A DNA stretch of 64,000 nucleotides from Armatimonadota bacterium. Lineage in GTDB: Bacteria > Armatimonadota > Zipacnadia > Zipacnadales > UBA5352. Made by a program: the position numbers and the translations under genes. Shown in pieces: positions 1 to 64,000 of the stretch. Within the stretch, counting starts at the first letter, position 1. The number at the start of each line of letters is the position of its first letter. The stretch covers positions 18,793 to 82,792 of the forward strand of contig JBMNNW010000006.1 of the NCBI GenBank assembly GCA_050942735.1, written 5' to 3'. The notes under the pieces are model-generated. The model was not told the origin of the DNA. It ran no database searches and was given only the letters and a program-made list of their open reading frames with translations.

Positions 1-2
1 CG

Positions 3-1844
3 GTGGAAGAGACTCGGCAGCGCTACCACGCGCTCGAGGAGATGGTCGACAACCTCCACGCCGCCGGGGTCCCGTGGGTGATGCCTTACATCTGCTCGAT
101 CACCATCGGCGGGCACCACGAGCGCCGCACCGGCTTCTGGGAGTTCTACGACCACTGGGATGAGTACCTCGAGCTCGGTCTGCCGGAGCGGCCCGAGCTT
201 GATCCGGCCGACTGGATGCAGCGACTGCCGGACGGTACGATGAAGCCCACCTACGGCAGCAAGCCCGACGAGGACGAGTTCTACCCGGCCTACGAACCGA
301 ATCTGCGCTACGCCGCGTGTGTCAACAATCCCGGCTGGCGAACGTGGATCGACGCGGTGGTGCGGCTGGTCGCGGCGGTCGGGTACGATGGGGCGTTCAT
401 CGACAACGGCTCGACCCAGCAGTGTTACTGCGAGTTTTGCGCGGAGAAGTACCAGGACTTCCTGCGCGCGAGGTACTCCGACGCGGAGATCGAGGAACTC
501 TTCGGGGCGGGGCCGGGTGAGCAGATCGCGCTGACACCTCCACCCGCGCGCGGCGAGGAGATCACCATCGGCTGGGCTGAATCGCAGCGCTTCTGGAGGG
601 AGAGCATCTACGACCACCAGCAGGCGATGAAGCGGGCGGGCGAGGAGGTCTCCGATCATTTCATCCTCTTCCCCAACGGCGGGCACAACCGCCCCGAGAC
701 GGTGAAGCAGTCCTACCGCGACACGGAGTACGTGATGTACGAGCTGTCGGTCGGTGACTACGGGACGAATCCCGGCCTCGTGCGCTCGCGCATCGTGGAT
801 GACATACACATGAACGTGCGCAACAACCACATCTGGGAGCTGAAGTACACGCAGGCGACGCGCACGGGCGTGGGCGCGCTGCTGCTCACCCGCGGAGGCT
901 ATCCCGGGACGCGCGCGGCATGGGCGCTCAACCCGATGACCGCGGCGCTCGGGAACGCCGAGGCCGCGGCCTTCGGCAGCGGCTCGGGCTTTCTGCTGCG
1001 ACCGCGCTGGGACGAGTACGACGAGGTCCTCAACCGCTACCGGAGCTTCTTTGAGGACAACGTGGCCGTCTACGCGGGCCTCGTGCCCTGGGCGCAGGTC
1101 GGCGTGGCTGCGTTTGGCGAGCAGAACTTCTACGCGCACAAAAAGCACATCAACACCGTGGAGCAGATCACAGAGGAGTTGAGCGCAGAGCAGGTGCTCT
1201 TCGACCTGCTCACCGAAGAGGCGTTCACACCCGAGGCGCTGGCTCAGTTCGACGCGTTGATCTTCGCGGACGTGAAGTACGCAACGCCGGCGCAGCTTTC
1301 GGCGCTCGCGGGCTACGTCCGGGCGGGTGGCCGCGCGATGGTGATCGGCGAGACGCCCACTCATGACATGCAGATGCGCCCGCTCGAAGAGACGGCTCTC
1401 CCGGCGGCATTGCGCGGGCCTCAGGAGGGTGTGGGGGCGCCGACCTCGATCCGCGACGGCGAGGGCGTGTGGCAGCGGCTCGAGCGTCTGCCGCTGGAGC
1501 GGCTGGTCGAGCTGCTGGAGAGCGGCGGTGATGCGCTCCCGGTGGCGATGGACTCGGGCCCCGGCCTGCGCCTCAACGCGTTCGCGGATCCCGACGGTTC
1601 GCGGGTTATCCTGCATCTGCTCAACTACGACACGCCGCTTGGGGCGGAGCCTCCCGCGCTGGTGGAGAAGGAGAGCATCGCACTGAGCCTGCCGCTGCCC
1701 GCGGGAGCGCAGGTCGCCGGTGTGCGAGCGCTCTCACCGGACGCGGAGCCAGGTGAGATCGCGTGGCAGATGGAGGGTGGTCGGCTGCTGCTGACCCTGC
1801 CGGCGCTGCGAATCTACACGGTGCTGGTGGTTGAGATGGGGTAG
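3..1844 (+). CDS. Hypothetical protein, 5'-partial at window edge; C-terminal region resembles beta-galactosidase trimerisation / ThuA-like amidotransferase-like fold
   Basis: 613-aa ORF open to the window start. No strong family motif recognised. It is followed by a perfect hairpin and a convergent gene. Confidence 0.5.
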   Translation: MEETRQRYHALEEMVDNLHAAGVPWVMPYICSITIGGHHERRTGFWEFYDHWDEYLELGLPERPELDPADWMQRLPDGTMKPTYGSKPDEDEFYPAYEPNLRYAACVNNPGWRTWIDAVVRLVAAVGYDGAFIDNGSTQQCYCEFCAEKYQDFLRARYSDAEIEELFGAGPGEQIALTPPPARGEEITIGWAESQRFWRESIYDHQQAMKRAGEEVSDHFILFPNGGHNRPETVKQSYRDTEYVMYELSVGDYGTNPGLVRSRIVDDIHMNVRNNHIWELKYTQATRTGVGALLLTRGGYPGTRAAWALNPMTAALGNAEAAAFGSGSGFLLRPRWDEYDEVLNRYRSFFEDNVAVYAGLVPWAQVGVAAFGEQNFYAHKKHINTVEQITEELSAEQVLFDLLTEEAFTPEALAQFDALIFADVKYATPAQLSALAGYVRAGGRAMVIGETPTHDMQMRPLEETALPAALRGPQEGVGAPTSIRDGEGVWQRLERLPLERLVELLESGGDALPVAMDSGPGLRLNAFADPDGSRVILHLLNYDTPLGAEPPALVEKESIALSLPLPAGAQVAGVRALSPDAEPGEIAWQMEGGRLLLTLPALRIYTVLVVEMG

Positions 1845-1864
1845 GAGCGGCGGCAGTCGGGGTC

Positions 1865-1897
1865 GATGAGAGGCCGGCGCGGTACCGGCCTCTCATC
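1865..1897. terminator. Perfect 13-bp stem / 7-nt loop hairpin (gatgagaggccgg-cgcggta-ccggcctctcatc) between convergent genes
   Basis: Read directly from the sequence. It lies between the stop of 3..1844 (+) and the stop of 1927..2652 (-). There is no U-tract, which is common in high-GC genomes. Confidence 0.4.
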
Positions 1898-1926
1898 AGT
1901 TCCGGCGACGCCCTCGCGGCCGGCGC

Positions 1927-2652
1927 TCAGTTCGCGTAGGAGTAGCTGAAGCCGAGCATCTGGTGGCGGCGGTCGTCCTCTCCGGTGTTGTCGAGTCTCA
2001 GGCGGTAGGCGATCCCTATCCCGTCGCTGATCTCATACTCCAGCCCTGAGCGGAGTGAGTAGAGCGTCCGGTCATCACGGAAGCGCACCTCACCCAGCAG
2101 GCCGTAGTTCACCTCGGGGTTGACCGTCCAGGTGAAGCGCCCGAAGTCCTTCTCAATCTGCACGAGCGCGCCAACATCGCCCATCCAGCTCTCGGCAGTC
2201 TGAATGTCCTTGCTCCCCCCGCCGGTCAACTCCACGTAGCCACCGTCGAAGTGCTTGCGCCAGCCAAGCGCAACCAGCGTCTTCACCTGATCGAGGTCAT
2301 GATCGCCATCGGTGGAGATGGCGACAAGCGGATTCCACTTGTGATCCGGCCTCTCCTTGCGCAGGTACCGGAACCACGTCTTGAGGCGGTCGTAGTCCTC
2401 GCCGTCGGTGATGGAGCGGTCGTAGTCGGAGTTGACCGTGATCTCCCAGCGCGACTGCTCAGCGTCGGTCGCCCAGACGCCGTCGAGGGCCGCCGACAGA
2501 TCATACTCGCTCTCATCGGCGACTCGTTCCTCAGTGACGTTCGCCACGAACTTGAGCTTCTCGGTGTTCAGCGACCACGCCGCGTTGGCCCCAACGGCCA
2601 GCATCAGCGCCGCGGCGGACAGCATTCGGGCAATCCTGTGCGCGAATCTCAT
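1927..2652 (-). CDS. Secreted/outer-membrane protein, probable beta-barrel (DUF481-like)
   Basis: Internal Met at 2652 starts MRFAHRIARMLSAAALMLAVGANAAWS, a signal peptide. The protein has alternating hydrophobic beta-strand character and ends ...FSYSYAN. The ORF-track start at 2835 gives an implausible Arg/Ser-rich N-terminus. Confidence 0.5.
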   Translation of the reverse strand: MRFAHRIARMLSAAALMLAVGANAAWSLNTEKLKFVANVTEERVADESEYDLSAALDGVWATDAEQSRWEITVNSDYDRSITDGEDYDRLKTWFRYLRKERPDHKWNPLVAISTDGDHDLDQVKTLVALGWRKHFDGGYVELTGGGSKDIQTAESWMGDVGALVQIEKDFGRFTWTVNPEVNYGLLGEVRFRDDRTLYSLRSGLEYEISDGIGIAYRLRLDNTGEDDRRHQMLGFSYSYAN

Positions 2653-2719
2653 CGGCTGCGACCTCCAACATGCGTCACGTTCGGCTGTGCATCCCCTCCC
2701 GGCGGTATGTTCTGATGGT

Positions 2720-3742
2720 CTATTGGCCGATGAGTTTCGCTTCGAGGGCATCAATTCCCCGCAGCGGCGTCTGCAGATCGCGCGCGACGAACTCCACGCG
2801 ACGCTCGGGGATGACCTTCCGCTGCGCGGCATCAACCCGGCAGTAGAGCCAGCGGCAGCGCATCAGATCGGGGAGCGCCTGGATCTCCGCTGAGGAGAGA
2901 TCGGTCCGCGACGCGTAGCCTGACAGGAAGTGATCGACACGCTGATGGTCGATCGTGAATGCATCGGTCAGCGACCAGATGTCACCCGCCACCGGCGGGG
3001 CATCTCGCACCCCGCAGAAGAAGAGCAGCCCGTCGGCAAGGTCCACCGCTCGCGGCTGACTGCTCGCCCAGTCCCAGTCGAAGACGCCCGCGACTCCGCC
3101 GGCGTCGAACTTGAGGTTGGCCGGGTGGTAGTCGCCCTGCACGACGGTCCGGGAGAGTGCCCAGTAGGCGCGGTCGGGCAGCCGCAACGTCAGCTCGCGC
3201 GCAAGTCCCAGCGCCTCTTCGAGCGTGGAAACGACCTCGTCCCCGCCAGCGGCCTCGACGAGGGCCTCGAGACCGTCAATCACATCTCGCGGATCGTGGA
3301 AGCGCGGCCACGACTTGTCGATCGGCGGCCGGAATCGGGAGGCCGACTGATGCAGAGCCGCCAACACGGCGCCCGAGGCGTGCAGTTCGCCGGCGTCGCC
3401 CGGCCGGTGCTGGGAGCCCTCGATGAACTCGAAGAGTTCGTAGACCGAGCTTCCCTCACGCAGCCACGCCCGCCCGACCTTACCGGCGACGCCTCGCGGG
3501 ACGGGCAGGTCGTCCGCGACGAGATGCGCGAGCAGCGCGTGATCGAAGCGCACCCAGTCGGTACGCGCGTAACGGGGGTTGCGCCGCCGAAGCACCAGCC
3601 GACCGGCAGAGGTTGCGACGATAACGCTCGCATTCGCCGTCCCGCTGCCGGCGGCGATGCCCTCGGGAGACGCGTCGAACCCCCACCGCCCCAGGATGCG
3701 CAGCGCCTCATCGGGCGACAGGGAGGTGCCGGGCTGAGACAT
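2720..3742 (-). CDS. Phosphotransferase-family protein (aminoglycoside phosphotransferase / homoserine-kinase-II-like fold)
   Basis: 340 aa. It has the APH-like catalytic block ...VVQGDYHPANLKFD... and DWDWAS. Confidence 0.55.
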   Translation of the reverse strand: MSQPGTSLSPDEALRILGRWGFDASPEGIAAGSGTANASVIVATSAGRLVLRRRNPRYARTDWVRFDHALLAHLVADDLPVPRGVAGKVGRAWLREGSSVYELFEFIEGSQHRPGDAGELHASGAVLAALHQSASRFRPPIDKSWPRFHDPRDVIDGLEALVEAAGGDEVVSTLEEALGLARELTLRLPDRAYWALSRTVVQGDYHPANLKFDAGGVAGVFDWDWASSQPRAVDLADGLLFFCGVRDAPPVAGDIWSLTDAFTIDHQRVDHFLSGYASRTDLSSAEIQALPDLMRCRWLYCRVDAAQRKVIPERRVEFVARDLQTPLRGIDALEAKLIGQ

Positions 3743-3927
3743 GCGATCGACCCTCCGGGAAGCGCTCTCTTCGGTGAACCTGTCGCGGTACTTCGCGCAC
3801 CACGGGCGCGGACCTGCACAGCGACAGCAGAGTTCTGCCGGAGATTCTCCAGACCAGGGGAGGATACTCCGTCCGGGCGGCGAATACCTGTGCGGTTCGC
3901 AAGCGACTATCAGGGAGGTAATGTTCC

Positions 3928-4116
3928 GTGAAGAAGCCCGTTGTTGATCAGGATACGTGCACCGGCTGCGGTCTGTGCCCCGACATCGCGCCCGGCACCT
4001 TTGAGATGAACGACGATGGCGTCGCCGAGGTCATCGATCCGCAGGGCGACGACGAGGACACCATCCAGGAGGCCATTGACTCCTGTCCCGTCGAGGCCAT
4101 CTCCTGGGCCGAGTGA
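3928..4116 (+). CDS. Small single-cluster ferredoxin (4Fe-4S/3Fe-4S type)
   Basis: 62 aa with a GTG start. Motifs are CTGCGLCPDIAP ... CPVEAI, and the protein is acidic. Confidence 0.7.
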   Translation: MKKPVVDQDTCTGCGLCPDIAPGTFEMNDDGVAEVIDPQGDDEDTIQEAIDSCPVEAISWAE

Positions 4117-4243
4117 CACAACCGAAGGCACCTGCGTTCGGGGCGGCGTCAGCGACGCCGCCCCGAGCCATGTACGAGGCAGGAGCGGCGTCGGTCGCGG
4201 TGGAAGGTTAACATGCCGGGCGGAATCACAGCGAGGGACCGGG

Positions 4244-4975
4244 ATGAGCGCACAGCGCCAGCTTGAGCCACTCACGCGAGGTCAACGGCGGGCGGCGGGC
4301 GCCTGGGCCGACGTGCAGGCGCCACATCCGGGTGTACACGCCCCGCGGAACAGCCGCGTGGATGACTGGCCCCCTATGGTCAACGCCGCGATCATCGCGA
4401 CCTGCGCGTTTCTGACGGCCGTGGCGATCCTCTCCGCCTCACTGGCCTCGCCGGTCGGCAGGGTTGAACGGTGGGCTTCATGGGCCACAGAGGCCGGAGA
4501 CATGCACCTCGAACACCCGGCGGGATGGGCGGTCAACAGCTTCGGCTCGGCGGAGCAGATCCATCTCGTCATCATGCGCTCCCCGTGGGTGCGCATCCAC
4601 ATCATCTCAGAGAGCGGACTGGCCGAGGTGGCTGAGCTTTACGGGCGACTGGGCAGCGGTGATCGAGGCTACCGGACACTCGAGATGCTTCACAGAACCA
4701 CCGGGGACACGTGGGCGGGGCTCTTCGGCGAGTTGGATGAGGGCGCGATCGGACGCACCACGATCGGCAGCCGCCACGCGGTCTGGTCGCAGTTCACGTA
4801 CGCGAGCGGGCCGATTGAGCGCGGCGAGCCGATGACCGGCTATCGCGCCACAATCCTGAGTCAGAGACGTGGCCTGATCGCCAGCGCGGTCGCTCCATCC
4901 GAGCACTGGGAGCAGTTCCGGCCGATCGCTCTGCGTGTGCTCAGGAGCATCAGCTTCGACGAGCGCGGCGGTTAA
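4244..4975 (+). CDS. Hypothetical membrane-anchored protein
   Basis: Start MSAQRQLEPL at 4244. It has one N-terminal transmembrane helix (AAIIATCAFLTAVAILSASLA). The ORF-track N-terminus overlaps the ferredoxin gene and is Ser/Arg-rich, so it is probably spurious. Confidence 0.4.
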   Translation: MSAQRQLEPLTRGQRRAAGAWADVQAPHPGVHAPRNSRVDDWPPMVNAAIIATCAFLTAVAILSASLASPVGRVERWASWATEAGDMHLEHPAGWAVNSFGSAEQIHLVIMRSPWVRIHIISESGLAEVAELYGRLGSGDRGYRTLEMLHRTTGDTWAGLFGELDEGAIGRTTIGSRHAVWSQFTYASGPIERGEPMTGYRATILSQRRGLIASAVAPSEHWEQFRPIALRVLRSISFDERGG

Positions 4976-5970
4976 CCGCCACCTGAACCGGAGCCCCCGT
5001 CACCGACCTTCTCGCGCTCGAAAGGCCACTCGCGCGCGATCACAATCACCCCGGCCACGATGATGATCGCGATTGAGGCCGCCTGCGCCACGGTGAACGC
5101 AGGCATCACCCCCCAGACCTCGCCGGTGGCCCCCCGGCGGTAGATCTCCACCACGTAGCGCGTGACCGACGAGAGCACGAGGAAGCCGAGGAAACGGTCG
5201 AAGGGCTTCCGCAGCCACGGGGTCAGCAGCAGCAGGACAGGCAGCGTGAAGCCGAGGGTCCCTATCACCGAGTAAAGCTGAGTCGGGTGCGCGGGGAAGG
5301 CGGGCGCGGCGGCGGTGGCGCTCTGCGGGAACGTCACCGCCCACGGTAGCGTGCTCTCGTGCCCGTAGCAGCAGCCGTTGAGGAAGCAGCCGACCCGCGC
5401 GACGGCGTAGCCGACCGCGATCCCGGGCGCTGCGAGATCGAATGTCCGGGGGAAGCTCGCGCCCATCAGCGGGGCGGCGATTCCCAGCACGAGCAGGCCG
5501 CCCGCCAGCCCGCCATGCCAGCTCATCCCGCCGCGCCAGAGATCCAGCGCCACCGATAGATCGCCCCCGTATTCCCCCCAGCTCAGCAACACGTAGCCGA
5601 GACGGCCGCCGAAGATACCGCCCGCAAACCCGAGCAGACCGAGGTAGAGCACCTGTGCGCGGGTGAAGTCATAGCGGTCGCGATCGGCGTACATCCACGC
5701 CAGCGCCGCCAGGAAGGCGCCGAGCATCATGATCCCGTAGGAGCGCACCTGCAGCGGGCCGAGCCTCTGCACCACGATGTACGCGACGATCGTCGGCAGC
5801 GCCGCCTGCAGCGTGACCTCCAACGCCAGCGCCCAGCCCCGTCCGAACGGCTCGTCCCTCCCGCGGCGCTCCAGCCACGTCCAGAGCACCACGAGCACAA
5901 GGAAGCATGCGAACACCGCCGGCAGATGGATCGGCCGCCACGGACCGACTGTCACGAGTGTTGGATGCAC
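4972..5970 (-). CDS. lgt: Prolipoprotein diacylglyceryl transferase (copy 1)
   Basis: Lgt signature motifs GGMSWHGGLAGG and RVGCFLNGCCYG, in a multi-TM protein. Confidence 0.8.
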   Translation of the reverse strand: MHPTLVTVGPWRPIHLPAVFACFLVLVVLWTWLERRGRDEPFGRGWALALEVTLQAALPTIVAYIVVQRLGPLQVRSYGIMMLGAFLAALAWMYADRDRYDFTRAQVLYLGLLGFAGGIFGGRLGYVLLSWGEYGGDLSVALDLWRGGMSWHGGLAGGLLVLGIAAPLMGASFPRTFDLAAPGIAVGYAVARVGCFLNGCCYGHESTLPWAVTFPQSATAAAPAFPAHPTQLYSVIGTLGFTLPVLLLLTPWLRKPFDRFLGFLVLSSVTRYVVEIYRRGATGEVWGVMPAFTVAQAASIAIIIVAGVIVIAREWPFEREKVGDGGSGSGGG

Positions 5971-6014
5971 ACTGGCTCACTCTTCCACGGTGCGCCGCGG
6001 CCTCGACGGCGGCA

Positions 6015-6989
6015 TCACAGCGCGGAGGCGTCAACGACATTGCCATCGCGAATCGACAGCTTCGCCGCCTCGAGCGCGGCCATCGTCCGGCGAACGTCCC
6101 TCCCGGATGCCTCCGGCTCATCAGACTCGCGGATCGCGCGCGCGAACTCCCCCACCTGCGCCCGCCACGCCGCGGGGCTGTCGAGCGGGATCTCGATGAC
6201 CTCATCGCCGAGCCGGATCTGCTCGGAGGTGATCATCATCGCGGCGTCGGTGCCGATGACCATGCAGTCCCACGCGCCGAAGGGCGTGTTGAGGCTGTGG
6301 TGGTAGGTCGCGATCGGGCCGTCCACCAGGGAGATCTGCACGGTGATCTCGTCATAGTCGTTCCAATACTCATTGTTGACGCGCGCCCCGGCGTAGACAT
6401 CTCCCGCCACACCGTTGTTGAGCCACAGGATCATGTCTACCTCGTGAGCGCCGTAGCCGTAGAGCACCCAGCCTCCGGCCTCCTCGGGCTTGCTGGCCCA
6501 CTCGGAGCGGAAGCCCTCAGATTTGCCGAGGCGCCGTCGCAGCACGTTGCGCACCTCGCCGATCGCTCCCTCGCGAATCAGCTCACGGGCCCTGATGTTG
6601 ACCGGCCGGAAGCGCAGTATCTGCCCGACCATCAGGACGACGCCCGCCTCATCGGCCGCGGAGATCATCTCATCGGCCTCGGCAAGCGAGGTCGCCATCG
6701 GCTTCTCACAGAGGACGTGCTTGCCCGCCTGCGCCGCAGCCACCGTCACCTCACGGTGGAGGTGGTGGGGCAGCAGCACGGAGACGGCCTCGACATTCTC
6801 GTCCTCAAGCAGATCGCGCCAGTCGGTATACACCGCCGGCACTGCGAACTCCTCCGCCCGCTCACGGGCGGCCGCCTCGTTGATGTCGCAGACCGCGACA
6901 GTTCTGAGGCCATCCACGTCCCGGTAGGCCGGCAGGTGCCCGTTGGCGATGCCGCCACAACCGATCGCTCCGATCCCAATCTGATCCAT
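6015..6989 (-). CDS. Gfo/Idh/MocA-family NAD(P)-dependent oxidoreductase
   Basis: N-terminal Rossmann motif IGIGAIGCGGIANGH and ...LCEKPMA..., followed by the C-terminal alpha/beta domain. Confidence 0.75.
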   Translation of the reverse strand: MDQIGIGAIGCGGIANGHLPAYRDVDGLRTVAVCDINEAAARERAEEFAVPAVYTDWRDLLEDENVEAVSVLLPHHLHREVTVAAAQAGKHVLCEKPMATSLAEADEMISAADEAGVVLMVGQILRFRPVNIRARELIREGAIGEVRNVLRRRLGKSEGFRSEWASKPEEAGGWVLYGYGAHEVDMILWLNNGVAGDVYAGARVNNEYWNDYDEITVQISLVDGPIATYHHSLNTPFGAWDCMVIGTDAAMMITSEQIRLGDEVIEIPLDSPAAWRAQVGEFARAIRESDEPEASGRDVRRTMAALEAAKLSIRDGNVVDASAL

Positions 6990-7087
6990 CCCACGACCTC
7001 CCGCCGTCTCTCACTCAGACAGACGAGGGCCGCCGGGGCGCCGGCGACCCTCGCTGGATCCATCCGCGCATCGCTTCAGCGCGGGCG

Positions 7088-7339
7088 TCAATCAACCGCG
7101 CGAACGTCGGTGACCTCCGGGACCTCCTGCCGCAGTACGCGACCGATCCCCATCGCGAGGGTCATCTGCGACATCGGGCAGCCCTTGCAGGCGCCCTGCA
7201 GCCGCACCTCGGCGATGCCATCCTCGGTCACATCGACCAACTCGACCCCGCCGCCGTCTGCCTCCAGCGACGGGCGAACCTTTGCCAGCGCGGCCTCAAC
7301 CTGCTCGAGCAATTCCTTCTTCTGCGCGTCCTCAGACAT
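7088..7339 (-). CDS. NifU/Nfu-like Fe-S cluster scaffold domain protein
   Basis: 83 aa with LQGACKGCP, a Nfu-type CxxC motif. Confidence 0.7.
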   Translation of the reverse strand: MSEDAQKKELLEQVEAALAKVRPSLEADGGGVELVDVTEDGIAEVRLQGACKGCPMSQMTLAMGIGRVLRQEVPEVTDVRAVD

Positions 7340-7354
7340 GATACTCCTCCTCAG

Positions 7355-8257
7355 TTACTCCTCATTGTTATCAGTCGGGACACTCGGAACGTCGTTGCCG
7401 GACCGGAGGTCGCGGACCTTCCAGCCATCGGGCTCACGGACGAGATCGAAGTACGCGGTCTCCGTGGTGCCGTCGGGGAAGCCCACCAGCACGCGCGCCC
7501 ACCCGGTCATGCCACCGGCCTCCACCTTGTACTGAAGGATGCGGATACCCTTCACCTCGCGCCCGCCCCAGTGTGCCTCGATGATCGTGGGAGCGTCGCG
7601 ACCGATCTCCTCGATGAGTTCCGCCTTGCGCTCCTCGGAGAAGAGGTTCCAGTGGGGCAACTCATCGCGCTGCTGCCGGAGACTCGCCGCGGGCGGCACC
7701 TCATCGTCGAGTGCCGCAAGCTCGGGCGCGGCGGGCTGCTCGGGGCAATCACTCTCCGGCAGAACGCCGTACCACTTCTCAATAAGCCGCCAGATCTTCC
7801 CCTGCAACGCCTGTGGGTGCGGAGGAATCGCCATGACCGCCTCGCGCTCTTCCTGAGGCAGTCGCAGCAGCATCTGCGAGCCCTGCGGATCCACCCACAC
7901 GCCGAAGCTCTCCGCAACGAAGCGCAGCGGCACGAACGCGCGGCCGTCGATCAACTGCGGCGCCACGTCCAGCGTGTAGTCAGCCTCCGCGATCCTCGCC
8001 TGAGTGCTGCCGATCCACAGCTCAACCTGAGGCACCTTCGCGTCTTCGGAGCGCCACGCTCGGATGTGCCCCTCCTCGTAGGTCACGCTGGCGCCCAGCC
8101 ACTCAAAGATTGGGCGCAGCGGAACCAGCGTCCGCCCGTCAAGCGTCACCGGTTGCACATCAAAGAGCAACTCGCGTGCCGCACATGCACCCGCTGACGA
8201 GGTCAGGATGAGCAGCACGATCAGTGTCCCAGCCGTGCACGCTCGGAATCTCGCCAT
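7355..8257 (-). CDS. Secreted protein with tandem copper-amine-oxidase N-terminal-like (stalk) domains
   Basis: Internal Met at 8257 gives the signal peptide MARFRACTAGTLIVLLILTSSAGACAA. It has repeated ...DGRxxVPLRxxxExxG... units. Confidence 0.45.
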   Translation of the reverse strand: MARFRACTAGTLIVLLILTSSAGACAARELLFDVQPVTLDGRTLVPLRPIFEWLGASVTYEEGHIRAWRSEDAKVPQVELWIGSTQARIAEADYTLDVAPQLIDGRAFVPLRFVAESFGVWVDPQGSQMLLRLPQEEREAVMAIPPHPQALQGKIWRLIEKWYGVLPESDCPEQPAAPELAALDDEVPPAASLRQQRDELPHWNLFSEERKAELIEEIGRDAPTIIEAHWGGREVKGIRILQYKVEAGGMTGWARVLVGFPDGTTETAYFDLVREPDGWKVRDLRSGNDVPSVPTDNNEE

Positions 8258-8301
8258 CGTCACGATCACTCCCGGTTCAGTCTGCCCGCCATCCGGTCGA
8301 A

Positions 8302-9270
8302 TCAGAGGTTCGCCTGCTCGGCCAACTCCCGCCACCGTTCGCCCTCCTGCTCGACGAGAAAGCCAATCGTCTCCTCGAAGCTCCGCAGCCCGGCGGTGGC
8401 GCCCGGAGCCGTCACGCACATCGCACCGACCGCGTTCGCCATGCGCGCCACGTCCTCGAGGTCCCAGCCCGCGAGCGTTCCGAGCAGAAAGCCCGCGACA
8501 AACGCGTCGCCTGAGCCTGTGCCGTCCACCACGTCAACGCTGAAGGCCGGCACACGCAACTCGCGTTCGGCGGTACGCACGTAGCAGCCCTCTTCGCCCA
8601 TCTTCAGCGCGACGGTCTTCACGCCGTGGTCCATGAGAGCCTCGGCGGCCTCCTCCGGCGTGTCCCTGCCGGTAATCTCCACGGCCTCAGGGAAGCTCGG
8701 GAGGAAGATGTCCGTGTGCGGGAGCACCGGCTCGAGCAGGTCCATCCATCGCCCGGTGTCATCCCAGACGACGTCCAGTGCGGTCTTTGTCCCCGCCTGC
8801 TGCGCGGCCTCCATCACGCTGGCCGCCGGCTCGCCGTCGAAGCCCGGCATCACCAGCGCGCCGGCGAAGTGGAGGATCTCGGCCGCACCGACAAGGTCCA
8901 TGTCGATGTCCTCGGGCCGCATCGTCGCGTTCGCACCGATGCAGTGGATGAACGTGCGCTCGCCACCGCTGTCGATCATGATCATCGTGGCCGAGGTGCT
9001 CGCCTCGTCGGTGACCGCGATCCCGCTTGTGTCCACGCCCTGAGCGGCCATCGCCTCACGCACAAAGCCGCCGAAGCCATCGTCGCCGACCTTGCCGATG
9101 ATCGCGGTGTCCACGTCCATCTTCGCGAGGCCGATGCCGGTGTTGGCGGCGCAACCTCCTATGCTCATGCCCATGTTATCGACGAGCATCAGCCGCCCAT
9201 GTTCGGGTTGACTGTCAATCGGTCTCCCCCACACATCCGCTACGACGATCCCGACGCACACTACCTGGCT
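8302..9270 (-). CDS. PfkB-family carbohydrate kinase (ribokinase / 2-dehydro-3-deoxygluconokinase-like)
   Basis: N-terminal VVCVGIVVADV, and the C-terminal DTTGAGD-type motif VDGTGSGDAFVAGF. The start could be GTG at 9282 or ATG at 9270. Confidence 0.75.
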   Translation of the reverse strand, partial: SQVVCVGIVVADVWGRPIDSQPEHGRLMLVDNMGMSIGGCAANTGIGLAKMDVDTAIIGKVGDDGFGGFVREAMAAQGVDTSGIAVTDEASTSATMIMIDSGGERTFIHCIGANATMRPEDIDMDLVGAAEILHFAGALVMPGFDGEPAASVMEAAQQAGTKTALDVVWDDTGRWMDLLEPVLPHTDIFLPSFPEAVEITGRDTPEEAAEALMDHGVKTVALKMGEEGCYVRTAERELRVPAFSVDVVDGTGSGDAFVAGFLLGTLAGWDLEDVARMANAVGAMCVTAPGATAGLRSFEETIGFLVEQEGERWRELAEQANL

Positions 9271-9357
9271 CATGTCTAACACCTGTTCGTTCGAGGTTCA
9301 CGGAGGCCGCGACAGCCGCGACCGAAGTGGTATTCGCCGGCCGGTGTGAAGGGTCCT

Positions 9358-12180
9358 TCACCGCCCACCAGAGCCGACGGCGTCGCCCGGAATCTCGCTC
9401 TCACCCGCCACACGCTGCAACCACTGCCTCCCGCGCACAATCTGTTCGGCGGCCCTCGCGTTGCGCTCCTCGAGATGCTCCGGGTCGCGGTTGAACTCGC
9501 GCACATTCATCACCATGTCCCAGTTCCGCTGGTACTGCGTCTGCATCGCCATCCGCAGCCGCCACAGACGGTTCGGGACCGCATGCCGACCGAGCGCCGA
9601 GGTGAGCGAGCGCAGGATGCGCAGGTACTCGTAGTCCTGCAACGCCTGCCGCAGGAGCTTAAGTTCGACCGTCGGGTGCGGGTCAACCAGCCGTCCCCCA
9701 TCCTCCGCCTCGCAGAAGAGCAGCCCGGACGCGCACAGCGCCTCGCTGTCGGCGCCGTCCCAGAAGACGCGGCTGAGCCGGTACCTGTCCGCAAGCCAGC
9801 CGAGCATGCGCGTGTCCATCTCTCCCGCGGACTCGCTGAGGCGCCACGCCCGCCCCGCCCCGGCCTCGCCAGCCGCGGCGAGCAGGCGGGGACCCTCGCA
9901 TCCGCCGAAGCCGGTCGCGATCTCCGGCGCCATCGCCCACGTCCCCACACCGTAGACCGGCTCAAGCTCGATCCCCGGCTCCGCGGCCGCCACCGCGTCG
10001 GCGGCTTCGGCGGGCCCCATCTCAGGCGGCGTCACGCCCGGGGGCACCCACGTCGCGATCGGGCGGTCGCCCGTCGCCCTCTCCCAGTGGCGGATGGCGC
10101 TGCGAAGCGCCCGCACAGGATCCTCCAGTGCATTGAGCTGCTCCGCTCGCGCCGCGATCATCGCGCGCACCGCGGGCTGATAGTCCTGCGCGCGCGCCAT
10201 CATCCGCTCCGCGCCGCCGAAGTCAATCCCCTCGTCGCTCCACCACGTGAAGTCCGCGAGCATCTCGCGCGGGACGACGCCGTGGCGCAGCAGCGCCTGC
10301 GCGTAGGGCCAGTACTCCCCCGCTCCCAGCGGCGAGCGCTCACCGTACCAGCGCTCCATCACGTGCGGGCCGTCGAAGCCCACCGAGACCGCCAGCGACG
10401 GCGTCGGCGGGAGCGTGAAGTCATGCACCGTCAGCACCACCGGAAGCGCCACGCGATACTCGCCGTCGGTGGTCACGATCTCCCCGTGGTAAACGCCGGG
10501 CTCTGCCTCCCGCGGGACCGCGATCTCCCACCACAGATGAGCGGGCCCGTCGATGGAGACGGGCTCGCGCGGCACCAGCCGCTCGCCCCCGCGGAGAGCG
10601 TACCAGGTGATGGCGTCAATGACCCCGCGCGCGCCTGCAAGCCCCTCCCGGACGACCGCGACGTCGCGTCCGGACCCGTCGCCCAGCACCACGAGCTGGA
10701 CGGGCACGACTTCCCCGCGCGCGGCCTGCAACTCGATCCGCTCAGGCGTTCGCAGCGTCCGGCTCGACTCAGGCAGCGCTCCGGGCTCGGTCGGATCGGC
10801 GATCGCAAGCCCCCATGGCGCATCCGCCCACCTGTGCGCCGCGGTCAACGGCGCGAGCAGCGCCCGCGCCTCGTCGAGCCACCGGTCGATGCTCCTGACC
10901 CGCGCGTTGATAGCGACCCACTCGTCGAAATCCGGCGCGGGCGCCTCAACTCGTGACCTCAGCTCGCCGATCGCCTCCGCAAGCCCCTCTGTCCCCGCTG
11001 TCCCGTCCCCGCCCGCGGCAATCGGCGCCGGGAAGCCCGCGGCAACGCTCATCGCGCCCCAGCGCCGCTCCAGACGCTCAATCTCGCGGAGTGCCGTCTT
11101 CCGGTAAGCCTCCGGGCGGTTGGGCCTGAACCCGACGAGGTGACCGTATTGATGCACCTCGTGAAAGCTCGGAGAGTTGTCGGCGTGTGACATGCCCTCC
11201 CCGACAACGCGATCGTTGCGGGAGAAGAGGATGCCCGCGATATCCCCCGTCGGCAGCGGCATCTCGCCGGTCGGGTTGCCGCGCAGGTCGCGCTTCTCGA
11301 AGCTCGCCAGCGAGAGCCTGATCTCCGCGATCCACGCCCCGGGCTCGATCGAGGTCTCCCACTCGCCGATGTAATCCCAGTCCGTCAGCCACTGGCCACC
11401 CTCGTAGAAGTATTTCGCGTCGAATGCCACGCCTCTGGGCGTGATGTTGTACTCGTAGTAGCGATGATGATCGTGGCCGAGGTCGATGAAGATCTCCGCC
11501 GAATCGTCGCGCCAGGCGAAGCCGTCCCGCTCGGTGATGTTCATGACCAGCCTGCCCTCGTCGGGCGTCTCACACCGGAAAGCCACGTAGAGGTTCTCAT
11601 CGTCATACGCGGCCCACACATACGTCGCCATCTGCGCGTCACCGGGTCTGTTGTACATGCCCCAGTAGGGGTCGCCGATGTACGCCGCGTCGTCCCAGCA
11701 GGCATCGGAGAGATCGCCGTCGATGGTCGGTGGCTCGCTGACCCGCGGGATGCGGTGCTGGTAGAGCGGCTCGGGCTGCAGCGCGAAGTGATCGGGCATC
11801 GGTGCGCCGCCGGCGGGCTCCAGCCAGCACGTTGCCGGTTCGTCGCCGGCCTCGAAGGTCCAGCTCACGGGCAAAGTACGCGGACCGCCCGCCCCATCGG
11901 GGTTCGCGCGCAGGCGCAGCGAGACCGTCAGCGGCTCCTCAGTCGGTCCCTCCACGCGCCTGGTCGCCATCCGCTGTCGTGCGGGATAGCACAGCGTCAG
12001 CGTGCCGGGCCCCTCAATGCGGACGGTCGCTTTCCACTCGCACTCGGCGGTTGGGAATGCCGCTCGCGCCGTCCACTCGCCGGAGGCCGACTCGCCCGCC
12101 CCGACCGACACGAGCCGCTCCTGCGCCCATCCGCTCGATGCCAGCAGCGCCACCATCGCAACGATCGTCCAGCGCCTCAT
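9358..12180 (-). CDS. Large secreted protein with CBM9/DOMON-like carbohydrate-binding domain and a probable glycoside-hydrolase-like C-terminal region
   Basis: Signal peptide MRRWTIVAMVALLASSGWAQE from the Met at 12180. The CBM9-like block is ACWDDAAYIGDPYW ... YVAFRCE ... DSAEIFIDLGHDHHRYYEYNITP. Confidence 0.5.
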   Translation of the reverse strand: MRRWTIVAMVALLASSGWAQERLVSVGAGESASGEWTARAAFPTAECEWKATVRIEGPGTLTLCYPARQRMATRRVEGPTEEPLTVSLRLRANPDGAGGPRTLPVSWTFEAGDEPATCWLEPAGGAPMPDHFALQPEPLYQHRIPRVSEPPTIDGDLSDACWDDAAYIGDPYWGMYNRPGDAQMATYVWAAYDDENLYVAFRCETPDEGRLVMNITERDGFAWRDDSAEIFIDLGHDHHRYYEYNITPRGVAFDAKYFYEGGQWLTDWDYIGEWETSIEPGAWIAEIRLSLASFEKRDLRGNPTGEMPLPTGDIAGILFSRNDRVVGEGMSHADNSPSFHEVHQYGHLVGFRPNRPEAYRKTALREIERLERRWGAMSVAAGFPAPIAAGGDGTAGTEGLAEAIGELRSRVEAPAPDFDEWVAINARVRSIDRWLDEARALLAPLTAAHRWADAPWGLAIADPTEPGALPESSRTLRTPERIELQAARGEVVPVQLVVLGDGSGRDVAVVREGLAGARGVIDAITWYALRGGERLVPREPVSIDGPAHLWWEIAVPREAEPGVYHGEIVTTDGEYRVALPVVLTVHDFTLPPTPSLAVSVGFDGPHVMERWYGERSPLGAGEYWPYAQALLRHGVVPREMLADFTWWSDEGIDFGGAERMMARAQDYQPAVRAMIAARAEQLNALEDPVRALRSAIRHWERATGDRPIATWVPPGVTPPEMGPAEAADAVAAAEPGIELEPVYGVGTWAMAPEIATGFGGCEGPRLLAAAGEAGAGRAWRLSESAGEMDTRMLGWLADRYRLSRVFWDGADSEALCASGLLFCEAEDGGRLVDPHPTVELKLLRQALQDYEYLRILRSLTSALGRHAVPNRLWRLRMAMQTQYQRNWDMVMNVREFNRDPEHLEERNARAAEQIVRGRQWLQRVAGESEIPGDAVGSGGR

Positions 12181-12239
12181 CGTCGCCGCCTCCTCCGAGT
12201 CTCTGCCGACCGATCTCCCGGCCCCCCCGGCCCGTTCGT

Positions 12240-13289
12240 CTACCCCGCCGCCATCCGCCTGCTCACATCGGCCATCCGGATGAAGTTCTCCCCCGCGCGC
12301 TCGGTGTATGTCCCCGAGGTCGTCCCGCCGAGCAGATACCCGCCCGGTCCCGCGGCCTCGATACACTCCTTCGCAAGTTGCTCGATCGTGTCGCCATCGA
12401 CCTTCTCGATGACCTCCATGTCATCGAGATTCCCCAGAAGGCAGACGCGGTCGCCGATCCGCTGCTTGCACTCCGCGAGCGTCGTGTCACCCCACGGCGG
12501 GCCCTCCAGTGGATCGAGCGAGTCCACGCCGATCTCGGCGATCATCTCGAGGAAGCGCCCCATCGGTCCGTGATTGTGATAGTGCGCCAGCGCCCCGTGC
12601 TCGTGCATGATCTCCACCAGCGGCCGGTCGAAGCGCAGCATCGTCTCCCGGAAGCCCTCCGGCCCAAGCTGCGTGGATGCGAACTCTCCGCCGATGATGC
12701 GGAAGCAGTCCACGCCCTGCCGGCAGCACTCCTCGACCCAATGGAAGCACCGCTCAGCGGCGACCTCGACGAGCTCCATGAACGTCGCGCGGTCGTCCAG
12801 CCACAGCAGAGAGTAATCCTCCGGAGAGAGGAACCGTGCGGCGATCCCGCCGGGATTCGTCATCCCCACCCCCACCATGCCCTCCTCGCCGATCCGGTCC
12901 TTGCGCTCGATGAAGGGCGTCGCGTCGACCTCCGGTGGCTCGTAGGGGATCGCCAGCAGATTGTGCACATCCTCCGCGGTCTTGCAGAAGAACTCCATCG
13001 TGGCCGAGGTGATCTCCGTCCTCTGCGTCCGTGAGTAGAGGTCCCCCTCAGGCGCCTCGATCACCGAGTAAGTCCTCCCCTCGCGCTCTTCGGTGCGCGT
13101 CTTCACCGCTGAGCCGAGGAACCAGTCTCCACCCGCCACATGCGCGCCGATGAACGGATCGCACTCACGCAACATCCGCTGCGCGATCTCGCTGTCCTCG
13201 TCCATGCGCCCGAACCCCCACGGCGTCACCGGCACGCGGTCCGGCGTTCCAAGCTCGATCGCACACAGAATACGCTCTCGCGATGTCAT
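12240..13289 (-). CDS. Uroporphyrinogen-decarboxylase (URO-D)-family protein (MtaA/CmuA-like methyltransferase fold)
   Basis: 349 aa, with a family-wide resemblance to URO-D (LLGNLDDMEV ... GGYLLGGTTSGT). Confidence 0.55.
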   Translation of the reverse strand: MTSRERILCAIELGTPDRVPVTPWGFGRMDEDSEIAQRMLRECDPFIGAHVAGGDWFLGSAVKTRTEEREGRTYSVIEAPEGDLYSRTQRTEITSATMEFFCKTAEDVHNLLAIPYEPPEVDATPFIERKDRIGEEGMVGVGMTNPGGIAARFLSPEDYSLLWLDDRATFMELVEVAAERCFHWVEECCRQGVDCFRIIGGEFASTQLGPEGFRETMLRFDRPLVEIMHEHGALAHYHNHGPMGRFLEMIAEIGVDSLDPLEGPPWGDTTLAECKQRIGDRVCLLGNLDDMEVIEKVDGDTIEQLAKECIEAAGPGGYLLGGTTSGTYTERAGENFIRMADVSRRMAAG

Positions 13290-13308
13290 CGCATCTCCTC
13301 CATCTGCG

Positions 13309-16017
13309 CTACCATCTCTGCCCCTCCTGCGCCAGCGCCTCGGTCATCGTCAGCCCGTGCAACCCCCGGGCCGTCAGGTGATGTCCGGCCATCCCGTAGA
13401 CCGGCCGGAAGGGCACGATGTGCTCGAAGCGTCGGTCCAGCGCCTCAAGAAACTCCTTCGTTCGCAGCATCGCCTGCTCCTCGTCGGGCGCGTTGAGCAC
13501 AAGCGCTCCATCGCGCAGCGACCAGCCGTTGCCCTCCGCCCCCTGGCCGATCCGCAGCACGATCGCCGCGTCCGTGCCGCCGCCATCCACGACCGACAGC
13601 GGCTCGATCTCCTCCCGCCCGAGTTCGTGCCGCGCGTGGTAGCGGAAGTAACGATCGAGGTGCCCGCACACCCGCGCGTACGCCCGCTCCTCGGGCTCCG
13701 GCGCATCCACTGAGAACGCCATCTCGCCCTCTTCGGTCAGGAACTCGACGCCGTCAAGCGCCGTCGTGCCGAAGTCGAAGTGCCGCGAGGAGTACGTGAT
13801 CTCCACCACGCTCTCCCCCGCGGGCAGAACGACGGCCTCGCCGCAGGGCGCGCCGCCGAGCGCCACGCCGTCCACGTCGAAGCCGCGCCGCTCGGGGATC
13901 GCGAGAGTCGCCTCGGTCGCCACGTCGGCCGTGATGCTCACGCGCGTGACCATGCGGTCGAGGTCCTCCTGCGCCGATGCCACGCACTCAAGCGGACCGT
14001 CGGCGCGTATCCCCAGCACCGACCGCAGCACGCTCACCCGGCGCCCCGGCGCGTCGATCGACAGGCGCGTCGTGCGGTCATCCAGCGTCTGCGCGATCGG
14101 CGCGGTCGGCGTCCTCGCGTTGACGAACACGCAGTTCGACTCGCCCAACGCGTCATTGTGCACCTTCAGGTCGGCCGCGACCAGCTCCTCAGCCGGGTTG
14201 CCGACCGCGATCAACACGCCCGCCTCGCCGCCATAGCGTCCCATCCAGAGGGTGTCATCACCCGCGTGCTCGACCGGGCAGACCGGCTGCCAGCCCGCGC
14301 GGACGCACTCGCGCAGCAGCGGGAAGTCGCGCTGGAGCTTGTCCATCCCCGGCAGGTAGTTGTACCCGGGGAACATCCCCCACTCGAAGCTCTTGAGCAT
14401 CACGTAGTCCGCCAGCTTCGCCCAGACGTTCAGGAAATCTCCCCGCGGCATTCCGTCCGGGTCCTGCAGCACGTCGCGCAGTTCGTAGCCCTTCCAGATG
14501 ACCCCCGGCTTGCCTCCGAGGGCCATGCACATGCTCGCCCACTTGTGCCGCTGCGGGCCGGTCAGCGTCAGCTCCATCAGCGCTCCGTCCACATGCCACG
14601 CGGTGAAGCTCGTCCCCGCTCCCACGATCAGAGGCCGCTCGAAGGGCGCGTGACTCCAGTCGAGACCGCGGAGGTAGCGGTACTGCTCAACCATCGAGAT
14701 GCCGAGGTCGAAGAAGACTCCGCGCTCGTCCCATGATCGCCCCGGCAGTGGATTCTCCCGCACCACCTCCGCGTAGTTGCGCTGCCCCGCGACCGCCACG
14801 TCGAAGGCATAGCCGGTGATCTCCAGGTTCTGGCCGACCAGCCGGTAGTCTTCCTCGAGCCGCTCGCCGTAGGACGTGCCGGTCGGCTGTACCAGCAGTT
14901 CATCGTCGTAGCCGGTCACCCATGCGCTCAGCCGCGTCTTCTCCCGATCGTTCTGCACGATGGCGTCGGCGAACTTCTCCTCGGCAAGCTGCTCCTCGAC
15001 CCAGATGCCCGCGGGCGTGTAGAAGAGCGCGCCCGTGTCGTAGCCGTACTCGGCGAAGAACGCCTCGCGCTCCTCGCGGAACTGCTCCGCGCTGATCTCG
15101 CCCATGTCGTAGCTGCCGCCGAGGATCCCCCGCAGACGCTCGCTGAAAGGCTTCGCGAGCGACTCATACTCCCATTCGTCATCCCGGCCCCAGAAGTCGC
15201 CCGACCGTTTGAAGGGCGCGTAACACCACTCCCACGTGCAGCCGAGCCGGCGCAGCTCCTCGTGGTCGATCCCCGGCCACCATGCGTGGTACTGCGACGA
15301 CGTGCCCCAGACCGCGTCCGGCACCGCGTCGGCAACCGTGAAGTGCTCCTCGAATGCGTCACGGTAGGCCTGCCAGACCGCCCGAAGGAAACCCCACCGG
15401 ACGTCGCCGGTGGTTCCCACGACCACGCCAAAGCGCTCCTCGGCCCCCGGATCAAGCACCGTGCGCACCGAGAAGCGGTAGTCCGAAGCGCCGCCCGGGA
15501 CGTAGTCGAAGGTGGGCTCGGCGAAGCTGATCAGCGTGTCCGGGGTGATGCCCACAAAGATCGCGCGGGTGGCGTCACCGGCGGCTGAGAGCGGCCACGC
15601 TCCGCGCTCACGCGGCTCGTCGGTCTCCTGCGGTCCCGGAATCGGCCTCACTGCACGAAAGCCGCCGTCCCAGTACTGTGCGCTCGCCTCATCAAGCTCA
15701 GGCGCGAGCAGCGCCGCGAACTGCAGCAGCCGCCGTTGCTCCCCGGCGTTGCCGATCGTCACGTCGAGCACAATCGCGTCGCCGGTCACCGGGCGCTGCT
15801 CGATCTCGATCGACAGGCCGCGATCGGCCGTCCCTCGCCACAGACGCCCGTCCTCGGCCCAGTCAACCTCCACACCGAACGCCTGCACGCCCTCCGTGAG
15901 GTCGATCGAGAATGCGAGTGTGCCTGCGGCCATCTGCATCTGCATCTGCGCCGACGCGGGCAGCGTCAGCGTCGCGAACGAGCAGAGCAGGAGGGATCTT
16001 CGGATGATCTGTCGCAT
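13309..16017 (-). CDS. Large secreted hypothetical protein (902 aa)
   Basis: Signal peptide MRQIIRRSLLLCSFATLTLPASAQ. The ORF is long and uninterrupted, and no family was recognised. Confidence 0.5.
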   Translation of the reverse strand: MRQIIRRSLLLCSFATLTLPASAQMQMQMAAGTLAFSIDLTEGVQAFGVEVDWAEDGRLWRGTADRGLSIEIEQRPVTGDAIVLDVTIGNAGEQRRLLQFAALLAPELDEASAQYWDGGFRAVRPIPGPQETDEPRERGAWPLSAAGDATRAIFVGITPDTLISFAEPTFDYVPGGASDYRFSVRTVLDPGAEERFGVVVGTTGDVRWGFLRAVWQAYRDAFEEHFTVADAVPDAVWGTSSQYHAWWPGIDHEELRRLGCTWEWCYAPFKRSGDFWGRDDEWEYESLAKPFSERLRGILGGSYDMGEISAEQFREEREAFFAEYGYDTGALFYTPAGIWVEEQLAEEKFADAIVQNDREKTRLSAWVTGYDDELLVQPTGTSYGERLEEDYRLVGQNLEITGYAFDVAVAGQRNYAEVVRENPLPGRSWDERGVFFDLGISMVEQYRYLRGLDWSHAPFERPLIVGAGTSFTAWHVDGALMELTLTGPQRHKWASMCMALGGKPGVIWKGYELRDVLQDPDGMPRGDFLNVWAKLADYVMLKSFEWGMFPGYNYLPGMDKLQRDFPLLRECVRAGWQPVCPVEHAGDDTLWMGRYGGEAGVLIAVGNPAEELVAADLKVHNDALGESNCVFVNARTPTAPIAQTLDDRTTRLSIDAPGRRVSVLRSVLGIRADGPLECVASAQEDLDRMVTRVSITADVATEATLAIPERRGFDVDGVALGGAPCGEAVVLPAGESVVEITYSSRHFDFGTTALDGVEFLTEEGEMAFSVDAPEPEERAYARVCGHLDRYFRYHARHELGREEIEPLSVVDGGGTDAAIVLRIGQGAEGNGWSLRDGALVLNAPDEEQAMLRTKEFLEALDRRFEHIVPFRPVYGMAGHHLTARGLHGLTMTEALAQEGQRW

Positions 16018-16043
16018 GAGCGCCTCCGTGTAGTGCGTCGGTC

Positions 16044-16781
16044 TTAGTAGCGCGGCACGTCCGAGATGCGCACCTCGTCGATGAGCGCCTCCGCCACGTT
16101 CACGCCGCGCTCGTGGGCGCCGATGGCGATGCGGGTGTCAGGTGCGGGTATCCCGTCCGCCACCGCGGGCTTCTCAGCGACCACCTCGCCGTCGATGATC
16201 AGCCCGTAGCGCACCGCGTCCCACTGGAAGCCAATCTGGTGCCACTGCCCGTTCCACTCGTAGGGATACGCGGCAGTCAGCGTCACCTCACCGCCATCTG
16301 GGCTCTTCACGACAAGCTGAAGCGTTCGCTCCTCGGCCGGCCGGAGCGCGAGGATCACGTAGCCCGAGGCGTAGTAGACTCCCGATTCCCACGTCATGAC
16401 CCGCCGGAAGTATTCGGGGTTCTTGACCTCCTCGAAGTTGACGAACATCTCGAGGCAGCCCGACCTCGGATTGACGTTACCGCGCGCATACGTCAGCGGG
16501 ACATAGAGCGGGAATATCTCGATCTGCTCCACACTCACCTCCGGCGTCATCCAGCCCTTCGTGGCGTGGATCGCATTGCCGAAAAGCCCCTCCGCCAGCC
16601 GGGAACGCCCTTCCGCACGCGGATCGTCGAGTGCGTGGTCGGCATCTATGCCATCATCGTAGCGGGCGAGCAGCAATGTGTGCTGATCCACTTCGAAGGG
16701 CCCCAGGCCCTCGGGAGTCGCGGCCACGGGGTTGAGCGCGAGCGAGAGTACGAGCAACGCGAGCGGTGCGCGGGCGGTCAT
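16044..16781 (-). CDS. Secreted concanavalin-A-like lectin/glucanase (LamG) domain protein
   Basis: Internal Met at 16781 gives the signal peptide MTARAPLALLVLSLALNPVAA. The C-terminal LamG-like region is ...WHQIGFQWDAVRYGLIIDGEVVAEK.... Confidence 0.5.
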   Translation of the reverse strand: MTARAPLALLVLSLALNPVAATPEGLGPFEVDQHTLLLARYDDGIDADHALDDPRAEGRSRLAEGLFGNAIHATKGWMTPEVSVEQIEIFPLYVPLTYARGNVNPRSGCLEMFVNFEEVKNPEYFRRVMTWESGVYYASGYVILALRPAEERTLQLVVKSPDGGEVTLTAAYPYEWNGQWHQIGFQWDAVRYGLIIDGEVVAEKPAVADGIPAPDTRIAIGAHERGVNVAEALIDEVRISDVPRY

Positions 16782-16819
16782 CCCAGATCTCCTGACGCGG
16801 CGGTGGGTGATGCGGTGGT

Positions 16820-17476
16820 CTAAAAGCCCCAGAGCGACTCCGGCTCCTCCGTGGACTCGGGCCTGAGCCACTTCGTATGTCCGTCAAGGAATGTGTAGTT
16901 CGCGCCGCCCCCATGCCTGTGTATGGCGACGCGTTCGAGACCGCCCTCTGAGTATCTGACCCCGTGCGTGTTGTAACGCTGCCCATTCAGCTCGCAGAAG
17001 AGCACGGTTGCGATCGGGTCGGCGACCGCCGCCAGCTTCAGCGACGAGCCCAGATAGCCGCCGACCTCGGCCAGTCCGAGGTTGATCCCGTAGCTGTGCG
17101 GGGCACAGAGCGTGCCGCCGAGCCGCCGGGGATACTCATCGCTCGGGCACAACAGCAGGCCCTCGTTGCTCACGTAGGCCTGAATGGTCATGTCCCAGCA
17201 GATGCGTCCCGCGGTCCCGTGCGGCAGCATCGCAGGGATGATCGTGTCATCGTAGTCATCCGCGTACATCCGCGCCGCGAGGCCGAGACTGCGCATGTTG
17301 CTGATGCACGACACACCCTCGGCCCTGCCCAGCGCGGCCTCGAAGACCGGGAAGAGCATGGCCGAGAGCAGCAGGATGATCGCGACGACGACGATCATCT
17401 CGACGAGCGTAAATGCCGACCGCGGCGCCCCCCATCCCCCCTTCGGGCGGGGCGCGCGGCCGCGACTGAGCTGCAC
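16820..17476 (-). CDS. Prepilin-type N-terminal cleavage/methylation domain protein with DUF1559 (H-X9-DG) domain
   Basis: Pseudopilin N-terminus AFTLVEMIVVVAIILLLSAMLFPVF. The C-terminal H-X9-DG motif is HGGGANYTFLDGHTKW. The in-frame ATG at 17713 would add about 100 aa before the leader, so GTG at 17476 (VQLSRGRAPRPKGGWGAPRSAFTLVE) is the more plausible start. Confidence 0.55.
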   Translation of the reverse strand: MQLSRGRAPRPKGGWGAPRSAFTLVEMIVVVAIILLLSAMLFPVFEAALGRAEGVSCISNMRSLGLAARMYADDYDDTIIPAMLPHGTAGRICWDMTIQAYVSNEGLLLCPSDEYPRRLGGTLCAPHSYGINLGLAEVGGYLGSSLKLAAVADPIATVLFCELNGQRYNTHGVRYSEGGLERVAIHRHGGGANYTFLDGHTKWLRPESTEEPESLWGF

Positions 17477-17730
17477 GGAACCGTTCCCTCCGGACGGCTT
17501 CGTGAACGGCCGGCGATGGTGCAGCAGCGCATTTCCCCGGACCCGGTGGCCCTTCCTCCCGAGCCCGCTCGAAACGCCGGTCGCAGCCACCCGCCGGGAA
17601 ATATGTCGCGGTTCGGGAACATCCCGGACGCCCCCAGACGTTGTATTCGGTGAAGTGACGATGCAATCGCCTGCGGGCATCGCAGTCCGCGGACGTTGAG
17701 CCACGGCGCGCACCTCGCGCGCCCTGGGAG

Positions 17731-18693
17731 GTGGCAGACATAGCTCTTGCCATTCGCACTGAGAACCTGACCAAGGTCTACAACGTGGGCTGGGGCCGCC
17801 AGAACATCGGCATCCAGGACCTCACGCTCGAGGTCGAAGAGGGACAGATCTTCGGCCTCGTGGGACCGAACGGATCAGGGAAGACGACCACCCTGAAGCT
17901 GCTGCTGGGTCTAATCTTCCCCACCTCCGGTACCGCGGAGGTGCTGGGTGAGCCCCTCGGCAGCCCGCACTACAAAGCGCGTATCGGTTATCTTCCCGAG
18001 GGTCCGTACTTCTACGAGCACCTCAACGCCCCGGAGCTGCTCAAGATGTACGGCAGCCTCTTCGGCCTCGGCGGCCCATCGCTGGACAAGCGCATCCAGG
18101 AGCTGCTGGAGCTCGTGGACATGTGGGACCGACGCGAATACCGCGTGGCCAACTATTCGCGCGGGATGCGCCAGCGCGTCGGGGTCGCGCAGGCGCTCAT
18201 CAACGACCCTGACCTGCTGTTCTTCGACGAGCCAACCTCCGGCCTCGACCCGATCGGCGCCAAAGACATTCGCGAGGTTATCCTTGAACTGCGCAGTCGG
18301 GGCAAGACCGTCTTCCTCTGCTCGCACCTGCTCAAGGAGATGGAGCCGATCTGTGACAACATCGCGATCCTCGCCGCCGCGAGGCTCATGACCGAGGGCT
18401 CGGTCGAGGAGCTGCTCCACAGCGAGGATGCTCATTACCGCGTCGAAGTGCGCGACCTCTCTAAGGAGACGCTCGCGGACCTCGAGCAGCGCGCGCAGAA
18501 GATCATGTGGCTCGACGAGACCTGCCGCGCGCTCTTCGATGAACGCGAGAACGCCTTCGACGCCGCCAGGATGCTTGAAGACGCGGGCGCACACCTGCTC
18601 ACAGTCGGCCCCGACCGCCGCACCCTCGAGGAAGTGTTCATCGAAACCGTTGGAGAGGAGCCCGTCGATGCGACCGATCTTTCGAGTGGCTAA
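17731..18693 (+). CDS. ABC transporter ATP-binding protein (ABC-2 type)
   Basis: Walker A GPNGSGKTT, ABC signature YSRGMRQRV, Walker B LLFFDEPTSGLD. Confidence 0.85.
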   Translation: MADIALAIRTENLTKVYNVGWGRQNIGIQDLTLEVEEGQIFGLVGPNGSGKTTTLKLLLGLIFPTSGTAEVLGEPLGSPHYKARIGYLPEGPYFYEHLNAPELLKMYGSLFGLGGPSLDKRIQELLELVDMWDRREYRVANYSRGMRQRVGVAQALINDPDLLFFDEPTSGLDPIGAKDIREVILELRSRGKTVFLCSHLLKEMEPICDNIAILAAARLMTEGSVEELLHSEDAHYRVEVRDLSKETLADLEQRAQKIMWLDETCRALFDERENAFDAARMLEDAGAHLLTVGPDRRTLEEVFIETVGEEPVDATDLSSG

Positions 18694-19489
18694 GGCCACC
18701 TTTCATGAAGGCTGGCGCAAACGATTCCTCAACGGAATCCTCGTCTTCGCCATCCTGATCATCGGCTCGTCCTGGGTCTTCACCTACCTGCAGCCGGGGG
18801 CGGAGTTGAAGATGCTCACCGACGTCGGGCTGGGCTCGATCCGCTTCTTCGGCATGCTCATCGCCGTCTTCCTGGGCGTGCGGCTGATCCCCGACGAGAT
18901 CGAGAAGCGCACGATCTACACGCTGCTGTCCAAGCCCGTCACCCGGACGCAGTTCCTGCTGGGCAAATTCCTCGGCGGCCTCGGCACCGTCATCAGCAAC
19001 GTGGCCCTGATGGGCGCGACGTTCTATCTCGTCTTCGCCATCAAGGCCCCGCAGTTCGCCACCATGACCGAAGAGACCGGCTCGCAGTACTCGATGGAGT
19101 TTATGTACGCGAACATCGCGAAGGCCATCCTTCTGAGCTTCTTCGAGCTGGCCATCGTGATGGGCATCGCCGTCGTCGCGTCGGTCATCTTCTCCTGGAT
19201 CCTCGCGGCGATCTTCACGTTCTTCGTGTACTTCGTGGGCCAGATGAGCGAGTTCTTCGGCAGCCTCGCCGACCCCGAGGCGGGCGCATCGCCGATCGCC
19301 CGCATACTGCTGGGCACGATCTACCGGATCCTGCCGCACTTCGAGATCTTTGATGTCCGTGAGGCGATCCTCACCGACGTGCCCGTAGTCTGGCACCCGT
19401 ATATGACGATGACGATGGGGACCGCCATCGTCTACGTCGGCATCGTGCTCGCGCTGGGCTATCTGTTCTTCAGCCAGCGTGAGGTGTAA
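18668..19489 (+). CDS. ABC-2 family transporter permease
   Basis: It starts at MRPIFRVAKA, overlapping the ATPase stop by 26 nt. The protein has six or more hydrophobic segments. Confidence 0.65.
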   Translation: MRPIFRVAKATFHEGWRKRFLNGILVFAILIIGSSWVFTYLQPGAELKMLTDVGLGSIRFFGMLIAVFLGVRLIPDEIEKRTIYTLLSKPVTRTQFLLGKFLGGLGTVISNVALMGATFYLVFAIKAPQFATMTEETGSQYSMEFMYANIAKAILLSFFELAIVMGIAVVASVIFSWILAAIFTFFVYFVGQMSEFFGSLADPEAGASPIARILLGTIYRILPHFEIFDVREAILTDVPVVWHPYMTMTMGTAIVYVGIVLALGYLFFSQREV

Positions 19490-19547
19490 CACAGAGCTTC
19501 GGCCGCCCCGCACCATGGGCGCGCCCAGTTTCGTCATATAGAGTGAT

Positions 19548-20564
19548 ATGATGACTAGACCAGGGAAGAGGATAATCGCCGCAGTCCTGATGGTGGCCCT
19601 GCTGCTGGGTCTGCAGCCGCTCTACGAGAACGTCGCCACCGAGCGGCTGGTGCGCGGCTACGCCCGACCCACGCAGGTCACCAAGATCCTCCAGTACGAC
19701 GCACCGGCCATGACCGGTGTGATCGTCGGAGCGATGCTGGGCGGCTTTCGTGAGGTCGCCGCATCGATGCTGTGGATGAAGACCCACACGATGTGGCATT
19801 CGGGCAGGGGCACATACTGGGACTCACTGTACCTGATGCGCATGACCACCCTGCTCGACCCGCACTGGCTCGAGCCGTGGCGGATCACCGCATGGCATTG
19901 TGCCTACAACCTCTACGTGGAGACGGATGATCCCGTGGAGCAGGCAAGGATGCTGCAACTGGGTGTGGATGTCCTCAAGGAGGGCATCTCCTGGAACCCG
20001 GATCGCTACGATCTCTATTTCGAGCTGGGATGGACCTACTTCGACAAGATCCGCGACTACGACGAGGCCGCCAGATGGCTCGGGGCCGCCACGCAGTTCG
20101 AGCACCCTGAGTACATCGAGCGGCTCATCGCCCACGGATATGAGCGCCTGCCGAACATGCCCGAGGCGCTGAAGTGGTACGACTACTGCCTCAAGCGACG
20201 ACCGTCGGACGAGACGGCCAAGGGCGCCACCATCACGATCCGCGAGCGCTATCTCCCGGCGTGGCGGCTGATGGAGGAGGGCAGGTATGATGAGGCGATT
20301 GCCGCGATCGACGGCTACCTCACCATCAACCCGCAGAGCACGCTCGCGCTGCACATGAAGGGGCATATCTTCGAGCAGGCCGGCGATCTCTACCGGGCCC
20401 GCGAGCAGTGGCAGCTCGCCGCCGAGACCATGGCGCTGAACCATCACGCGCGCTATAAGGTCGCGGTCCTGAGTGAGCAACTCGGTCTGCCCGCGCCCGA
20501 GCATCCGACGCACATCTACAAGGAGCAGCAGCGCCGGATGGCCGTGCAGCACGACATGGACTGA
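19548..20564 (+). CDS. Membrane-anchored TPR-like repeat protein
   Basis: N-terminal transmembrane helix (IIAAVLMVALLLGL), then a W/Y-rich helical repeat region. Confidence 0.45.
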   Translation: MMTRPGKRIIAAVLMVALLLGLQPLYENVATERLVRGYARPTQVTKILQYDAPAMTGVIVGAMLGGFREVAASMLWMKTHTMWHSGRGTYWDSLYLMRMTTLLDPHWLEPWRITAWHCAYNLYVETDDPVEQARMLQLGVDVLKEGISWNPDRYDLYFELGWTYFDKIRDYDEAARWLGAATQFEHPEYIERLIAHGYERLPNMPEALKWYDYCLKRRPSDETAKGATITIRERYLPAWRLMEEGRYDEAIAAIDGYLTINPQSTLALHMKGHIFEQAGDLYRAREQWQLAAETMALNHHARYKVAVLSEQLGLPAPEHPTHIYKEQQRRMAVQHDMD

Positions 20565-20637
20565 GCCGACGCGCAGAAGAAGGGATAACACCTCCGCGAG
20601 GTCAATGGGCACCTATCCCGCTCGCGGAGGTGTTCGC

Positions 20638-23190
20638 ATGTACCGCAATGGCCTCAAGCACGTCGTCGGCCTCATCATCATCGCGTCATTCGCCGCCCCG
20701 CTGCTCGATGCCGCTCCACTCGATGCCGCGTGGGAGCGCGAAAAGCTCGCGCAGGGCTCGTGGGTCTCCGATGACGCGAGTTTCGCCCCGGACGCCGATG
20801 GCGTCGTCACAGTCACCCGAGGCGCCCCACACCACAGTCGCCTCACCACAATCATCGTCGCCGACCTCACAGGAGCGCCGTGGCTCGACCTGCGCGCTCA
20901 CGCCTCCAACGCTCAGTGGAAGCTCACCGGCAGCTTCGCGGGCGGCCCGGAGATCGTCATCGCGGATCGCCAGACGGTGGGCCGCTGCACCCGAAATCTC
21001 GCGGAGCTGTTCGGCGCGCAGGGTGCCGGCGAACTGCGCCTGCACATGCATATCTGGGGCTGGGGCAGCGGAGCCGGCCACTACGTGCGCTTCACGCCCT
21101 CTCTCAGCGCGGACGCAGACCGGTCGGACGCGGCCGAACTGCTCGACGGGATGGAGCGCATCGACGCGAGCTGCCGGTCGGCCGCGCGTGACATCCGGCC
21201 GGCGGTGGAGGGCCATCCGAGGCTGCGTTTCAGCGACGAAGGCCGCGATCGTTGGAGAGAGCTGGCCGCCGCGCACCCGCAGTACGGGCAGCCGCTGGTG
21301 GGTATCATCGCGAACCTCGACGCCCACCGGGCGGAGGAGCCCTACGTCTTCGACGCGGTCTCGACACAGACCAGGCGGCCCGCGTGGGGCGAGAACCTTC
21401 TGTCGGTCCGCCCCCCCGTCGCACCCGACCTGGAGCCCGGTGAGGGCCGCGATCCGTTCGCCGGGATGGCCACCGAGGGCGCATGGAGGACGCTCTACTG
21501 GCACAGCTTCTCCCACTGGCTGATCGGCGCCGCGCTGTCGGATGAGCCCGACTTCGCCGAGCAGGCGAAGCGCTGGGCCCTTGAGCTGACTCGATGGCGC
21601 TTCTGGCTGGAGCCCGACTACATCTACTTCGACTTCGGCACCGCCTACCCGCTGCAGTGCCTCGCTTCGGCGTACGACATCGCCTCAGGCCGGATGATCG
21701 GCGATGAACTGGCCGAAGTGCGCGAGGCGATAGCGACGCTCGCCGATGGCCTCTACCTCAACACTATCTCCGGCCACGGCTCGATCTACAACGACCTGCG
21801 CGGGAACCACACCGCGGTGACGATGTGCGGGCTCGGGATGGCAGGCTGTGTCCTGCTCGGCGAGGACGAGCGCGCGCCGCTGTGGATCGCGCTTGCCGAG
21901 CGCTTCATGCTCGACGCATTCGAAGAGCATACCTCCGGGGCGTGGGTCGAGTCGCCCAGCTACGGAGCCTACGGCGTCAATGAGTGGCTGAGACTCGCGG
22001 AGGTGGTGCGTAATGTCACCGGCAGGAACCACTTCGGCCACCCGTTCCTGCGGCGCTTCGCGGAGTACCAGCTTCACATCGCCGACTGGGAGGGCCGCGA
22101 TCTCGGCTACAACGGCGGGGGCGCGGGGCAGTACTGGAACCAGTGGGTGTTCCACGCCATCGCGCGGCAGTGGCAGGACCCGCGCTTTCAGTGGCTCGCG
22201 CGCCCGACCGGCGAGGCGCTGTCGGGCGCCGGTTACGGCGACACGCTCTGGTGGATCGATCCAGACCTCGCCGCCCAGCGCCCGGCGGAGGCAGCCACCG
22301 GTCGGCATTTCGCGGACATCGGCGTGAACGTCTGGCGCAGCGGCTGGGAGGATGATGCGACCATCCTGCTGCACCACTGCGGGATGAAGGGCCAGCACAA
22401 AGAGGAGAACATGAACCACGTGACACTCTACGCGCTGGGCCGGCGCATCCTCCCGGACGGGCTCGGCGGCGGCACGGCCGATCACAACGTGGTGATGGTC
22501 GATGACCGCATTCAGAACAAGTGGATGCCGGGTGCGACCGTGGCGTATCACTGTGACGAGCGCTCCGGCTACTCCCTCGGCGACGCGCAGAGCGCCTACT
22601 TCGGTTGGCGGCGGCACGTGCTCTTCCTGCGGCCCGATCTCGTGGTGCTCATCGACGACGTCCCGCTGGGCGACCGCGATGACCGCGATGTGCGCTTTAT
22701 GCTGCACCCGAGCGGTGAGACCGTGGCGGAGGGCGCGCTGCTGACGGTGCGCTCGGGGGAGGTGGCGCTCCAGGCGATGACGGTGCTGCCGGACGGGAGC
22801 GCGCTGCCGATGGCCGCCGGGGCGCGGGAGCAGCAGGGCAGGGCGACGCACGACGCGTGGGCATCGTACACCGGGCGGGGCGATCTGCGAGCCGTCACGC
22901 TGCTGCTGATCTCCCCCGCGCCCGATCCGCCCGCGCCGTCGGTGACGGCCGCCGAGGGCGTCCTGCACATCGCGCACGGCGACCGGGAGTTCGTGCTCGG
23001 CCTGCGGGAGGGCGACATCGCCCAGGGTTTCAGCACGAACGCCGACCTGTGGCTCGCGCGTCTCGTGGGCGGCGTACCTGAGGCGATTCTGGTGCCGGGA
23101 GCAGAGGAGATGGGCGACGTACAGACAGGCCTCCGGACACCCGCCGGGGTCATAAGCGGAAGCCCGGCGGTGAGTTGGGGCGCAGAGTGA
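20638..23190 (+). CDS. Heparinase II/III-like (alginate-lyase superfamily) secreted protein
   Basis: Internal Met at 20638 gives the signal peptide MYRNGLKHVVGLIIIASFAAPLLDA. It has an N-terminal (alpha/alpha) toroid-like region and a C-terminal heparinase II/III-like block (HHCGMKGQHKEENMNHVTLYALGRR ... HNVVMVDD). Confidence 0.6.
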   Translation: MYRNGLKHVVGLIIIASFAAPLLDAAPLDAAWEREKLAQGSWVSDDASFAPDADGVVTVTRGAPHHSRLTTIIVADLTGAPWLDLRAHASNAQWKLTGSFAGGPEIVIADRQTVGRCTRNLAELFGAQGAGELRLHMHIWGWGSGAGHYVRFTPSLSADADRSDAAELLDGMERIDASCRSAARDIRPAVEGHPRLRFSDEGRDRWRELAAAHPQYGQPLVGIIANLDAHRAEEPYVFDAVSTQTRRPAWGENLLSVRPPVAPDLEPGEGRDPFAGMATEGAWRTLYWHSFSHWLIGAALSDEPDFAEQAKRWALELTRWRFWLEPDYIYFDFGTAYPLQCLASAYDIASGRMIGDELAEVREAIATLADGLYLNTISGHGSIYNDLRGNHTAVTMCGLGMAGCVLLGEDERAPLWIALAERFMLDAFEEHTSGAWVESPSYGAYGVNEWLRLAEVVRNVTGRNHFGHPFLRRFAEYQLHIADWEGRDLGYNGGGAGQYWNQWVFHAIARQWQDPRFQWLARPTGEALSGAGYGDTLWWIDPDLAAQRPAEAATGRHFADIGVNVWRSGWEDDATILLHHCGMKGQHKEENMNHVTLYALGRRILPDGLGGGTADHNVVMVDDRIQNKWMPGATVAYHCDERSGYSLGDAQSAYFGWRRHVLFLRPDLVVLIDDVPLGDRDDRDVRFMLHPSGETVAEGALLTVRSGEVALQAMTVLPDGSALPMAAGAREQQGRATHDAWASYTGRGDLRAVTLLLISPAPDPPAPSVTAAEGVLHIAHGDREFVLGLREGDIAQGFSTNADLWLARLVGGVPEAILVPGAEEMGDVQTGLRTPAGVISGSPAVSWGAE

Positions 23191-23275
23191 GTTGCCCTGG
23201 CACGTCGGCCGGACGTGACGACGCCCGGGGCATTTCGCCCCGGGCGTCGCGTTCGCCCTCCCTCACGCGGGCGTG

Positions 23276-23959
23276 TCAGTCGCTGGACTTCGGCAGATAC
23301 GGGATCAGGCGCATCGCGAGGCTCGGCACCGGCATCGTCTGCAGCCACACCCGGCCCGGACCGGTGACGGTCGCGAGGAAAAGGCCCTCGCCGCTGAGGA
23401 AGATGTTCCTTACACCCGCGACCCGCTCGATGTCGAAGTTGACGGTCGGATCCATCATCGCGATATGCCCCGGATCGACCTTCAGCCCCTGCCCGGCCTG
23501 GAGGTTGTACTCCACGACCTCACCGTCGATCTCGAAGAACGCCAGCCCCGGCCCGCTCACCTTCTGCATGAAGAGCCCCTCGCCGCCGAAGAACGCGGCG
23601 CCCAGACGCTTGTGCATGTGCATGTCAAGCTCAACGCTCGCCGCCGCAACCATGAAGGCATCCCGCTGGCAGATCAGGCTCTGACCGGCGGCAAGGTCCT
23701 CCACGAGCACCTTGCCGGGCAGCTCGGGCGTGAAGGTCACGAAACCCGTGCCCGAGGTGCATGTGTAGTCGGTCATAAAGAGCGATTCGCCGGAGACTTT
23801 GCGCTTGAGCGCGCCCATCAGGCCGCCCTTCATGTTCGTGTCCATCTCGATGTTGGCGGTCATCCACGCCATCCCGCCCGCCTCAGTATATACCGACTCC
23901 CCCTGCTGCAGCGTGATCTCGACACTCTGCATGACCGTCCCGCGGATCGAGTACTCCAT
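23276..23959 (-). CDS. AIM24/DUF124 (TIGR00266) family protein, paralog B
   Basis: 227 aa with motifs characteristic of the family (MEYSIRGTVMQSVEI... GEGLF). It is about 70 % identical to the upstream neighbour. Confidence 0.65.
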   Translation of the reverse strand: MEYSIRGTVMQSVEITLQQGESVYTEAGGMAWMTANIEMDTNMKGGLMGALKRKVSGESLFMTDYTCTSGTGFVTFTPELPGKVLVEDLAAGQSLICQRDAFMVAAASVELDMHMHKRLGAAFFGGEGLFMQKVSGPGLAFFEIDGEVVEYNLQAGQGLKVDPGHIAMMDPTVNFDIERVAGVRNIFLSGEGLFLATVTGPGRVWLQTMPVPSLAMRLIPYLPKSSD

Positions 23960-24047
23960 CGCCTGCGCCCTCCTGAGAGTGCGGATTGAGGTGGCCGAAC
24001 GATCAACCGGTCATGAGCTGCCGTCACGGCGGACGGAGACGCCGCCG

Positions 24048-24728
24048 CTATGACGACGTCGCGATGTAGCGTGAGAGCTTCGCCGCAAGGTTCGGCAGCG
24101 GCATGGTCTGCAGCCACACCCTGCCCGGTCCGGTGACATTGGCGAGGAAAAGGCCCTCCCCGCTGAAGAGCACGTTGGTGACACCCTTGATCCTCGTTAT
24201 GTCGAAGTCCACGGTGGGGTCCATCAAGGCGATGTGTCCCGGATCAACCCTCAGTGACTGGCCGGCCTGAAGGTCGTACTGCACCGTCTCACCGGCGATC
24301 TCGAAGAATGCGAGCCCCGGGCCCGTGACTTTCTGCAGGATCAGGCCCTCGCCACCGAAAAGACCCGCGCCGAGTCGGCGGGTGACATGCATGTCGAGTT
24401 CCACACTCTGCTCGGCGCACATGAACGCATCGCGCTGGCAGATCATCGATTGACCCGGGGCAAGTTCGATCGGGATGATCGTGCCGGGGGTCTCGAGTGT
24501 GAAGGTAACGAAGCCCGAGCCCGACTCGCAGGTGTAGGTGGTCATGAACAGCGACTCACCGGCGGCCTTCCGCTTCAGCGCGCTCATCAGGCCGCCCCTC
24601 ATGTTGGCGTCCATACCGATGTTGGCGGTCATCCAGGCCATGCCGCCAGCCTCTGTGTACACCGACTCGCCCTGCTGCAGCGAGATCTCAACGCTCTGCA
24701 TGACAGTTCCGCGGATCTGGTACTCCAT
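24048..24728 (-). CDS. AIM24/DUF124 (TIGR00266) family protein, paralog A
   Basis: 226 aa, a tandem duplicate of 23276..23959. Confidence 0.65.
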   Translation of the reverse strand: MEYQIRGTVMQSVEISLQQGESVYTEAGGMAWMTANIGMDANMRGGLMSALKRKAAGESLFMTTYTCESGSGFVTFTLETPGTIIPIELAPGQSMICQRDAFMCAEQSVELDMHVTRRLGAGLFGGEGLILQKVTGPGLAFFEIAGETVQYDLQAGQSLRVDPGHIALMDPTVDFDITRIKGVTNVLFSGEGLFLANVTGPGRVWLQTMPLPNLAAKLSRYIATSS

Positions 24729-24773
24729 GGCGCGTCCTCCCGTGTCCCGGCAGTCGATTCGGATGGTCGGAGA

Positions 24774-26150
24774 TCACTCGATCCTGTGGCCGCACTCCCG
24801 GCAGAACTTGCTGGCCGGGTCGAGTCCGGAGCCGCAGTTCGCGCAGAACTTCGGCGTCGAGGATTCCTCTGCCCGCTCGGCGGGTTCGGCCGGACGGAGA
24901 AAGTCCGATGCAGAGCTGCCCTCTGCCTTCGGCTCCTCCGAAGGCTCGGCCGGGCGCAGGAAGGCGCTGGCGGGAGGAGGCTCGTCGGGAGCCTCACCCT
25001 GCGGCGGAGCGTCCTGAGCAGGCGGCGCGGGCGTCGGAGCTTCGGTCGGGCGCGGCACGGCAGGCCCCGCCTCGGACGGACGCGCCGGGCTAACGTCCGC
25101 GGGAGGTTCGGAGGCGCCCGAAGGCGTCGGACCGACCGGCGGAGGCAGATCGTCCGCGCCGCCGCTGCCCGGCCGCTCGCGCGGCGTGGTGATGCCGCGG
25201 AAGGCGAGGACGGCGACGCCAATCACCACGATGGCGACGAGGAACCAGAAGGCCTTGATGAACAGCGTGACGATGGTGACGGACACAAGCGCGAACACGA
25301 AGGCGATCCCCGCGAACGCGCAGGAGAGATGGTCGCCGACCAGTGGGATATACCCCACCAGGGTGGTGAGCGGGCCGAAGATCAGCATGATCCCCATGAA
25401 GATGGCGAACACCGCCCCGGCCCTCATCCCCCATTTCGCCATCTTGTACTCCCGCTTGAGCGTCTCGAGGGTCTGCTGCTCGTTCTGCGTGCTGACGACG
25501 AAGCTGTAGCCGCCCTGGATGGAGCCGCCGGAGATCTCGCCGACAACGATCACAGGACTGGTCGCATCAAGTACCTCCACGCTCTTGCGCATGTCGCCGA
25601 CCTCGGCGCTGCCGGGCTCGGTCCCGACGTGGAAGTCGGTCTCAAAGCGCTTGCGGTAGGCCTTGTAGACCTCCTTCTCGCCGACCGGGTTGGCACCCTC
25701 GGGGCGTATCTCAATCCCGTCGATACGGAAGGAACTGACCCAGCCCCTGTCGGTGGAGGCGGTGTTCCAACTGTAGCTGACGTCGCCGTCTGAGTCCTCC
25801 TCGCGCTCGTATTCCTCGATGCGCTTGTAGTAGTAGAGGGCCTGACCGTCCCACTCGTCGATCCTCAGGAAGTCGCCCTGCGGCTGGCCCTGCGTCTTGA
25901 CCAACTCGCCCTCCATCCCCCTCGTGGCCTCGGGCTGGACCATCTCGAGGGCCTCAAAGACCTTCCCGTGGTTAACCAGCTTTGCCTCAGCGTGGTAGGC
26001 CAGGTAGAACCCGAGGGGGATCAGCACGATCCCTATGAGGACGCCGAAGACCGCGCCGCAACCGCCGCCGCAGCCCTTGCTGGCGCCCCGCGCGCCCGCC
26101 CCGCCGCCGCCCACATTGACACCGCCCACCTTGAAGTTGAAGCCAGACAT
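24774..26150 (-). CDS. TMEM43/DUF1625-like membrane protein with Pro-rich linker and C-terminal CxxC...CxxC zinc ribbon
   Basis: Topology is 1 TM (res ~33-52), an approximately 180-aa soluble domain, 3 TMs, a Pro/Ala/Glu-rich low-complexity tail, then FCANCGSGLDPASKFCRECGHRI. A GGAGGG RBS sits 6 nt before the ATG. Confidence 0.5.
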   Translation of the reverse strand: MSGFNFKVGGVNVGGGGAGARGASKGCGGGCGAVFGVLIGIVLIPLGFYLAYHAEAKLVNHGKVFEALEMVQPEATRGMEGELVKTQGQPQGDFLRIDEWDGQALYYYKRIEEYEREEDSDGDVSYSWNTASTDRGWVSSFRIDGIEIRPEGANPVGEKEVYKAYRKRFETDFHVGTEPGSAEVGDMRKSVEVLDATSPVIVVGEISGGSIQGGYSFVVSTQNEQQTLETLKREYKMAKWGMRAGAVFAIFMGIMLIFGPLTTLVGYIPLVGDHLSCAFAGIAFVFALVSVTIVTLFIKAFWFLVAIVVIGVAVLAFRGITTPRERPGSGGADDLPPPVGPTPSGASEPPADVSPARPSEAGPAVPRPTEAPTPAPPAQDAPPQGEAPDEPPPASAFLRPAEPSEEPKAEGSSASDFLRPAEPAERAEESSTPKFCANCGSGLDPASKFCRECGHRIE

Positions 26151-26332
26151 CGGACGCCCTCCTGTGTTCCCGCTGAGTGCGCTGCAGGACGTTGTTTCTT
26201 TGACGCCACCGGAAATCCTGCGTGCGGCGGCGGCGATTGTTGTCGTGGAGGCAGGTCGTGGTCAGTCGCCGAAACGCCCCTGGGGGGAGGGCCCGGCGGA
26301 GAGTCGGGGGCCGCGAACCAGCCTCAACAGAT

Positions 26333-26354
26333 CCCCGCGCCTCAACGCGCGGGG
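26333..26354 (-). terminator. GC hairpin (ccccgcgc-ctcaac-gcgcgggg) just after HD-domain gene stop
   Basis: Read from the sequence. It lies 40-60 nt downstream of the stop at 26391 on the minus strand. Confidence 0.3.
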
Positions 26355-26390
26355 AGGGCCAGCCGGGGACCGAAGGACCGCGTGGCCCCG

Positions 26391-27077
26391 CTACAGGAGC
26401 GGAACGCCGTTGATGATCAGCCGGAAGTCACAGCCAAGCATCCGCGCGGCTCGCCGGCTGATGACCATCCGCGACAGGAAGATCTCAAAATACTCCATCA
26501 CCGAGCCGATCTCGGTGTCGATCGTCAGGTCGAGGCTGATCGTCTTCGTCTCGGCCGAGACCTCCAGCCGGGTATCCCGTACGGCGTAGTTGATGCGGTC
26601 GTGGATGTCGAAGGCCGCCATGTGCGGATTGCGCACACGTTCGCGCGCCACGTCGGCCTTGTCGCCGATCACAACCGCCGCGCCGAATTCGGAGGTTGGC
26701 TCATAGCTGGTATCCTCATCGTGGGTGCCGACCGCCGCGACGACCTGCGTCACCTCGCGGATCGGCATCCCACGCTTGCGCAACAGGTCGTAGGCGAGCA
26801 GAGCGCTTGTCGTCGCATGGTCCCTGCGGGAGACGAGGTTGCCGATGTCATGGAGCAGCCCCCCGATCTTCGCCAGCTCCACCTGGCGCTCATCGTAGTC
26901 AAGTTCCCTCAGGATCAGGCCCGCGTTCTCAGCGATGATGGTCGCGTGCCGCATCCCGTGCTCGGTATAGCCGATCGCCTTCATCTGCTGATCGGCCGCC
27001 GCGATCATCTCGCGGACCTCCGGATCGGTCCTGATCGAGTCGTATGTCACCCTGTGCTCGGTCTTCTCTTCAGTCAT
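26391..27077 (-). CDS. HD-domain phosphohydrolase
   Basis: H...HD motif (HGMRHATII ... LLHDIGN). Confidence 0.65.
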   Translation of the reverse strand: MTEEKTEHRVTYDSIRTDPEVREMIAAADQQMKAIGYTEHGMRHATIIAENAGLILRELDYDERQVELAKIGGLLHDIGNLVSRRDHATTSALLAYDLLRKRGMPIREVTQVVAAVGTHDEDTSYEPTSEFGAAVVIGDKADVARERVRNPHMAAFDIHDRINYAVRDTRLEVSAETKTISLDLTIDTEIGSVMEYFEIFLSRMVISRRAARMLGCDFRLIINGVPLL

Positions 27078-27113
27078 GGGGACTCCGTTGACGCTCCTGC
27101 GGCGTTGGAAGTT

Positions 27114-28076
27114 TCAGTGCCTCCGCTTCTTCGGAGGTCTGCGCGTGGCAAGCATGACGGCCCCGGCGGCGACCGCGATGCAGATACTCGCGAACTGCGC
27201 GACGGTCAGCGCGGGGATCGGCCCAAAGGGCTCAGCGGATGCGCCCCGGCGGAAGAACTCCACGACGAAGCGGCCCGCGGAGTAGAAGATCAGGTAGGCG
27301 AGGAAGAGATGCCCCTTGCGGCGCAGATGGCCTCGCACCAGCAGCAGCAGCCCGAAGACAGCGAGGCTGGCGAGCGCGGCGTAGAGCTGTGCGGGATGCC
27401 GCGGGACAAGAGGGTCGCCCGAGCCTGCGATGTGCGGCAGGGCGATCGCCCACGGGAGGTCGCTTGGCGCGCCGTGGCAGCAGCCGTTGAGAAAGCAGCC
27501 CACCCGCGTGACCGCATAGCCGATCGCGATCGACGGCGCAAGCAGATCGGCGATCCGCAGGAAGCTTACCTCACGGCGCGCGATGTAGAGCCATGCGCCC
27601 ACGATTCCGCCGATCAGCCCTCCGTGGAAGCTCAGGCCCCCCTCCCAGACCTTGAGCACCTCGATGGGCTGCCCCGCAAAGTCACCCCAGTTGAGGGCCA
27701 CCGCCAGCAGTCGGGAGCCGATCACCGCGCCGACGAGGATCGCCAGTGTGACGTCGATGAGCAGGTCAGGGTCGACCTCGTCATCGTTGCGGCTGTCCCA
27801 CATCGCCCACAGCATGCCGCCGATGAAGCCGATCATGAGCATCGTGCCCCATGAGCGGATCGCCACCGGCCCCCAGCGGTGCAGTCCCAGCGAGACTCCC
27901 GCGCCGATGGCGATGCCGATCAGCGGCATCACGATCAGGCGCGCGACGCGGGGATAGTTGCCGAGCCGGCGCTGCTCGAGAATCTCCAGCAGCAGCGCCC
28001 CACCACCGAGGATCGCGCACAGCAGCATTGCAGCCCACAGGGGTGGGCCTGGTATCAGGGCAAGCACGGGGCACAT
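27114..28076 (-). CDS. lgt: Prolipoprotein diacylglyceryl transferase (copy 2)
   Basis: GGLSFHGGLIGG and RVGCFLNGCCHG. It sits next to lspA. Confidence 0.8.
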   Translation of the reverse strand: MCPVLALIPGPPLWAAMLLCAILGGGALLLEILEQRRLGNYPRVARLIVMPLIGIAIGAGVSLGLHRWGPVAIRSWGTMLMIGFIGGMLWAMWDSRNDDEVDPDLLIDVTLAILVGAVIGSRLLAVALNWGDFAGQPIEVLKVWEGGLSFHGGLIGGIVGAWLYIARREVSFLRIADLLAPSIAIGYAVTRVGCFLNGCCHGAPSDLPWAIALPHIAGSGDPLVPRHPAQLYAALASLAVFGLLLLVRGHLRRKGHLFLAYLIFYSAGRFVVEFFRRGASAEPFGPIPALTVAQFASICIAVAAGAVMLATRRPPKKRRH

Positions 28077-28080
28077 GTGG

Positions 28081-28623
28081 TCAGTCGCTGTCCTCTCCGC
28101 TACAGGTGGGGTGGGGGTGGCCCAGGATGGTGGCGATGATCAGCAGCCCCGCGCCGACGGTGATCGCGATGTCGGCGACGTTAAAGACCGGCCAGAAATG
28201 CAGGTCGATATAGTCGATGACGTAGCCGACCCGGACGCGGTCGATGAGATTTCCCAGCGCGCCGCCCAGTACGGTCGCCACGGCCGATGCGAGCAGCCGG
28301 CTCCCCCCAAGCCGCGGCGCGATGACGATGAGCGCTAACACCACGAGGGCCGCCACCGCCACGAGCAGGCCGGTGCTCGAATCGAGGATCCCAAACGCTC
28401 CCCCGGTGTTCGTGGCCCAGGTGAGGCTCAACCACGACGTCAGCGGGATCGACTCTGCGCCGCGCAACCACTGTACGGCGGCCAGCTTCGCCGCCTGATC
28501 GGCGGCCACGATCGCCGCCGCCATCAGGTAGACCGCAATCGCGGGCGACCTGCCCGGCGACTCGCCGTCAGATGGTACGCCTGACGCGGGGACGCTCACA
28601 TTCCCGAAAGGCCCGACCGGCAT
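28081..28623 (-). CDS. lspA: Lipoprotein signal peptidase II
   Basis: Conserved LspA blocks [19 protein letters not shown] and FNVADIAI. The start is uncertain (Met at 28623 or 28524). The ORF-track start at 28686 overlaps the traR-like gene. Confidence 0.7.
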
Positions 28624-29045
28624 TCCTTGCACATGGTCGCCCACGGGAGCACACTGAGGCGCTTCTTCGTGATCGGCTTGCCGCAACTGTCGCAGATCCC
28701 GTAGGTGCCTTCCTCGACTTTCTCGAGGGCGGCGAGGACCTCATCGAGCTGCTCGCGGAGCGACGCGCCGACGGCCATCGACTGCGCACGCTCGACCGTC
28801 TCGGTTGCGGCGTCGCCCCCGGGCTCATCGAAGTCCTGACCGGCCTGGTCCGAGTGCAGGCGGTCGCGGCCAGCGGCCCTGTCCTCGATCCGCTTCAACT
28901 CGGTCGTCAGACGATCCCGCTCCTCAATCAGTATCTTCTCGTACTTCTCAACATCCAGCGTTCGTTTTCGCGCCACCGTGCGTGACCTCCGATGCGCATA
29001 GTCAGACCGGGCGCCAATTCCCCGGATTGAGCGGGCCACCTTCAT
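28596..29045 (-). CDS. DksA/TraR-family C4-type zinc-finger protein
   Basis: Coiled-coil region, then CDSCGKPI...CKEC. A start at MKVARS (29045) is preferred over the ORF-track start at 29165, which would overlap ileS. Confidence 0.6.
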
Positions 29046-29119
29046 GAAGCCCGAGAATATCCGAAAGCCACTGTCCGCGCGTCTAACCACGCCGGTATCG
29101 AGCTGGCCGATCCCGGCGG

Positions 29120-31924
29120 CTATCCTGATAGTATGCGGTTTACCCTCTCGGCGCACCGGCCACACAATTCAGGATGCTCCTCGTTCATGCCCGTGCTCTC
29201 CGCGCGCATCCAGCAACGCGTGCACTTGTCGCCGCCCGCCAGCCTCGCCTCCGCCCGGATGCCGGATGGGGCGGCGATGCCATCATCGCTGTCCTCGATG
29301 TGATGCAGATGGACCTCGGAGACGATGAAGAGAGTCGCGAGGTTCTCCTCCACTCCCTCGAGGGTCGCCCGCGCCGCGTCGGTGAGATGCAGGTCAAGGC
29401 GCGCCTCCAGCGGGTTATTGACCTCACCCGCATCCTTGGCCGCCTCCAGGGCCGCCATCGCAACCCGTCGCAGGTCCAGCACCGAGCGCCACCTGGTCGC
29501 GAGGCCCTCGTCCATCAGCTCCTCGTCAACCTCCGGCCAGTCCGCGAGCTGCACGCTCTCGGGGAGGCTCCCGTCAATCTCCTCGCGCATGTGCTGCCAG
29601 AGTTCCTCCGACGTAAAGGTCAGCACCGGCGCCATCATTGTCGCCAGCGCCCGCAGAACCCGCCACAGCGCCGTCTGAGCGGAGCGCCGCTCGGGAGATT
29701 CCGGCACGTCGGTGTAAAGGCGATCCTTCAGTACGTTCAGGTAGAACGCGCTGAGGTCCTGATCGCAGAGCGCGTGGATCTCGCGATAGACGATGTGCAG
29801 GTCCCACCGGTCGTACGCATCGGTGACCGACTGAACCCGCCGCTGCAGCCGGTCGAGCACCCAGCGATCGATCTCTCGAAGCTCGGAGTGCGCCACCGTG
29901 TCGGTCGCGGGGTCGAAGTCCTGAAGGTTCTGCAGCAGGAAGCGCGCGGTGTTTCGCACGCGACGGTATGCGTCGGCGACCTGCCCGAAGATGTCCTCCG
30001 AGAGCGCCATCTTCTGCCGGAAGTCCGCGTAGGTGAACCACAGCCGCAGCACATCGGCCCCGTATTCCTCGTAGATCTCCGCGGGGCTGATGATGTTCCC
30101 CTTGCTCTTCGAGAGCTTCGAGCCGGTCTCGTCCACGAAGAAGCCGTGGCCGACGACCGTCCGGTAGGGCGCCGGGTCGCCGAGCGCGACCGCGACCCAC
30201 AGCGATGTCTGGAACCAGCACTGATACTGATCGTCGCCCTCAAGATAGAGGTCGGCGGGGAATGTAAGCTCCGGGTGCTGGCGCAGCACGCAGTAGTGCG
30301 AGCAGCCCGAGTCCACCCAGACCGACATGATGTCGGGCTCCTTGGTGAACGTGCTCCCCTCGCAGCCCTCGGCGGCGCAGGTCGCGCCTTCAGGCAGAAG
30401 GTCGGCCGCCTCCCGCTCCCACCACACGTCCGCGCCGTGCTCCGCCACCAGTTCGCTGAGGTGACTGATCGTCTCCTCGGTGATGAGCCGCTCGCCGCAT
30501 TTCTCACAGTAGAAGACCGGGATCGGCACTCCCCAGACGCGCTGGCGCGAGATGCACCAGTCCGGCCGCGACTCGATCATCCCGCCGATGCGGCTCTCTC
30601 CCCACGACGGGTTCCAGTGAACGTTCCTGATCTCCTCAAGCGCCCGGTCGCGGATTTTCTCGATGTCCATGAACCACTGCCTGGTGGCGCGGTAGATCAC
30701 GGGGCGATGGCACCGCCAGCAGTGCGGGTACTCGTGCTCGATCTGCGCCTCGCCCACGAGCGCCCCCAGCTCGCGCAGGACATCCTTGACCTCATCGTTG
30801 GACCGGTCGGCGACGAGGCCCTCAAGGGCCTCACCCGCCTCCGCCGTGTAGCGGCCAAGGTCGTCGAGCGGGCTGATGACCTGAAGATCGTACTTCAGCG
30901 CGGTCTCGTAGTCCTCCAGACCGTGGCCGGGGGCGGTGTGCACCGCGCCCGTCCCGTCCTCGACGGTCACGTAGTCGGCCAGCACGATCGGCGACTGCCG
31001 GTCGTACATCGGATGCTTCGCCACGAGACCCTCAAGCTCGGCGCCCTCGAAGCGGGCGATCACCTCGTACTTCCCGATGCGACACTCAGCCATCGAGCGC
31101 TCCAGCAGATCATGCGCGAGGATCAACATACGCTCGCCGGTGTCCACGAGAACGTACTCGGCGTCTCCGGCAAGCGCGATGGCGGTGTTGCCCGGAATCG
31201 TCCACGGGGTGGTCGTCCAGATAAGGAAGCTCACCGGCCCCTCGGGCGGATTGTCCATGGGCAGCTCGGAGGCTTCGGTCAGTTCGAAGGCCACGTAGAC
31301 GGCCGGGGAGGTCCGTGTCTCGTACTCGATCTCGTCCTCCGCCAGAGCGGTCTCGCAGTGGTAGCACCAGTAGACCGGGCGCAGGGCGCGATAGACCAGA
31401 TCGTTGAGAGCGATCCTGCCGAACGCCTCGATCTGCCTGGCCTGGTACTCCGGCGACAGCGTCAGGTAGGGGTTGTCCCAGTCGCCGCGGACGCCGATGC
31501 GCTTGAACTGCTCGCGCTGCGTGTCAACGTAGCCCAGCGCGAGGTCGCGGCACAACTCGCGCCACTCCAGCACGGAGACGTCATGGCGCATGATGCCCCT
31601 GTTCTTCTGCACGCTCTGCTCGGTGGGCAGGCCCTGTGTATCCCATCCGGGGACGTAGGGGCAGTCATAGCCCCGCATTGTCTTGTACTTGATGGTGATA
31701 TCTTTGAGGATCTTGTTGAGCGCCTGTCCGAGGTGGATATCGCCGTTTGCGTAGGGAGGTCCGTCGTGGAGGATGTAGGTGGGCGCTCCGTCGCGCAGCT
31801 CCCGCACGCGGCGGTAGATATCCAGTTCCTCCCACATCGTCAGTATCTGCGGCTCGCGCTCGGGAAGGTTCCCGCGCATCGGGAACTGGGTGCGCTGGAG
31901 ATTCAGTGTGTCCTTGTAATCCAT
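29120..31924 (-). CDS. ileS: Isoleucine--tRNA ligase (type 1, with C-terminal zinc-binding CTRCW motif)
   Basis: HIGH motif region PYANGDIHLGQALNKILKD and KMSKS (KLSKSKGNI). The start is MDYKDTLNL at 31924. The N-terminal 43 aa in the ORF track are an upstream extension. Confidence 0.9.
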   Translation of the reverse strand: MDYKDTLNLQRTQFPMRGNLPEREPQILTMWEELDIYRRVRELRDGAPTYILHDGPPYANGDIHLGQALNKILKDITIKYKTMRGYDCPYVPGWDTQGLPTEQSVQKNRGIMRHDVSVLEWRELCRDLALGYVDTQREQFKRIGVRGDWDNPYLTLSPEYQARQIEAFGRIALNDLVYRALRPVYWCYHCETALAEDEIEYETRTSPAVYVAFELTEASELPMDNPPEGPVSFLIWTTTPWTIPGNTAIALAGDAEYVLVDTGERMLILAHDLLERSMAECRIGKYEVIARFEGAELEGLVAKHPMYDRQSPIVLADYVTVEDGTGAVHTAPGHGLEDYETALKYDLQVISPLDDLGRYTAEAGEALEGLVADRSNDEVKDVLRELGALVGEAQIEHEYPHCWRCHRPVIYRATRQWFMDIEKIRDRALEEIRNVHWNPSWGESRIGGMIESRPDWCISRQRVWGVPIPVFYCEKCGERLITEETISHLSELVAEHGADVWWEREAADLLPEGATCAAEGCEGSTFTKEPDIMSVWVDSGCSHYCVLRQHPELTFPADLYLEGDDQYQCWFQTSLWVAVALGDPAPYRTVVGHGFFVDETGSKLSKSKGNIISPAEIYEEYGADVLRLWFTYADFRQKMALSEDIFGQVADAYRRVRNTARFLLQNLQDFDPATDTVAHSELREIDRWVLDRLQRRVQSVTDAYDRWDLHIVYREIHALCDQDLSAFYLNVLKDRLYTDVPESPERRSAQTALWRVLRALATMMAPVLTFTSEELWQHMREEIDGSLPESVQLADWPEVDEELMDEGLATRWRSVLDLRRVAMAALEAAKDAGEVNNPLEARLDLHLTDAARATLEGVEENLATLFIVSEVHLHHIEDSDDGIAAPSGIRAEARLAGGDKCTRCWMRAESTGMNEEHPELCGRCAERVNRILSG

Positions 31925-32043
31925 CCGCTGATTTCCTCTCGCCACATGGGCCGAGGTGGGGTAGTGAAAGAGTCGCCGAGGCTCCGTGTGCTGCGAGAGC
32001 CTCCGCGACCATGCGGTTCGGTCCGTGATCGGGCTGTGCGCGC

Positions 32044-32072
32044 AGTTTACCACACTGATGCATATATATCAA
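32044..32072 (-). promoter_or_regulatory. Candidate sigma70-type promoter for ileS operon (TTGATA-17-TAAACT on minus strand)
   Basis: Read from the sequence. It lies about 113 nt upstream of the ileS ATG, in the only AT-rich patch of the ileS/fabZ divergent region. Confidence 0.3.
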
Positions 32073-32246
32073 CCCGCCCGGTGCCGCGGACGGGCAGCGC
32101 GGGGAGGCCGTCGGCGAAGGGCCGGATCACCCGTCCTCCGGGGGCGCCAGGCCCGGAGTCCCGCCGGTAGACAGCCGAGGCTCGGAGGGGCTCGCCGGGC
32201 CGCCCTCCGAGCCCCAGGTTCAGACGCGGCAGGGGGTCGCGGCGGT

Positions 32247-32276
32247 TTGACTCCCTTTCGACGGCTCTGTTATAAT
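32247..32276 (+). promoter_or_regulatory. Candidate sigma70-type promoter for fabZ-lpx operon (TTGACT-18-TATAAT)
   Basis: Near-consensus hexamers read from the sequence, about 110 nt upstream of the fabZ ATG. Confidence 0.4.
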
Positions 32277-32387
32277 CGCCGCGGCTTTCGCGGATGAGCT
32301 TGAGCGGCCGTCGCGGGACCGCGGTGTTGGCGGATGCCGCCTGCGGAGCCTGTGACGGTCGATGCATTATTCAGGAGGCGCCTGCCG

Positions 32388-32837
32388 ATGCTTCAGACCC
32401 GGGAGATCATGGAGATACTCCCCCATCGCTACCCGTTCCTGCTCGTCGATCGGATCGTCGAGCTTGAGCCCGGGGTGCGGGCGGTAGGGATCAAGAACGT
32501 CACCGCCAATGAGCCGCAGTTCACCGGCCACTGGCCGGACAACCCCGTCTTCCCCGGTGTGCTGATCCTCGAGGCCATGGCCCAGGTCGGCGGGGTGCTC
32601 CTGCTGACGGGCATCGAGTCCGAGGATATGCTTGCGCTCTTCGGCGGGGTGGACAAGGCGCGCTTCCGCAGGCAGGTTGTCCCCGGAGACCAGCTTCGCT
32701 TTGAGATCGAGATGCTGCGCCGCAAGGCCACGATCGGCAAAGTCAAGGGCGTTGCCACCGTTGACGATCAGGTTGCCGCCGAAGCCGAGCTTATGTTCGC
32801 ACTGACCGCGCCCCCCAACGCCGAGTCGGACGAATGA
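32388..32837 (+). CDS. fabZ: 3-hydroxyacyl-ACP dehydratase
   Basis: [14 protein letters not shown] ... FTGHWP ... PGVL. An AGGAGG RBS lies 9 nt upstream of the ATG at 32388. Confidence 0.85.
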
Positions 32838-32859
32838 ACCACGCAGGCCGGAGGAGCAA

Positions 32860-33636
32860 ATGACGATCCATCAGACAGCAATCGTTGATCCCGGCGCGGA
32901 GCTTGGGGAGGGCGTTGAGGTCGGGCCGTTCTGCATCATCGAGAGCGGCGTGACCATCGGCGCGAACTGTCGAATCGGCCCGCACTGCGTCATCAGAAGT
33001 CACGTCACGATGGGCGGCGACAACACCCTCGACGTGGGGGTCGTTCTCGGCTCCGATCCGCAGGACGCCAAGTACCGGGGCGAGCGCAGCTTCGTCCGCA
33101 TCGGCAACGGCAATCTTATCCGCGAGTATGTAACGATCCACCGCGCGACCGGCGAGGACGCCGAGACGAGCGTCGGCGACAACAACTTCCTGATGGCATA
33201 CGCGCACCTCGGGCACAACGTTCGCGTCGGCTCCAACTGCAGCCTGGCGAGTTTCGCGGGCCTCAGCGGCCACTGCGTCGTGCAGGACCGCGCGATCATC
33301 GGCGGGCTCTCCGGACTCCACCAGTACGTTACCGTCGGTCGGATGTGCATGATCGGCGGGCACTCACGGGTGACGCGCGACATTCCGCCGTTCACCACCG
33401 CCCAGGGTAACGAGATCCACGGAATCAACGTAATCGGGCTGCAGCGCAACGGGGTCAGCCGCGAGGATCAGTCGGCGCTGCGCGAGGCGTTCAGGACCAT
33501 CTACCGCTCAGACGTCAACACCTCCGATGCGATCGATCGACTCCGCGGTGAGGGGGCGCTCTGCTCGCTGGTGGAGGAGTTCATCGCGTTCATCGAGCAC
33601 TCGAACGCCGGCGGCAGAGGCCGCCAGCAGGGCTGA
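32860..33636 (+). CDS. lpxA: Acyl-ACP--UDP-N-acetylglucosamine O-acyltransferase
   Basis: Left-handed beta-helix hexapeptide repeats. It starts MTIHQTAIVDP, with a GGAGGAG RBS. Confidence 0.85.
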   Translation: MTIHQTAIVDPGAELGEGVEVGPFCIIESGVTIGANCRIGPHCVIRSHVTMGGDNTLDVGVVLGSDPQDAKYRGERSFVRIGNGNLIREYVTIHRATGEDAETSVGDNNFLMAYAHLGHNVRVGSNCSLASFAGLSGHCVVQDRAIIGGLSGLHQYVTVGRMCMIGGHSRVTRDIPPFTTAQGNEIHGINVIGLQRNGVSREDQSALREAFRTIYRSDVNTSDAIDRLRGEGALCSLVEEFIAFIEHSNAGGRGRQQG

Positions 33637-33728
33637 GGCAGACCGCCGCGACGGGCGGCCAGCGCGAGCGGCTTTCGGCGATGGGACGCCCTGCGGCGCG
33701 GGACGATGCAGACCGGACGGAGGGGCTG

Positions 33729-34880
33729 ATGGGCAAGGTGCCGCGAATCTTTGTAGTCGCGGGGGAGCCCTCCGCCGACAAGCATGGAGCGCTGCTGGGC
33801 GAGGCTCTGCGGGCGCAGCGTGAGGTGCATCTTGCGGGCGTGGGGCAGTCCCGAATGCGTGACGCGGGCTTCGAGCTGCTCTTCGACAGCACAGGCTGGA
33901 GCGGCATCGGCGTGATCGATTCGCTGAGGCGCGTGCCGGGGCTCATGGTGCGGATGCGTCAGTTGAGCTCGCACCTGATCGCCCGACCGCCGGATCTGCT
34001 GGTCCTGATCGACTTCGGAGCATTCAATGTGCGTCTCGCTCGCCGTATCCGCGCAGCCGTTGACTGCCCGGTCTTTTACTACTTCCCTCCGCGGTCGTGG
34101 TCACGCGACGCGGACTACATGGGGCTGGCCGGACTGGTTGACCGCGTCGCCACGCCCTTCCCCTGGTCTGAACGCAGGCTCCGCGAGGCGGGGATCGAGG
34201 CGGTCTGGGTCGGCCATCCGGTGGTAGACAGGATCGGGCCGCTCAGCCCGGAGGATCGCGCCGACCGGCGAGCGAAGCTGGGCATCGAGGACGGGCAGAT
34301 CGCGCTCGGCCTGCTGCCGGGAAGTCGCGAGATGGAGATACGCTGCAACGGGCCGCAGATGCTCGGGGCGGCCGCGGCCGTCGCAGGCGAACTGGGGAAC
34401 GTGCAGGTGCTGCTCTCAGTCGCACCGGGTGTGTCAAGGGACCGGCTTGCGCGGCAGGTGGCCGGGTTCGGACTGGCGGACCGAACGCGGCTGGTCGCGG
34501 GTGTGGCGGAGATAGTGCAGGCCGCGGACCTCGCGATCGTCACCTCCGGGACGGCGACCCTTGAGACCGCGGCGGCGGCCTGCCCGATGTTGATTGTGTA
34601 CCGTGGAACGTGGCTGATGAGTCTTGAAAAGCGCCTCCGCAGGTTCGTGGTGCCTTTCGTCGGGATGCCGAACATCATCGCGGACGAGGAGATCGTCCCG
34701 GAGCTTATCGATCAGAACGGCGTGGCTCCGAGGATTGCCGACACGGCACTCGGGCTGCTGAGGGATGAGGCGAGGATGAGCGAGATGCGCGGGCGACTGC
34801 TGGAGGTGCGCGAGCAACTCGGATCGCCGGGCGTGTCCGAACGTGTGGCCGGGATGGCGCTGGACCTGATACCATCGTGA
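33729..34880 (+). CDS. lpxB: Lipid-A-disaccharide synthase
   Basis: IFVVAGEPSAD... N-terminus, GT-B fold, in lpx context. Confidence 0.8.
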   Translation: MGKVPRIFVVAGEPSADKHGALLGEALRAQREVHLAGVGQSRMRDAGFELLFDSTGWSGIGVIDSLRRVPGLMVRMRQLSSHLIARPPDLLVLIDFGAFNVRLARRIRAAVDCPVFYYFPPRSWSRDADYMGLAGLVDRVATPFPWSERRLREAGIEAVWVGHPVVDRIGPLSPEDRADRRAKLGIEDGQIALGLLPGSREMEIRCNGPQMLGAAAAVAGELGNVQVLLSVAPGVSRDRLARQVAGFGLADRTRLVAGVAEIVQAADLAIVTSGTATLETAAAACPMLIVYRGTWLMSLEKRLRRFVVPFVGMPNIIADEEIVPELIDQNGVAPRIADTALGLLRDEARMSEMRGRLLEVREQLGSPGVSERVAGMALDLIPS

Positions 34881-35524
34881 CGAAGCAGAGAGCGATGACG
34901 AATTACGCCGACACCGACGGCCAGATGAACGCGGTGGCGCGGCGGTCACTGGCGGCCGCCGAAGCCGCCAGCGGCCACGAGCGCACAGCGGCGCAGTGGC
35001 GCGCGTTCTTCGTACGGCGGCGAACATTCCTCGCGCTGGTCGCCGCGTTCGTGCTGGTGCTGGTTGCCGAGCCGACACCGATGCTGCTGTATGCCGGCGC
35101 GGCGATCATGGCGGCCGCGCACGTGCTGCGACTCGTGTGCTCGGGCTACCTTGACAAGGACGCGCGTCTCATCACCGCGGGGCCCTTCAGTTGCTGCCGC
35201 AATCCGCTCTACGTCGGCAACTTCCTCGTGGTGATCGCGTTCGCCCTGATGTCCGGGAGGCTCATAGCACTGCCGATCATGCTCATGTTCTGGCTGCTCA
35301 CGCATGCCCCGACTGTGGCGTGCGAGGAGGAGATCCTGCGGGAGAAGTTCGGCGACAAGTTCGAGGATTACTGCCGCGGGGTCCCGCGGTGGCTTCCGAG
35401 CCGTCGCGCATGGCAGGGCGAGGGCGAGTTCCGCTGGAGTCGGGTGATCGAGAACGCCGAGCATCTCAACATCATCTCGGCGTGGCTGCTGGCGGCGATG
35501 TTCTTCGTGGAGATGGTGAGGTAG
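34877..35524 (+). CDS. ICMT/PEMT-family (Ste14-like) membrane methyltransferase embedded in lipid-A operon (LmtA-like?)
   Basis: Multi-TM protein with the C-terminal ICMT-type motif ...RNPLYVGNF... EE..L...FG..Y..Y. The start overlaps the lpxB stop. Confidence 0.6.
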   Translation: MTKQRAMTNYADTDGQMNAVARRSLAAAEAASGHERTAAQWRAFFVRRRTFLALVAAFVLVLVAEPTPMLLYAGAAIMAAAHVLRLVCSGYLDKDARLITAGPFSCCRNPLYVGNFLVVIAFALMSGRLIALPIMLMFWLLTHAPTVACEEEILREKFGDKFEDYCRGVPRWLPSRRAWQGEGEFRWSRVIENAEHLNIISAWLLAAMFFVEMVR

Positions 35525-35528
35525 TCGG

Positions 35529-37388
35529 ATGAGCGATCTCTGGTATCTACGCCGATTCCTGCGCCCATACAGGACGGCCCTGATCATCGGCATCATCGTG
35601 ATGGCCGCGGCCGGGGCACTTGTTCCTGAGGCGCTGTCGAGGACGAAGGCCGTCTTCGATGGGATCTTCCCGGATTCGCCGTCGGTGGCGGAGATCCCGA
35701 TCGGCGGGGCCGAAGCTCCGGAGGAGCCGCCGACGCCGCTGCAGGACCTTGCGCAGAGCGAGATGCAGGCGCGGCTGCTCCACGCGGCGCTGATCCTGTT
35801 CGCGTTCCTGATGGCGGCCGCGATCTTCGACGGCCTCTCCGTGTGGTTCGCTGAATACCTCGGTCAGCATCTGCTCTACGAGTTACGCAAGAGCCTTTTC
35901 GAGCACCTGCAGGGGCTCTCGATGTCGTTCTACGACCGGCGGCGCCTCGGTGAACTCATATCGCGTGTCAACAACGACACGATGGTGCTGCAGCGCAACT
36001 CGGGCAAGAGCCTCTCGTGGCTGGTGAGCGCGCCGGTCGCGGTCGTCTACGGCGTCTATCGGATGTGGCTCATCTCCTCGACGCTGACGATCAGTCTCGC
36101 GATCATCGTCCCGATCGTGATCGTCATCACCGTCGTGCTCGGACGCCGCGTGCGTCTACTGTCACGACAGATGCAGGAGAAGCTCGGGGAGATGACGACG
36201 GCACTTCACGAGGGTCTGGCGGCGATCCGCGTCGTCAAGATCTTCGGCATCCAGCGGGAGATGGGCCAGCGCTTCGAGGATGAGAACCGCGAGGTGATGC
36301 GGACTGAGATGCGCACGGCATTCACCCGGGCGATCAACTCGCCGATCGTGGGTATGACCATCGGGCTGGCACTGATCGCGATCCTCATGCTCGGCGGCAA
36401 CGAGATTCAGGCGGGGCGGATGACCGGTGGAGACCTCATGGCGTTCATCCTGCTGCTGCAGGCGGTCTCGAGTTCGGTGAACCGCATCTCGCGGGTGAAC
36501 CTCTCGCTCCAGCAGGCCGCGGCCGCCGCAGGGCGACACCGCGAATTGCTCGAGGTGGATGACAGGCTCCCGGTGGTGGATAACCCGATCGAGCTTGAGC
36601 AGGTTGAGGGGCGCATCGTCTTCGAGAATGTCTCATTCTCGTATCTGGGCCGGTCGCCGGCGTTGCGCAACATCACGCTTGAGATCAAGCCCGGCGAGAT
36701 CGTGGCGTTCGCCGGCCCCTCGGGCGCAGGCAAAACAACGATCGCGAATCTGATCCCGCGGCTCTACGACCCCACTGAGGGGCGCGTGCTGATCGACGGG
36801 GTGGATCTTCAGCAGATGGATCCGCAGCAGCTCCGGCGCCACATGAGCATCGTCCCGCAGGAGACGCTTTTGTTCGGCGGAACGGTGCGCGACAACATCG
36901 CCTACGGTCGCCCGAATGCGAGCGATGATGAGATCGTCGCCGCCGCGAAGGCGGCGAACGCGCACGACTTCATCGCGCGCCTGCCGGAGGGCTATGACAC
37001 ACAGGTCGGGGAGCGCGGCACGCAGCTTTCGGGCGGTCAGCGCCAGCGTGTGGCGATCGCCCGGGCGGTGGTGCGCAACCCGCGGATTATGATCCTCGAC
37101 GAAGCGACGTCCTCGCTTGACAACGAGAGCGAGACGGCGATTCACAGGGCGCTCGACACCATCCTCGAGGGCCGCACAGCCATCATCATCGCCCACCGTC
37201 TCTCCACCATCCGCGACGCGGACAGGATCATCGTACTCGAGTCGGGGCGGATCGTGGAGACCGGCTCGCACGATGAACTGCTGTCGCGCGGCGGTCTCTA
37301 CGCGAGACTCTACCGGGCACACCAGGCGGTCGAGCCGGACGTGGAGACGGTGGCGAGTTCGGAGGGCCCGGCCTTAGATCATGCATAG
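35529..37388 (+). CDS. msbA: ABC transporter permease/ATPase, MsbA-like lipid A/lipid flippase
   Basis: Six-TM N-terminal domain plus an NBD (GPSGAGKTT, LSGGQRQRVAIARA, ILILDEATSSLD). Confidence 0.8.
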   Translation: MSDLWYLRRFLRPYRTALIIGIIVMAAAGALVPEALSRTKAVFDGIFPDSPSVAEIPIGGAEAPEEPPTPLQDLAQSEMQARLLHAALILFAFLMAAAIFDGLSVWFAEYLGQHLLYELRKSLFEHLQGLSMSFYDRRRLGELISRVNNDTMVLQRNSGKSLSWLVSAPVAVVYGVYRMWLISSTLTISLAIIVPIVIVITVVLGRRVRLLSRQMQEKLGEMTTALHEGLAAIRVVKIFGIQREMGQRFEDENREVMRTEMRTAFTRAINSPIVGMTIGLALIAILMLGGNEIQAGRMTGGDLMAFILLLQAVSSSVNRISRVNLSLQQAAAAAGRHRELLEVDDRLPVVDNPIELEQVEGRIVFENVSFSYLGRSPALRNITLEIKPGEIVAFAGPSGAGKTTIANLIPRLYDPTEGRVLIDGVDLQQMDPQQLRRHMSIVPQETLLFGGTVRDNIAYGRPNASDDEIVAAAKAANAHDFIARLPEGYDTQVGERGTQLSGGQRQRVAIARAVVRNPRIMILDEATSSLDNESETAIHRALDTILEGRTAIIIAHRLSTIRDADRIIVLESGRIVETGSHDELLSRGGLYARLYRAHQAVEPDVETVASSEGPALDHA

Positions 37389-38796
37389 CACTGACGGCGC
37401 GAAGCGCCACTCAGCCGCCTCAACCGCGGTGTGGGTGGTGTACAACCTGCTGCTCGTATTGTTCCTGCCGCTGGTTGGGCTGTACCTGGTGTGGCGGATG
37501 TTCGGGCGGGGCAAGCACCTCGCGGACTTCGGCGAGCGCATGGGCGCGATCGGCGAGCGGCTCGGGGGGCTCAGCAGCGACGACCCGATCGTCTGGGTTC
37601 ACGCGGTCTCGGCGGGCGAGGTCGCGGCGGTCGTGCCGGTCATCCGGCAGATTCGCGTCTCCGAGCCGATGGCGCAGATCGCGCTCTCGACCGTGACGAC
37701 CACCGGGCGCGAGATGGCGGAGAGCCGCGGCATCGACCCGGACGCTCTCTTCTACTTCCCCTTCGACCTGCCCGGCGTGGTGGACCACGTTCTCGACACG
37801 GTCAGGCCCGATGTGCTCGTGCTGGTTGAGACGGAGCTTTGGCCGAACATGCTGCACGCGGCGGCGGCCCGCGGCGTGAGCGTGATCATCGTCAACGGGC
37901 GCGTCTCCGACCGCTCTTTCGCCCGCGCGCGGCTGCTCAAGCCGCTCTTCGCGTGGATGCTCTCGACCGTCGATCTGATCTGCGCGCAGTCGGAGCAGGA
38001 CGCGGAACGCTTCAGGGAACTCGGCGCCCCCGCAGAGCGCGTGATCGTCACCGGGAACTCGAAGTTCGACGAGCAGTTCCCCAGCGTCCGCGAGGCCGAC
38101 GTAAGCAAGTACCGCCAGGACTTCGGCTTCGGTCGGGAGGACCCGGTGATGCTTGCGGCCAGCACGCACGAGGGTGAGGAGGAGATCGCGCTGGTGGCGT
38201 TTACGCGCCTGCGCGTCACCCACCCGAACATTCAGCTTATCATCGCGCCTCGCCACCCCGAACGCGGGGGCCGCGTCGAGGAGCTCGTGAAGAGCCACGG
38301 CTACGCCGCGTACCGGCGGAGCCGCGCGATCGAGGCGGGCGGTGCAGACCCGCTGGCGCCCCAACGCGGCCCGCAGGTTTGTGTCGCGATCCTCGATACG
38401 ATCGGCGAGCTGGCCCGCGTCTACGCGGTGAGCACCGTCTCGTTCGTGGGCAACAGCCTCGTGGTGGGCGGCGGGCACAATATCCTCCAGCCGGTGGCTC
38501 TCGGCAGGCCCGCGCTCTTCGGACCGCACATGGAGAACTTCCGCGACATTGCCGCGATCTGCCTGCGCGAGGAGGTCGGGATCGAGGTCGCCAACGTTCA
38601 TGAACTGGTGGCCGAGACCGACCGACTGCTCGACTCGGAGGGAGACATTGCGCTGATCGCAGCGCGCGGACCGGCGGTGATCGACAAGTACGCCGGCGCC
38701 TCCGAGCGCAATGCCGGCCACGTCATTGAGTTGCTCGAGGCCCATCATCCGGAGCTGCGGAGCGCGACCGACCCCGACCGCGAACGGGAGGAGTGA
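37381..38796 (+). CDS. waaA: 3-deoxy-D-manno-octulosonic acid (Kdo) transferase
   Basis: Kdo-transferase family blocks and an N-terminal membrane anchor. It overlaps the msbA stop by 8 nt. Confidence 0.8.
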   Translation: MHSTDGAKRHSAASTAVWVVYNLLLVLFLPLVGLYLVWRMFGRGKHLADFGERMGAIGERLGGLSSDDPIVWVHAVSAGEVAAVVPVIRQIRVSEPMAQIALSTVTTTGREMAESRGIDPDALFYFPFDLPGVVDHVLDTVRPDVLVLVETELWPNMLHAAAARGVSVIIVNGRVSDRSFARARLLKPLFAWMLSTVDLICAQSEQDAERFRELGAPAERVIVTGNSKFDEQFPSVREADVSKYRQDFGFGREDPVMLAASTHEGEEEIALVAFTRLRVTHPNIQLIIAPRHPERGGRVEELVKSHGYAAYRRSRAIEAGGADPLAPQRGPQVCVAILDTIGELARVYAVSTVSFVGNSLVVGGGHNILQPVALGRPALFGPHMENFRDIAAICLREEVGIEVANVHELVAETDRLLDSEGDIALIAARGPAVIDKYAGASERNAGHVIELLEAHHPELRSATDPDREREE

Positions 38797-38823
38797 GCCC
38801 TGGAGCGCTGGTGGCAGGAGACG

Positions 38824-39930
38824 GTGGCGGGCGAGACGCGCGGGCCGGCGGCCGCGATCGCGCGAGCCGGGCTTGCGGCTCTCAGCGCACCTTACTCGCT
38901 GGTGATGCGCGCGAACCTTGCCGTCTACGAACGCGGCCTCAGGGACAGGACGCAGCCCGCCCTGCCCGTCGTGAGTGTCGGCAACATCACGCTCGGTGGC
39001 ACCGGGAAGACAACGACCACCCGGAGGCTCGTCAGGGACCTTCTTGCGCGCGGTGTGCGTCCCGGGATCATCCTGCGCGGACACAAGCGCGACGCCGAGC
39101 ACCCGTGGCAGCTCGTCTCAGACGGCACGGATCTGCTGGTTGAGCAGGAGGCCGCGGGAGATGAGGCGGCGATGCTTGCGGCGACCGCGCCCGGCGCGCC
39201 GATCGCGGTCGGGAAGCGTCGCGAGCGAGTCACTGAACTGCTGGCGGAGGCCGGAGCGCAGGTCGCGGTGCTTGATGACGGCTTTCAGTACTTCCGCATG
39301 GAGCGGGTCGTGGACCTTGTGCTGGTCGATGCGACCTTCGATCTCAGCGAGGCCAGGGTCTTCCCCGCGGGGCACCTGCGAGAGCCGCTCGATCATCTGC
39401 GCCGGGCCACGCACGTGCTCGTGACGCACGCAGACCTCGCGGAGACGGGCAGAATCGAGCGCATCCATGATGCCATCGCGCGACATGCGCCCGCGGCACC
39501 GGTGATGCTCGCGCGGCACGCGCCCGACGGCTTCTACCGGCTCGGCGCGCCGGAAGAGGTCCGGTCGCCGGAGGACCTGCGCGGCATGAATGTCCTGGCG
39601 ATGTGCGCGGTCGGCAACCCGGAGTCGTTCGAGGACCTGCTGCTCGACCTCGGCGCAGCGGTGGTCGGGACGCAGTTCTTCCCGGACCATCACGCCTACC
39701 GCCGGGAGGACTGGGACCAGGTGCGCGGAGCGATCGCGGGGCTTGAGGTTGACGCGATCGTCGTGACGGAGAAGGATGCGGTGAAGCTTCCACCCGCCCC
39801 CGAGGGCCTCCCGCCGGTGGCCGCGGTATCGGTGGATCTGTCGATCATGAAGGGCGAGGAGAGCTGGAATGAGCTCGTCGGACGCATCGAGCAGGCTGCA
39901 CGACAAAGGCCCGCTCAGGCGCAAGACTGA
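38824..39930 (+). CDS. lpxK: Tetraacyldisaccharide 4'-kinase
   Basis: P-loop VVSVGNITLGGTGKTT. It has a GTG start. The conserved N-terminal Trp-rich segment (ERWWQE) lies in frame upstream of the GTG after the waaA stop, so the true start is uncertain. Confidence 0.75.
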   Translation: MAGETRGPAAAIARAGLAALSAPYSLVMRANLAVYERGLRDRTQPALPVVSVGNITLGGTGKTTTTRRLVRDLLARGVRPGIILRGHKRDAEHPWQLVSDGTDLLVEQEAAGDEAAMLAATAPGAPIAVGKRRERVTELLAEAGAQVAVLDDGFQYFRMERVVDLVLVDATFDLSEARVFPAGHLREPLDHLRRATHVLVTHADLAETGRIERIHDAIARHAPAAPVMLARHAPDGFYRLGAPEEVRSPEDLRGMNVLAMCAVGNPESFEDLLLDLGAAVVGTQFFPDHHAYRREDWDQVRGAIAGLEVDAIVVTEKDAVKLPPAPEGLPPVAAVSVDLSIMKGEESWNELVGRIEQAARQRPAQAQD

Positions 39931-40828
39931 GCAACTCGTCATCCGCTGGGTGACGGGGTTCTTCGCCCTGCTCGCACGGCTGCTGCCCCTGCGCTGGCTG
40001 CAGGCGATCGGGAATGCGGCCGGGTCCGTGCTCTTCCGCCTGCTCCGCCCGCGACGCGAGATAGCGATGGGCAATCTCGAGCGCATCTTCGGCGACCGCT
40101 ACGACGACCGCGAGCGCCTGCGCATCATCAACTTCTCCGTGCGCAGCATGGCGAAGACGATGCTGGAGCTGCTCAAAGTCCCGTGGATGTCGGAGGAGCA
40201 GCTCAGGTGGTTCGCCCCCGTCCGGGGAGAGGAGCATCTGCGTCAGGCCGCCGAGGCCGGGAACGGAGTCATCGTCATCACCGGGCACTTCGGCAACTGG
40301 GAGGTTCTGGCGGCGACCATCGCCCGGCTCGGCTACGACCTGTCGGTGATCGCCCGAGACGCCAACGACCCCGGCACCGCGAACATCATCAACCGATCAC
40401 GCGAGATGGCCGGCGAGCACGTGCTCCCGCGCGAAGGCGTGCGCGAAATGCTGCGGGTGCTCCGCGAGGGTGACGTTCTCGGCATACTCCCCGACCAGCA
40501 CGCCAACCGCGGCGGCATCTGGCTGCCGTTCATGGGGAGGCTCGCCTGCACCGCGACCGGGCCCGCAACGCTGGCGAACCGCACGGGCGCAACGGTCGTT
40601 CCGGGGTTCGCGCGCCGGACTGAGGACGACCAACTCGATGTGTATTTCCTCCCCCCCCTTGACCTGCCCGACACCGGGGACCGCGAAGCGGACATCCGTC
40701 GCGGAACCGAGATGGTCAACGAAGTCCTCGGTGAGCAGATCGCCAGGTACCCCGAGCAGTGGGTCTGGATGCACCGTCGCTGGCGGGAGCCGCCCGAGGA
40801 GGTCGTGGCAGCCGGACAGGCGGAGTGA
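39869..40828 (+). CDS. Lipid A biosynthesis (Kdo2-lipid IVA) acyltransferase, LpxL/HtrB family
   Basis: N-terminal anchor and ITGHFGNWE (the HX4D-type acyltransferase motif). It overlaps the lpxK end by 62 nt. Confidence 0.7.
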   Translation: MSSSDASSRLHDKGPLRRKTEQLVIRWVTGFFALLARLLPLRWLQAIGNAAGSVLFRLLRPRREIAMGNLERIFGDRYDDRERLRIINFSVRSMAKTMLELLKVPWMSEEQLRWFAPVRGEEHLRQAAEAGNGVIVITGHFGNWEVLAATIARLGYDLSVIARDANDPGTANIINRSREMAGEHVLPREGVREMLRVLREGDVLGILPDQHANRGGIWLPFMGRLACTATGPATLANRTGATVVPGFARRTEDDQLDVYFLPPLDLPDTGDREADIRRGTEMVNEVLGEQIARYPEQWVWMHRRWREPPEEVVAAGQAE

Positions 40829-40846
40829 CACGAGGGCGCGCCGACA

Positions 40847-40861
40847 GCCGCCGAAGGCGGC
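40847..40861 (+). terminator. Short GC hairpin gccgcc-gaa-ggcggc after lpxL
   Basis: Read from the sequence, 18 nt after the lpxL stop. It has no U-tract and is weak. Confidence 0.25.
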
Positions 40862-40886
40862 AGTGCCCGTCGGGGCGAGGGGTTCA

Positions 40887-40916
40887 GTTGCATATGCAAC
40901 GTTACTGGGATATACT
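40887..40916 (+). promoter_or_regulatory. Candidate promoter TTGCAT-17-TATACT with overlapping perfect 14-bp palindrome GTTGCATATGCAAC (operator?) upstream of MATE gene
   Basis: Read from the sequence. The palindrome spans 40887-40900. The -10 element ends about 95 nt before the ATG at 41012. Confidence 0.4.
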
Positions 40917-41011
40917 TGATCGCGACTGCGATCTGCCGCCGGTGAACGCTCCGGCGGCGTTTTCCCTGTCGGTCTGAGTACATTCCATCAACCACTGCAT
41001 CGCGCGAAGCG

Positions 41012-42511
41012 ATGTCTGGAGCGTTCCTGATGACGAGCGACGGCCCGGGACCCCCGGAGCCCGACGACATCCTCGAAGACGACGGGCCGGCCGACGTGCC
41101 CGCGGCGACGCCAACCGATGCCGTGGTCGAGGAGCCGCCGGTGCCCGCGGCGCTGAAGCGTCGCGTGGATCTCACTGAGGGCCACCTGCTGCACAAGATC
41201 GTCCTGCTTGCGTGGCCGATCGTGACCGCGTCATTCCTGCAGTGGATCGAGGGCGTCGTGGACATCAAGATGGTCGGGCAGCTTGGCCCCGAGGCGATTG
41301 CCGCCGTGGGCCAGTCGCGCTCCGCGATCTTCACGTTCATGACCGTCATCTTCGCGGTCGCCACCGGCACCCAGGTGCTCGCGGCGCGCTACATGGGCGA
41401 GCGCAACCACGAGGGCGCATCGGAGGTCGCACGCCAGGCGATCATCCTGTCGGTGCTCTTCGGCGCGGCGATCATCCCGCTGGGCTACGTCTTCTCCCCC
41501 ACGGTCCTCACGATGATGGGCACCGAGGGCGTCGTCCACCAGGCCGCCACAGACTACATGCGCGTCTACTTCCTGGGCGCCATCGCGCTGATGATGAACT
41601 TCATGGTCATCTCGGCGCTGCGGGGCGCGGGTGACACGCTCACGCCGCTGTGGGTGCTGCTGATCATCAACTCGGGCAACATCCTCTTCGACTGGCTGCT
41701 GATCTTCGGAGTCGGTCCGTTCCCCGAGCTGGGTGTCAAAGGCGCGGCCTGGGCGGTCGTCATGTCGAGGACCATCGGCGCGATCATCCAACTGTGGATC
41801 GTCAGCAGCGGGAGATTCGCGATCCAGATGCCACTGATCGCGAGGTGGCGGGCAGACCTCGCGCTGTGGGGGAAGATGTTCTACATCGGCGTGCCAAGCT
41901 CGATCGAGGGCTTCACCCGCAACCTGGCGTTCCTGGTGGTCTTCTGGATCCTCAACCAGACCGACGCGGGGCGACTCGCCGTGGCCGGATACACCGTCTC
42001 GATGCAGATGCGCATGTTCGGCGTGATGTTCGGGCTGGCCCTCATGAGCGCGGCGATGACGGCGGTAAGTCAGAACATGGGGGCGGACGACCCGAAGCGC
42101 GCCGAGCGTAGCGGGTGGGCGGTGACGTGGATCTCGGTGGCGGCCACCGGCCTGATGGCGCTGGTGTTCATCAGCCTCTCGCCATGGCTGATCCGCTTCT
42201 TCACCGATGACCCGGAGGCGGTCAAGTGGGGTATCATCGCGCTGGTGACGCTCTCGGTCGCGCTGCCCTTCACCGGCGCTTCGATGGGCTTCGCCGGCGC
42301 CCTGCGAGGGGCTGGAGACACGCTCTCACCGCTCTACGTGAGCCTGATCTTCGTCTCGATCGTGGGCCCGGGCCTCGCCTACATCCTTACAGTTGTCCTC
42401 GGCTTCGGCCCGATCGGCGCGTGGGTAGGACTGAGCACCGCGTGGATCATGCAGGCGCTGACAGTCGGGACGATCTTCAGGCGCGGGAAGTGGAAGCAGA
42501 TCGAGCTGTGA
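41012..42511 (+). CDS. MATE-family efflux transporter (paralog 1)
   Basis: 12-TM protein with MATE-family blocks, and an acidic low-complexity N-terminal extension. Confidence 0.8.
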   Translation: MSGAFLMTSDGPGPPEPDDILEDDGPADVPAATPTDAVVEEPPVPAALKRRVDLTEGHLLHKIVLLAWPIVTASFLQWIEGVVDIKMVGQLGPEAIAAVGQSRSAIFTFMTVIFAVATGTQVLAARYMGERNHEGASEVARQAIILSVLFGAAIIPLGYVFSPTVLTMMGTEGVVHQAATDYMRVYFLGAIALMMNFMVISALRGAGDTLTPLWVLLIINSGNILFDWLLIFGVGPFPELGVKGAAWAVVMSRTIGAIIQLWIVSSGRFAIQMPLIARWRADLALWGKMFYIGVPSSIEGFTRNLAFLVVFWILNQTDAGRLAVAGYTVSMQMRMFGVMFGLALMSAAMTAVSQNMGADDPKRAERSGWAVTWISVAATGLMALVFISLSPWLIRFFTDDPEAVKWGIIALVTLSVALPFTGASMGFAGALRGAGDTLSPLYVSLIFVSIVGPGLAYILTVVLGFGPIGAWVGLSTAWIMQALTVGTIFRRGKWKQIEL

Positions 42512-42598
42512 GCGGAGGTCCGTGGCTGAAGCCTCGCGTTCGCGACCGACCAGAGTGCTCTTCTTCGGCGATTCCCCGGCCTGCGCGGCCGGTTCCAG

Positions 42599-44074
42599 GT
42601 GAGATGGATGCACGATCCGGACCCGACCCCGGGCGATGGGTTGGATGAACTCGAAGACATTCCCGATGAGGAACTCGTCATCCCCGCGGAGGGTGAGCCT
42701 GAGCCATCACCGGCGATCACGCGGCGGGTGGATCTCACGCAGGGACACCTTCTGCGGCAGATCTCCCTGCTCGCGTGGCCGATCGTCGCCGGATCGTTTC
42801 TCCAGTGGCTCATGGGCGTGGTGGACATCAAGATGGTCGGGACGCTGGGCCCGGCGGCGATTGCTGCCGTAGGGACGTCTCGCGAGGCCATCTTCACGTT
42901 CCTGACTCTCGTCTTCGCGGTGGCGACCGGCGCGCAGGTAATGACCGCGCGCTACATGGGCCAGCACGACCCGGACAGGGCCGCCTGCGTCTGTCGGCAG
43001 GCGATCATACTCAGCGTCATCTTCGGCGTGGTCATCGCGCCCGCGGGCTACTTCTTCGCAGGCAGCCTGCTCTCCGCGCTGGGGGCTCGGGGCGAGACAC
43101 TCGCCGAGGGCACGGCCTACATGCAGACCTTCTTCCTCGGCACAATCCCGCTGCTGCTGGGCTTTATGCTCACCTCATCCTTGCAGGGCGCCGGTGACAC
43201 GCTCACTCCGCTCTACGTGCTGGTGGGCGTTGTCGGCTCCAACATCCTGCTCAACTGGATGCTGATCTTCGGTGTCGGGCCCTTCCCGGCGATGGGCGTG
43301 GTGGGCGCCGCGTGGGGCACGGTGATCGCGCGCGCGATATCTGGCCTCGTGCTGCTGTGGATCGTCGCGAGCGGCCGCTTCGCGCTGCACGTGCCGCTGA
43401 TCGATCGCTGGCGGATCGACCTCGCGCTGTGGGGGAAGATGTTCTACATCGGCGTACCCTCGTCCATCGAGAGCTTCGCCCGAAACATGGGCTTCCTCGC
43501 GCTCTTCTGGATCCTCAATCAGACCGACGCGGGCCGGATGGCGGTGGCGGGGTACACGATCTCGGTGCAGATCCGCATGTTCGGGGTCATGTTCGGGCTG
43601 GCGTTGATGAGCGCGGCGATGACCGCCGTCAGTCAGAACATGGGAGCGCAGGACGTCGAGCGCGCCGAGCGCAGCGGCTGGACGATCACCGGCATCTCAT
43701 CCGCCACGATGACCGCGATGGCGCTGGGCTCGATCCTGCTCGCCGGTCCGCTGATCAGGTTCTTCACCGACAGCCCGGACACGATCCACTGGGGCGTCAT
43801 ATCACTGATCGTGCTCTCACTGTCACTGCCGTTCACCGGGCTGTCGATGGGCTGCTCGGGGTCACTCCGCGGCGCGGGCGACACCCTCTCGCCGCTCTAT
43901 GCGACGCTCATCTTCACCGCCGTGCTCGGCCCTGGACTGGCCTACCTGCTGACGGTCCCGCTCAACGCCGGCCCCCTCGGCGCGTGGATCGGGCTCGCGG
44001 TGGGAACGGTGCTGCAGTCACTGATGGTCGCGTGGATCTTCAGGCGCGGGCACTGGAAGCATATCAAGCTGTGA
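42599..44074 (+). CDS. MATE-family efflux transporter (paralog 2)
   Basis: Tandem paralog of 41012..42511. A stretch of about 80 aa is nearly identical (ALWGKMFYIGVPSSIE...AMTAVSQNMGA). Confidence 0.8.
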   Translation: MRWMHDPDPTPGDGLDELEDIPDEELVIPAEGEPEPSPAITRRVDLTQGHLLRQISLLAWPIVAGSFLQWLMGVVDIKMVGTLGPAAIAAVGTSREAIFTFLTLVFAVATGAQVMTARYMGQHDPDRAACVCRQAIILSVIFGVVIAPAGYFFAGSLLSALGARGETLAEGTAYMQTFFLGTIPLLLGFMLTSSLQGAGDTLTPLYVLVGVVGSNILLNWMLIFGVGPFPAMGVVGAAWGTVIARAISGLVLLWIVASGRFALHVPLIDRWRIDLALWGKMFYIGVPSSIESFARNMGFLALFWILNQTDAGRMAVAGYTISVQIRMFGVMFGLALMSAAMTAVSQNMGAQDVERAERSGWTITGISSATMTAMALGSILLAGPLIRFFTDSPDTIHWGVISLIVLSLSLPFTGLSMGCSGSLRGAGDTLSPLYATLIFTAVLGPGLAYLLTVPLNAGPLGAWIGLAVGTVLQSLMVAWIFRRGHWKHIKL

Positions 44075-44136
44075 GCGGGAGGGCCGCAGGCGCTCGACGG
44101 CGAACGCCTGCGCATGAAAGGACGGTGTCAGAACCG

Positions 44137-45384
44137 ATGCCCCGGCAGCTCACCCACGCCGAACGACGTGTCCTGCGCGAGCTCGCCAGACGCGTCGCGG
44201 AGATCGCGGCCGACCCCGTCCAGGATGAGCGGCGGGCGATCTGGTACGCGCAGAACGCGCTGACGCCGATCCGCCCGCCGGTCTTCGTCTCACCCGACGG
44301 GGCGTGGGCGGAGCTGATCCCCGAGCGCCTGCTGGCCTGCCGGTCCGACCACGCCCGGGCGATCGAACTGGCACTTCGCAAGCGCATCTACGCCCACGAG
44401 CACTTCGGGGACGATCAGGTGGTGGACGCGCAGTGGCGTGTGCCCTTCGCGGTGACGCGAACCGCATGGGGAATCGGCCCTGTGATGCGCGAGACCGAGG
44501 AGGACCGCGGAGCACACGCGTGGGATGCACCTGTCAGATCGCGGGGCGACATCGAGCGGATCCAGACGCCGACGGCGAGCCACGACGTCGAAGAGAGCCG
44601 GCGGCGGCTCGCGTGGCACGAGGAGCTATTTGACGGCATCCTCGACGTGCACCTGCACGGGCTCTGGTGGTGGTCGTTGGGGCTGATCGATGAGTGGACC
44701 CACCTTCGCGGCATTGAACAGACCTACCTCGACATGAGCGACGACCCCGAACTTGTGCACGCGGGGATGCACCGGCTGATGGAGGGGAGGCTGGCGTGGG
44801 TCCAGCAACTCGAGAACCTCGGCGTGCTCTCGCTGAACAACGACAACGACTACGTCGGCTCCGGCTGCTTCGGATACACCGATGAGCTGCCGCAAGATGA
44901 CTTCGACGACCACGTGCGCCCCGCCGACATGTGGGGCTTCTGCGAGGCGCAGCCGATGTCGGCGGTCTCCCCGGCGATGCAGGACGAGTTCGTCCTCCCC
45001 TATCAGATCCCAATCCTCGATAGGTTCGGCCTCAACTGCTACGGCTGCTGCGAGCCGCTGGACAGGATGCTGGGATCGCTGCTCGCGCGCGTCCCTCGAC
45101 TGCGGCGGGTCTCCATCAGCCCGTGGGCGGACGTGAGGCGCAGCGCTGAGCAACTCGGCGGAGACGTGATCTTCTCGTGGAAGCCCAACCCGGCGCCGCT
45201 GGCCGCCCCGAACTTCGATGAGAACGCACTGAAGAGCGAGATCAGGCAGACCCTCAACATCGCCTCAGAGCACGGCTGTGCGGTGGAGATCGTGATGCGG
45301 ACGACCCACACCTGCAACAACCATCCCGAGCGCTTCGACCGCTACGCCCGGATGGCGATGGAGGAGGTCACCAGATCCGCCTGA
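44137..45384 (+). CDS. Hypothetical protein (415 aa), possibly URO-D/TIM-barrel-like
   Basis: It starts MPRQLTHAER after an intergenic gap. The longer ORF-track start overlaps MATE2 in another frame. Confidence 0.45.
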   Translation: MPRQLTHAERRVLRELARRVAEIAADPVQDERRAIWYAQNALTPIRPPVFVSPDGAWAELIPERLLACRSDHARAIELALRKRIYAHEHFGDDQVVDAQWRVPFAVTRTAWGIGPVMRETEEDRGAHAWDAPVRSRGDIERIQTPTASHDVEESRRRLAWHEELFDGILDVHLHGLWWWSLGLIDEWTHLRGIEQTYLDMSDDPELVHAGMHRLMEGRLAWVQQLENLGVLSLNNDNDYVGSGCFGYTDELPQDDFDDHVRPADMWGFCEAQPMSAVSPAMQDEFVLPYQIPILDRFGLNCYGCCEPLDRMLGSLLARVPRLRRVSISPWADVRRSAEQLGGDVIFSWKPNPAPLAAPNFDENALKSEIRQTLNIASEHGCAVEIVMRTTHTCNNHPERFDRYARMAMEEVTRSA

Positions 45385-45395
45385 ACTGAAAGTTC

Positions 45396-45424
45396 TTGCA
45401 CTTCATTTGGCAATCGCCTATACT
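45396..45424 (+). promoter_or_regulatory. Candidate cspA promoter TTGCAC-17-TATACT with about 95-nt 5'UTR
   Basis: Hexamers read from the sequence. Long structured 5'UTRs are typical for cold-shock genes. Confidence 0.4.
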
Positions 45425-45523
45425 CCTCATGAGTTTTACCGAGCTGTGCCGTTGTTCGAAGCGCCGTAAGAGTTTGTGCCAGCGCAAGAACAGGGCACAA
45501 AGCAGACCGGGAGGGCACACGTA

Positions 45524-45760
45524 ATGGCGACCGGGACAGTGAAGTGGTTCGATGACGCAAAGGGCTTCGGGTTCATTGAGCGGGAGGACGGCGAGGACGT
45601 ATTCGTCCACTACTCTGCCATCGCGGGCGAGGGCTACAAGTCGCTCGCCGAGGGAGCTGAGGTCGAGTTCGATGTCGAGCAGGACGCAAAGGGTCCCCGC
45701 GCCGCCAACGTGGTCGTCACGAGGGCCGGTCAGTCCGACAGCTCGACTTCGATGTGGTGA
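45524..45760 (+). CDS. cspA: Cold-shock protein, CspA family (with short C-terminal extension)
   Basis: [33 protein letters not shown] has the RNP1 and RNP2 motifs. A GGGAGGG RBS precedes it. Confidence 0.85.
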
Positions 45761-45784
45761 GCACCACACCTGAGCCCAAAGATC

Positions 45785-45815
45785 GCGCCCGGCAGACGCC
45801 GGGCGCTCTCCTTTT
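45785..45815 (+). terminator. Intrinsic terminator: gcgcccggc-aga-gccgggcgc followed by TCTCCTTTT
   Basis: 9-bp GC stem plus a U-tract, 25 nt after the cspA stop. It is the only canonical U-tract terminator noticed in the window. Confidence 0.6.
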
Positions 45816-45889
45816 AACGCCTCGGCAACACCGGCGGCATTCCGGACGCGGGGCTACGCTGAGCACCTCTTCGGCACGACTGCGCCCGC

Positions 45890-45918
45890 TTGACACTCCA
45901 TGGAGACGCCGGTACAAT
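45890..45918 (+). promoter_or_regulatory. Near-consensus sigma70 promoter TTGACA-17-TACAAT
   Basis: Read from the sequence. It sits upstream of three small ORFs (45963-46766). Confidence 0.45.
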
Positions 45919-45962
45919 CGAGTGTGTCTACTGTCGTGCATGAGGCCCGAGGAGGACCCTGT

Positions 45963-46082
45963 GTGACGTGCCCCAGGTGCCGCGTGAGCATGAAGGAGCA
46001 GAGAGGCATCTTCCATAATAAGCGCAAGTTCAGATGCCCCAAATGCCGCACAGTCAGGATGAAGAAACACCGGAAGCGGTAG
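45963..46082 (+). CDS. Small (39-aa) highly basic zinc-ribbon protein (CPRC...CPKC)
   Basis: The GTG start lies 7 nt after a GAGGAGG RBS and downstream of the predicted TSS. The ORF-track ATG at 45900 lies inside the promoter. Confidence 0.35.
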   Translation: MTCPRCRVSMKEQRGIFHNKRKFRCPKCRTVRMKKHRKR

Positions 46083-46100
46083 GCCGCTTCGATCGGATGG

Positions 46101-46508
46101 TTGAGTCACGTGATGGTTCAGACGACCGAACGGACAGGCGTATTCAAGCAGTGCAGTCTCTGCGGACACCGGTGGGCGGACCTTGCGGATGTGGTCGTTG
46201 ACCGTGATCTGAAAGTCACGGGGTACCAGGCGTGCTTCGTCAGTCCGGAGATGGGGCTGGTGCTGATGACGCACTGCGTCGAAGACTGCGGGACGACGCT
46301 CGCGCTTCGAGTGAAGGCCCTCAGGGAACTCTACGACGGCCCGCAGTACACCGAACTGCGCGCCGGGCAGGAGAGTTGCCGGGAATACTGCCTGCAGCAC
46401 AACATACTTGAGGAGTGCGACGTAGACTGTGAGCTTGCGTGGATGCGCAGCGTACTTCAATACCTGCGCCGACACGAGCTTCCGCCACACCTGCGTCGGC
46501 GAGGATAG
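46101..46508 (+). CDS. Cys-rich hypothetical protein (135 aa; CxxC + 3x CxxxC)
   Basis: Uninterrupted ORF immediately upstream of the TM ORF at 46512 (3-nt gap). GC is visibly lower. No family was recognised. Confidence 0.35.
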   Translation: MSHVMVQTTERTGVFKQCSLCGHRWADLADVVVDRDLKVTGYQACFVSPEMGLVLMTHCVEDCGTTLALRVKALRELYDGPQYTELRAGQESCREYCLQHNILEECDVDCELAWMRSVLQYLRRHELPPHLRRRG

Positions 46509-46511
46509 CGT

Positions 46512-46766
46512 ATGAGCGCGGACGACCTGAGACTCGAGGAGCCAAAGGCGACGGAGCGCGGCTGGCTGCGGACGGTTCTGCTGATGGCCCTTCCGCTCGC
46601 CACCGTGTGGGCCGCCGCGTTCTGGGTCACCGGCCTGCTGTGGTGGGAGGCGGATGTCGTGGTGGAGCAGATCCCCCCGCCCCAGCCGCCACAGATCGAG
46701 GCGATTGACGCAGAGACCATCGATCTCGACCGCTACAGCCGGGCATATCCGACGTGGTCGCCGTAG
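46512..46766 (+). CDS. Small single-TM hypothetical protein (84 aa)
   Basis: Its ATG lies 1 nt after the previous stop. It has a Trp-rich TM helix and a Pro/Gln linker. Confidence 0.3.
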   Translation: MSADDLRLEEPKATERGWLRTVLLMALPLATVWAAAFWVTGLLWWEADVVVEQIPPPQPPQIEAIDAETIDLDRYSRAYPTWSP

Positions 46767-46910
46767 CCGGGCGGCTGCGGCCGCTGCGCCGGGCCGGGCG
46801 CTGACCATCTCTGCCCCGGCACAGCGTCAGTGAATCTCAGCCGCTCACCAGGCAGTCCGGGCCGCCGCGGATGAGCCGACAATCGCAGCATGATCGCGGC
46901 AAGGGATACC

Positions 46911-48209
46911 ATGACCGCACATCACATCAGTGTCATCGGCGGAGGACTCGCCGGCTGCGCGGCAGCGCTCGCGGCTGAAGCCCGCGGAGTTCGCGTCACG
47001 CTCTACGAGCAGCGTCCTGCACGCACGACCGCGATGCACCAGACGGCCCTGCCCGGGGAACTCACCGGGACGGCCGACCTCGGAGTGGAGGACCCCGATC
47101 GCGCGACCGGCCTGCTGAAGGCGGAGATACGCGTCATATGTCCCGAGGTGACGGCCTGCGCAGACGCAGCGCGCATCGCCGGGCAGACGATGGCGGTGGA
47201 TCGGGCCGCATTTGCGGCCGCAATCGCGGAGCGGATCGAGGCGGCCGAGGGGATCACCCTTGTGCGCGAGCAGGCTCGGACGCTCCCCGATGGCCCGGTG
47301 GTCATCGCGAGCGGGCCAGCCACCTGGTCGCCGCTCGCGAGGGCCATCCACGCGGCCTGCGGGGCGGGCTTTCACTTCGCGTTCATCGGAAGGCCGCCGC
47401 TGATAGCCGCCGAGTCGATCGATCGCTCTGACGCCCGACAGGAGCCGCCCTATCCCGGTGCGGAGCCCGCGCTGTTCGTCCCGCTGACGGAGCGGGAGGC
47501 CGAGCAGTTTGCCGCAGCACTTGTGGCCGGCGAGCGCCGGGAGCCGCCGGACTTCGGCCACGAGGCGGTCCTTGCCGACGAATCCAGGACGGCTGAGCGG
47601 ATGGCCGCCGATCCGGAGGTCGGGGTGGGCAGACTCCTGCGCGGACCACGCGGACCGGAGACGGACGTCGCCCCTCCGGCGTTGTGCCTGACGCCCGATG
47701 ACGCCGACCCGCGCGCGTACCACGTGGAGGGTCTTCTGACCGCACTGACGGCTGAGAGCCAACTGGACACGCTACGCGCGGTCGATGCACTGGCCGGCGT
47801 GCAGATCCTGCGGCCCGGGTTGGTGCACCGCACCCCGCTGCTGGCAGGACCGGAGGCCACGCTGCCGAATCTCCAACTGCGCCGCACCGGCCGGGCGCTG
47901 GTGGCGGGAACGCTCAGCGGCGTTTACGGCTACGCCGAGGCGATCGCGACCGGCGCCGTCGCGGGCATCGGGGCAGCCCGCATGGCGCGCGGCCCCGAGC
48001 CGCTGCCTCCTCCACGCGAGTGCCTGGCAGGAGCGTTGTGCTGGGCCGTGGCTGAGACGGAGCCGCATCCGGACGGGCGGATGCTGCGCGCGAACTTCGG
48101 GATGATTCCCGAGCATCGGCAGGACCAGGGTCTCGACAAGGCCCGCCGTCGCGAGCGGCAGGAGAAGCGCGCGCTGGACGCGACGGAGCGCTACGCCGGG
48201 GCGGACTGA
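46911..48209 (+). CDS. trmFO: Methylenetetrahydrofolate--tRNA-(uracil54-C5)-methyltransferase TrmFO (Gid)
   Basis: FAD motif ISVIGGGLAGCAAALAAEARG. The C-terminal block is GTLSGVYGYAEAIATGAVAGI...ANFGMIPE. An upstream ATG at 46890 is also possible. The trmFO-xerC-hslVU synteny also supports the call. Confidence 0.7.
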   Translation: MTAHHISVIGGGLAGCAAALAAEARGVRVTLYEQRPARTTAMHQTALPGELTGTADLGVEDPDRATGLLKAEIRVICPEVTACADAARIAGQTMAVDRAAFAAAIAERIEAAEGITLVREQARTLPDGPVVIASGPATWSPLARAIHAACGAGFHFAFIGRPPLIAAESIDRSDARQEPPYPGAEPALFVPLTEREAEQFAAALVAGERREPPDFGHEAVLADESRTAERMAADPEVGVGRLLRGPRGPETDVAPPALCLTPDDADPRAYHVEGLLTALTAESQLDTLRAVDALAGVQILRPGLVHRTPLLAGPEATLPNLQLRRTGRALVAGTLSGVYGYAEAIATGAVAGIGAARMARGPEPLPPPRECLAGALCWAVAETEPHPDGRMLRANFGMIPEHRQDQGLDKARRRERQEKRALDATERYAGAD

Positions 48210-48320
48210 CCGCGACGGCCCGGGAGTCTTGCGCCGGCGGCGCCGGTGGGCGCGCGCGGCAGGCGGACCCGATCGGGCCGCGCCACGAGGCGGCACACCT
48301 ATCACACCAGGAGCAGATGC

Positions 48321-49292
48321 ATGCACGCGGGATGGCTGGACGGTTTCCTGAGGTACTGCACCGACGTGCGGCAGCTCTCCACGAGCACGGCCGAGGCGTA
48401 CGCGAAGGACGTCATCCAGTTCGCGGACTTCCTTGCGGATGAGTGGGGTGAGGATCGCGCGTATGACTGGGCGGCGGTGGACTACCGCATGGTGCGCCGC
48501 TTCCTCGCGCATCTGTCGCGTCAGAGATACGATCGTTCGAGCATGACCCGAAAGCTGTCAGCGTTGCGCTCGTTCTTCCGCTACCTGCTCAATGAGGACG
48601 AAGTGACGCACAACCCGGCCGCCGTCGCGCCGACTCCAAAGCGCGACGAGAAGCTGCCGGAGTACCTCTACCCGGACGAGATGGAGCAACTGCTGCAGGC
48701 GCCCGATGAGAGCATACCGCTGGGCCAGCGGGACCGCGCGATCCTCGAGCTGCTCTACGCGACCGGGGTGCGCGTGAGCGAGTTGGTCGCGATGGACGTG
48801 GAAGACCTCCAGTTCGCCGAGCGGCAGATCCGCGTGATCGGCAAGGGCAATCACGAGCGCGTTGTGCTGATGGGCGAACGCGCGATCGCGGCGGTCCGAC
48901 GCTATATCGCCGACGGCCGCGAGAAGCTGCTCCGTGACGCCCAGTCGCCCGACGAGCAGGCGCTGTTTCTCAACCGCAGCGGCGGCCGAATCTCCGTCCG
49001 GGGCGTGCAGCAGCGCGTGCACAAGCACGTCCTGGAGGCGGCCGCCTCCAGCCGTGTGACGCCACACGCTCTCCGTCACACATTCGCCACCCATCTGCTC
49101 GACGGAGGGGCCGACCTGCGCTCAATCCAGGCGCTGCTGGGCCACAAGTCGCTCGGGACGGTCGGGATATACACTCACCTGACCACCGAGCGCATGAAGC
49201 GCACGTACCACGCCGCCCACCCGTTGGCCGACGACGCCGCTCCGGAGAACCTCGCCGAGGCGGCGGAGCGAGCAGACGCGGAGGATCACTAA
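48321..49292 (+). CDS. xerC: Tyrosine site-specific recombinase XerC/XerD (chromosome dimer resolution)
   Basis: Catalytic residues in order: R...(ELxxLxxxDxD)...HxLRHTFAT...Y (LGHKSLGTVGIYTHL). Sits in the conserved trmFO-xerC-hslVU block. Confidence 0.8.
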   Translation: MHAGWLDGFLRYCTDVRQLSTSTAEAYAKDVIQFADFLADEWGEDRAYDWAAVDYRMVRRFLAHLSRQRYDRSSMTRKLSALRSFFRYLLNEDEVTHNPAAVAPTPKRDEKLPEYLYPDEMEQLLQAPDESIPLGQRDRAILELLYATGVRVSELVAMDVEDLQFAERQIRVIGKGNHERVVLMGERAIAAVRRYIADGREKLLRDAQSPDEQALFLNRSGGRISVRGVQQRVHKHVLEAAASSRVTPHALRHTFATHLLDGGADLRSIQALLGHKSLGTVGIYTHLTTERMKRTYHAAHPLADDAAPENLAEAAERADAEDH

Positions 49293-49339
49293 GAAGCGAC
49301 CCGGACGGCGCGCCATGAACCCGGGCCCGAGGAGCTGCC

Positions 49340-49885
49340 ATGATACGATCCACGACAATCATTGTTGTTCGCCGCGACGGCAGGACCGCGATGGTCGGCG
49401 ACGGGCAGGTCAGCATCGACGACACGATCGTCAAGGGCAGCGCGCAGAAAGTGCGGACGATGCGCGACGGCGAGGTGATCGCCGGGTACGCAGGCGCCGC
49501 CGCCGATGCACTTGCGCTGTTCGAGCGGCTTGAGGAGAAGCTGGACGAGTACAACGGGAATCTGCCGCGCGCGTCGGTCGAGCTGGTCAAGCAGTGGCGC
49601 ACCGACAGAGTCCTACGCCAGCTTGAGGCGCTGCTGCTGGTGGCCGACGAGGAGCAGATGTTCCTGATCTCCGGGACCGGCGACGTCATCGTACCGGATG
49701 AGGACCTCATGGCGATCGGCTCCGGCGGAGGCTTCGCGACCGCCGCGGCGAAGGCGCTGCTGCGTCACACCGACATGAGCGCCCGGGAGATCGCCGAGAC
49801 CGCGCTGCGCATCGCCGGGGAGATCTGCGTGTACACCAATGACACGCTGACCGTCGAAGAGTTGCCTGCCGAAGACGACGAGTGA
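49340..49885 (+). CDS. hslV: ATP-dependent protease subunit HslV
   Basis: TTIIVVRRDGRTAMVGDGQVS ... GSGG. A GAGGAG RBS is present. A short MIRS sequence precedes the catalytic Thr. Confidence 0.85.
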   Translation: MIRSTTIIVVRRDGRTAMVGDGQVSIDDTIVKGSAQKVRTMRDGEVIAGYAGAAADALALFERLEEKLDEYNGNLPRASVELVKQWRTDRVLRQLEALLLVADEEQMFLISGTGDVIVPDEDLMAIGSGGGFATAAAKALLRHTDMSAREIAETALRIAGEICVYTNDTLTVEELPAEDDE

Positions 49886-49999
49886 GTTCCGACTCCGGGT
49901 GGCCGGCCGTGAGCGACCTCCGACCGACCGCCTGGTGATCCGTCCGGCCAAACACAGAGATGGCAGGTTGCGGGCGGGCCGCGTCCCGGGCCGGTAGCC

Positions 50000-51472
50000 A
50001 TGACAGGAGATATCACTGAGATGTTGATACGACCAGACGAGCGCGACGTGCCTGACCTGAGCTCAGAGATGACGCCGAGGGAGATCGTGGCGTCGCTGGA
50101 TCGGTACATCGTCGGGCAGGATGACGCAAAGCGCGCGGTGGCCGTCGCGCTGCGCAACCGCGTCCGGCGACAGCATATCGCCGAGGACCTGCGCGATGAA
50201 GTCATACCAAAGAACATCCTGATGATCGGCCCGACCGGTGTCGGCAAGACCGAGATTGCGCGGCGGCTCGCACAACTGGCGAAGGCGCCCTTCATCAAGG
50301 TCGAGGCCACGAAGTTCACCGAGGTCGGCTACGTCGGCCGCGACGTCGAGTCGATCGTGCGCGACCTCGTGGACATCGCCTTCCGGATGGTCGAAAAGGA
50401 GCACCTCAAGCGCGTCATGCCCGAGGCGAAGCAGCGGGCGAACGAGCGCCTCCTCGAGACGCTCGCGGGCGGCGCCCCTGACGCCTCGGAGGGGGGCTGG
50501 ATGGGCGGCGGGATGTTCGGGCGCGAGGAGAGCGCCGAGGAGGCGATCACCCGCCAGGAGCACGAGCGAAAGCAGCGCGAACAGCATCAGAAGGTCCGCG
50601 AGTACACCCGCCGGCGGCTCGAGTCGGGCGAGCTTGAGGATCAGGAGATCGAGGTCGAGGTCGAGGACACCGGCGGGACACAGAGCCTGCAGATCTTCTC
50701 ACCGCAGGGGATCGAGGAGATGGGATTCAGCATGCAGGATATGCTGGGCAGCCTCTTCCCCTCACAGACGACCACACGCACGATGACCGTTGCCGAGGCC
50801 CGCGAGGTGCTCGCGGCGCAGGAGGCCCAGCGACTGATCGACAGCCACGCGATCGGGGCGGAGGCGATCGACCGCAGCGAACAGTCGGGAATCGTCTTCC
50901 TCGACGAGCTCGACAAGGTCGCCGGGCGCGGCAGCGAGGGCCACGGCCCCGATGTCTCACGAGAGGGCGTGCAGCGGGACATCCTCCCGATCATCGAGGG
51001 CTCGACAGTGCAGACGAAGTACGGCCCCTGCGACACATTCCACGTACTCTTCATCTGCGCCGGGGCGTTCCATGTCTCCAGCCCGTCGGACCTGATCCCT
51101 GAACTGCAGGGGCGGCTGCCGATCCGCGTTGAACTCGACAGCCTCTCGGGCGACGACTTCCGCCGCATCCTCGTCGAGCCGGAAAACTCGCTCGTGCGCC
51201 AGTACACCGAGCTGCTCGCGACCGAGGGCGTAACCATCGACTTCACCGATGATGCCCTTGATCTCATCGCCGAGACCGCCGAGGACGTCAACGACACCAC
51301 CGAGAACATCGGGGCGCGGCGGCTCTACACGCTGATGGAGCGGCTGCTTGAGGAGCTCTCCTTTGAGGCGCCTGAGATCTCAGGACAGAAGATCACCGTT
51401 GACGTCGGCTACGTCGACTCGCAGCTTGCCGACCTCGCGAGCGACGAGGACCTGTCCCGGTACATGCTCTGA
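50000..51472 (+). CDS. hslU: ATP-dependent protease ATPase subunit HslU
   Basis: EMTPREIV...YIVGQDDAKRAVAVALRNR, Walker A GPTGVGKTE, C-terminal DLSRYML. The start could be 50000, 50021 or 50069. Confidence 0.85.
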   Translation: MTGDITEMLIRPDERDVPDLSSEMTPREIVASLDRYIVGQDDAKRAVAVALRNRVRRQHIAEDLRDEVIPKNILMIGPTGVGKTEIARRLAQLAKAPFIKVEATKFTEVGYVGRDVESIVRDLVDIAFRMVEKEHLKRVMPEAKQRANERLLETLAGGAPDASEGGWMGGGMFGREESAEEAITRQEHERKQREQHQKVREYTRRRLESGELEDQEIEVEVEDTGGTQSLQIFSPQGIEEMGFSMQDMLGSLFPSQTTTRTMTVAEAREVLAAQEAQRLIDSHAIGAEAIDRSEQSGIVFLDELDKVAGRGSEGHGPDVSREGVQRDILPIIEGSTVQTKYGPCDTFHVLFICAGAFHVSSPSDLIPELQGRLPIRVELDSLSGDDFRRILVEPENSLVRQYTELLATEGVTIDFTDDALDLIAETAEDVNDTTENIGARRLYTLMERLLEELSFEAPEISGQKITVDVGYVDSQLADLASDEDLSRYML

Positions 51473-52440
51473 CGGGTGGCTGAGCGAGGGTGGGGCGCGA
51501 CGCGGCCTCTCAGGTTGACGAGGCGTAGAGCGTCAGTCCGCCCAGCAGCAGATAGAACCGCACCGACCACGCTCTTGAGGCCCTGCTTGGGGAGGGCGCG
51601 CACGGTCGCGGCGGCGAGGACGGATGCGAGCGTCGCGCCGATCAGCAGCGCTACGATCAACAGCCATGGCATCGCCGCTCGCATCACCAGATACCCGGCG
51701 ATGCCGCCCACGCATGCCAGCGCCTCCGACAGCGCGGTGACCGCGATGGCGCTGCGCATTGAGTCACCGGTCGCGATCTGCCCCGCCACGATCAGCGGCC
51801 CGTATCCGCCGCCCATGAAGCCTTTGTTCGCTCCAGCGATCAGACCAAGCGCCGCGGCTCGCCCCCACGAGAAGCGCAGCCGCAGCCGCCGCGCGACGAA
51901 GATCACGATGCCCATCGAGAGGATCAGCCCGCCCACGGCGGTGTCGAGGATGCCCTCCGGCAGCCGCACGGCCATCGTCGCTGACGCAAAGCCGCCGGCG
52001 AGTCCGAGGCCTCCCAGCAGCATCGCCAGCCGGAAGTGGCGCCGGTCGGTGCGCAGGTCGGCGTTGCCGACGAGGTGGTGGCTGACCGCAGCGATTCCGC
52101 CGGAGGCGAACTCGCTGACAAGCACGGCCACCACGACCTGGGTGACCGGAAAGCCGAGCAGGATCAGCAGTCCCGTCAGCGTCGTGCCGTAGCCCATCCC
52201 CAGTGAGGTGTCCACATACTCGGCGAAGAACGACAATCCCACCGGCAGGATGTAGTCGGTGATCTGCCGCTCGGCCCGGGCATGGGGAACATCCACTCCG
52301 ACGAAGGTGAAGTAGACCGCGACCGAGAGGACCCCGAGGATCGAGAGGATCCAAAGGCCCGTGAGCGCTCGCCTGATGCTCCGCAACGAACTGTCCGAGA
52401 AGCGTTCCCTCAACTGCTGAACCAGCGGCGGTTCTCGCAC
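51409..52440 (-). CDS. Sulfite-exporter TauE/SafE-family membrane protein
   Basis: Multiple TM helices with Gly-rich TauE-type repeats. It has a GTG start. Its 3' end overlaps hslU (convergent) by 64 nt. Confidence 0.6.
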   Translation of the reverse strand: MREPPLVQQLRERFSDSSLRSIRRALTGLWILSILGVLSVAVYFTFVGVDVPHARAERQITDYILPVGLSFFAEYVDTSLGMGYGTTLTGLLILLGFPVTQVVVAVLVSEFASGGIAAVSHHLVGNADLRTDRRHFRLAMLLGGLGLAGGFASATMAVRLPEGILDTAVGGLILSMGIVIFVARRLRLRFSWGRAAALGLIAGANKGFMGGGYGPLIVAGQIATGDSMRSAIAVTALSEALACVGGIAGYLVMRAAMPWLLIVALLIGATLASVLAAATVRALPKQGLKSVVGAVLSAAGRTDALRLVNLRGRVAPHPRSATRQSMYRDRSSSLARSASCEST

Positions 52441-52493
52441 TGACCTCTTCCACCTTATGGGGCAGTCGCGCCCATGATGCCGCTACCGCCGAT

Positions 52494-53252
52494 TCACTTC
52501 GCCACAAGCCCGTAGACTCTGAAGTTGTCCACGAACTCGTGGTTGCGGACGGTGCGGAACCCGAAGTGACCGCTGTCGTAGGGCTCCGGGTCGTTCAACT
52601 CGAAGATGACCTCGCCATCCCTGATGAACTGCACCAGACCGTTGAAGTAGACGAGCTGGAATGTGTACGTGTGCGTCGGCACGATCAGGTAGTGCGGGTT
52701 GCCATCGTAGTGATCGATCGGGTCGGGCGGCGGTGCCTCGCCGGTGTATCTGCGGAAGCGGCAGGTGGTGTTGTTCCCGCCACCGTAGCCCACGTAGTAC
52801 TGCTTCAGCGTGGCATAATTCGGGAAGCTTCCCGCGCGCCACTCCGAGCGCGCCCAGATGTCATCGGGGTGCTCGGGGTCGTGCGCCTGCCAGAAGCAGT
52901 TGAGGTCGCGCACGTAGTCGTACTCACCGCCGCCCGCCCACGCCTGCCGCTGATACTCGATCATGACGTTGCCCTCAAGCCTCTCGCGGAACCAGACCGT
53001 CAGGCCTGTGAGCGTCTGCAGCTCCATGCGTTCCTCGTCGATCCGGGGCTCGACATCGCCCTCCCAGACCCAGTTCGACAGGTCGCCGGAGAAGTCGTCC
53101 TCGTGAAGCACCTCGCCGACGGCGTACGGCTGATCGGCGATCGTCTCATGTGCGTAGATCGGGAAGGGCTTCACCGGCTCGAACTCCTGCGCGCCTGCCA
53201 CCATCGCGGTCACCACCAGAAGTGTGATGATACAGATCCCATCTCTTCGCAT
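52494..53252 (-). CDS. Secreted hypothetical protein (beta-sandwich/ConA-like?)
   Basis: Internal Met at 53252 gives the signal peptide MRRDGICIITLLVVTAMVAGAQE. The rest is W/Y-rich. Confidence 0.45.
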   Translation of the reverse strand: MRRDGICIITLLVVTAMVAGAQEFEPVKPFPIYAHETIADQPYAVGEVLHEDDFSGDLSNWVWEGDVEPRIDEERMELQTLTGLTVWFRERLEGNVMIEYQRQAWAGGGEYDYVRDLNCFWQAHDPEHPDDIWARSEWRAGSFPNYATLKQYYVGYGGGNNTTCRFRRYTGEAPPPDPIDHYDGNPHYLIVPTHTYTFQLVYFNGLVQFIRDGEVIFELNDPEPYDSGHFGFRTVRNHEFVDNFRVYGLVAK

Positions 53253-53338
53253 CCTGCGGCCTCCCTCACGTTGAGACGGTCGGCATACCTCGAGAGACGT
53301 TGATTCCAGCGGCGGATGCCGCGGCGAGTCGCCGCGCC

Positions 53339-55951
53339 TCACCGCACCACCACCGGCTGCCCGTCCACGGTCAGTTCTGTCCCATCCACCACGCCACCGG
53401 AGATCGCGCCCTCGGCGTCGCGGCGCACAACTGCCAGTCGGGCGGTGGTCGCCACCCCCCCGACATCCATCGCCACCGGCCCCTCGAACGCGTAGAGGAC
53501 GGTCTCCTCCCCCACCTCGCGGCTCAGCCGGATCGCGAGCATCTCGCCGTTCTGCGCCAGAAGCTCGGCCGACACCACCGGCGGCTGCTCGGTCGGATGC
53601 GGCAGCATCAACGTCACCAGCATCTGCGGCGTCGGCCCGGTCTTCGAGTACACCACGCAGGGGATCGGGCGGTGATTACCCGTCCGCGGCTCCCAGCCCA
53701 GCAGCGGATCCTCCTGCCCCTTCACGACCCGCATCGACATCCCGTCGGTGGCCAGCGGCACCAGCGTGAGGTTCGCCCGGCCGGGGTCGGCGCTCGAGAC
53801 GCTCAGACCGTCCGCGTGCACCGCCGCCTCCTCGGCATCGAGGTTGAAAAGCGCCTCATAGAGGTGCTCGCCCTCCGCGTCGAGCAGCCGGTCGATCACC
53901 AGATAGGCGTCGGGCCGGAGGTAGATGACCGTCCGCTCGTGTGTACACGCCATACGATCGGGACCGTAGCCCGTCTCGTAGCGCCCGACGCACCAGTCGA
54001 AGAGTTCACTGGTTGCCCAGACACCCTCCAGCGGCTGGTCGGTCTGATAGGTCTCCCGCAGCCCGCGGCGGCGCTGGCTCATGCCATCAACCATCACGGT
54101 GTTGTGCGCGGGGGTGTCGAGGACGAAGCGCCGCCACTGCGAGCGATCGTAGGAGTAGTTGCCTCCCTCCGTCAGCAGCGGACGGCCCCAGCCCCAGAGG
54201 TACATGCTGAGCTTGTCCTCATGCTGGTGGCCGATGCCGAAGGGGCCCACCTCGAAGACCAGATAGCGCGCGTCCTCCTCCCAGCCTGAGCGCATCACGG
54301 CCTGCCCGGCCCACGGGAAGAAGATCGAGGTGAAGTCCACCGGCTCGCCCTCGGCTCCCGCGGTCGCCGCCCAGAGATACTCCGGGTCGCCCCACGTCTC
54401 GTACGCCTCCCGCAGCGAGTTCCTCACGTTCGACATCCCCGAGTCGTTGAGCGGCGGCACCTGGCCGGAGGGCATCATGATCCCGAGGTTGTAGTCGTAC
54501 ATCCGCCGCATCCCGTCGATGTATCCCTCCGGCAGATCGAAGCCGTTGCGCAGCGCCGGATTCGTGGCGCGCCGGAAGTTCCCCAGTGAGACCTGATGGT
54601 AGCTCGGAGCAAGCTCCATCTGCGCACCGTCGGGATACACCTGCTCGTCTATCTCCACCAGCAGCCGCGCGTAGGCGACCTCGCGCCAGTGCTCCGCCTC
54701 GGTGAACTCCGGGAACATGCAGCCGATGTGCGCGAGACCGTTGCACTCCATCGCCACCCAGTTGCTCCTGCGGTCCGGGTATTCCACGGTCATGCGCGTG
54801 AGCGTGCGGGCGTGCTCGACCCATGACTTGAGGAAACTGCAGTGCGCCTCGGGAGTCATCTGCGGGGCGAAGAGGAAGTAGTGGTAGGCGTCCATCCACG
54901 AGCCCGCGGTGCGGATGCCCTGCTCGATGGTGCGCCAGGTCGGCGCCTGGTTGGGGCTGCCCAGCACGGGCATGGGATTCTGGCGGACCCAACTGAGCAT
55001 CTGCTCGACGAACTCATCGGCGTATTTGTCGTCACCGGTCGCCCACCACGCGCGCCCAAGGATGCGCCAGTTCTCGAAGCGGTTGAGCTGGTAGGTCCAT
55101 TCGGGCGTGAACGCGGGCTCATCGGGGTCAAAGCCGTTGAAGGACCAGTCGATGTCATCACCCACATGCGCCTCGCGGCCGAAGCGGTTGAACATATGCG
55201 TCAGAACGTAGTCGGCCTGCGAGGTGTTGTACCCCTCCACCCGGTTCTGATCGTACTCGGACGGCTCGAAGCTCCACGTCGGCCAGTCGCGTCCGCGGTA
55301 GTACTCCAGCAGGTGCGCCTTCGCGGCGTCGTAATCGCCCGCGGCGGCCGCCTCACGGGTGGCTGCGAGGCCGTCGATGTCATCGTTGAGCAGGGAGAAG
55401 AACTCCTCATCGGTCAGCAGCGGGCCTGTCCCGCCGATGTCATTGCGAAGCTCAAGCTGGTCGATGTGGACCACCGCCTCGGGATGCGGCTCATTGTCCC
55501 AGCCCGACGCGGTGAAGCGGATCGAGTCCACCTGATCCCACCCGCGCGGGCTTCGGGTGCCGGAGTTTTCGCGAATCATCGTGCCGAACATCTTCCACCC
55601 GGTGAAGTTCAGCGGAACCCTGACCGACCAGTAGTCCGGCCCCTCCGTCTCCGGGTTCTCGGAGGTGATGATGCACATGAACGCGGTGTCCACCTCGCGC
55701 TCGTTGTACACCCAGAACGTGAACGCGTTCCATCCGGTCCAGTCGTGGGGTATCTCATCGCTGAAGACACTCGTATTCTCCGGGTGGTTGCGCCAGAGGG
55801 CGGAGGTGGCTCCTGCGCGGGCGACCTCGTCACTCAGCTCAACCCCCGTCCACGCATCGACGGACGAGAATCCCTCGATCAGCAGGCGGTCCTGCGCAGA
55901 GCATGCAGATACGATAGTCACGATAATAAGCGGCGTCATCCAGCGTACCAT
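53339..55951 (-). CDS. Heparinase II/III-like / alginate-lyase-superfamily secreted protein (870 aa)
   Basis: Signal peptide MVRWMTPLIIVTIVSACSAQ. Heparinase II/III C-terminal block ...GPFGIGHQHEDKLSMYLWGWGRPLLTEGGNYSYD...HNTVMVDG. A GGAGG RBS lies 8 nt upstream. Confidence 0.6.
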   Translation of the reverse strand: MVRWMTPLIIVTIVSACSAQDRLLIEGFSSVDAWTGVELSDEVARAGATSALWRNHPENTSVFSDEIPHDWTGWNAFTFWVYNEREVDTAFMCIITSENPETEGPDYWSVRVPLNFTGWKMFGTMIRENSGTRSPRGWDQVDSIRFTASGWDNEPHPEAVVHIDQLELRNDIGGTGPLLTDEEFFSLLNDDIDGLAATREAAAAGDYDAAKAHLLEYYRGRDWPTWSFEPSEYDQNRVEGYNTSQADYVLTHMFNRFGREAHVGDDIDWSFNGFDPDEPAFTPEWTYQLNRFENWRILGRAWWATGDDKYADEFVEQMLSWVRQNPMPVLGSPNQAPTWRTIEQGIRTAGSWMDAYHYFLFAPQMTPEAHCSFLKSWVEHARTLTRMTVEYPDRRSNWVAMECNGLAHIGCMFPEFTEAEHWREVAYARLLVEIDEQVYPDGAQMELAPSYHQVSLGNFRRATNPALRNGFDLPEGYIDGMRRMYDYNLGIMMPSGQVPPLNDSGMSNVRNSLREAYETWGDPEYLWAATAGAEGEPVDFTSIFFPWAGQAVMRSGWEEDARYLVFEVGPFGIGHQHEDKLSMYLWGWGRPLLTEGGNYSYDRSQWRRFVLDTPAHNTVMVDGMSQRRRGLRETYQTDQPLEGVWATSELFDWCVGRYETGYGPDRMACTHERTVIYLRPDAYLVIDRLLDAEGEHLYEALFNLDAEEAAVHADGLSVSSADPGRANLTLVPLATDGMSMRVVKGQEDPLLGWEPRTGNHRPIPCVVYSKTGPTPQMLVTLMLPHPTEQPPVVSAELLAQNGEMLAIRLSREVGEETVLYAFEGPVAMDVGGVATTARLAVVRRDAEGAISGGVVDGTELTVDGQPVVVR

Positions 55952-55968
55952 GGCGCGTACCTCCAGGC

Positions 55969-56004
55969 GGGGGGGGGGGGGGGGCGAAGCGCCCCCCCCC
56001 CCCC
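55969..56004. repeat. Homopolymer inverted repeat: G16 - cGAAGCg - C13 (hairpin with GCGAAGC apex)
   Basis: Read directly from the sequence. It lies between the stop of 56035..56673 and the RBS/ATG of 53339..55951. Confidence 0.8.
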
Positions 56005-56034
56005 GGGTGTCGGTCGCAGACTGTGCCCGGCCGG

Positions 56035-56673
56035 TCAGTCCCGGCCGTAGAGCCCTTCGAGCATCGCCTCGCCGATGACCCGCCCCTCCATCGCGGCCTC
56101 AAGCTCGTCCTGCGTCGCGCCGGGCTCAAGCTCGAGCGCCCCGGAGAGCGCATAGCCTCGGAACTGGTAACGGTGTGGATCACCGGGCGGGGGCGCGGGG
56201 CCGCCGTAGCCGATGTTGCCCCACGAGTTCTCGCCCTGCACCAGTCCGGGGTCTTCGACGGTCTCCTCGGCCGGAACGTCCTCGGGCAGCCCGCCGATGT
56301 CGGGGGCCATGCCGTAGGCGACCCAGTGCGTCCAGCCGCCCGCCCGCGGCGCGTCCGGATCGTGGCAGATCAGCGCGATCTCCACGGTGCCCTCGGGCAC
56401 GCCCTCGAAGGTCAGCGGCGGTGAGACATCCTCGCCGTCATCGGTGTACTTCTCGGGGATCGTCTCTCCGTCCTCAAATGCGCTCGATGTGATTATCCAG
56501 GCCATCGGCCCCTCCTCCTCATCGACCGCCGTCTCCTCGCTGCGCATCTCCTCGATGATCTCGGGCGACTCCTCAGGGACCTGCCCGGTCTCCGACTGAT
56601 ACTGACAGCCCGCCCACGCGATCAGCGTCAGCATCACGGCCGCCGAGATCACCAGCATCACATGTCTGTTCAT
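56035..56673 (-). CDS. YbhB/YbcL-family (PEBP/RKIP-like) lipoprotein
   Basis: Lipobox LIAWAGC. PEBP blocks ...LICHDPDAP...GWTHWVAYG...GYGGPAPPPGDPHRYQFRGYAL. Confidence 0.75.
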   Translation of the reverse strand: MNRHVMLVISAAVMLTLIAWAGCQYQSETGQVPEESPEIIEEMRSEETAVDEEEGPMAWIITSSAFEDGETIPEKYTDDGEDVSPPLTFEGVPEGTVEIALICHDPDAPRAGGWTHWVAYGMAPDIGGLPEDVPAEETVEDPGLVQGENSWGNIGYGGPAPPPGDPHRYQFRGYALSGALELEPGATQDELEAAMEGRVIGEAMLEGLYGRD

Positions 56674-56703
56674 CCTGGATAGCCTCCTCGTATGTTCTGA
56701 GCG

Positions 56704-58077
56704 TCACTCGATCGGACACGCGCTCTCCATGCAGGCCTTCATCGAGCCGAGGAAATTCTCCACCTCCCTGAGACCGTTTCGCTTCAGGATAGACGCGGCG
56801 TTCGAGGCGCGGTAGCCGGTGCCGCAGAACGTCACGATCGGCCTGGTGTCACCGATCTCGCCGATGCGGTCCTGCAGCTCTCCCACGAAGATGTGCTGCG
56901 CGCCCTGAAGGCTTCCCTTCTCAAACTCGCTATCCTTGCGCACGTCCAGCAGCAGAAACTCCTCGCCCTCATCGTAGCGCCGCTTGATCTCCTCGACGAA
57001 GATCTGCGGGATGCTGTCGAAAGGCAGCGCGCTCATCGCCCACGCCTCCATCCCGCCCTCCAGCCAGCCCGCCACATCCACATAGTCGATTCGCTGCAAC
57101 TGACGCCATGCCGCCTCGAACATCGCGCGGTTATTCACCACGAGCGCCAGCGGAGTGCCGTAGTCCACCTCGTAGCCGATATACGCCGAGAGCATCGGGA
57201 ACGCGATGTTCAGCGCGCCGGGAATGTGCGCTCCACCGAATGCCTCCGCCCCGCGCAGGTCGAGAACCAGCCCGCCGCCCTGGCAGAACGCGTTCACCTC
57301 CATCGCGCTCATCGGCGCGGGGAGTTCGCCGACGGCGTCGCGCAGCAGCTCGGGGCCCTTCTGATTGCTGCTGTGTATGCGATCGAAGTACATCGGCATG
57401 TGGTGGAACTCGCCGGCCTTATACTGCACAAACTCATCGCGGTCGGTCATCTGCAGCACGGAGTTGTGTGCGCGCTCGTAGCCGAGCGTGGAGAACTCCC
57501 GGTCGGCCATCGAGTCGCCGCAGACCGAGCCGGCCCCGTGCTCCGGATAGAGGATCGCCTGGTCGCCCAGCGGGAGGAGTTTCTCGAAGATCGAGTCGTA
57601 GAGCAGCCCCGCCACATGCTCGCGCTGGTCCGGGAAGAAGTCAGTGCGCCCCACGTCGCCGATGAAGAGCGCGTCGCCGGTGAAGACAGCGACGGCGTCT
57701 TCGTCGCTGAACTCAGTGTCATAGACCGCGATCGAGATGCTGTCGAAGGTGTGCCCGGGGGTGTGGATTATCTCGAGGCGAAGCTGGCCGAGTGTGAAGC
57801 TGTCGCCCTCGGCGACGTTGCTGCCGTAGCCCCATTCGGTCGCCTCGTGGTGGTAGATCTCGGCCCCGGTGCGCGCGGCCAGTTCGCGCGAGCCGATGAT
57901 GTAGTCCTCGTTGCGGTGAGTCTCGAAGACGTGCGTGATGCTCAGACCCTCATCATGCGCGATCTCGATGTAGTCATCGACATCGCGCCTGGGGTCGATC
58001 ACCGCCGCCTGCTTCCCGCTACCGATCAGGTACGACAGATGCGCCAACCCTTCGGATCGGATCTTCCGCAAGATCAT
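56704..58077 (-). CDS. MBL-fold metallo-hydrolase fused to two rhodanese-like domains
   Basis: HTPGHT motif and an overall MBL fold, followed by two rhodanese-like domains (...FCGTGYRAS...). Motif 1 is degenerate (THRNEDY, not HxHxDH). The start at 58077 is MILRKIRSEG. Confidence 0.65.
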   Translation of the reverse strand: MILRKIRSEGLAHLSYLIGSGKQAAVIDPRRDVDDYIEIAHDEGLSITHVFETHRNEDYIIGSRELAARTGAEIYHHEATEWGYGSNVAEGDSFTLGQLRLEIIHTPGHTFDSISIAVYDTEFSDEDAVAVFTGDALFIGDVGRTDFFPDQREHVAGLLYDSIFEKLLPLGDQAILYPEHGAGSVCGDSMADREFSTLGYERAHNSVLQMTDRDEFVQYKAGEFHHMPMYFDRIHSSNQKGPELLRDAVGELPAPMSAMEVNAFCQGGGLVLDLRGAEAFGGAHIPGALNIAFPMLSAYIGYEVDYGTPLALVVNNRAMFEAAWRQLQRIDYVDVAGWLEGGMEAWAMSALPFDSIPQIFVEEIKRRYDEGEEFLLLDVRKDSEFEKGSLQGAQHIFVGELQDRIGEIGDTRPIVTFCGTGYRASNAASILKRNGLREVENFLGSMKACMESACPIE

Positions 58078-58840
58078 GTGCGTCCTCCTCCTCCACGACT
58101 CGAGTGTCGGCCAATGCGCCAGTCTCAGATTGGCCGGACCAGAGGCAGTCCCACGCATTCACCCATTCTGTTATGCAATGCCGAGAATACCTGGATTGCA
58201 TGAACATTTCGCTACCCATAGGCCATACTCTTACATAAATGCACGCGCTATCATCCTTTGGATGAAGCTTCAGATCGTTCTCTTTCAGCCACGCCTGAGG
58301 CAGGATCACGGGGTACTTGAGTTCGCCGGCAGCGTCAAGGAGGAGAAAGAGTAAGACGTCACTGGCTTCCAGTTCTCGACAGGTCAGCCCAAACCACCAT
58401 TGATTGTCGCCCTTGCGACATCGAAAGTGATGGACTGCCGCCGTGCGCTCCTCGTCGGCCGTGCTGATGATGAGCTCTGTGCAGCGATCCGTCGTGCGCA
58501 CATTGACCTCTCTCCCCCGAGGTGCATGTTCCGCACACAGGTCGAAGGCCAGTGTCTGAGCGAACTCTGGAATCGGCCCACTATCGTCGAAGGACCCGCC
58601 TCCCTGCCTGAGAGGATCCTTAATCCCGTTGCGCCGTCCGAGTTCAACGTCGATTCCGAGCGGATCAAGGATCAACTGCGCCTCCCTGATGCGGCGATCA
58701 CGCTCACGGATTGCCTGTGCCACGTCCGTAGCAAGATCCAACCCATCGATTGTCTCTGGTGAGGCTTCCTCGGCGAGGCGGAGAAGGAATTTGAGGCGAT
58801 CGTGGCTTCTCTCAGTCTGGGTCATATTGGCGCGTGACAC
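58019..58840 (-). CDS. Hypothetical protein in lower-GC islet (273 aa)
   Basis: Long uninterrupted ORF across a visibly AT-richer stretch (~58.1-58.85 kb). GTG start at 58840 or ATG at 58825. No family was recognised. A possible hhhhD...ExK-like motif (VLLFLLLDAAGELK) is noted speculatively. Confidence 0.4.
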   Translation of the reverse strand: MSRANMTQTERSHDRLKFLLRLAEEASPETIDGLDLATDVAQAIRERDRRIREAQLILDPLGIDVELGRRNGIKDPLRQGGGSFDDSGPIPEFAQTLAFDLCAEHAPRGREVNVRTTDRCTELIISTADEERTAAVHHFRCRKGDNQWWFGLTCRELEASDVLLFLLLDAAGELKYPVILPQAWLKENDLKLHPKDDSACIYVRVWPMGSEMFMQSRYSRHCITEWVNAWDCLWSGQSETGALADTRVVEEEDAHDLAEDPIRRVGASVVPDR

Positions 58841-59157
58841 CTCATGGTTGCCTCTGATGCCGCCACATTCGTCACGAGAATCAACTTCTGCAGCGGCCTG
58901 GGCGATCTGTATTTGCTTCCGAGTTCACACTGAATTAATCCCCATGAGATATTACAACATTTGTCGGATGCATGTCCAACCACTTTTCTCGGTCGGAGAC
59001 GTCAAAATACGAACGAATGCCATTACAAAACCCCCACTTTCACAGAATCCACACCTACAACCTCGCGGGAGCGGCCTCCCTTCGATGGCCCAACCTGACT
59101 CCGCCACTCCTCATGATGTGCTCAAGCACTTTGCATGCGATCATACGGCGGACGCCT

Positions 59158-60147
59158 TCACTCGCGGCTGACTGCGTCCATAAGCGCCCGCATGTACCCG
59201 AGGGCATACGCGCGCCCGCGGTGGCCGTAGGGCGTGTCGCCGGCGACGCCGGGCGTGTGATCGGGCATCATCGCGTAGGAGTACCCGACGTCGCGATATG
59301 CGCGCATCGCCTCCAGCATGTCCGTGTCGCCGTCATCAATGAAACATTCGTCGAAGAAGGGCACTGCACCCTTGACATCCCGGAAATGCACGTGGTTGAT
59401 TCGGTCGCGCTCGCCAAACCACCGGATGGCCTCGATGACGTCAACGCCCATCTCCGCGACAGTGCCCTGACAGAAGTTGAGGCCGTTGACCGGCGACGGC
59501 ACCTCCTCGATGAGCCGCTTGAGGCCCTCGATGGCGCCGATGATCCGAGCCTCGCCGCGGAGCCACTCAGTCGGCGGGTCGTGCGGATGCAGCGCAAGCC
59601 GCAACCCATGCTCCTCAGCCACCGGAACGATCCGTCGCAGGAACCACAGCAGCCGCTCCCACATCGTGTCGGCGTCCATGGCCTCGTCCGGCTCAAGCGG
59701 TCCGACGTCCCGGACCGCCTCGTAGTCGAAGCGCCGTACGCGGGCCCGGCCGCGGCCCTCGCCGTGCGTGCTCCCCCAGACATCCGGCACGCTCCACGTC
59801 CACTCGACCACCGGCACCCCGAAGCTGCCTATCACGCGCAGGGTCTCGCAGACGTCCTCGACCTCCTGCTCGCCCTCCGGCCGCCCGAGCCGCGCGTTCC
59901 AGTACTGCGTGTCGCGCCCCTGCGGCAGCAGCACCACCGAGAGCGCCAGCCCGTGCTCATCAAGCTGCTCGATGATGCGCCCAATATCCTCCGTGTGCAG
60001 CACATTGCCGTTCTCGCGACTGATCAGATCGCTGCCGCAGATCTTCACCCCGTGCACGCCAAACTGCGCGGCGAATGCGAGATCGTCAGGGTCAAAGATC
60101 GCCGGTTCGCCGTGCAGCCGCATTCCGAGACACAGCTTCATCGTCAT
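59158..60147 (-). CDS. uxuA: Mannonate dehydratase
   Basis: Overall UxuA xylose-isomerase-like TIM-barrel signature. Confidence 0.75.
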   Translation of the reverse strand: MTMKLCLGMRLHGEPAIFDPDDLAFAAQFGVHGVKICGSDLISRENGNVLHTEDIGRIIEQLDEHGLALSVVLLPQGRDTQYWNARLGRPEGEQEVEDVCETLRVIGSFGVPVVEWTWSVPDVWGSTHGEGRGRARVRRFDYEAVRDVGPLEPDEAMDADTMWERLLWFLRRIVPVAEEHGLRLALHPHDPPTEWLRGEARIIGAIEGLKRLIEEVPSPVNGLNFCQGTVAEMGVDVIEAIRWFGERDRINHVHFRDVKGAVPFFDECFIDDGDTDMLEAMRAYRDVGYSYAMMPDHTPGVAGDTPYGHRGRAYALGYMRALMDAVSRE

Positions 60148-60152
60148 TCACC

Positions 60153-61479
60153 TCAGACATGCGGAACGCCGTTATCCAGAGGGCGCTCCTCATCGCGCTC
60201 GCGCTGCAGTCGGGCGGGTGCGTAGTCCCCGTAGAGCAGCGGATCGTTGGTCTCGACCATCCAGTTGTGCACCCGCGTGCGCAGCGTCCACGCCACGTCG
60301 TCGTAGGCCTCGTCGTCGATCACGTTTGTCATCTCAAGGGGGTCACGGTCAAGGTCGTACAACTCCTCTCGCGGCCGCACCTCGTTGTAGAAGTCCTCCT
60401 TCATCGCCTCCCCGGCGGGCGCGACGTAGATGTCCGCGGGCATGTAGACCAGCGGCCGCCGCCCGAAGTTGCGCACGTACTTGTACCTCGTGGTCCGCAC
60501 CGCGCGCATCGGGTTGTACTGATCGTGCCAGTTCATCTCACAGAAGATGTCCTCACGCGGCTCGTAGCGATCATCCCCGTCGAGCAGCGCGAGGAAGCTA
60601 CGACCGTCAACCTGCGCCGGCACATCCACGCCCACGACGTCGAGGATCGTCGGCAGCAGGTCGCAGTTGGTGAGAAGCTCGTCCTGCACGCGCCCGCCCT
60701 CGAACCGCGCCGGCCAGCGCGCGATCAGCGTGGTCATGATCCCGGGATCGTAGCAGGTGCCCTTCGCGCGAGGCATCGCAATCCCGTGGTCGGTGGTGAA
60801 GATAAAGAGCGTCTCCTCCGCGAGACCGCTCGCCTCCAGCGACTCGCGCATCCTCCCGACGGCCTCGTCGAGCCGCCAGATCAGCCCGTGCAGTCCCGCG
60901 AGGTCCTCGCGGATCCCGGGCCTGTCCGGCAGATAGGGCAGCGTCTCGAGCGTCTCCGGATCGTCGCGGTCGTAGCCCTCCCGCTCGTAGGGGCGGTGCG
61001 GCTCGGCGATCCCGCAGTTCACGTAGAAGGGCCGGCCGTCCTGCGCGTCTCCCTGCAGGAAGTCATCGAGCGCGGAGGCGATCGCCAGCGCGTCATGCGG
61101 GGGGCTCTCGATCTCCTGGTAGCCCAGCATCGGCGCCTCAGCGTTCTCATGCTGGTGGCCGATCAGCCGGGTGTGATAGCCCGCCCGATTGAGGTACATC
61201 GGCAGCGTTACCTCGTTGGCGCCCACGCGCCAACCAAGGTGCGCCAGCCCCACGAGGCCGTTGTTGTGCGGGTAGCGTCCGGTCATGATCGAGCCGCGCG
61301 ACGGTGAGCACTGGGCGGCGGTGCAGGCGTAGTTGCTGAAGAGCACGCCCTCAGACGCGAGCGCGTCGATGTTGGGCGTCTCAATCGGCGCCCCCAGCGC
61401 GCCGATGTACTGCCCGAGGTCGTGGCAGATGATCTGCACGATGTTCGGGCGCGTGTTGTGACTTCGGGTGGGCATCATG
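60153..61479 (-). CDS. Sulfatase (arylsulfatase/alkaline-phosphatase superfamily)
   Basis: Sulfatase signature CTAAQCSPSRGSIMTGRYPHNNG (the C/S-x-P-x-R formylglycine motif). The MM start at 61479 has a GGAGGA RBS. Confidence 0.8.
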
Positions 61480-61557
61480 TCTTCCTCCGGTTCCGCTGTC
61501 GCATTCAGTTCACGTAGTTCGTCAGCGAAGCTCGCGGCCCTGCGCACAGGGCGCGGC

Positions 61558-63960
61558 TCACCGCATCTCCCACCGTACTTCGGTGCCGCGTACGACCGCG
61601 GTCTCGTCATCGAAGCGTGAGAGGATCAGGGTGTTCGCGTCCGGCTCGAAGGGCGCCTCGGGGCGCTCGAAGCTCCCCTCGTAGCGCGCGACATCCGACA
61701 CGCGCAGTTCGTCCACGTAGAGTCCTGCCGGCTGCGCGGGGAGCAGAAGCTCCGTGCCGCCCCACCCCGCCGCGGGCTCGAGGTGCCGGTTGTACGAGGT
61801 CTCCACCCGCACGCCGTCGATGAACAGCGCGACCTCGGTCTTGCCCTCGTCGGTGCGGGAGGGCCGCCACGTCGCGGCCAGGTGGGCCCAGCGCCCCGGA
61901 GGCAGGACCATCCCGGTCTGATGGCCGGGGCCCATGTAGATGTAGGTCCCGAGGTTGATCCGCCGGTAGAGATGCAGCTCGCCGCAGCGCACGATCGAGC
62001 GGTTGCGCAGGTCCGTCGGCTGCCGGGTGTCGCGCACCCACAGTTCGATGGTTCCCTCCCGCTCATTCAGCAGCGGCGCGCCATCGGGCGAGGCCAGCGC
62101 CAGGCCCACGTTCGGCGGCAGCGCCAGCGCCTCTCCCCCACCCGCCAGCGGCGACGCCACGCGCGAGGGCGCGTCGCCGTCGGGCTGCGGAATCGGCGGG
62201 ACCTCGATGTCGCGATCCGGCACGAAGAGCGTGTCGCCCGACGCGGCAACGTAGGGCGGCACGCCCTCGAAGCGCAGGAAAGTCGCCATCGGCGCGAGGA
62301 AGCTGATCGACCACACCTCGTCCTCCGCCGGACCGCCTGCCCTCAGTTCGAGGCGCTCCCAATCGTGGCGACACTCCGAGCCGACCGACCACTCAGCCGT
62401 CGCGACCTCCTCACCCTCGGCATTGCGCACAGTCACCGCGACATCGGTGCGCAGGATGATCGCCTTGACCTCCACCGCGAAGTCCTCCGTTCCGGCGGGC
62501 ACCGCGAAGGACTGCGTCGCTCCGTAGACCCACCAGTCGCCGGTAGCGTGGACGTGCTCGGACAGCGTGGTCTCCACCAGCTTCATGTTGATGCGCACGG
62601 TTCGGCTGTCCGGCGCGATCGCGTAGGTGCCCGTCAGCCCGTCCGCCGGCACGGTCAACTCCAGCACGTTGCGGGTGGCGCCTGTGTCTGCGGCGAGTGC
62701 GGGCCGCGAGGACAGGCCGGTCAGCAGATCCACGCGGCCGATCTCCTCCCCGTCCGGGCCGGTCACCTGCAGCGCCGGACGGTCCTCCTCTGGCAGTCGA
62801 TCAGCCCACTGCTCCCAGTTGCTGAACGGCGCGGCGCTCTGTCCGGGTATGCGCTGGTAGACCTCGACCTCCAGCGTCACCGTGAACTCCCCGTCCTCGG
62901 TCTCTCGCAGGTAGATCGGCCCGTTGCCCGAGCCGGTCGGGCCCGCCGGCGGCGGCGGGTCTTCGACATCCGCCAGCAACGCCGCGAAGGTCGGAAGCTG
63001 GTTGCCGAGCGTGGACTGGTAGGCATGTTCGAAGGTCCAGCCGACGGCACCGATCTCATGCGCCTCGCCGTCGGTGGGAACCCGCGTGGTCGCGATCCCG
63101 TGCTGCCACATCGCGAAGGGCAGCAGGCTGCGGTCGCCGGTGAACCAGTACGCGTGCGCCAGCCCCCAGAGCGTCGTTGCGCGCGTGTCCGCGAAGACGT
63201 GGGCGTCCTTCGCCTGCGAGAGGATGCGCATGTCGCTGACGAAGAGATCGCGCATGCGCTCATCGCCGGTGATCTGATGATACTTGACCTTCCCCTCGTT
63301 CATGTACACGTCATCGTAGCGCGTCTGTCCCAGCTCGGCCTGCGCGTTGTAGAGGATGTCGGCGAACTGGTGGGCGATTGAGAGGTACTCGGGCTCCCAC
63401 GTCGCCTCGTATGCCTCCGCGAAGAGCCGCAGGCTGCCGCCGGTCATGCGGTGCCGGTAGATCAGGTTGTGTCCGAGGTCGCGGCCCACCGCGTAGTGGG
63501 AGATGAACTCCTCGAAGACTTCCCATGCGCGCGGGTTACCGTTGAGGTAGTAATCCCACAGCATGAAGCGCGAGTGGCAGTCGCAGCCGATCGTGTATAT
63601 GTCTGCACCGTAGTGGCAGATGCCGCCGTTGCCGCCATAGCGCCCGCCTTTCATCTTCGCGAAGCGGAAATCAAGCGTTCCGTCGTCATCGAGGTGGCAG
63701 ATGTCGAAGTCGAGGATGTGCCGCGTGTTCACGCGGTGGAAGTCCCACGCCTCGCGGTCGCCCGAGCGCATGTAAAGCAGCGGGAAGACGTTCGGCCCGC
63801 CGTAGAACATCTGCGCCCAGTGCCGCCAGTGGACGTAGTCAATCTCCTCAAGACTCGTGGCGTTGGCGAGCGAGTAGTTCACGTCGCCGAAGTTGATCCA
63901 GCCGTAGTTCCCGAGGCGGTCGCGCAGGTAGAGCTTCCGGTGCATGATCGCGTCGAGCAC
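61558..63960 (-). CDS. Large secreted-type protein with C-terminal LamG/ConA-like domain (possibly polysaccharide lyase-like N-terminal region); N-terminus may extend beyond window
   Basis: 800+ aa ORF reaching the window edge. The C-terminal LamG-like block is ...GTIELWVRD...WAHLAATW...LFIDGVRVE.... Confidence 0.5.
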   Translation of the reverse strand: MLDAIMHRKLYLRDRLGNYGWINFGDVNYSLANATSLEEIDYVHWRHWAQMFYGGPNVFPLLYMRSGDREAWDFHRVNTRHILDFDICHLDDDGTLDFRFAKMKGGRYGGNGGICHYGADIYTIGCDCHSRFMLWDYYLNGNPRAWEVFEEFISHYAVGRDLGHNLIYRHRMTGGSLRLFAEAYEATWEPEYLSIAHQFADILYNAQAELGQTRYDDVYMNEGKVKYHQITGDERMRDLFVSDMRILSQAKDAHVFADTRATTLWGLAHAYWFTGDRSLLPFAMWQHGIATTRVPTDGEAHEIGAVGWTFEHAYQSTLGNQLPTFAALLADVEDPPPPAGPTGSGNGPIYLRETEDGEFTVTLEVEVYQRIPGQSAAPFSNWEQWADRLPEEDRPALQVTGPDGEEIGRVDLLTGLSSRPALAADTGATRNVLELTVPADGLTGTYAIAPDSRTVRINMKLVETTLSEHVHATGDWWVYGATQSFAVPAGTEDFAVEVKAIILRTDVAVTVRNAEGEEVATAEWSVGSECRHDWERLELRAGGPAEDEVWSISFLAPMATFLRFEGVPPYVAASGDTLFVPDRDIEVPPIPQPDGDAPSRVASPLAGGGEALALPPNVGLALASPDGAPLLNEREGTIELWVRDTRQPTDLRNRSIVRCGELHLYRRINLGTYIYMGPGHQTGMVLPPGRWAHLAATWRPSRTDEGKTEVALFIDGVRVETSYNRHLEPAAGWGGTELLLPAQPAGLYVDELRVSDVARYEGSFERPEAPFEPDANTLILSRFDDETAVVRGTEVRWEMR

Positions 63961-64000
63961 CGCCTCGATCTCGGCAAATTGCTCCGGGTCACGCGCCGCC

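Follow-up and report, generated by a model that had tools for sequence, protein, structure and literature searches.

A TMEM43-family membrane protein gene followed by two AIM24 paralogues in one clade of Armatimonadota: a possible membrane-associated module

Introduction

TMEM43 is a human disease gene, which is linked to the cardiomyopathy ARVC5 and to hearing loss, and its topology and activity are disputed. A TMEM43 structure was sought in the PDB, and none was found (also PMC11059273). Proteins of the AIM24 family have been studied in eukaryotes. Yeast Aim24 associates with MICOS, and Arabidopsis PAWH1 and PAWH2 attach to EBS7, a member of the Hrd1 complex, at its cytosolic domain; the PAWH1/2 trimer has been modelled only (PMC6677890). 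The solved bacterial AIM24 structures, PA3696 of P. aeruginosa (1YOX) and SpyM3_0169 of S. pyogenes (1PG6), have no known function (PMC6677890). In the searchable literature, no bacterial function is assigned to the TMEM43 or the AIM24 family and no link between them is described, which agrees with the original prediction that both are poorly characterised and lack a described functional link.

Both families are encoded side by side in the DNA analysed here, a window of 64,000 nucleotides from an Armatimonadota bacterium, where a TMEM43-family gene is followed by two AIM24 genes. The NCBI annotation already places all three proteins in these families. The membrane protein resembles eukaryotic TMEM43/LUMA (PF07787, formerly DUF1625) in that it matches the Pfam profile above the gathering score, and possibly in its layout, since hydropathy suggests a single transmembrane helix followed by a large hydrophilic region and then by a hydrophobic block with room for about three helices. 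In contrast, the bacterial protein matches only the C-terminal half of the profile, has in addition a putative zinc ribbon and a long Pro-rich tail that is disordered, and belongs to a bacterium without nuclear envelope, lamin or emerin partners.

The AIM24 proteins of the window share the AIM24/TIGR00266 family with PA3696 and SpyM3_0169, with full-length homology to the former (AIM24 B against 1YOX: E = 1.7e-44 over residues 1-218; against 1PG6: E = 5.7e-23). Here, however, two diverged paralogues lie behind a membrane protein gene. The same domain is found in yeast Aim24 (MICOS, respiratory supercomplexes) and in PAWH1/PAWH2 (Hrd1 ERAD), which work at the periphery of integral membrane complexes and stabilise them; this role would correspond to the model proposed below. 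Their membrane partners (Mic proteins; EBS7 and Hrd1) are unrelated to ours, and the C-terminal membrane anchor of the PAWH proteins is absent from the AIM24 proteins of the window.

A similar gene order occurs on two Cytophagales plasmids, p1 of Flammeovirga kamogawensis and pAT2 of Aureibacter tunicatorum, on which an M48 metallopeptidase gene is followed by three tandem TIGR00266 genes. As in the window, the gene of a membrane-associated protein directly precedes diverged tandem AIM24 paralogues on the same strand; unlike in the window, this gene codes for an M48 peptidase instead of TMEM43, there are three AIM24 copies rather than two, and the phylum is a different one. We are not aware of a published description of this gene order. 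A tblastn search for TMEM43 on plasmids found none. In Deinococcus, AIM24 adjoins an SPFH-NfeD pair.

Results

Organisation of the gene trio

On the minus strand of the window, the TMEM43-family gene is followed by AIM24 A and then by AIM24 B. The open reading frames, their strand and the tight arrangement of the trio were all found as the original prediction had described them, each at its predicted coordinates. The genes and their flanking signals are:

24774..26150, minus strand: TMEM43-family (DUF1625) membrane protein gene, 458 aa, C-terminal zinc ribbon (ORF; PF07787)
24048..24728, minus strand: AIM24/TIGR00266 paralogue A, 226 aa (PF01987; TIGR00266)
23276..23959, minus strand: AIM24/TIGR00266 paralogue B, 227 aa (PF01987; TIGR00266; match to PDB 1YOX)
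23218..23250, minus strand: perfect 14-bp GC-rich hairpin, 3' of AIM24 B (RNA fold)
26151..26390, minus strand: 240-nt spacer from the HD gene to the TMEM43 gene (alignment to the sequence before the TMEM43 gene in L002, L003 and L034)

The distance from the TMEM43 stop codon to AIM24 A is 45 nt, and that from AIM24 A to AIM24 B is 88 nt. Both spacers are without stable structure (RNA fold, z about +1). A strong ribosome binding site had been claimed for the unit, and Shine-Dalgarno sites can indeed be read from the sequence before each of the three genes (AGGAGG, GGGAGGA and AGGAGG). The hairpin downstream of AIM24 B has a folding energy of -56 kcal/mol (z = -4.8), which was equalled by 0 of 200 shuffled sequences. 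It sits between the convergent AIM24 B and DUF4962/heparinase-like genes, has no U tract, and is probably a terminator for both directions. The hairpin that had been proposed to separate the unit from the HD gene is not supported: the fold between the HD and TMEM43 genes is no better than that of shuffled sequence (z = -0.3).

When the spacer upstream of the TMEM43 gene was aligned to the upstream regions of the three relatives named above, its TMEM43-proximal 75 nt or so proved to be conserved. This part includes GCAGGATT...GAAACA at 26191-26222 and the Shine-Dalgarno sequence AGGAGGG at 26157-26163, and it is likely to be a promoter or 5' leader kept with the TMEM43 gene. No sigma-70 promoter consensus was found in the spacer. 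From the upstream region of its own, the three Shine-Dalgarno sites, the short structure-free spacers and the terminal hairpin we infer that the trio is co-transcribed as one unit.

The TMEM43-family protein

A profile search confirmed the assignment of the 458-aa protein to PF07787, with an E-value of 5e-14 and 52.6 bits at a gathering cutoff of 23.3; the match spans only profile positions 112-246 of 250, i.e. the C-terminal half. NCBI holds a 100% identical protein, named "TMEM43 family protein [Armatimonadota bacterium]". The AF2 model has a mean pLDDT of 75.6. The following parts can be distinguished:

25992..26054, minus strand: first transmembrane helix, aa 33-53 (hydropathy; AF2 helix 30-57)
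25476..25979, minus strand: beta-rich soluble domain, aa 58-225, acidic and cysteine-free
25191..25421, minus strand: hydrophobic block, aa 244-320, with two or three more predicted transmembrane helices (hydropathy; AF2; Pfam-matched region)
24852..25190, minus strand: Pro/Ala/Glu-rich linker, aa 321-433, disordered (pLDDT <50; composition)
24792..24845, minus strand: putative C-terminal zinc ribbon, CxxC-x10-CxxC, aa 436-453 (motif; pLDDT 81-88)

The first transmembrane helix is preceded by a Gly-rich N-terminal segment with a conserved GCGGGCG motif; residues G30 and C31 are near-invariant. Conserved are also the near-membrane charged residues E55, E112, D186, R188 and E234. Hydropathy delimits segments at about 33-53, 244-266 and 277-320, the last of which (44 residues) could accommodate two transmembrane helices. 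AF2 places helices in the hydrophobic block at 224-266 and 274-321, and models residues 274-321 as one continuous helix (pLDDT 70-84). Five Lys/Arg residues are located before TM2. They fit a cytoplasmic location of the beta-rich domain, which is hard to reconcile with a four-helix model.

The linker, which the original prediction had described as long and rich in Pro, Ala and Glu, comprises residues 321-433 and consists of 27% Pro, 17% Ala and 12% Glu. It carries two copies of a [DEA]F[LM]RPAEP motif at aa 396-403 and 416-423 (nt 24882-24965). Among the 12 homologues that are closest (P0001-P0012), 11 have one or two copies of this motif and P0008 has none. The two CxxC pairs of the predicted zinc ribbon are present, but their spacing is x10 and not x13 as had been claimed. 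This CxxC-x10-CxxC motif is kept in most homologues; compared with Pfam PF13240 (Zn_Ribbon_1), the ribbon scores just below the cutoff of 25 (24.0 bits, E = 3e-5). The ribbon is presumably cytoplasmic.

Origin of the AIM24 paralogues

Both AIM24 proteins match PF01987 (formerly DUF124) over its full length (positions 1-205 of 205; E about 5e-73 each) and exceed the TIGR00266 cutoff of 96.6 bits, with 124.2 bits for A and 140.8 bits for B, which bears out their predicted family membership. A and B are predicted to be soluble cytoplasmic proteins and to adopt a TRAP-like triple beta-sandwich fold. Their expected likeness, including that of the upstream stretch, was found as well: A and B are identical in 75% of the protein and 77% of the coding nucleotides, and the 88 nt upstream of B and of A are 60% identical, a value that beats 1000 of 1000 shuffles.

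A is 78-85% identical to the first AIM24 copy of six relatives (L001, L002, L003, L005, L034 and L043), and for B the identity to the second copies is 83-91%. A is thus closer to its orthologues than to its neighbour B, and the duplication must therefore be older than those species. The recent tandem duplication that had been proposed is accordingly tandem and in place but not recent, as both copies, with orthologues of A and B, are retained in at least six related species. Single-copy genomes have a B-type AIM24; B is the ancestral type. The duplicated segment included the 3' end of the TMEM43 gene, from which it follows that AIM24 lay behind the TMEM43 gene before it was duplicated. AIM24 evolves very slowly: it is still 59-66% identical to its orthologues from three unclassified metagenome contigs and from an Anaerolineae MAG.

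Spread of the adjacency and genomic neighbourhood

The adjacency of TMEM43 and AIM24 is not unique to this genome. It was found at 15 related loci, with gaps of 20-64 nt, all of which belong to one monophyletic clade of Armatimonadota, in which the class Candidatus Zipacnadia and WS1-labelled MAGs are represented. All clade members with sufficient downstream sequence have AIM24, and the spacing remains tight as TMEM43 identity drops to about 50%. Neither two sister TMEM43 clades in Armatimonadota nor distant TMEM43 homologues have AIM24 neighbours; tightly coupled unannotated neighbours of distant homologues (L020, L023, L025 and L026) gave no AIM24 match at E-values up to 1. Conversely, AIM24 orthologues (60-72% identity) from other Armatimonadota, from three unclassified metagenome contigs and from an Anaerolineae MAG are solitary or otherwise paired, which indicates that AIM24 does not require TMEM43.

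The adjacency always lies within one syntenic block, with the ileS block on one side and DUF4962-TPR-ABC-2 on the other, and by its phylogenetic distribution the pairing arose once. Given this single origin and the constant block, the conserved adjacency is not independent evidence of coupling. The dedicated module that the original prediction had suggested is thereby weakened: the trio is tight, but it has a single origin, travels with its whole neighbourhood, and has AIM24 orthologues that occur elsewhere alone.

The surrounding genes that were identified are fabZ, lpxA, lpxB, ileS, dksA-like, lspA, lgt, HD, DUF4962/heparinase-like, TPR and ABC-2 transporter, among which fabZ-lpxA-lpxB and lspA-lgt act on the envelope. 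Profile searches confirmed the HD, lgt and lspA assignments, and thus the nearby HD phosphohydrolase and second lgt of the original prediction; the additional lgt copy of the window is located at 4975-5976. The order lgt-HD-TMEM43 is not supported as part of the design and turned out to be specific to this genome. In 11 relatives, the TMEM43 gene and the ileS-dksA-lspA-lgt-HD block run in opposite directions, away from each other; judging from this comparison, the block is simply inverted in this genome only, which puts the trio downstream of HD and lgt. The trio is unbroken by the inversion, and the TMEM43-proximal upstream region is still conserved. Where the inverted block ends, a search for inverted repeats yielded only short imperfect matches, compatible with chance.

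The three proteins were also submitted to PADLOC as a candidate defence system, which was rejected; nothing significant was returned (best match: TMEM43 protein to PD-T4-6, E = 0.029).

Discussion

We tentatively favour the interpretation that the three genes are transcribed together and encode a membrane-associated module, situated among genes for envelope biogenesis, in which the AIM24 proteins are peripheral cytoplasmic partners, although we would not call it probable. The TMEM43-family product is predicted to be an integral membrane protein, in which a transmembrane helix near the N-terminus is followed by a domain that is acidic and rich in beta structure, by two or three further helices, by a disordered Pro-rich tail of about 110 residues and by a zinc ribbon. 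In the ancestor of the clade, a widely conserved single-copy AIM24 gene came to adjoin the 3' side of the TMEM43 gene, and it was later duplicated in place, taking the 3' end of TMEM43 along. At the cytoplasmic surface of the membrane, AIM24 A and B may assemble into a mixed oligomer, which would bind cytoplasmic parts of the TMEM43-like protein, namely the tail motif, the zinc ribbon or loops, and might stabilise or regulate this protein for envelope or membrane homeostasis. The physical interaction of the proteins and their role in the envelope are proposed as a hypothesis. More doubtful is the specific version of this model, a complex at the cytoplasmic membrane in which a hetero-oligomer of AIM24 A and B docks to the TMEM43-like protein through the zinc ribbon and the [DEA]F[LM]RPAEP motif of its disordered tail.

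Almost as likely as the module is inherited synteny without functional coupling. A conserved, housekeeping-like AIM24 gene would then have landed by chance downstream of TMEM43 in a single ancestor, the gene order would have lasted since the neighbourhood is stable in this lineage, and the proteins would be independent even on a shared transcript. The single origin in a monophyletic clade, with ileS always adjoining, is what this explanation leads one to expect, and the flanking genes are conserved to an equal degree; moreover, the slowly evolving AIM24 occurs elsewhere alone or with other partners, and TMEM43 homologues elsewhere lie beside unrelated genes. It accounts less well for the tight spacing that persists at about 50% TMEM43 identity, for a trio that stayed intact next to an inversion, and for the retention of both AIM24 paralogues after their duplication in place. 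Against it is also the order of a membrane protein gene and tandem AIM24 genes, which recurs in Cytophagales.

Two further functions can be considered for a module. That the TMEM43-like protein is a cation channel, which an AIM24 ring gates or plugs from the cytoplasm, appears improbable. Human TMEM43 has been reported as a non-selective cation channel (Gapjinc; PMC11059273), and the conserved near-membrane charges would suit such a function; yet the claim for the human protein comes mainly from the reports of a single group (PMC11059273), the PDB offers no TMEM43 structure, and half of the PF07787 profile is not matched. We consider it still more improbable that the trio is a Ter-type stress-resistance or anti-phage module, in which AIM24 would act as proposed for TerD-containing clusters. 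AIM24 domains are reported to lie often beside TerD (PMC5822837, citing Anantharaman et al. 2012), but the trio proteins have no significant PADLOC match, the Ter genes TerD, TerB and TerC were not found among the identified neighbours, and the stably syntenic housekeeping and envelope-biogenesis context is unlike a defence island.

The trio is thus a modest lead to two poorly understood families, and its arrangement does not demonstrate that the proteins work together. The link goes back to one evolutionary event, in a lineage that is uncultured; it serves to generate hypotheses and is not yet a discovery. A lineage that has both families in one tight unit allows for a cheap test of their interaction, and structural studies would gain a simple homologue of TMEM43 from bacteria. 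If the proposed complex exists, it would represent, in bacteria, a prototype of the way in which eukaryotic AIM24 proteins stabilise integral membrane complexes such as MICOS and Hrd1. It would also yield the first experimentally approachable partner of any AIM24 protein from bacteria, and prokaryotic TMEM43 would acquire its first functional context.

Gene content and family assignment

The genes concerned are listed from high to low window coordinates. The trio consists of the last three.

29120-32053, minus strand: ileS (open reading frame in the window)
about 28596-29165, minus strand: DksA/TraR-type zinc-finger gene (open reading frame in the window)
28081-28686, minus strand: lspA (open reading frame and HMM)
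27114-28076, minus strand: lgt (open reading frame and HMM)
26391-27077, minus strand: HD-domain gene (open reading frame and HMM)
240 nt, minus strand: spacer between the HD gene and the 458-aa open reading frame
24774-26150, minus strand: 458-aa open reading frame, TMEM43 family (open reading frame and HMM)
24048-24728, minus strand: AIM24-A, 226 aa (open reading frame and HMM)
23276-23959, minus strand: AIM24-B, 227 aa (open reading frame and HMM)

HMM searches with PF07787, PF01987 and TIGR00266 confirmed the TMEM43 and AIM24 families of the original prediction, and the lgt, lspA and HD assignments were likewise upheld. The Pfam profile TMEM43 (PF07787) matches the 458-aa protein with E=5e-14, above the gathering score, in the C-terminal half of the profile only; the C terminus of the protein scores just below the cutoffs of zinc-ribbon models. 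Both small proteins match PF01987/AIM24 over the full length (E~5e-73) and pass the TIGR00266 cutoff. Under the same family names, NCBI already lists both AIM24 proteins and a TMEM43-family protein with 100% identity, from an Armatimonadota MAG. None of the trio proteins stands out: they belong to two known, uncharacterised families and are already annotated as such.

The lgt gene of the lspA-lgt operon had been regarded as a second copy, and a paralogue does exist ~21 kb away (4975-5976, minus strand; PF01790, E=4.5e-48). Given these two loci in the window, the genome has two prolipoprotein diacylglyceryl transferases here.

Conservation of the TMEM43-AIM24 arrangement

A word-indexed search with the TMEM43-like protein yielded 56 homologues, and all named ones among them belong to Armatimonadota or unclassified bacteria. 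Scans yielded 19 loci from species-representative genomes and 17 from metagenomes, which were compared by searching their six-frame ORFs with the window proteins. Neighbour joining on the TMEM43 core places every locus in which AIM24 follows the TMEM43 gene in one clade, and this clade takes in MAGs labelled Candidatus Zipacnadia (an Armatimonadota class), WS1 and UBA5352. Wherever a clade member has over ~140 nt of sequence downstream, AIM24 is there in one or two copies, and 20-64 nt separate its ATG from the TMEM43 stop (n=15 loci). Within 6-8 kb of TMEM43, AIM24 is absent in two sister Armatimonadota clades (36-46% identity) and near distant homologues (23-28% identity). Tightly coupled neighbours in these sister and distant loci were considered as hidden AIM24 genes; searches found them not to be AIM24. 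The adjacency thus extends beyond this genome, to 15 loci, but is confined to one clade.

Where upstream sequence exists, the clade loci share their flanks: the ileS block at one end, and DUF4962, TPR and ABC-2 transporter genes at the other. The trio neighbourhood is stably syntenic and envelope-related. In the window, positions 17659-23190 encode an ABC-2 transporter ATPase and permease, a TPR protein and a 905-aa DUF4962/heparinase II/III-like protein, and positions 32304-34877 encode fabZ, lpxA and lpxB.

The original prediction had described the trio as lying downstream of the HD and lgt genes. In 11 related Armatimonadota genomes, fabZ-lpxA-lpxB-HD-lgt-lspA-dksA-ileS share one strand and TMEM43-AIM24 occupy the opposite one, such that ileS and TMEM43 are divergent. 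Relative to these genomes, the five-gene block ileS-dksA-lspA-lgt-HD (26391-32053) is inverted in the window, and the genes flanking it, fabZ-lpxA-lpxB and TMEM43-AIM24, are unchanged. Since the block is divergent in the relatives and inverted here, HD and lgt stand outside the unit. The breakpoints lie within 26151-26390 and 32054-32303, and no convincing inverted repeats were found at them; the inverted block reflects either a genuine inversion specific to this lineage or an error in the MAG assembly.

Age of the AIM24 duplication

AIM24-A and AIM24-B share 75% protein identity and 77% identity of the coding DNA. The likeness extends upstream as originally claimed, with 60% identity over 88 nt, which is better than 1000 of 1000 shuffles. 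The 88 nt upstream of A comprise the 45-nt spacer and the final 43 nt of TMEM43, so the duplicated segment took in the TMEM43 3' end. It follows that the duplication occurred in place, with AIM24 already behind the TMEM43 gene by then.

The duplication had been thought recent. In the AIM24 tree, A clusters with the first and B with the second copies of six related loci (L001, L002, L003, L005, L034, L043), and the single copies of five others (L006, L011, L036, L038, L047) also cluster with B. The assignment is less clear for the loci L008 and L009, and in L004 the order is reversed. A is 78-85% identical to the first copies of relatives and B is 83-91% identical to their second copies. Because A is nearer to the relatives' first copies than to its neighbour B, the duplication must be old and common to several species.

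Transcription signals

A Shine-Dalgarno sequence lies 6-8 nt before the ATG of each trio gene, in line with the strong RBS noted originally, and neither internal spacer of the trio folds better than shuffled sequence. Co-transcription of the trio can be inferred. The hairpin in the HD-TMEM43 spacer, proposed to set the trio apart from the HD gene, has a stability at chance level against shuffled sequence (z=-0.3). A perfect 14-bp GC hairpin lacking a U tract follows AIM24-B (23218-23250; z=-4.8), between this gene and the convergent DUF4962/heparinase II/III-like gene; it is probably a bidirectional terminator in this GC-rich genome.

About 75 nt next to the TMEM43 start codon still align with relatives, so the gene probably kept its own promoter or leader. 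This region contains the element GCAGGATT(N~17)GAAACA (26191-26222), ~45-75 nt before the start and conserved with L002, L003 and L034. It shows no match to the sigma-70 consensus; in this lineage it may serve as a promoter or leader element.

The TMEM43-like protein

Hydropathy indicates transmembrane segments at residues 33-53 and 244-266 and, at 277-320, a hydrophobic block of 44 residues. The tail (residues 321-433; 27% Pro, 17% Ala, 12% Glu) precedes a zinc ribbon whose C-terminal CxxC pairs had been correctly recognised, but which reads CxxC-x10-CxxC and not x13. In an AlphaFold2 model computed from 20 homologues, pLDDT averages 75.6 and exceeds 90 in a beta-rich domain (~60-220); the tail is disordered and the zinc ribbon confidently placed. 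Because of the four-cysteine zinc ribbon, the C terminus is likely cytoplasmic.

Human TMEM43 topology was reportedly addressed by Bengtsson and Otto (2008). The beta-rich domain may face outward, as in a four-helix model, or inward, as in a three-helix model: the AlphaFold2 model has residues 274-321 as one helix, five Lys/Arg precede TM2, and reports on human TMEM43 topology disagree (PMC11059273).

The disordered tail holds two copies of the motif [DEA]F[LM]RPAEP (aa 396-423; 24882-24965), ~20 residues before the zinc ribbon. Of the 12 closest homologues, 11 have one or two copies, P0008 being the exception; more distant homologues lack the motif, which may serve for docking. At the N terminus, the first transmembrane helix is immediately preceded by a Gly-rich stretch that ends in GCGGGCG (aa 26-31; 26058-26075). 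G30 and C31 hardly vary, distant homologues included, and the motif might be a site of lipidation or metal binding.

AIM24 in other contexts

AIM24 occurs very widely (7832 clusters at E<=1e-10), and its evolution is slow. Orthologues with 59-66% identity from an Anaerolineae MAG and three unclassified metagenome contigs are solitary in varied housekeeping contexts. In other Armatimonadota, orthologues with 63-72% identity occur singly, with an AP_endonuc_2 gene behind them and no TMEM43. This xylose-isomerase-like TIM barrel gene lies 42-63 nt after the single AIM24 in L059, L060 and L061 (5001-6541); as it does so in two different upstream contexts, it is another conserved AIM24 neighbour there.

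Plasmid contexts are varied. On plasmids of two Cytophagales, Flammeovirga (L051:3152-6352) and Aureibacter (L054:1433-4618), an M48 metallopeptidase gene heads an operon with three diverged TIGR00266/AIM24 genes in tandem behind it, which suggests that AIM24 hetero-oligomers pair with membrane proteases there. On a Deinococcus plasmid, AIM24 is divergent from an SPFH-NfeD pair. A link between AIM24 and TerD clusters is cited in PMC5822837.

AIM24-B is homologous over its full length to PA3696 (PDB 1YOX; E=1.7e-44), whose fold consists of three TRAP-like beta-sandwich repeats. For plant AIM24 proteins a trimeric ring was modelled, and bacterial AIM24 has no known function (PMC6677890).

Discussion

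It is firmly established that the proteins belong to these families, that the trio is tight and conserved in one clade, and that the duplication is old and happened in place. In keeping with the original remark on a functional link between TMEM43 and AIM24, no paper on such a connection was found in the literature searched, and the gene pairing itself appears not to have been described so far. It is lineage-specific, and its functional meaning is hypothetical.

The AIM24 pair could be a peripheral cytoplasmic partner of the TMEM43-like protein, and this partnership would serve envelope or membrane homeostasis. The conserved tight spacing and the retention of both paralogues point in this direction, as do the envelope-biogenesis neighbourhood with its lipid A and lipoprotein maturation genes, the analogous Cytophagales operons in which a membrane protein gene is followed by tandem AIM24, and eukaryotic precedents of AIM24 proteins binding integral membrane complexes. 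On these grounds, we give a functional partnership nearly an even chance. Plain synteny without functional partnership is quite conceivable, if somewhat short of probable: the adjacency has a single origin and is inseparable from general synteny, and the two families are otherwise unlinked. A physical TMEM43-AIM24 complex is rather unlikely. If one were shown, it would open a first functional approach to AIM24 in bacteria and TMEM43 in prokaryotes.

Follow-up and report, generated by a model that had tools for sequence, protein, structure and literature searches.

A short ICMT-fold methyltransferase family encoded between lpxB and msbA is a candidate second type of lipid A methyltransferase

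Methylation of a lipid A phosphate is treated as essentially a Leptospira-only trait (PMC10248169). The sole other report concerns Mesorhizobium loti, in which the 4'-phosphate of lipid A is partly methylated and no enzyme is known (PMC4103559). Only one lipid A methyltransferase has been characterised, LmtA, which uses SAM to methylate Kdo2-lipid A at its 1-phosphate (PMC4402001). The accessory enzymes EptA/PmrC, ArnT, LpxT and LpxE/LpxF also act on the lipid A phosphates and alter their charge (PMC4402001). Here we identify a distinct protein family, related to but separate from the LmtA-like class, whose genes are integral to lipid A operons in several lineages, lying between lpxB and msbA, and we describe the member, X, through which we identified it.

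The window, that is, the whole 64,000-nucleotide stretch of Armatimonadota contig JBMNNW010000006.1 analysed here, carries the gene order fabZ-lpxA-lpxB-X-msbA-waaA-lpxK-lpxL on its + strand. This order had been given in the preliminary description, and Pfam and NCBIfam models bear it out, with msbA and waaA read as '-like'. The genes fabZ (32334..32837; NF000582, 197.8 bits, above cutoff) and lpxA (32860..33636; NF003657, 311.9 bits, above cutoff) are followed by lpxB, which encodes the lipid-A-disaccharide synthase (33681..34880; Pfam LpxB, 208 bits; TIGR00215, 193.4 bits vs. a cutoff of 190.25) and for which public gene callers choose a start at 33729 (383 aa). Downstream of X lie an ABC exporter gene with fused permease and ATPase (35529..37388; ABC_membrane and ABC_tran) and a Kdo transferase gene (37381..38796; Pfam Glycos_transf_N, 209 bits), which overlap by 8 nt. 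Both products score under the equivalog cutoffs (TIGR02203 MsbA_lipidA, 493 vs. 602 bits; NF004388, 364.6 vs. 438 bits) and are best called MsbA-like and WaaA-like, the assignment being one of family and context. Next come lpxK, for the tetraacyldisaccharide 4'-kinase (38824..39930; Pfam LpxK, 256 bits; TIGR00682, 170 bits, above cutoff), and a late acyltransferase gene of the lpxL type (39869..40828; Pfam Lip_A_acyltrans, 206 bits), with an overlap of 62 nt between them. The genes lgt and lspA are found close to the operon, on the opposite strand and not adjoining X.

The longest open reading frame for X spans 34877-35524 on the + strand (GTG start, 215 aa). The window is 67% GC and has long open reading frames throughout, in several frames and on either strand; among them, an antisense frame at 34946-35596 (216 aa) was set aside when GC3-based gene picking retained the sense frame. 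X is a real gene, as judged from its GC3 of 0.88, its 36 close homologues and its dN/dS of ~0.30, which falls between the values for lpxA (0.27) and lpxB (0.36), and it is under purifying selection. Because the counterpart of Met7 (MTNYA...) is the first residue of 18 of the 21 X-clade homologues in alignment A1, the true start is likely the ATG at 34895, 14 nt 3' of the lpxB stop, which gives an integral-membrane methyltransferase of the ICMT fold with 209 aa (34895..35524). The preliminary description had the start of X overlapping the lpxB stop; in light of the homologue starts this is probably wrong, and the GTGA overlap is probably an artefact of choosing the longest frame.

At its other end, X is closely joined to the exporter gene. 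Its stop codon (35522-35524) is separated from the msbA ATG (35529) by a 4-nt gap, and the 3' end of X contains a Shine-Dalgarno-like GGTGAGG (35515..35521, + strand) 7 nt upstream of that ATG. The same gap, together with a GGTGA(A/G)G-like motif, was present in 17 of the 17 loci compared. We infer that X and the MsbA-like exporter are probably translationally coupled.

The AF2 model of X has five transmembrane (TM) helices, and Pfam places the protein in the ICMT/PEMT superfamily, so that its earlier description as a multi-TM, ICMT-type protein holds. Lysine and arginine are distributed unevenly along the chain (nine in the N-terminus, none in loop 1, three in loop 2, one in loop 3 and nine in the C-terminal soluble segment), and because of these counts the conserved motifs are predicted to lie in the cytoplasm. 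The motifs, all encoded on the + strand, begin with a juxtamembrane F-F-V-R-R-R-T (residues 44-50; 35006..35026) before TM1. Its columns are conserved in alignments A1, A5 and A3 and are paired by hhalign; it is common to the short class defined below, and the LmtA-like class has the version FxFRxRN. R108-N-P-L-Y112 (35198..35212), the counterpart of the ICMT motif RHPxY, is invariant in A1 and aligns with RHPMY of Ma-ICMT (4a2n) and RHPSY of Tc-ICMT (5v7p). Also invariant in A1 is the C-terminal catalytic/cofactor motif of the ICMT superfamily, E150-E151-x-x-L154...F158-G159...Y165...V169-P-R171 (35324..35389), whose region aligns with the EEELLIEEFGDEYIEY segment of 4a2n. From general knowledge of the fold and the alignment to 4A2N and 5V7P, we take RNPLY to be the cofactor-binding loop and EE..L...FG...Y the catalytic/cofactor region. 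X thus contains the R(H/N)PxY...EE..L...FG...Y region of the ICMT-fold superfamily, and the cofactor motifs are invariant across the X clade and the wider family. Finally, a family-specific motif, F185-x-W187-x-R-V...N193-x-E195-H196 (35429..35464), precedes TM5. It is invariant or near-invariant in A1 and occurs in both the short class and the LmtA-like class; the Ma-ICMT chain stops one residue past its VPRxxP equivalent (chain residues 111-193 of 194 aligned), and this motif lies beyond that point.

Curated models place X in the superfamily without naming it. In Pfam, X matched PEMT (PF04191) with 41.7 bits over residues 92-160 (gathering threshold 25), ICMT (PF04140) at a borderline 24.2 bits (cutoff 24), and ERG4_ERG24. 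It scored 41.7 bits against NF040696 (isopcys_mtase; cutoff 160) and 40.6 bits against the LmtA model TIGR04571 (cutoff 325), in the latter case over model positions 91-169 of 252 only; other X-clade members reached 23.5-36.5 bits on TIGR04571. Whether X is closer to PEMT than to LmtA, which the preliminary description had said would argue against its proposal, comes out as a tie between PEMT, isopcys_mtase and LmtA on these single curated models. By its TIGR04571 score, X is not an LmtA orthologue.

Sequence profiles assign X instead to an unnamed and uncharacterised group of ~180-215 aa proteins that we define here as the short class. The profile has ~180 positions and includes the RRRT motif, GP(F/Y)A..RNPLY, EE..L..FG..Y, VPR..P and F-x-W...N-x-E. 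Members of the class score 152-243 bits on this HMM, and control superfamily proteins at most 138 bits. The X clade scores 184-201 bits (median 196) over its full length (residues 34-211), vs. a median of 123.5 bits on an HMM of the LmtA-like class. The two classes are nonetheless kin. Since alignment A1 held one LmtA-like-class sequence (P0037), which may bias the deep profile search, the key profile comparisons were made with a clean X-clade profile from which P0037 was left out. With this profile, hhalign paired the X clade with the LmtA-like class at a probability of 100 (E = 1.1e-42) over residues 31-208, whereas generic superfamily members matched the X clade in the core only (positions 90-172; 36-63 bits). 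Members of the LmtA-like class matched TIGR04571 over nearly its full length (62-99 bits). At the profile level, then, the large LmtA-like class is nearer to X's family than generic ICMT/PEMT proteins are, LmtA being represented in these comparisons by the curated TIGR04571 model and the LmtA-like class alignment A3 rather than by its own sequence. The label 'LmtA-like' given to X in the preliminary description is therefore apt as a statement of profile kinship, but not as an identification, given the TIGR04571 score and the separate, shorter family.

The genomic context ties this family to lipid A much more strongly than the single operon first described. The slot between lpxB and msbA is where the gene sits, in the same operon, at each of the 24 loci that have a close homologue (48-81% identity). 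Armatimonadota that lack X (LpxB 45-48% identical) have the same operon, with lpxB abutting msbA. We also scanned metagenomes with the six-sequence alignment A6. The sample was the best 80 hits by similarity to a single seed protein, so that related lineages may be over-represented in it. Fifty of its short-class loci had 3 kb or more of flank; of these, 40 had at least one lipid-A-specific gene nearby and 33 had at least three; lipid A genes were near none of the 34 control superfamily loci. Thus, the short-class family recurs inside lipid A clusters of several lineages, although two of its clusters carry only the taxon labels 'Armatimonadota' and 'bacterium'. The arrangement varies: P0165 lies in lpxD-lpxC-fabZ/lpxA-lpxB-[MT]-msbA-DUF374-waaA-lpxK-lpxL and P0164 in fabZ-lpxA-[MT]-waaA, where [MT] is the methyltransferase gene. 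At most loci the gene precedes msbA and is not beside waaA, and at some it is a few kb from waaA-lpxK. About 20% of the short-class loci with adequate flanks had no lpx neighbour, and the one LmtA-like class member examined, from Nitrosococcus (L064), lay outside any lpx cluster, so that context and class do not correspond one to one.

None of lpxC, lpxD or lpxH/I/G was found in the window, and we considered whether X replaces a missing core step, for example as an LpxH analogue. This was rejected: in sister lineages the operon is the same but has no X, other loci have lpxC and lpxD beside the methyltransferase gene, and the methyltransferase motifs of X are intact.

There is good support for X modifying lipid A at the cytoplasmic face, prior to export. 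Beyond this, the substrate, the methylated atom, the timing relative to flipping and the coupling to MsbA are what we infer from the evidence above. We hold with moderate confidence that X is an active SAM-dependent O-methyltransferase of the ICMT fold that acts on a lipid A intermediate before MsbA-like export, most likely forming a phosphate methyl ester. Its substrate would be lipid IVA or Kdo2-lipid A, methylated at the cytoplasmic side of the inner membrane and then flipped by the co-transcribed exporter. The enzyme would be an accessory, modifying one rather than a core pathway step, and the most likely reaction would esterify a phosphate of lipid A with a methyl group, in the manner of Leptospira LmtA, whose target is the 1-phosphate. 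Carboxylates, amines and thiols are the methyl acceptors of the canonical enzymes of this fold; the fold itself therefore does not imply a phosphate target, and phosphate O-methylation is our best guess, by analogy with LmtA, and unproven.

In the first of the other readings, X methylates the LPS or lipid A precursor elsewhere than on a phosphate, for example on the Kdo carboxylate or a sugar hydroxyl. The fold and motifs are of the carboxyl methyltransferase type, with carboxyl methyl esterification as the canonical chemistry, and both the position of the P0164 gene, directly upstream of the Kdo transferase gene, and the loci within a few kb of waaA-lpxK would suit such a target. However, among named groups the profiles put LmtA-like proteins closest, the gene mostly stands before msbA rather than beside waaA, and, to our knowledge, no Kdo methyl ester occurs in LPS; we regard a non-phosphate target as unlikely.

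It is quite improbable that X is instead a phospholipid N-methyltransferase (PEMT/Opi3-like) or another bulk-lipid enzyme whose place in the operon reflects shared regulation of envelope lipids. PEMT is the best Pfam match (41.7 bits, threshold 25), but the match is limited to the C-terminal core that the superfamily shares, and such an enzyme would hardly explain a slot fixed over deep divergence, an lpx association seen at 40 of 50 loci vs. 0 of 34, or the absence of the gene from sister taxa that have the same operon. Methylation of a protein or small molecule (a lipoprotein or prenyl-like carboxyl terminus, or methanethiol as in MddA) is very improbable. X does resemble the MddA model weakly (16.6 bits), as do half of its nearest representatives, and lgt and lspA are near the operon; yet 16.6 bits is far under the MddA cutoff of 270, lgt and lspA neither adjoin X nor share its strand in the window, and in unrelated lineages the gene tracks lpx and not lgt/lspA. 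Least probable of all is a non-catalytic membrane partner of the exporter, serving as substrate receptor or gate, for although a spacing that is always 4 nt and a Shine-Dalgarno-like sequence inside X suggest that X and MsbA are made in stoichiometric amounts, a pseudo-enzyme would not be expected to keep all its cofactor motifs unchanged throughout the clade and the wider family.

If X is a lipid A methyltransferase, as we favour, its family is a candidate second type of this enzyme, and methylated lipid A may be more widespread than Leptospira. Such a role predicts that uncultured Armatimonadota and other bacteria make a methyl-capped lipid A of reduced charge. This modification would affect the charge of the outer membrane, how well the cell resists cationic peptides and how innate immune receptors recognise it, and sister operons with and without X offer a natural comparative system. 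A bolder extension, to which we give little credence, is that X and the short class carry out a step of lipid A maturation that is widespread but has gone undescribed, methylating lipid A at the cytoplasmic face and forming a physical and functional unit with a dedicated MsbA-like flippase through the invariant 4-nt coupling, methylation serving as an export licence or as charge masking; were this true, methyl-phosphate lipid A would be common in several uncultured diderm lineages rather than peculiar to Leptospira.

Set against known systems, X has in common with L. interrogans LmtA (TIGR04571) the ICMT fold, an integral-membrane character and SAM-dependent methyltransferase motifs, and we propose for it the same substrate, cytoplasmic-face lipid A. 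With the LmtA-like class (~250 aa) it shares similarity over residues 31-208, including FxxRRR(T/N) and F-x-W-x-R-V, but X (209-215 aa) lacks both the ~15-residue insertion in the TM2-TM3 loop (RGG...VYA) and the ~45-residue C-terminal extension of that class, and, unlike its Nitrosococcus member, is embedded in an lpx operon. The ICMTs (Ste14p; Ma-ICMT, 4A2N; Tribolium ICMT, 5V7P/5VG9) are more distant, with 20-21% identity over ~135 residues, and X differs from them in its additional C-terminal motif and TM helix and in a cytoplasmic N-terminal tail of ~45 residues; we know of no CaaX-prenylated proteins in bacteria of its kind. X is above the gathering threshold of the PEMT family (PF04191), which comprises eukaryotic PEMT/Opi3 and many unassigned bacterial proteins, but the match covers the generic C-terminal core only and the context points to lipid A rather than phosphatidylethanolamine; PF04191 is a broad catch-all for the fold, and membership is uninformative about substrate. 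Finally, as an accessory modifier of lipid A, X would follow the functional logic of EptA/PmrC, ArnT, LpxT and LpxE/LpxF. Those enzymes have unrelated folds and act at the periplasmic face, after MsbA, with lipid-linked donors, whereas X would act before flipping, with cytoplasmic SAM.

Pfam and NCBIfam searches bore out the gene order that the preliminary description had proposed for the operon, fabZ-lpxA-lpxB-X-msbA-waaA-lpxK-lpxL, where X is an ICMT/PEMT-superfamily membrane methyltransferase gene. On the plus strand of the window lie fabZ (32334-32837), lpxA (32860-33636), lpxB (33681-34880; TIGR00215, 193 bits, above cutoff), X, an ABC exporter gene closest to msbA (35529-37388; TIGR02203, 493 bits, below the cutoff of 602), the Kdo transferase gene waaA (37381-38796), lpxK (38824-39930) and an LpxL-type acyltransferase gene (39869-40828). 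The operon is tightly packed, with overlaps of 62 nt between lpxK and lpxL and 8 nt between msbA and waaA. The ORF listing gives X 215 codons from a GTG start (34877-35524, plus strand). X is a real gene by its GC3 (0.88, in a window of 67% GC), its 36 close homologues and its median pairwise dN/dS of 0.30 over 17 orthologues, next to 0.27 for lpxA and 0.36 for lpxB (all approximate, since dS is about 1). Its start had been described as overlapping the lpxB stop. However, 18 of the 21 X-clade homologues in our alignment (A1) begin at the equivalent of Met7 (MTNYA...), which is nearly invariant, so X likely starts at ATG 34895, 14 nt past the lpxB stop and free of overlap. Among relatives, lpxB and X are mostly 10-14 nt apart, with extremes of -23 and +76 nt.

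The window derives from an uncultured Armatimonadota bacterium, and the label Candidatus Zipacnadia (GTDB class UBA5377; PMC10290634) is attached to some of its close relatives. The full operon order recurs at every close-homologue locus (48-81% identity), as scored at 23 loci by tblastn and at one more (L060), with gene calls as backing at some. The X stop and the msbA ATG are exactly 4 nt apart in 17/17 loci compared, and the 3' end of X contains a GGTGA(A/G)G-like Shine-Dalgarno sequence; we infer that this arrangement fits translational coupling of X and msbA. In three Armatimonadota loci (L061-L063), where LpxB shares 45-48% identity with that of the window, the operon is fabZ-lpxA-lpxB-msbA-waaA-lpxK-lpxL, with no X and lpxB abutting msbA. 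Therefore X is an accessory gene, gained by or lost from a conserved operon, and not a core pathway step.

Next to the operon, a block of ileS, dksA-like, lspA, lgt and HD-domain genes (26391-32053, minus strand) is inverted in the window, divergent from fabZ. At loci L001, L008 and L060 this block, HD gene included, immediately precedes fabZ in the same orientation; ileS to lgt also does so at L004, which lacks the HD gene, and at L063, where a pseudouridine synthase gene takes its place. A JGI contig (Ga0534105_00763; L058) encodes X and LpxB identical to the window's. Its ileS and lgt are broken into several short gene calls, and those of the window (27114-32053) are intact ORFs of 977 and 320 aa, suggesting that one assembly or the other contains frameshift errors. 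Two paralogues of lgt, the prolipoprotein diacylglyceryl transferase gene, occur within 23 kb (4972-5970 and 27114-28076, both minus). Tandem AIM24-family paralogues (23276-23959 and 24048-24728, minus), both scoring about 246 bits against the Pfam model, adjoin a gene for a TMEM43-like membrane protein (24774-26150, minus). Directly downstream of lpxL are tandem MATE efflux paralogues (41012-42511 and 42599-44074, plus); in L001, L008, L061 and L063 a GH26-like gene comes straight after lpxL, and in L004 a histidine kinase gene lies in between. A polysaccharide-utilisation-like group (53339-61610, minus) includes genes for a heparinase II/III-like lyase, DUF6250, PEBP, rhodanese/metallo-beta-lactamase, a UxuA-like dehydratase and a sulfatase.

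Pfam matched X to PEMT (41.7 bits), ICMT (24.2 bits, at cutoff) and ERG4_ERG24, all across residues ~92-170, and NCBIfam matched the same core to isopcys_mtase (41.7 bits; cutoff 160) and to the LmtA_Leptospira model TIGR04571 (40.6 bits; cutoff 325). In our comparison table for X, Tam46 (8xkv_G) scored 11.3, Tribolium ICMT (5vg9) 11.1, Ma-ICMT (4a2n) 10.8, Delta-14-sterol reductase (4quv) 10.1 and the next match 7.4; Foldseek agreed (probability 1.00). A profile search of PDB sequences paired the invariant R108-N-P-L-Y112 of X with RHPMY/RHPSY of ICMTs, and E150-E151..L154...F158-G159...Y165 with the ICMT EE..L...FG..Y segment. We take these to be the fold's cofactor/catalytic motifs, from Ste14p mutagenesis and the 4A2N and 5V7P structures, and their invariance speaks for an active enzyme. 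The Lys+Arg distribution (N-terminal tail 9, loop 1 0, loop 2 3, loop 3 1, C-terminal soluble segment 9) would, under the positive-inside rule, put these motifs on the cytoplasmic face, within reach of SAM.

Run through HMMER against 1.84 billion cluster representatives, A1, a query containing one LmtA-like-class outlier (P0037), found 37,531 superfamily members, only 197 of them at E <= 1e-30; because of the outlier, key comparisons were redone with a clean X-clade profile. Its HMM matched an unnamed ICMT-fold family of about 175-215 aa (the short class) over full length (median 126 bits), the LmtA-like class of about 250 aa over most of its length (median 85 bits), and generic superfamily members of varied size at positions 90-172 only (36-63 bits). 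X-clade proteins reached a median of 196 bits on the short-class HMM (residues 34-211) and 123.5 bits on the LmtA-like HMM. Because 196 bits falls within the 152-243 bits of short-class members on their own HMM, these profiles identify X as a short-class member with an additional N-terminal tail of ~30 residues. In public databases, proteins of the X family go by generic names ('Ste14' or 'methyltransferase family protein'). Among the top profile matches, P0160-P0163, P0166 and P0167 (410-604 aa) have two tandem ICMT-like methyltransferase domains.

The ~250-aa class covers positions 9-246 of TIGR04571 at 62-99 bits, about twice its own ICMT scores, its Nitrosococcus oceani member bears the UniRef name 'Lipid A phosphate methyltransferase', and we regard the class as genuinely LmtA-like. 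Clean hhalign aligned it with the X clade over 176 columns (residues 31-208; probability 100, E 1.1e-42). The two share FxxRRR(T/N) and a C-terminal F-x-W-x-R-V motif, before whose position the Ma-ICMT chain ends; unlike X, the LmtA-like class has a TM2-TM3 loop insertion and a C-terminal extension. X had been called LmtA-like: the hhalign match upholds a real but distant kinship, but at 40.6 bits on TIGR04571, against 325, X falls in a neighbouring family and is no orthologue.

The two nearest outgroups with contigs open to inspection both lie in lipid A clusters: P0164 in fabZ-lpxA-[MT]-waaA, [MT] being the methyltransferase gene, and P0165, from a 47% GC organism (L067), in skp-?-lpxD-lpxC-fabZ/lpxA(fused)-lpxB-[MT]-msbA-DUF374-waaA-lpxK-lpxL. 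In L067 the fabZ-lpxA fusion is a 464-aa gene (5463-6857), the DUF374 gene (10327-11028), recurrent at many short-class loci, separates msbA from waaA, and downstream of lpxL is another waaA-like gene. A metagenome scan with six short-class seeds was taken to its best 80 loci, those closest to one seed protein, among which related lineages are possibly over-represented; all 80 were short class by HMM. Of the 50 loci flanked by 3 kb or more, 40 had one or more lipid-A-specific genes, 33 had three or more and 32 had lpxB. Immediately upstream of [MT] was lpxB in 35 of the 57 informative loci, and immediately downstream an msbA-like gene in 33 of 55. The lpx proteins at these loci share just 32-47% identity with those of the window, and GC spans 0.37-0.71, which points to several lineages carrying short-class loci; the taxon labels recovered were only Armatimonadota and 'bacterium'. 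No lipid-A-specific neighbour was found at 34 control loci with other superfamily members (at most 138 bits on the short-class HMM; among them diderms such as Burkholderiales, Gemmatimonas, Phycisphaerae and Nannocystaceae), nor any lpx cluster around the LmtA-like Nitrosococcus gene.

The lipid A-modifying role first proposed for X is thus supported by lpx context (40/50 loci vs. 0/34 controls). In the best-supported reading, X would be a SAM-dependent O-methyltransferase whose substrate is a lipid A intermediate on the inner membrane's cytoplasmic face, and the co-expressed MsbA-like exporter would then flip the methylated product. We consider lipid A or a Kdo-lipid A species the probable substrate, and give the full statement, with phosphate as methyl acceptor, an even chance. 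We favour phosphate methyl esterification because it is the very reaction that LmtA carries out and because no named group is closer to X than the LmtA-like class; the target atom is one we only infer, since carboxyl, amine and thiol methylation are also within the reach of the ICMT fold. The role of X is a well-supported prediction, its activity likewise predicted, and open to a synthetic-gene test.

In the library that we searched, no paper names lpxB, msbA and isoprenylcysteine together. LmtA, from Leptospira, is the only characterised lipid A methyltransferase and methyl-esterifies a lipid A phosphate (PMC4402001), a modification described as unique to Leptospira (PMC10248169). In Mesorhizobium loti the lipid A 4'-phosphate is partly methylated, the sole such report, and BLAST found no lmtA homologue (PMC4103559). 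Judged by its sequences, the X family is distinct, embedded in the lipid A operon, and a neighbour of LmtA.

Follow-up and report, generated by a model that had tools for sequence, protein, structure and literature searches.

A predicted zinc-ribbon microprotein and a small membrane protein encoded ahead of trmFO-xerC-hslVU in anaerobic Armatimonadota

In this study, we show that three small open reading frames located between a cold-shock protein gene and trmFO in the window (the whole stretch of 64,000 nucleotides that was analysed) are, on the evidence of codon-level conservation, genuine conserved genes (Table 1). Two of them, encoding a 39-aa protein (ZR39) and an 84-aa protein (TM84), form the constant part of a small-protein block which, judged by the homologues recovered, is confined to anaerobic members of the Armatimonadota, namely Zipacnadia and their relatives. 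The third, encoding the Cys-rich protein C131, is an optional insert between ZR39 and TM84 in a patchy minority of relatives. The explanation that we favor, at slightly better than an even chance, is that a sigma-70-type promoter heads a two-chain unit of ZR39 and TM84, to which C131 is a sensor-type addition, and that all are produced from one operon transcript. From the sequences, the overall function would be that of a metal-binding, possibly sensor-equipped, membrane-associated module. The earlier note on this DNA recognized no family for any of the three products; profile searches against Pfam and NCBIfam agree, giving none above cut-off, and literature searches found no description of ZR39, C131 or TM84.

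Table 1. Features of the block and its surroundings, in positions of the window
Feature	Position	Strand	Basis
csp, cold-shock protein gene, upstream neighbor outside the unit	45524..45760	+	Pfam CSD, E=6.8e-30
csp intrinsic terminator: 9-bp all-G+C stem, then TCTCCTTTTA	45785..45816	+	terminator scan
Sigma-70-type promoter, TTGACA-17-TACAAT	45890..45918	+	11/12 consensus matches
Shine-Dalgarno GAGGAGG, 7 nt 5' of GTG 45963	45949..45955	+	read directly
ZR39, 39-aa C4 zinc-ribbon microprotein (predicted), GTG start	45963..46082	+	conserved, purifying selection
C131, 131-aa Cys-rich protein, ATG start	46113..46508	+	NCBI call P0001 (131 aa), homologue starts
TM84, 84-aa single-pass membrane protein (predicted)	46512..46766	+	homologues, purifying selection
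TM84-trmFO spacer, no terminator, no promoter-like site	46767..46910	+	promoter/terminator scan
trmFO, likely ATG 46911 (MTAHHISVIGGGLAGC)	46911..48209	+	NCBIfam TrmFO E=5e-74; Pfam GIDA
xerC-like recombinase	48246-49292	+	Pfam Phage_integrase
hslV	49340-49885	+	Pfam Proteasome
hslU	50000-51472	+	Pfam AAA_2
363-aa antisense 'shadow' ORF, not a gene	45717..46808	-	GC3, breakage, + strand selection

Codon-level conservation and conservation in related genomes had been proposed in the earlier note as checks on the small frames, and both came out in favor of coding. Purifying selection acts on all three, with dN/dS values of 0.107 for ZR39 (13 loci), 0.311 for C131 and 0.336 for TM84, third codon positions are the most variable, and GC3 is 0.82, 0.74 and 0.87, respectively. 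One could suppose that the small frames are spurious and that the real feature is either the 363-aa antisense frame, which is open also in loci L002 and L003, or a non-coding leader of trmFO. We regard this reading as already refuted and give it practically no weight, because the plus strand frames are under selection (dN/dS 0.11-0.34), the antisense frame has a GC3 of only 0.65 against 0.74-0.87 for the plus strand frames and is broken in loci lacking C131, homologues of the plus strand products run into the hundreds and keep their ligand patterns, and no Rfam family was matched. Neither Rfam families nor tRNAs were found in the window.

The block is headed by a predicted promoter with hexamers TTGACA (-35, 45890-45895) and TACAAT (-10, 45913-45918), a 17-nt spacer between them and a conserved CCGG directly 5' of the -10 hexamer. 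It is the sole sigma-70-like site between 45000 and 47500, where 0.2 would be expected, and the pattern TTGAC-N17-20-TAYAAT occurs 2 times in the 64-kb window against an expectation of 0.01. The near-consensus promoter described in the earlier note is thus borne out, both by its 11 matches out of 12 and by a phylogenetic footprint across relatives. Among 19 distinct upstream regions, the sole conserved islands are CTTGAC(A/T), which holds the -35 hexamer, and C(C)GGTACAATC, which holds an extended -10; CGGTACAATC is retained together with CTTGAC(A/T) across these 19 regions, and the upstream region of locus L016 retains TTGACA-17-TAGAAT. On this alignment, the promoter is kept in relatives in position as well as in sequence. 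Its upstream neighbor is csp in L001 and L002, and a divergent CoA_binding gene instead in L003, L004 and L007. In the window, the csp terminator hairpin (45785-45806) is accompanied by a T-tract and ends 84 nt before the promoter. The ribosome-binding site reported ahead of the GTG was confirmed by direct reading; GAGGAGG is unchanged in all sequences of a four-locus alignment, and the remaining Armatimonadota loci have an SD-like GGAGG or GAGGTG. An ATG at 45900, which would give a 60-aa version of the 39-aa frame, falls within the promoter spacer and is unconserved.

It seems that the same promoter extends its reach to the genes downstream. The gap between TM84 and trmFO is 30-144 nt overall (30-64 nt in L004, L006 and L007), and in the window it shows no U-tract and no unusual RNA structure (folding z-score -0.58). 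Because no terminator lies between the ZR39-TM84 pair and trmFO, transcription of the entire operon, trmFO-xerC-hslVU included, probably starts at this promoter, and one transcript would carry ZR39, C131, TM84, trmFO, xerC, hslV and hslU. The listed trmFO frame begins at 46890, upstream of its likely ATG. In all annotated loci that extend far enough, TM84 is followed by a GIDA-family (trmFO-like) gene, and xerC, plus hslVU where the sequence allows, is found downstream in every locus that is long enough; the order trmFO-xerC-hslV-hslU recurs in L004-L007. This order is identical to that of the Bacillus-type operon, topA-trmFO(gid)-codV(xerC)-clpQ(hslV)-clpY(hslU). However, the Bacillus-type operon is headed by topA, whereas the head here is a promoter with two or three small genes, so that a lineage-specific head of an otherwise widespread trmFO-xerC-hslVU operon is now defined.

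The 39-aa sequence quoted in the earlier note matches the ZR39 frame exactly, and the gene is present in one copy in the window. We took as a C4 zinc ribbon two CxxC knuckles about 15-25 residues apart and invariant in homologues; in ZR39 the knuckles C3-x2-C6-x18-C25-x2-C28 are invariant across 13 diverse variants, and the protein would bind one Zn(II) via C3/C6/C25/C28. Residues invariant across lineages are M1, T2, C3, C6, R7, V8, M10, H18, R21, K22, C25, P26 and C28, and the second knuckle reads CPKCG in most homologues. With the homologue search started from a 44-aa relative as first query, only 4 ZR39 entries were found among 5.8 billion database proteins, and the locus illustrates how much conserved coding sequence annotation still misses. 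No curated zinc-ribbon family in Pfam or NCBIfam was matched above its gathering threshold, the best Pfam scores, below cut-off, being those of Zn_ribbon_FGT1_2 (21.8 bits) and Zn_ribbon_TFIIB (19.5 bits). One of the closest parallels is in Haloferax volcanii, where HVO_2753, HVO_0758 and similar proteins are zinc-finger micro-proteins made of one domain that carries two C(P)XCG motifs, often missed by annotation and requiring zinc for their structure (PMC6562870, PMC10716476). ZR39 resembles them in being shorter than 70 aa, with a single predicted C4 zinc domain and CPxC(G) knuckles. In contrast to the HVO_2753 type, it is bacterial and far more basic, and its gene keeps a constant place in an operon that also encodes a membrane protein and TrmFO; no match between them was significant (NCBIfam HVO_2523, E=0.36; PDB HVO-2753-like, E=0.063). 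The haloarchaeal CdpC zinc-ribbon anchor of the Z-ring is unrelated.

Weak resemblances to mobile elements suggest a different origin, in which ZR39 would derive from the N-terminal zinc ribbon of an IS1- or IS1595-type transposase, either domesticated or left as a remnant, and the locus would be a mobile-element relic. One homologue was named 'transposase-like protein' by JGI, matches below cut-off were obtained to Zn_ribbon_IS1595 (E=0.055), the IS1 transposase (E=0.17) and the Cas12f TNB domain (E=0.003), and L001 has two transposase genes on its upstream side. Moreover, in one marine group ZR39 homologues sit on a multi-copy block of about 200 bp whose copies, in unrelated contexts, share 96-98% identity. 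However, every one of these matches falls below its family threshold, and the Armatimonadota gene is single-copy in the window, with fixed housekeeping synteny, a conserved promoter and a dN/dS of 0.11; apart from a chance case in L001, it has no transposase catalytic domain beside it. We therefore consider a transposase relic improbable.

The genes that accompany ZR39 are not equally constant. The earlier note treated the three as a trio, but the conserved unit is the ZR39-TM84 pair: the two genes follow the same promoter in some 30 loci from Armatimonadota, roughly 20 of which are distinct, and C131 is present in only 6 of these, scattered patchily on the TM84 tree. TM84 itself has 26 homologues of 84-86 aa, of which those with a source name all come from Armatimonadota MAGs. 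In GTDB, 8 species carry TM84. The single transmembrane segment reported for it was recovered as one hydrophobic stretch at about residues 21-45; the predicted topology is N-in, with an acidic, Pro-rich C-terminal tail (pI 4.2 for the protein), and the conserved core comprises W..AF..TGLLWW, a PPP stretch and (I/V)DL..Y..HP.W. TM84 had no match in Pfam and noise only in NCBIfam and the PDB (SepX/GlpR at E=0.094 and 12.5 bits against a cut-off of 160; PDB E>1). A type I toxin was considered and dropped in view of the single copy, the housekeeping synteny and the length of 84 aa.

Every locus that carries TM84 has ZR39 directly upstream of it, and the loci of the most distant lineages show either a 4-nt overlap of the two genes (ATGA; L059 and L060) or a gap of 1 nt (L061 and L062). 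A two-chain unit is therefore the most likely arrangement, in which TM84 would be the membrane anchor and ZR39 the soluble zinc-ribbon head. With a predicted net charge of +15, ZR39 may contact a polyanionic partner, which could be a nucleic acid or else the acidic surface of a protein or lipid. In TM84, the cytoplasmic N-terminus is acidic in the main clade only and not in the distant L059 and L061 versions, which weakens a simple model of electrostatic docking. The pair offers an entry point for small-protein function in uncultivated anaerobic Armatimonadota.

It is also conceivable that ZR39 works autonomously, as a microprotein that binds nucleic acid and has RNA, the ribosome or DNA as its target, and that it shares an operon with TM84 and the housekeeping genes without forming a physical unit with TM84. 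In other lineages, ZR39 homologues occur without TM84 or trmFO, next to recQ, dnaX or YGGT genes, and ZR39 can therefore act alone. Its composition (pI 11.7, 16 K/R among 39 residues) points in the same direction, as do the neighbors csp and trmFO, both of which work on RNA, and weak PDB profile matches, over one knuckle, to two ribosomal proteins of the zinc-ribbon type, eL43 (E=0.016) and L37Ae (E=0.25), and another weak one to the HVO-2753-like ribosome-bound protein mentioned above. However, these PDB matches are non-significant, and the earlier description of ZR39 as ribosomal-protein-like holds for its composition but not for its family, given that no ribosomal family in Pfam or NCBIfam was matched at E<=1. 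Furthermore, the constant presence of ZR39 with TM84 and the overlapping or closely abutting genes of distant lineages favor co-production. We regard an independent ZR39 as rather unlikely, although it is the most serious competitor of the two-chain unit that we prefer.

A zinc-binding or Cys-rich protein next to a membrane protein had also reminded the earlier note of anti-sigma modules. In such a split module, a sigma factor would be sequestered by the Cys-rich or zinc protein, and an envelope signal would be relayed by the membrane protein. When two or three chains of the locus are summed, the layout (a cytoplasmic zinc or Cys module, one transmembrane helix and a short external tail) is indeed like that of the single-chain ZAS/zf-HC2 anti-sigma factors, and automatic naming at JGI gave one TM84 homologue the label 'FerR'. 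However, the parts here are separate polypeptides, the HxxxCxxC motif is absent from ZR39, C131 and TM84, and neither zf-HC2 (PF13490) nor any other anti-sigma family in Pfam or NCBIfam was matched at E<=1. As the earlier note had already remarked for the window, no sigma factor gene is adjacent, and this holds for all annotated related loci; the operon partners are instead trmFO, xerC and hslVU. The likeness fails on these points, and an anti-sigma function appears very improbable.

The middle gene had been given as a 135-aa frame from a TTG at 46101, but homologues and the NCBI call make the ATG, and hence 131 aa, the most likely start. Likewise, the distance from C131 to TM84 is 3 nt (TAG-cgt-ATG) and not the 1 nt reported; it is 3-9 nt in the five loci read, the TM84 Shine-Dalgarno sequence GAGGA (46501-46505) lies within the 3' end of C131, and by this arrangement C131 is predicted to be translationally coupled to TM84. 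The earlier note counted a CxxC and three CxxxC motifs; among these, the first Cys of CVEDC (C55) is unconserved. The conserved ligands are C14, C17, H54 and C59, and C89, C93, C102 and C106, each present in at least 136 of 148 relatives; for those other than C14/C17 the count is at least 144 of 148, and C14/C17 are missing only from N-terminally truncated entries. C131 would thereby add two metal sites, a zinc-ribbon-like C2HC and a Cys4. Its AF2 model, a confident one (pLDDT 93.7), places the CxxC and H-x4-C ligands in beta-hairpin turns, and the predicted fold has no structural neighbor in the PDB.

C131 matches no described family, as had been noted, but it is no orphan. Close homologues number 9, a profile search gave 649 cluster representatives, and the protein is, by its ligand pattern, a stand-alone copy of a large, widespread and unnamed eight-ligand domain, putatively metal-binding. 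None of 45 diverse members (0/45) matches Pfam or NCBIfam at E<=0.01, the copy in the window has no PADLOC or PHROG match, and all cluster members are named 'hypothetical' except one 'bacteriohemerythrin' fusion. Fusion partners of the domain are FHA-GAF-HisKA-HATPase_c, hemerythrin and an acyl-ACP thioesterase, and in the FHA-GAF histidine kinases it is attached at the C-terminus. Given the fusions to these kinases and to hemerythrin, it is most likely an adaptor or signalling domain that responds to metal or redox state; C131 would make the module sensor-equipped in this lineage, and the family is a candidate new sensory or adaptor module. No conserved neighbor genes were found for distant C131 relatives, and hence nothing ties the family generally to membrane proteins. 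N-terminal extensions of longer C131 relatives look like mis-called starts and contain no Rosetta-stone fusion of ZR39 with C131. More tentatively, and with somewhat less than an even chance that all of it holds together, we propose that C131 is the first examined member of a widespread undescribed domain (at least 649 clusters at 50% identity, about 115 residues, C2HC plus Cys4, a fold absent from the PDB) whose role, on its own or as a fusion with histidine kinases and hemerythrin, would be signalling linked to metal, redox state or O2, and that ZR39 and TM84 form an unannotated two-chain microprotein module heading trmFO-xerC-hslVU in anaerobic Armatimonadota.

A further comparison, which we treat as a lead only, is with Ruc and Hsp33, redox-sensitive proteins of the zinc-ribbon or Cys-cluster kind. 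The M. tuberculosis protein Ruc (Rv0991c) has a redox-sensitive small Cys4 zinc-binding domain (PMC7448276). Small Cys4 zinc domains whose metal site may be a redox switch are the point of likeness, and the locus adjoins the quality-control genes hslVU. However, neither sequence nor fold comparison detected any similarity, ZR39 is without a disordered client-binding tail, and the predicted C131 fold is different and unmatched.

Three other candidates for ZR39 were dropped. A leader peptide or uORF does not agree with the conserved peptide sequence and zinc ligands and a dN/dS of 0.1; a remnant of the topA C-terminal zinc ribbon does not agree with the lack of a PF01396 match or with the gene having its own promoter and Shine-Dalgarno sequence; and for a Trm112-type methyltransferase activator, Trm112p (PF03966) is absent from the Pfam matches at E<=1. 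The Trm112 idea came only from the adjacency of trmFO. Finally, the visibly lower GC content that the earlier note reported for this region is real but modest, at 0.58-0.62 over 45850-46450 against 0.65-0.76 nearby, and the csp region is as low in GC as this dip.

In this study, we show that the 39-, 131- and 84-aa ORFs ahead of trmFO are all real genes, that the zinc-ribbon microprotein ZR39 and the single-pass membrane protein TM84 are a fixed pair heading trmFO-xerC-hslVU, and that the Cys-rich middle gene C131 is an accessory insert. The earlier note had treated the three as one set; the homologous loci (about 30 read, about 20 distinct) uphold the pair, C131 being present only in some. 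Codon-level constraint, a check proposed in that note, is evident: median pairwise dN/dS is 0.107 for the 39-aa ORF, 0.311 for the 131-aa ORF and 0.336 for the 84-aa ORF, from 13, 5 and 12 loci respectively. In each it is the third codon position that varies most, and GC3 (0.82, 0.74 and 0.87 for ZR39, C131 and TM84) resembles that of csp, trmFO and xerC. An antisense 363-aa ORF has a GC3 of 0.65 and is interrupted in loci lacking C131. The lower local GC noticed previously is present but modest (0.58-0.62), and largely reflects the Lys/Arg-rich codons of ZR39 (GC1 0.38). The middle ORF had been read as 135 aa, 1 nt from its neighbor; it is most likely 131 aa from the ATG at 46113, as in all homologues and the NCBI call, and the gap is 3 nt. 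No paralogues of the three small genes were found within the window, and no Rfam family or tRNA in the region. A perfect 7-bp hairpin (GAAGCGG-TAGG-CCGCTTC) spanning the ZR39 stop codon is probably incidental, since it is not kept in the related loci L001-L003.

Coordinates of the features in and upstream of the small-gene block
Feature	Position in window	Strand	Remark
TTGACT-18-TATAAT	32247-32276	+	
FabZ-like ORF	32334-32837		by eye, from translation
LpxA-like ORF	32860-33636		by eye, from translation
MatE-family efflux gene	41012-42511	+	Pfam E about 1e-54
MatE-family efflux gene	42599-44074	+	Pfam E about 1e-54
415-aa protein	44137-45384	+	upstream of csp
csp gene	45524-45760	+	Pfam CSD, E=7e-30
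Antisense 363-aa ORF	45717-46808		
csp terminator	45785-45816	+	G+C-rich hairpin and T-tract; terminator scan
Promoter TTGACA-17-TACAAT	45890-45918	+	begins 84 nt after csp hairpin
GAGGAGG	45949-45955	+	7 nt 5' of ZR39 GTG 45963
ZR39	45963-46082	+	39 aa
Hairpin at ZR39 stop	46073-46090		
C131	46113-46508	+	131 aa
TM84	46512-46766	+	84 aa

The terminator, promoter, ribosome-binding site and GTG-initiated ORF are all present as first quoted. TTGACA-17-TACAAT is the sole sigma-70-like site in 2.5 kb (0.2 expected), and the 64 kb of the window contain just two matches to TTGAC-N17-20-TAYAAT, this being one of them (0.01 expected). The promoter ahead of ZR39 is footprinted: it is conserved 5' of the zinc-ribbon ORF in Armatimonadota-type loci (the window and L001-L026), and across 19 distinct upstream regions conservation is confined to two islands, CTTGAC(A/T) and C(C)GGTACAATC. 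The gene upstream of the promoter differs by locus, being either csp or a divergent CoA_binding gene. In these loci the zinc-ribbon gene starts with GTG or TTG, never ATG, unlike the ATG of distant lineages, and such a start despite a strong Shine-Dalgarno sequence may reflect translation tuning. The other window site, TTGACT-18-TATAAT, closely precedes FabZ-like and then LpxA-like ORFs; in the source genome, such near-consensus promoters seem to be typical of housekeeping operons. Upstream of csp lie two tandem MatE-family efflux genes and a 415-aa protein, which shares 73% full-length identity with the same-position gene at L002:442-1695, has no Pfam match at E<=1 (scanned as a 690-aa ORF) and is a further conserved protein of unknown function.

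Wherever the sequence reaches far enough, trmFO is always found downstream of the pair, and in the longer loci, as in the window, xerC, hslV and hslU come next. TM84 and trmFO are separated by 30-144 nt in which neither a terminator nor a promoter-like site was found, and therefore co-transcription of the whole block on one transcript would be the most economical reading. C131 apart, the zinc-ribbon ORF stands directly 5' of the 84-aa gene in all loci read that carry TM84, usually at 21-61 nt where C131 is absent; in the remotest lineages (L059-L062, ATG start) this gap shrinks to 1 nt or gives way to a 4-nt overlap.

The C3-x2-C6-x18-C25-x2-C28 motif of ZR39 is invariant, and the protein would be expected to bind zinc. 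It has a pI of 11.7 and 16 K/R among 39 residues. No Pfam or NCBIfam family reached threshold, the sole scoring models being generic zinc ribbons, each under its cut-off, and its profile gave knuckle-level noise only against the PDB. The ribosomal-protein likeness suggested earlier found no significant match, nor did Trm112 or transposase-remnant readings. With four entries in 5.8 billion proteins, ZR39 is essentially unannotated, and what makes it of interest is the strong constraint on a microprotein so seldom called in annotation. The 39- and 84-aa proteins of the window are themselves absent from that collection (the closest to the latter is 83% identical), which holds the 131-aa protein (P0001); apparently the source-genome annotation calls the middle gene alone.

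A metagenome scan found ZR39 homologues in other lineages as well, with M1, T2, C3, C6, R7, V8, M10, H18, R21, K22, C25, P26 and C28 invariant across them. Many are without TM84 and trmFO and adjoin recQ, dnaX or YGGT genes. In one marine group (L033-L052, e.g. L043:2958-3200, including contigs of 0.5-1.7 Mb) the gene lies on a ~200-245-bp block, 96-98% identical across otherwise unrelated contexts, that resembles a mini-cassette, either multi-copy or mobile. Often an ORF of ~65 aa (MRGRKTGGCRKGTPNKVT...) comes before the marine block and overlaps it (ATGA). These homologues and the marine block suggest that ZR39 folds autonomously and became fixed beside TM84 in the Armatimonadota lineage. 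In the main rival reading, ZR39 acts on nucleic acid by itself, and the operon is all that it shares with TM84. We favor a two-chain, membrane-anchored zinc-ribbon unit of ZR39 and TM84.

TM84 has a single hydrophobic helix, predicted N-in, and an acidic, Pro-rich tail of 40 residues. Its conserved core comprises W..AF..TGLLWW, a PPP stretch and (I/V)DL..Y..HP.W; in distant versions the cytoplasmic N-terminus is not conserved. TM84 had no match among Pfam and NCBIfam families or PDB sequences. There are 26 homologues of 84-86 aa, those with a named source coming from Armatimonadota MAGs, and the gene occurs in eight GTDB species representatives labelled Armatimonadota, 'WS1' or Candidatus Zipacnadia. 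Zipacnadia is an Armatimonadota class of hypoxic and anoxic habitats (PMC10290634).

Among the loci read, just six carry C131: the window, L001, L002, L003, L014 and L020. On the TM84 tree these are interleaved with lineages without it, which implies that C131 has been lost, or gained, repeatedly at precisely this position. In the five C131 loci with the junction read, 3-9 nt separate the C131 stop from the start of TM84, and in the window the Shine-Dalgarno sequence of TM84 falls within the final codons of C131. It has nine close homologues, the identical one being a 'hypothetical protein' in an Armatimonadota MAG, and their profile recovers 649 cluster representatives at E<=1e-3 (363 at E<=1e-10), mostly stand-alone proteins of 115-145 aa. 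C14, C17, H54, C59, C89, C93, C102 and C106 are each kept in 136 or more of the 148 relatives, and W21, D30, G37, Y38, G48 and R112 are likewise conserved; of the three CxxxC pairs first described, only two are conserved. An AlphaFold2 model (45-sequence alignment; pLDDT 93.7, pTM 0.85) places the CxxC and H-x4-C ligands in beta-hairpin turns, a predicted arrangement that is zinc-ribbon-like, and the twin Cx3C pairs within a well-predicted loop region.

None of 45 diverse members matches Pfam or NCBIfam, and distant stand-alone members have no conserved neighbors that we could find. Fusion partners of the domain are FHA-GAF-HisKA-HATPase_c kinases, at their C-terminus, a hemerythrin domain and an acyl-ACP thioesterase. 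Because of the ligand pattern and the fusions to signalling proteins, C131 may sense metal or redox state or serve as an adaptor. The resemblance of the Cys-rich and membrane proteins to an anti-sigma module is not supported, as the HxxxCxxC motif, a zf-HC2 match and an adjacent sigma factor gene are all absent. The small gene set is genuine, and its description is found in none of the libraries searched, in agreement with the first impression that no recognised family was matched; C131 adds the interest of a large unnamed Cys/His domain family without a solved structural relative. At the distant locus L027:1690-1944, a frameshift seems to separate the start of the TM84 homologue (MKTLAVIAIAIVLA) from the conserved LLWQQVFAMTGLLWW segment, so that this is either a pseudogene or an error of assembly.

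Follow-up and report, generated by a model that had tools for sequence, protein, structure and literature searches.

The homopolymer hairpin in the 64-kb window (the whole stretch of DNA that was analysed), built of 16 G and 13 C, is very probably a sequencing or assembly error that arose in one assembly on a genuine GC-rich stem-loop of 36 nt. We came to this conclusion because of the comparison with independent assemblies, the form of the substitutions and the recurrence of such elements elsewhere. Among the points against it is that the window's other GC-rich hairpins came out of the assembly as normal complex sequence. On this conclusion, a MAG contig in a public deposit would carry 11 wrong bases out of 36, which mimic a spectacular regulatory element. 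The element would then be a data-quality flag and not new biology, and its use would be limited to a quality-control warning for scans of metagenome assemblies. False positives are to be expected when such assemblies are scanned for G-quadruplexes, phase-variable tracts, unusual terminators or mini-hairpins. A simple filter would be to flag every Gn-short loop-Cn element with n of at least 12 and to compare it with independent assemblies or with reads.

We read the letters of the element directly. On the plus strand there were 16 G (55969-55984), followed by CGAAGCG (55985-55991) and 13 C (55992-56004), in agreement with the first-pass annotation, and the heptamer GCGAAGC to which it had pointed was present in the window at 55984-55990. 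Read on the mRNA strand, the window gives CACCC-G13-CGCTTCG-C16-GCCTGGAGG. The window has 66.7% GC, and its longest other runs were 6 for G and 8 for C, so that this was the sole long G or C run within 64 kb. A run length of G16/C13 far exceeds chance expectation. The element was also the most stable local hairpin found by the hairpin scan in the window (-42 kcal/mol, with -32 kcal/mol for the runner-up). Its placement between the stop codon of a PEBP gene, 30 nt upstream, and the RBS of a polysaccharide lyase gene, with the minus strand as the coding strand, was borne out. The spacing to GGAGG, given earlier as 3 nt, was in fact 4 nt (GCCT). The coordinates of all features are collected in Table 1.

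Table 1. Coordinates of the element, of its neighbouring genes and of other features discussed in the text.
Feature	Sequence	Coordinates	Strand	Remarks
G16-CGAAGCG-C13 element	window	55969..56004	.	very probably a corrupted rendering of a native 36-nt stem-loop; native copies in L001, L002, L003
All 11 window differences (span)	window	55972..56000	.	column-by-column comparison with independent assemblies
PEBP/YbhB-family protein, 212 aa, lipoprotein-like N-terminus (..LIAWAGC..)	window	56035..56673	-	Pfam PBP 5e-39; NCBI MGI5816930.1
Spacer from PEBP stop codon to stem-loop, 30 nt	window	56005..56034	-	includes GACCGAC (56009-56015)
GGAGG RBS of the lyase gene	window	55960..55964	-	4 nt after the stem-loop, 8 nt before ATG; direct read
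Heparinase II/III-like polysaccharide lyase, 870 aa	window	53339..55951	-	start codon ATG at 55951; Hepar_II_III_N 6e-78, Hepar_II_III_C, Lyase_N; NCBI MGI5816929.1
Post-gene GC hairpin, between convergent genes	window	23219-23249		without U-tract; hairpin scan
Post-gene GC hairpins	window	1865-1897, 7024-7053, 26332-26355		without U-tract; hairpin scan
Post-gene GC hairpin	window	45785-45806		followed by a partly T-rich stretch; hairpin scan
Post-gene strong GC-rich hairpin	window	4136-4168		hairpin scan
Repeated module copies	L121	2134-2260, 2542-2660, 3389-3510, 4618-4686
Repeated module copies	L166	11229-11281, 11953-12010, 12758-12816
Repeated module copies	L119	6288-6352, 7442-7504, 8278-

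The assumption that the letters of the window are the true sequence of the organism was contradicted by three independent assemblies. We performed an exact-protein look-up with the PEBP protein and obtained three other contigs. These were L001, a 178-kb contig of the JGI metagenome 3300053716; L002, from the Logan assembly of SRR31066034, of which L005 is the full-length contig (SRR31066034_86103); and L003, from the Logan assembly of SRR31065934. The Logan and JGI contigs may stem from sister samples and not from the DNA of the window. On the mRNA strand all three read GACCGACACCC-GGGGCGGGCGTGG-CGCGTCTGAG-CCCACGCCCGCCC-GCCTGGAGG, with flanks that match the window. The same hairpin may also be split as 5'-GGGGCGGGCGUGG-CGCGUCUGAG-CCCACGCCCGCCC-3'. 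On the plus strand it is an inverted repeat of 12-13 bp, AGGCGGGCGGGCGTGGG...CCACGCCCGCCCC, with CTCAGACGCG as the loop. The length of the segment, 36 nt, was the same in the window and in the three contigs, and the differences were found at positions 55972, 55976, 55978, 55982, 55983, 55984, 55985, 55988, 55994, 55996 and 56000.

Further, we compared the window with the same assemblies outside the hairpin. The Logan contigs L005 and L003 showed zero further differences from the window over 4571 and 2854 nt, and L200 and L201, which these two runs also yielded, were 100.000% identical to it (alignments of 4630 and 4023 nt). At three sites the window disagreed with the 178-kb JGI contig; the Logan contigs covered two of these and sided with the window both times (L003 at the SNP at 55256, L201 at the 1-nt indel at 54258). 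As judged from these alignments, two read sets that were assembled independently gave the same genotype as the window, with the complex hairpin in it. A flank-anchored pattern, GCGACCGACACCC-N26-46-GCCTGGAGGTACGCGCCATGG, gave no match in metagenome_contigs or genome_contigs, two collections from which the window's own contig is absent.

Two side observations concern the contigs used for the comparison. L005 stops at window position 55955, 14 nt beyond the native hairpin, with a distance of 1.6 kb to the start of the next contig from its run. The contig may end there owing to low coverage in general, or to a gap in coverage or k-mers at the hairpin itself. The 178-kb JGI contig (Ga0534105_00763 of 3300053716) was approximately 15% different from the window where its segment L004 (1-3000) was compared with window 61000-63985. 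Many single-base indels were present there, and ORFs were fragmented where the window has intact ORFs of 800 and 485 aa. In the same contig an extra C (window 54258) splits the lyase gene into pieces of 577 and 303 aa. This part of the contig has the look of long-read-like sequence that was left unpolished, or else of a strain variant that has decayed.

The substitutions followed a simple pattern. Changes in the arms were always from non-G to G (5' arm) or from non-C to C (3' arm), and there were loop changes besides. Nine of the 11 substitutions were equal to the immediately preceding native base of the plus strand (expected 3.7), 10 were equal to one of the two preceding bases (expected 5.3), and all 11 to one of the three preceding bases (chance approximately 7e-4). 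The loop changes also fit the rule of the preceding base, with A changed to C after C and C changed to A after A.

Lagging dephasing during sequencing by synthesis is the mechanism that we somewhat favour for this pattern. In such a model the single-stranded template would fold at the GGC-rich inverted repeat, and part of each cluster would lag by one to three cycles. Each call of a lagging cluster would then be a local majority vote over the preceding bases. By this vote the few C and T of the G-rich arm would be read as G and the few A and G of the C-rich arm as C, and the loop would be garbled into CGAAGCG. As the element is nearly its own reverse complement, reads of both strands would be smoothed alike and would agree with each other, and the error would presumably persist in the contig. 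Sequence-specific errors are normally present in a minority of reads; a consensus error would need low coverage, or an assembler or error-corrector taking the wrong path.

We wrote a toy model of lagging dephasing with three free parameters and fitted it on a grid of approximately 1170 settings. In the model, two template positions at the stem base are sites where molecules of a cluster fail to extend with a probability of approximately 0.45, and the majority call is taken at each cycle. Applied to the native plus strand, it returned G15-16 CGAAGCG C13-14, with 1 mismatch out of 36 to the window. For comparison, the unaltered native sequence gave 11 mismatches and homopolymerisation of the arms only gave 5. 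When the minus strand was used, 6 mismatches were obtained. Among 60 controls with shuffled loops, one reached a single mismatch and the mode was 4 (p approximately 0.02-0.03). Since the model is our own and was fitted to the data, it speaks for plausibility and is not proof.

Sequence-specific errors of Illumina reads are triggered by inverted repeats, often terminators, and by GGC motifs, and an inverted repeat that is overlapped by errors of both directions loses coverage (Nakamura et al. 2011, NAR 39:e90, PMC3141275). The native site has these triggers (an inverted repeat longer than 8 bp and/or GGC within approximately 10 nt upstream). Three GGC motifs were located at the stem base of the native plus strand (AGGCGGGCGGGCG), at or just before the first miscall, and copying of preceding bases was observed as well. 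The likeness to the errors of that study (PMC3141275) lies in an inverted repeat of at least 8 bp that is typical for terminators, in several GGC motifs, in miscalls that copy the preceding one to two bases and in coverage or assembly that is fragile at the site. The difference is that those errors are at the level of reads and specific for one direction, whereas the error in the window is at the contig consensus and has made both arms homopolymeric.

Similar elements recurred in other public assemblies. The pattern G13+-N3-12-C13+ matched 58 contigs of IMG/VR and at least 120 of the metagenome collection. Among the metagenome matches listed, 92 of 122 elements lay within 150 nt of a locus end, while uniform placement would give 15.5; in IMG/VR this was the case for 41 of 58 elements (expected 4.1). 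The locus end in these counts is usually the contig end, and clustering there, as read from the positions, is the behaviour of assembly junk. For one interior case a partner was available. L085 (UViG_3300047315_000141) reads AAAGGTCGT-G20-CCTGCA-C13-ACGACGTC at 6133-6171, and L202 (UViG_3300046674_000072), from another sample, reads GCGGCGCGGGGG-CCCGGACA-CCCCACGCCGC at 1190-1220. The two contigs are identical over 7359 nt except for this one hairpin. In L085 homopolymer arms and a garbled loop replace the native G-rich/C-rich hairpin, with perfect flanks and 8 extra G. The dephasing model applied to this pair gave 3 mismatches out of 39 and wiped out the loop, which makes the fit less informative. 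For the interior IMG/VR cases L055, L103, L076 and L088, flank searches for partners returned only the contigs themselves; L085 alone had one. We also observed that extra inverted-repeat bases flank the interior cases L055 (followed by GGGAGG), L084, L058 and L103. A literature search found no paper on homopolymerised hairpins in assemblies.

Another source of spurious poly-G is two-colour chemistry, in which opposing reads would lose signal at the hairpin in dark cycles, and the assembler would join the poly-G to its reverse-complement poly-G. We consider this origin unlikely for the window. Two-colour NovaSeq instruments have been used at JGI in recent years, and a 5'-Gn...Cn-3' orientation is what two opposing poly-G tails would give. 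The G run of L085, which is 8 nt longer than the native arm, also fits stalled dark cycles. Under two-colour poly-G, elements with G first should outnumber those with C first. In IMG/VR there were 58 contigs with G first and 95 with C first (Cn...Gn), and we dropped this test; since C first is at least as common, orientation is not diagnostic. Many affected samples seemingly predate two-colour chemistry, judged only from their low IMG sample numbers. The window element resembles no-signal poly-G in its long spurious G run, with a C run as its counterpart on the opposite strand, and runs of this kind show enrichment at the contig ends of public assemblies. It differs in that it is interior, exactly keeps the native length of 36 nt and has a recognisable, lag-shifted loop in its centre. 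The length, the interior position and the loop information that was kept mean that plain signal loss is not the sole explanation. The simple poly-G join that had been proposed earlier falls short on the same grounds, as the garbled loop can be derived from the native one by lagging dephasing.

A further candidate is an error of long-read basecalling or polishing, in which a nanopore-type basecaller collapses both arms and short-read polishing fails at the hairpin; we regard it as quite improbable. In its favour, a near-palindrome would suffer context-specific basecalling errors equally on its two strands, and noise is present elsewhere in the 178-kb JGI contig, with many 1-nt indels and a frameshifted lyase gene. 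Yet this noisy contig has the hairpin right, and the window is without indel noise when compared with the Logan contigs. Homopolymer errors of long reads are mainly errors of length, whereas the length was preserved in the window. Further, the preceding-base rule and the fit of an ensemble-dephasing model are specific to sequencing by synthesis.

The element could be a genuine allele of one strain, in which the native hairpin was truly converted to a homopolymeric G/C stem that acts as an extra-stable attenuator or as a slippage-prone tract for phase variation. We regard this as very unlikely. The window is otherwise accurate (100% identical to the Logan contigs outside the hairpin), and three arm changes all keep pairing (C:G to G:C twice, U:A to G:C once). 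The conversion in the unrelated pair L085/L202 makes a recurrent biological process conceivable, and the possible origin of the Logan and JGI contigs from sister samples makes a sample-specific allele conceivable. Against this, there were 11 substitutions within 29 nt and none in more than 10 kb shared with Logan contigs of the same genotype, and substitutions packed in this way match no known mutational process. The loop changes have no selective logic, yet they obey the preceding-base rule and are reproduced by the dephasing model. None of the syntenic relatives that have a hairpin carried a homopolymer, and in public assemblies G/C-run hairpins are concentrated at the ends of contigs. Phase-variable homopolymeric tracts (contingency loci) resemble the window in that a G/C homopolymer of at least 13 nt stands beside an RBS. 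Such tracts differ in length, by whole repeat units, and not as homopolymer against complex sequence; here the three independent copies were complex, of equal length and different by substitution, and no relative carried a tract. The terminator, G-quadruplex or slippage switch that had been proposed for a real homopolymer hairpin is at odds with three independent assemblies which have the same flanks and the complex hairpin.

It is scarcely credible that an unknown process targeted to hairpins, seen at work in the window and in the unrelated phage contig pair L085/L202, turns intercistronic stems with G-rich/C-rich arms time and again into stems of pure G:C homopolymer. If true, such a process would yield hyper-stable, slippage-prone switches beside ribosome-binding sites.

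A chimeric contig join or an inverted chimera from multiple-displacement amplification (MDA), which would place unrelated pieces on the two sides of the G/C junction, can be practically dismissed: inverted junctions are typical for MDA chimeras and the Logan contig L002/L005 ends just past the hairpin, but in L001 (178 kb) and in L003 the two flanks adjoin each other with unchanged order and orientation, and the synteny of PEBP, hairpin and lyase is kept in related MAGs. The suspicion of an artefact voiced in the first-pass annotation was supported in general, as the independent assemblies indicate, and unsupported in the forms that it named (chimeric join, MDA, no-signal poly-G).

The mini-hairpin GCGAAGC shared the fate of the homopolymer arms. 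The heptamer of the window is alike to d(GCGAAGC), an extraordinarily stable DNA mini-hairpin. It is absent from the native sequence of L001, L002 and L003, where the loop of the plus strand is CTCAGACGCG. As read from these copies, the resemblance is coincidental and a product of miscalling.

With consensus error as our preferred reading of the homopolymer form, what remains of the proposed regulatory element is a real, conserved stem-loop between the stop codon and the RBS. The native stem has 12-13 bp and a loop of 10-11 nt, and the extended fold reaches -38.6 kcal/mol. After the stem the mRNA strand reads GCCUGGAGGUACGCGCC, and the opposite strand reads GGGTGTCGG. No U-tract was found after the stem on either strand, and the native hairpin is not among the terminators that the scan reported. 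Of the features of a canonical intrinsic (Rho-independent) terminator, the GC-rich stem-loop is present and the U run (at least approximately 4-5 within 8-9 nt) is missing. Rfam 15 gave no match at the gathering score across 55700-56300, and one sub-threshold chance match (E 0.32) lay elsewhere in the region. In both the MFE and the centroid folds an outer helix was present, in which ACC/CA of the spacer pairs with UG/GGU of the RBS region. According to these folds the helix is weak, and it could easily be a chance pairing in GC-rich sequence.

We looked for the stem-loop in relatives. The nearest relatives of the lyase are found in MAGs labelled Armatimonadota, candidate division WS1 or 'Ca. 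Zipacnadia', with up to 82-83% amino-acid identity. The order PEBP, hairpin, GGAGG, lyase is kept in MAGs whose lyase is 70-83% identical. By direct reading, a complex GC-rich inverted repeat was present in the spacer that runs from the PEBP stop codon to the lyase RBS in L006, L007, L010, L011, L013, L014, L022 and L023, and its sequence varies from MAG to MAG. In 6 of these 8 the intergenic hairpin was the best local hairpin (-28.6 to -37.6 kcal/mol, ending 7-23 nt before ATG); for L010 and L014 the hairpin scan chose a structure inside the PEBP gene instead. A strong hairpin at the lyase spacer was not seen in L008, L009 and L017. No hairpin among those of the relatives was homopolymeric. 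In an alignment of the 8 relatives there were 7 consensus pairs, 3 of them with compensatory changes, which is weak covariation, as the spacers are too diverged to align. The motif GACCGAC (56009-56015, minus strand) occurs exactly in L006, L023 and L011, whose hairpin sequences differ, and reads GGCCGAT in L022. In the folds, some of its bases take part in the outer helix with the RBS region. It could be a regulatory site or reflect mere relatedness.

From these comparisons we infer that the real element is a conserved, ordinary intercistronic stem-loop without a U-tract in a high-GC genome. It is probably a partial, U-tract-independent terminator or pause site, or a hairpin that protects a 3' end; termination, stabilisation and translational effects are indistinguishable on the basis of the letters. 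Such a hairpin would uncouple the level of the upstream MBL-rhodanese/PEBP message from that of the downstream lyase/DUF6250/TauE message, and a minor effect on access to the RBS may be exerted through the weak outer helix. With its 12-13-bp stem soon after a stop codon it is like the U-tract-less GC hairpins of high-GC bacteria ('I-shaped' or non-canonical intrinsic terminators) and the intercistronic stem-loops that stabilise mRNA. It differs from both in lying within a string of co-oriented genes, 4 nt from the next RBS. Further post-gene GC hairpins were present in the window (Table 1), and their form suggests that this Armatimonadota lineage commonly ends or punctuates its transcripts with hairpins that have no U-tract. 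The biological weight of the finding is small, as it concerns an ordinary GC-rich intercistronic stem-loop that lies within a gene string for polysaccharide utilisation in an uncultured member of the Armatimonadota.

A different type of homopolymeric hairpin was observed in the IMG/VR contigs L121, L166 and L119, which are low in GC (32-42%), come from different samples and have 10 copies of one repeated module. The module starts with TTGGCACG-N4-yTGCT, a motif similar to the sigma-54 -24/-12 consensus TGGCAC-N5-TTGCW; this start also forms one half of a palindrome, GTGCCAA..TTGGCAC, in several of the copies. Next comes C17-26 joined to G15-27 with no loop, and in most copies this is followed by TATCCCCTTGGGATACCCCATTGTAC, approximately 25 nt, GTCAAG and a T-rich stretch. 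All 10 copies were homopolymeric, with variable lengths. By its layout, the module may be either a phage promoter with a 5'-hairpin or a systematic artefact at a native C-rich/G-rich hairpin.

By a cluster look-up, the window's own contig is an 88,011-nt JGI contig, which NCBI also has as an Armatimonadota MAG (proteins MGI5816929.1 to MGI5816931.1). An exact look-up of the 870-aa lyase and the 485-aa sulfatase gave no match in the gene-position index, and a plasmid megablast gave no match. The genes around the stem-loop belong to a co-oriented string on the minus strand (window 51409-63960). Its first part encodes an 800-aa protein (Laminin_G_3-like, by its counterpart in L004), a 485-aa sulfatase-like protein and an AP_endonuc_2/UxuA-like protein. 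The MBL-fold rhodanese and the PEBP lipoprotein follow, then the heparinase II/III-like lyase, DUF6250 and a TauE sulfite exporter. The string looks like a locus for the use of sulfated polysaccharide with sulfur handling. The pairing of PEBP and lyase is kept across Armatimonadota/WS1 MAGs.
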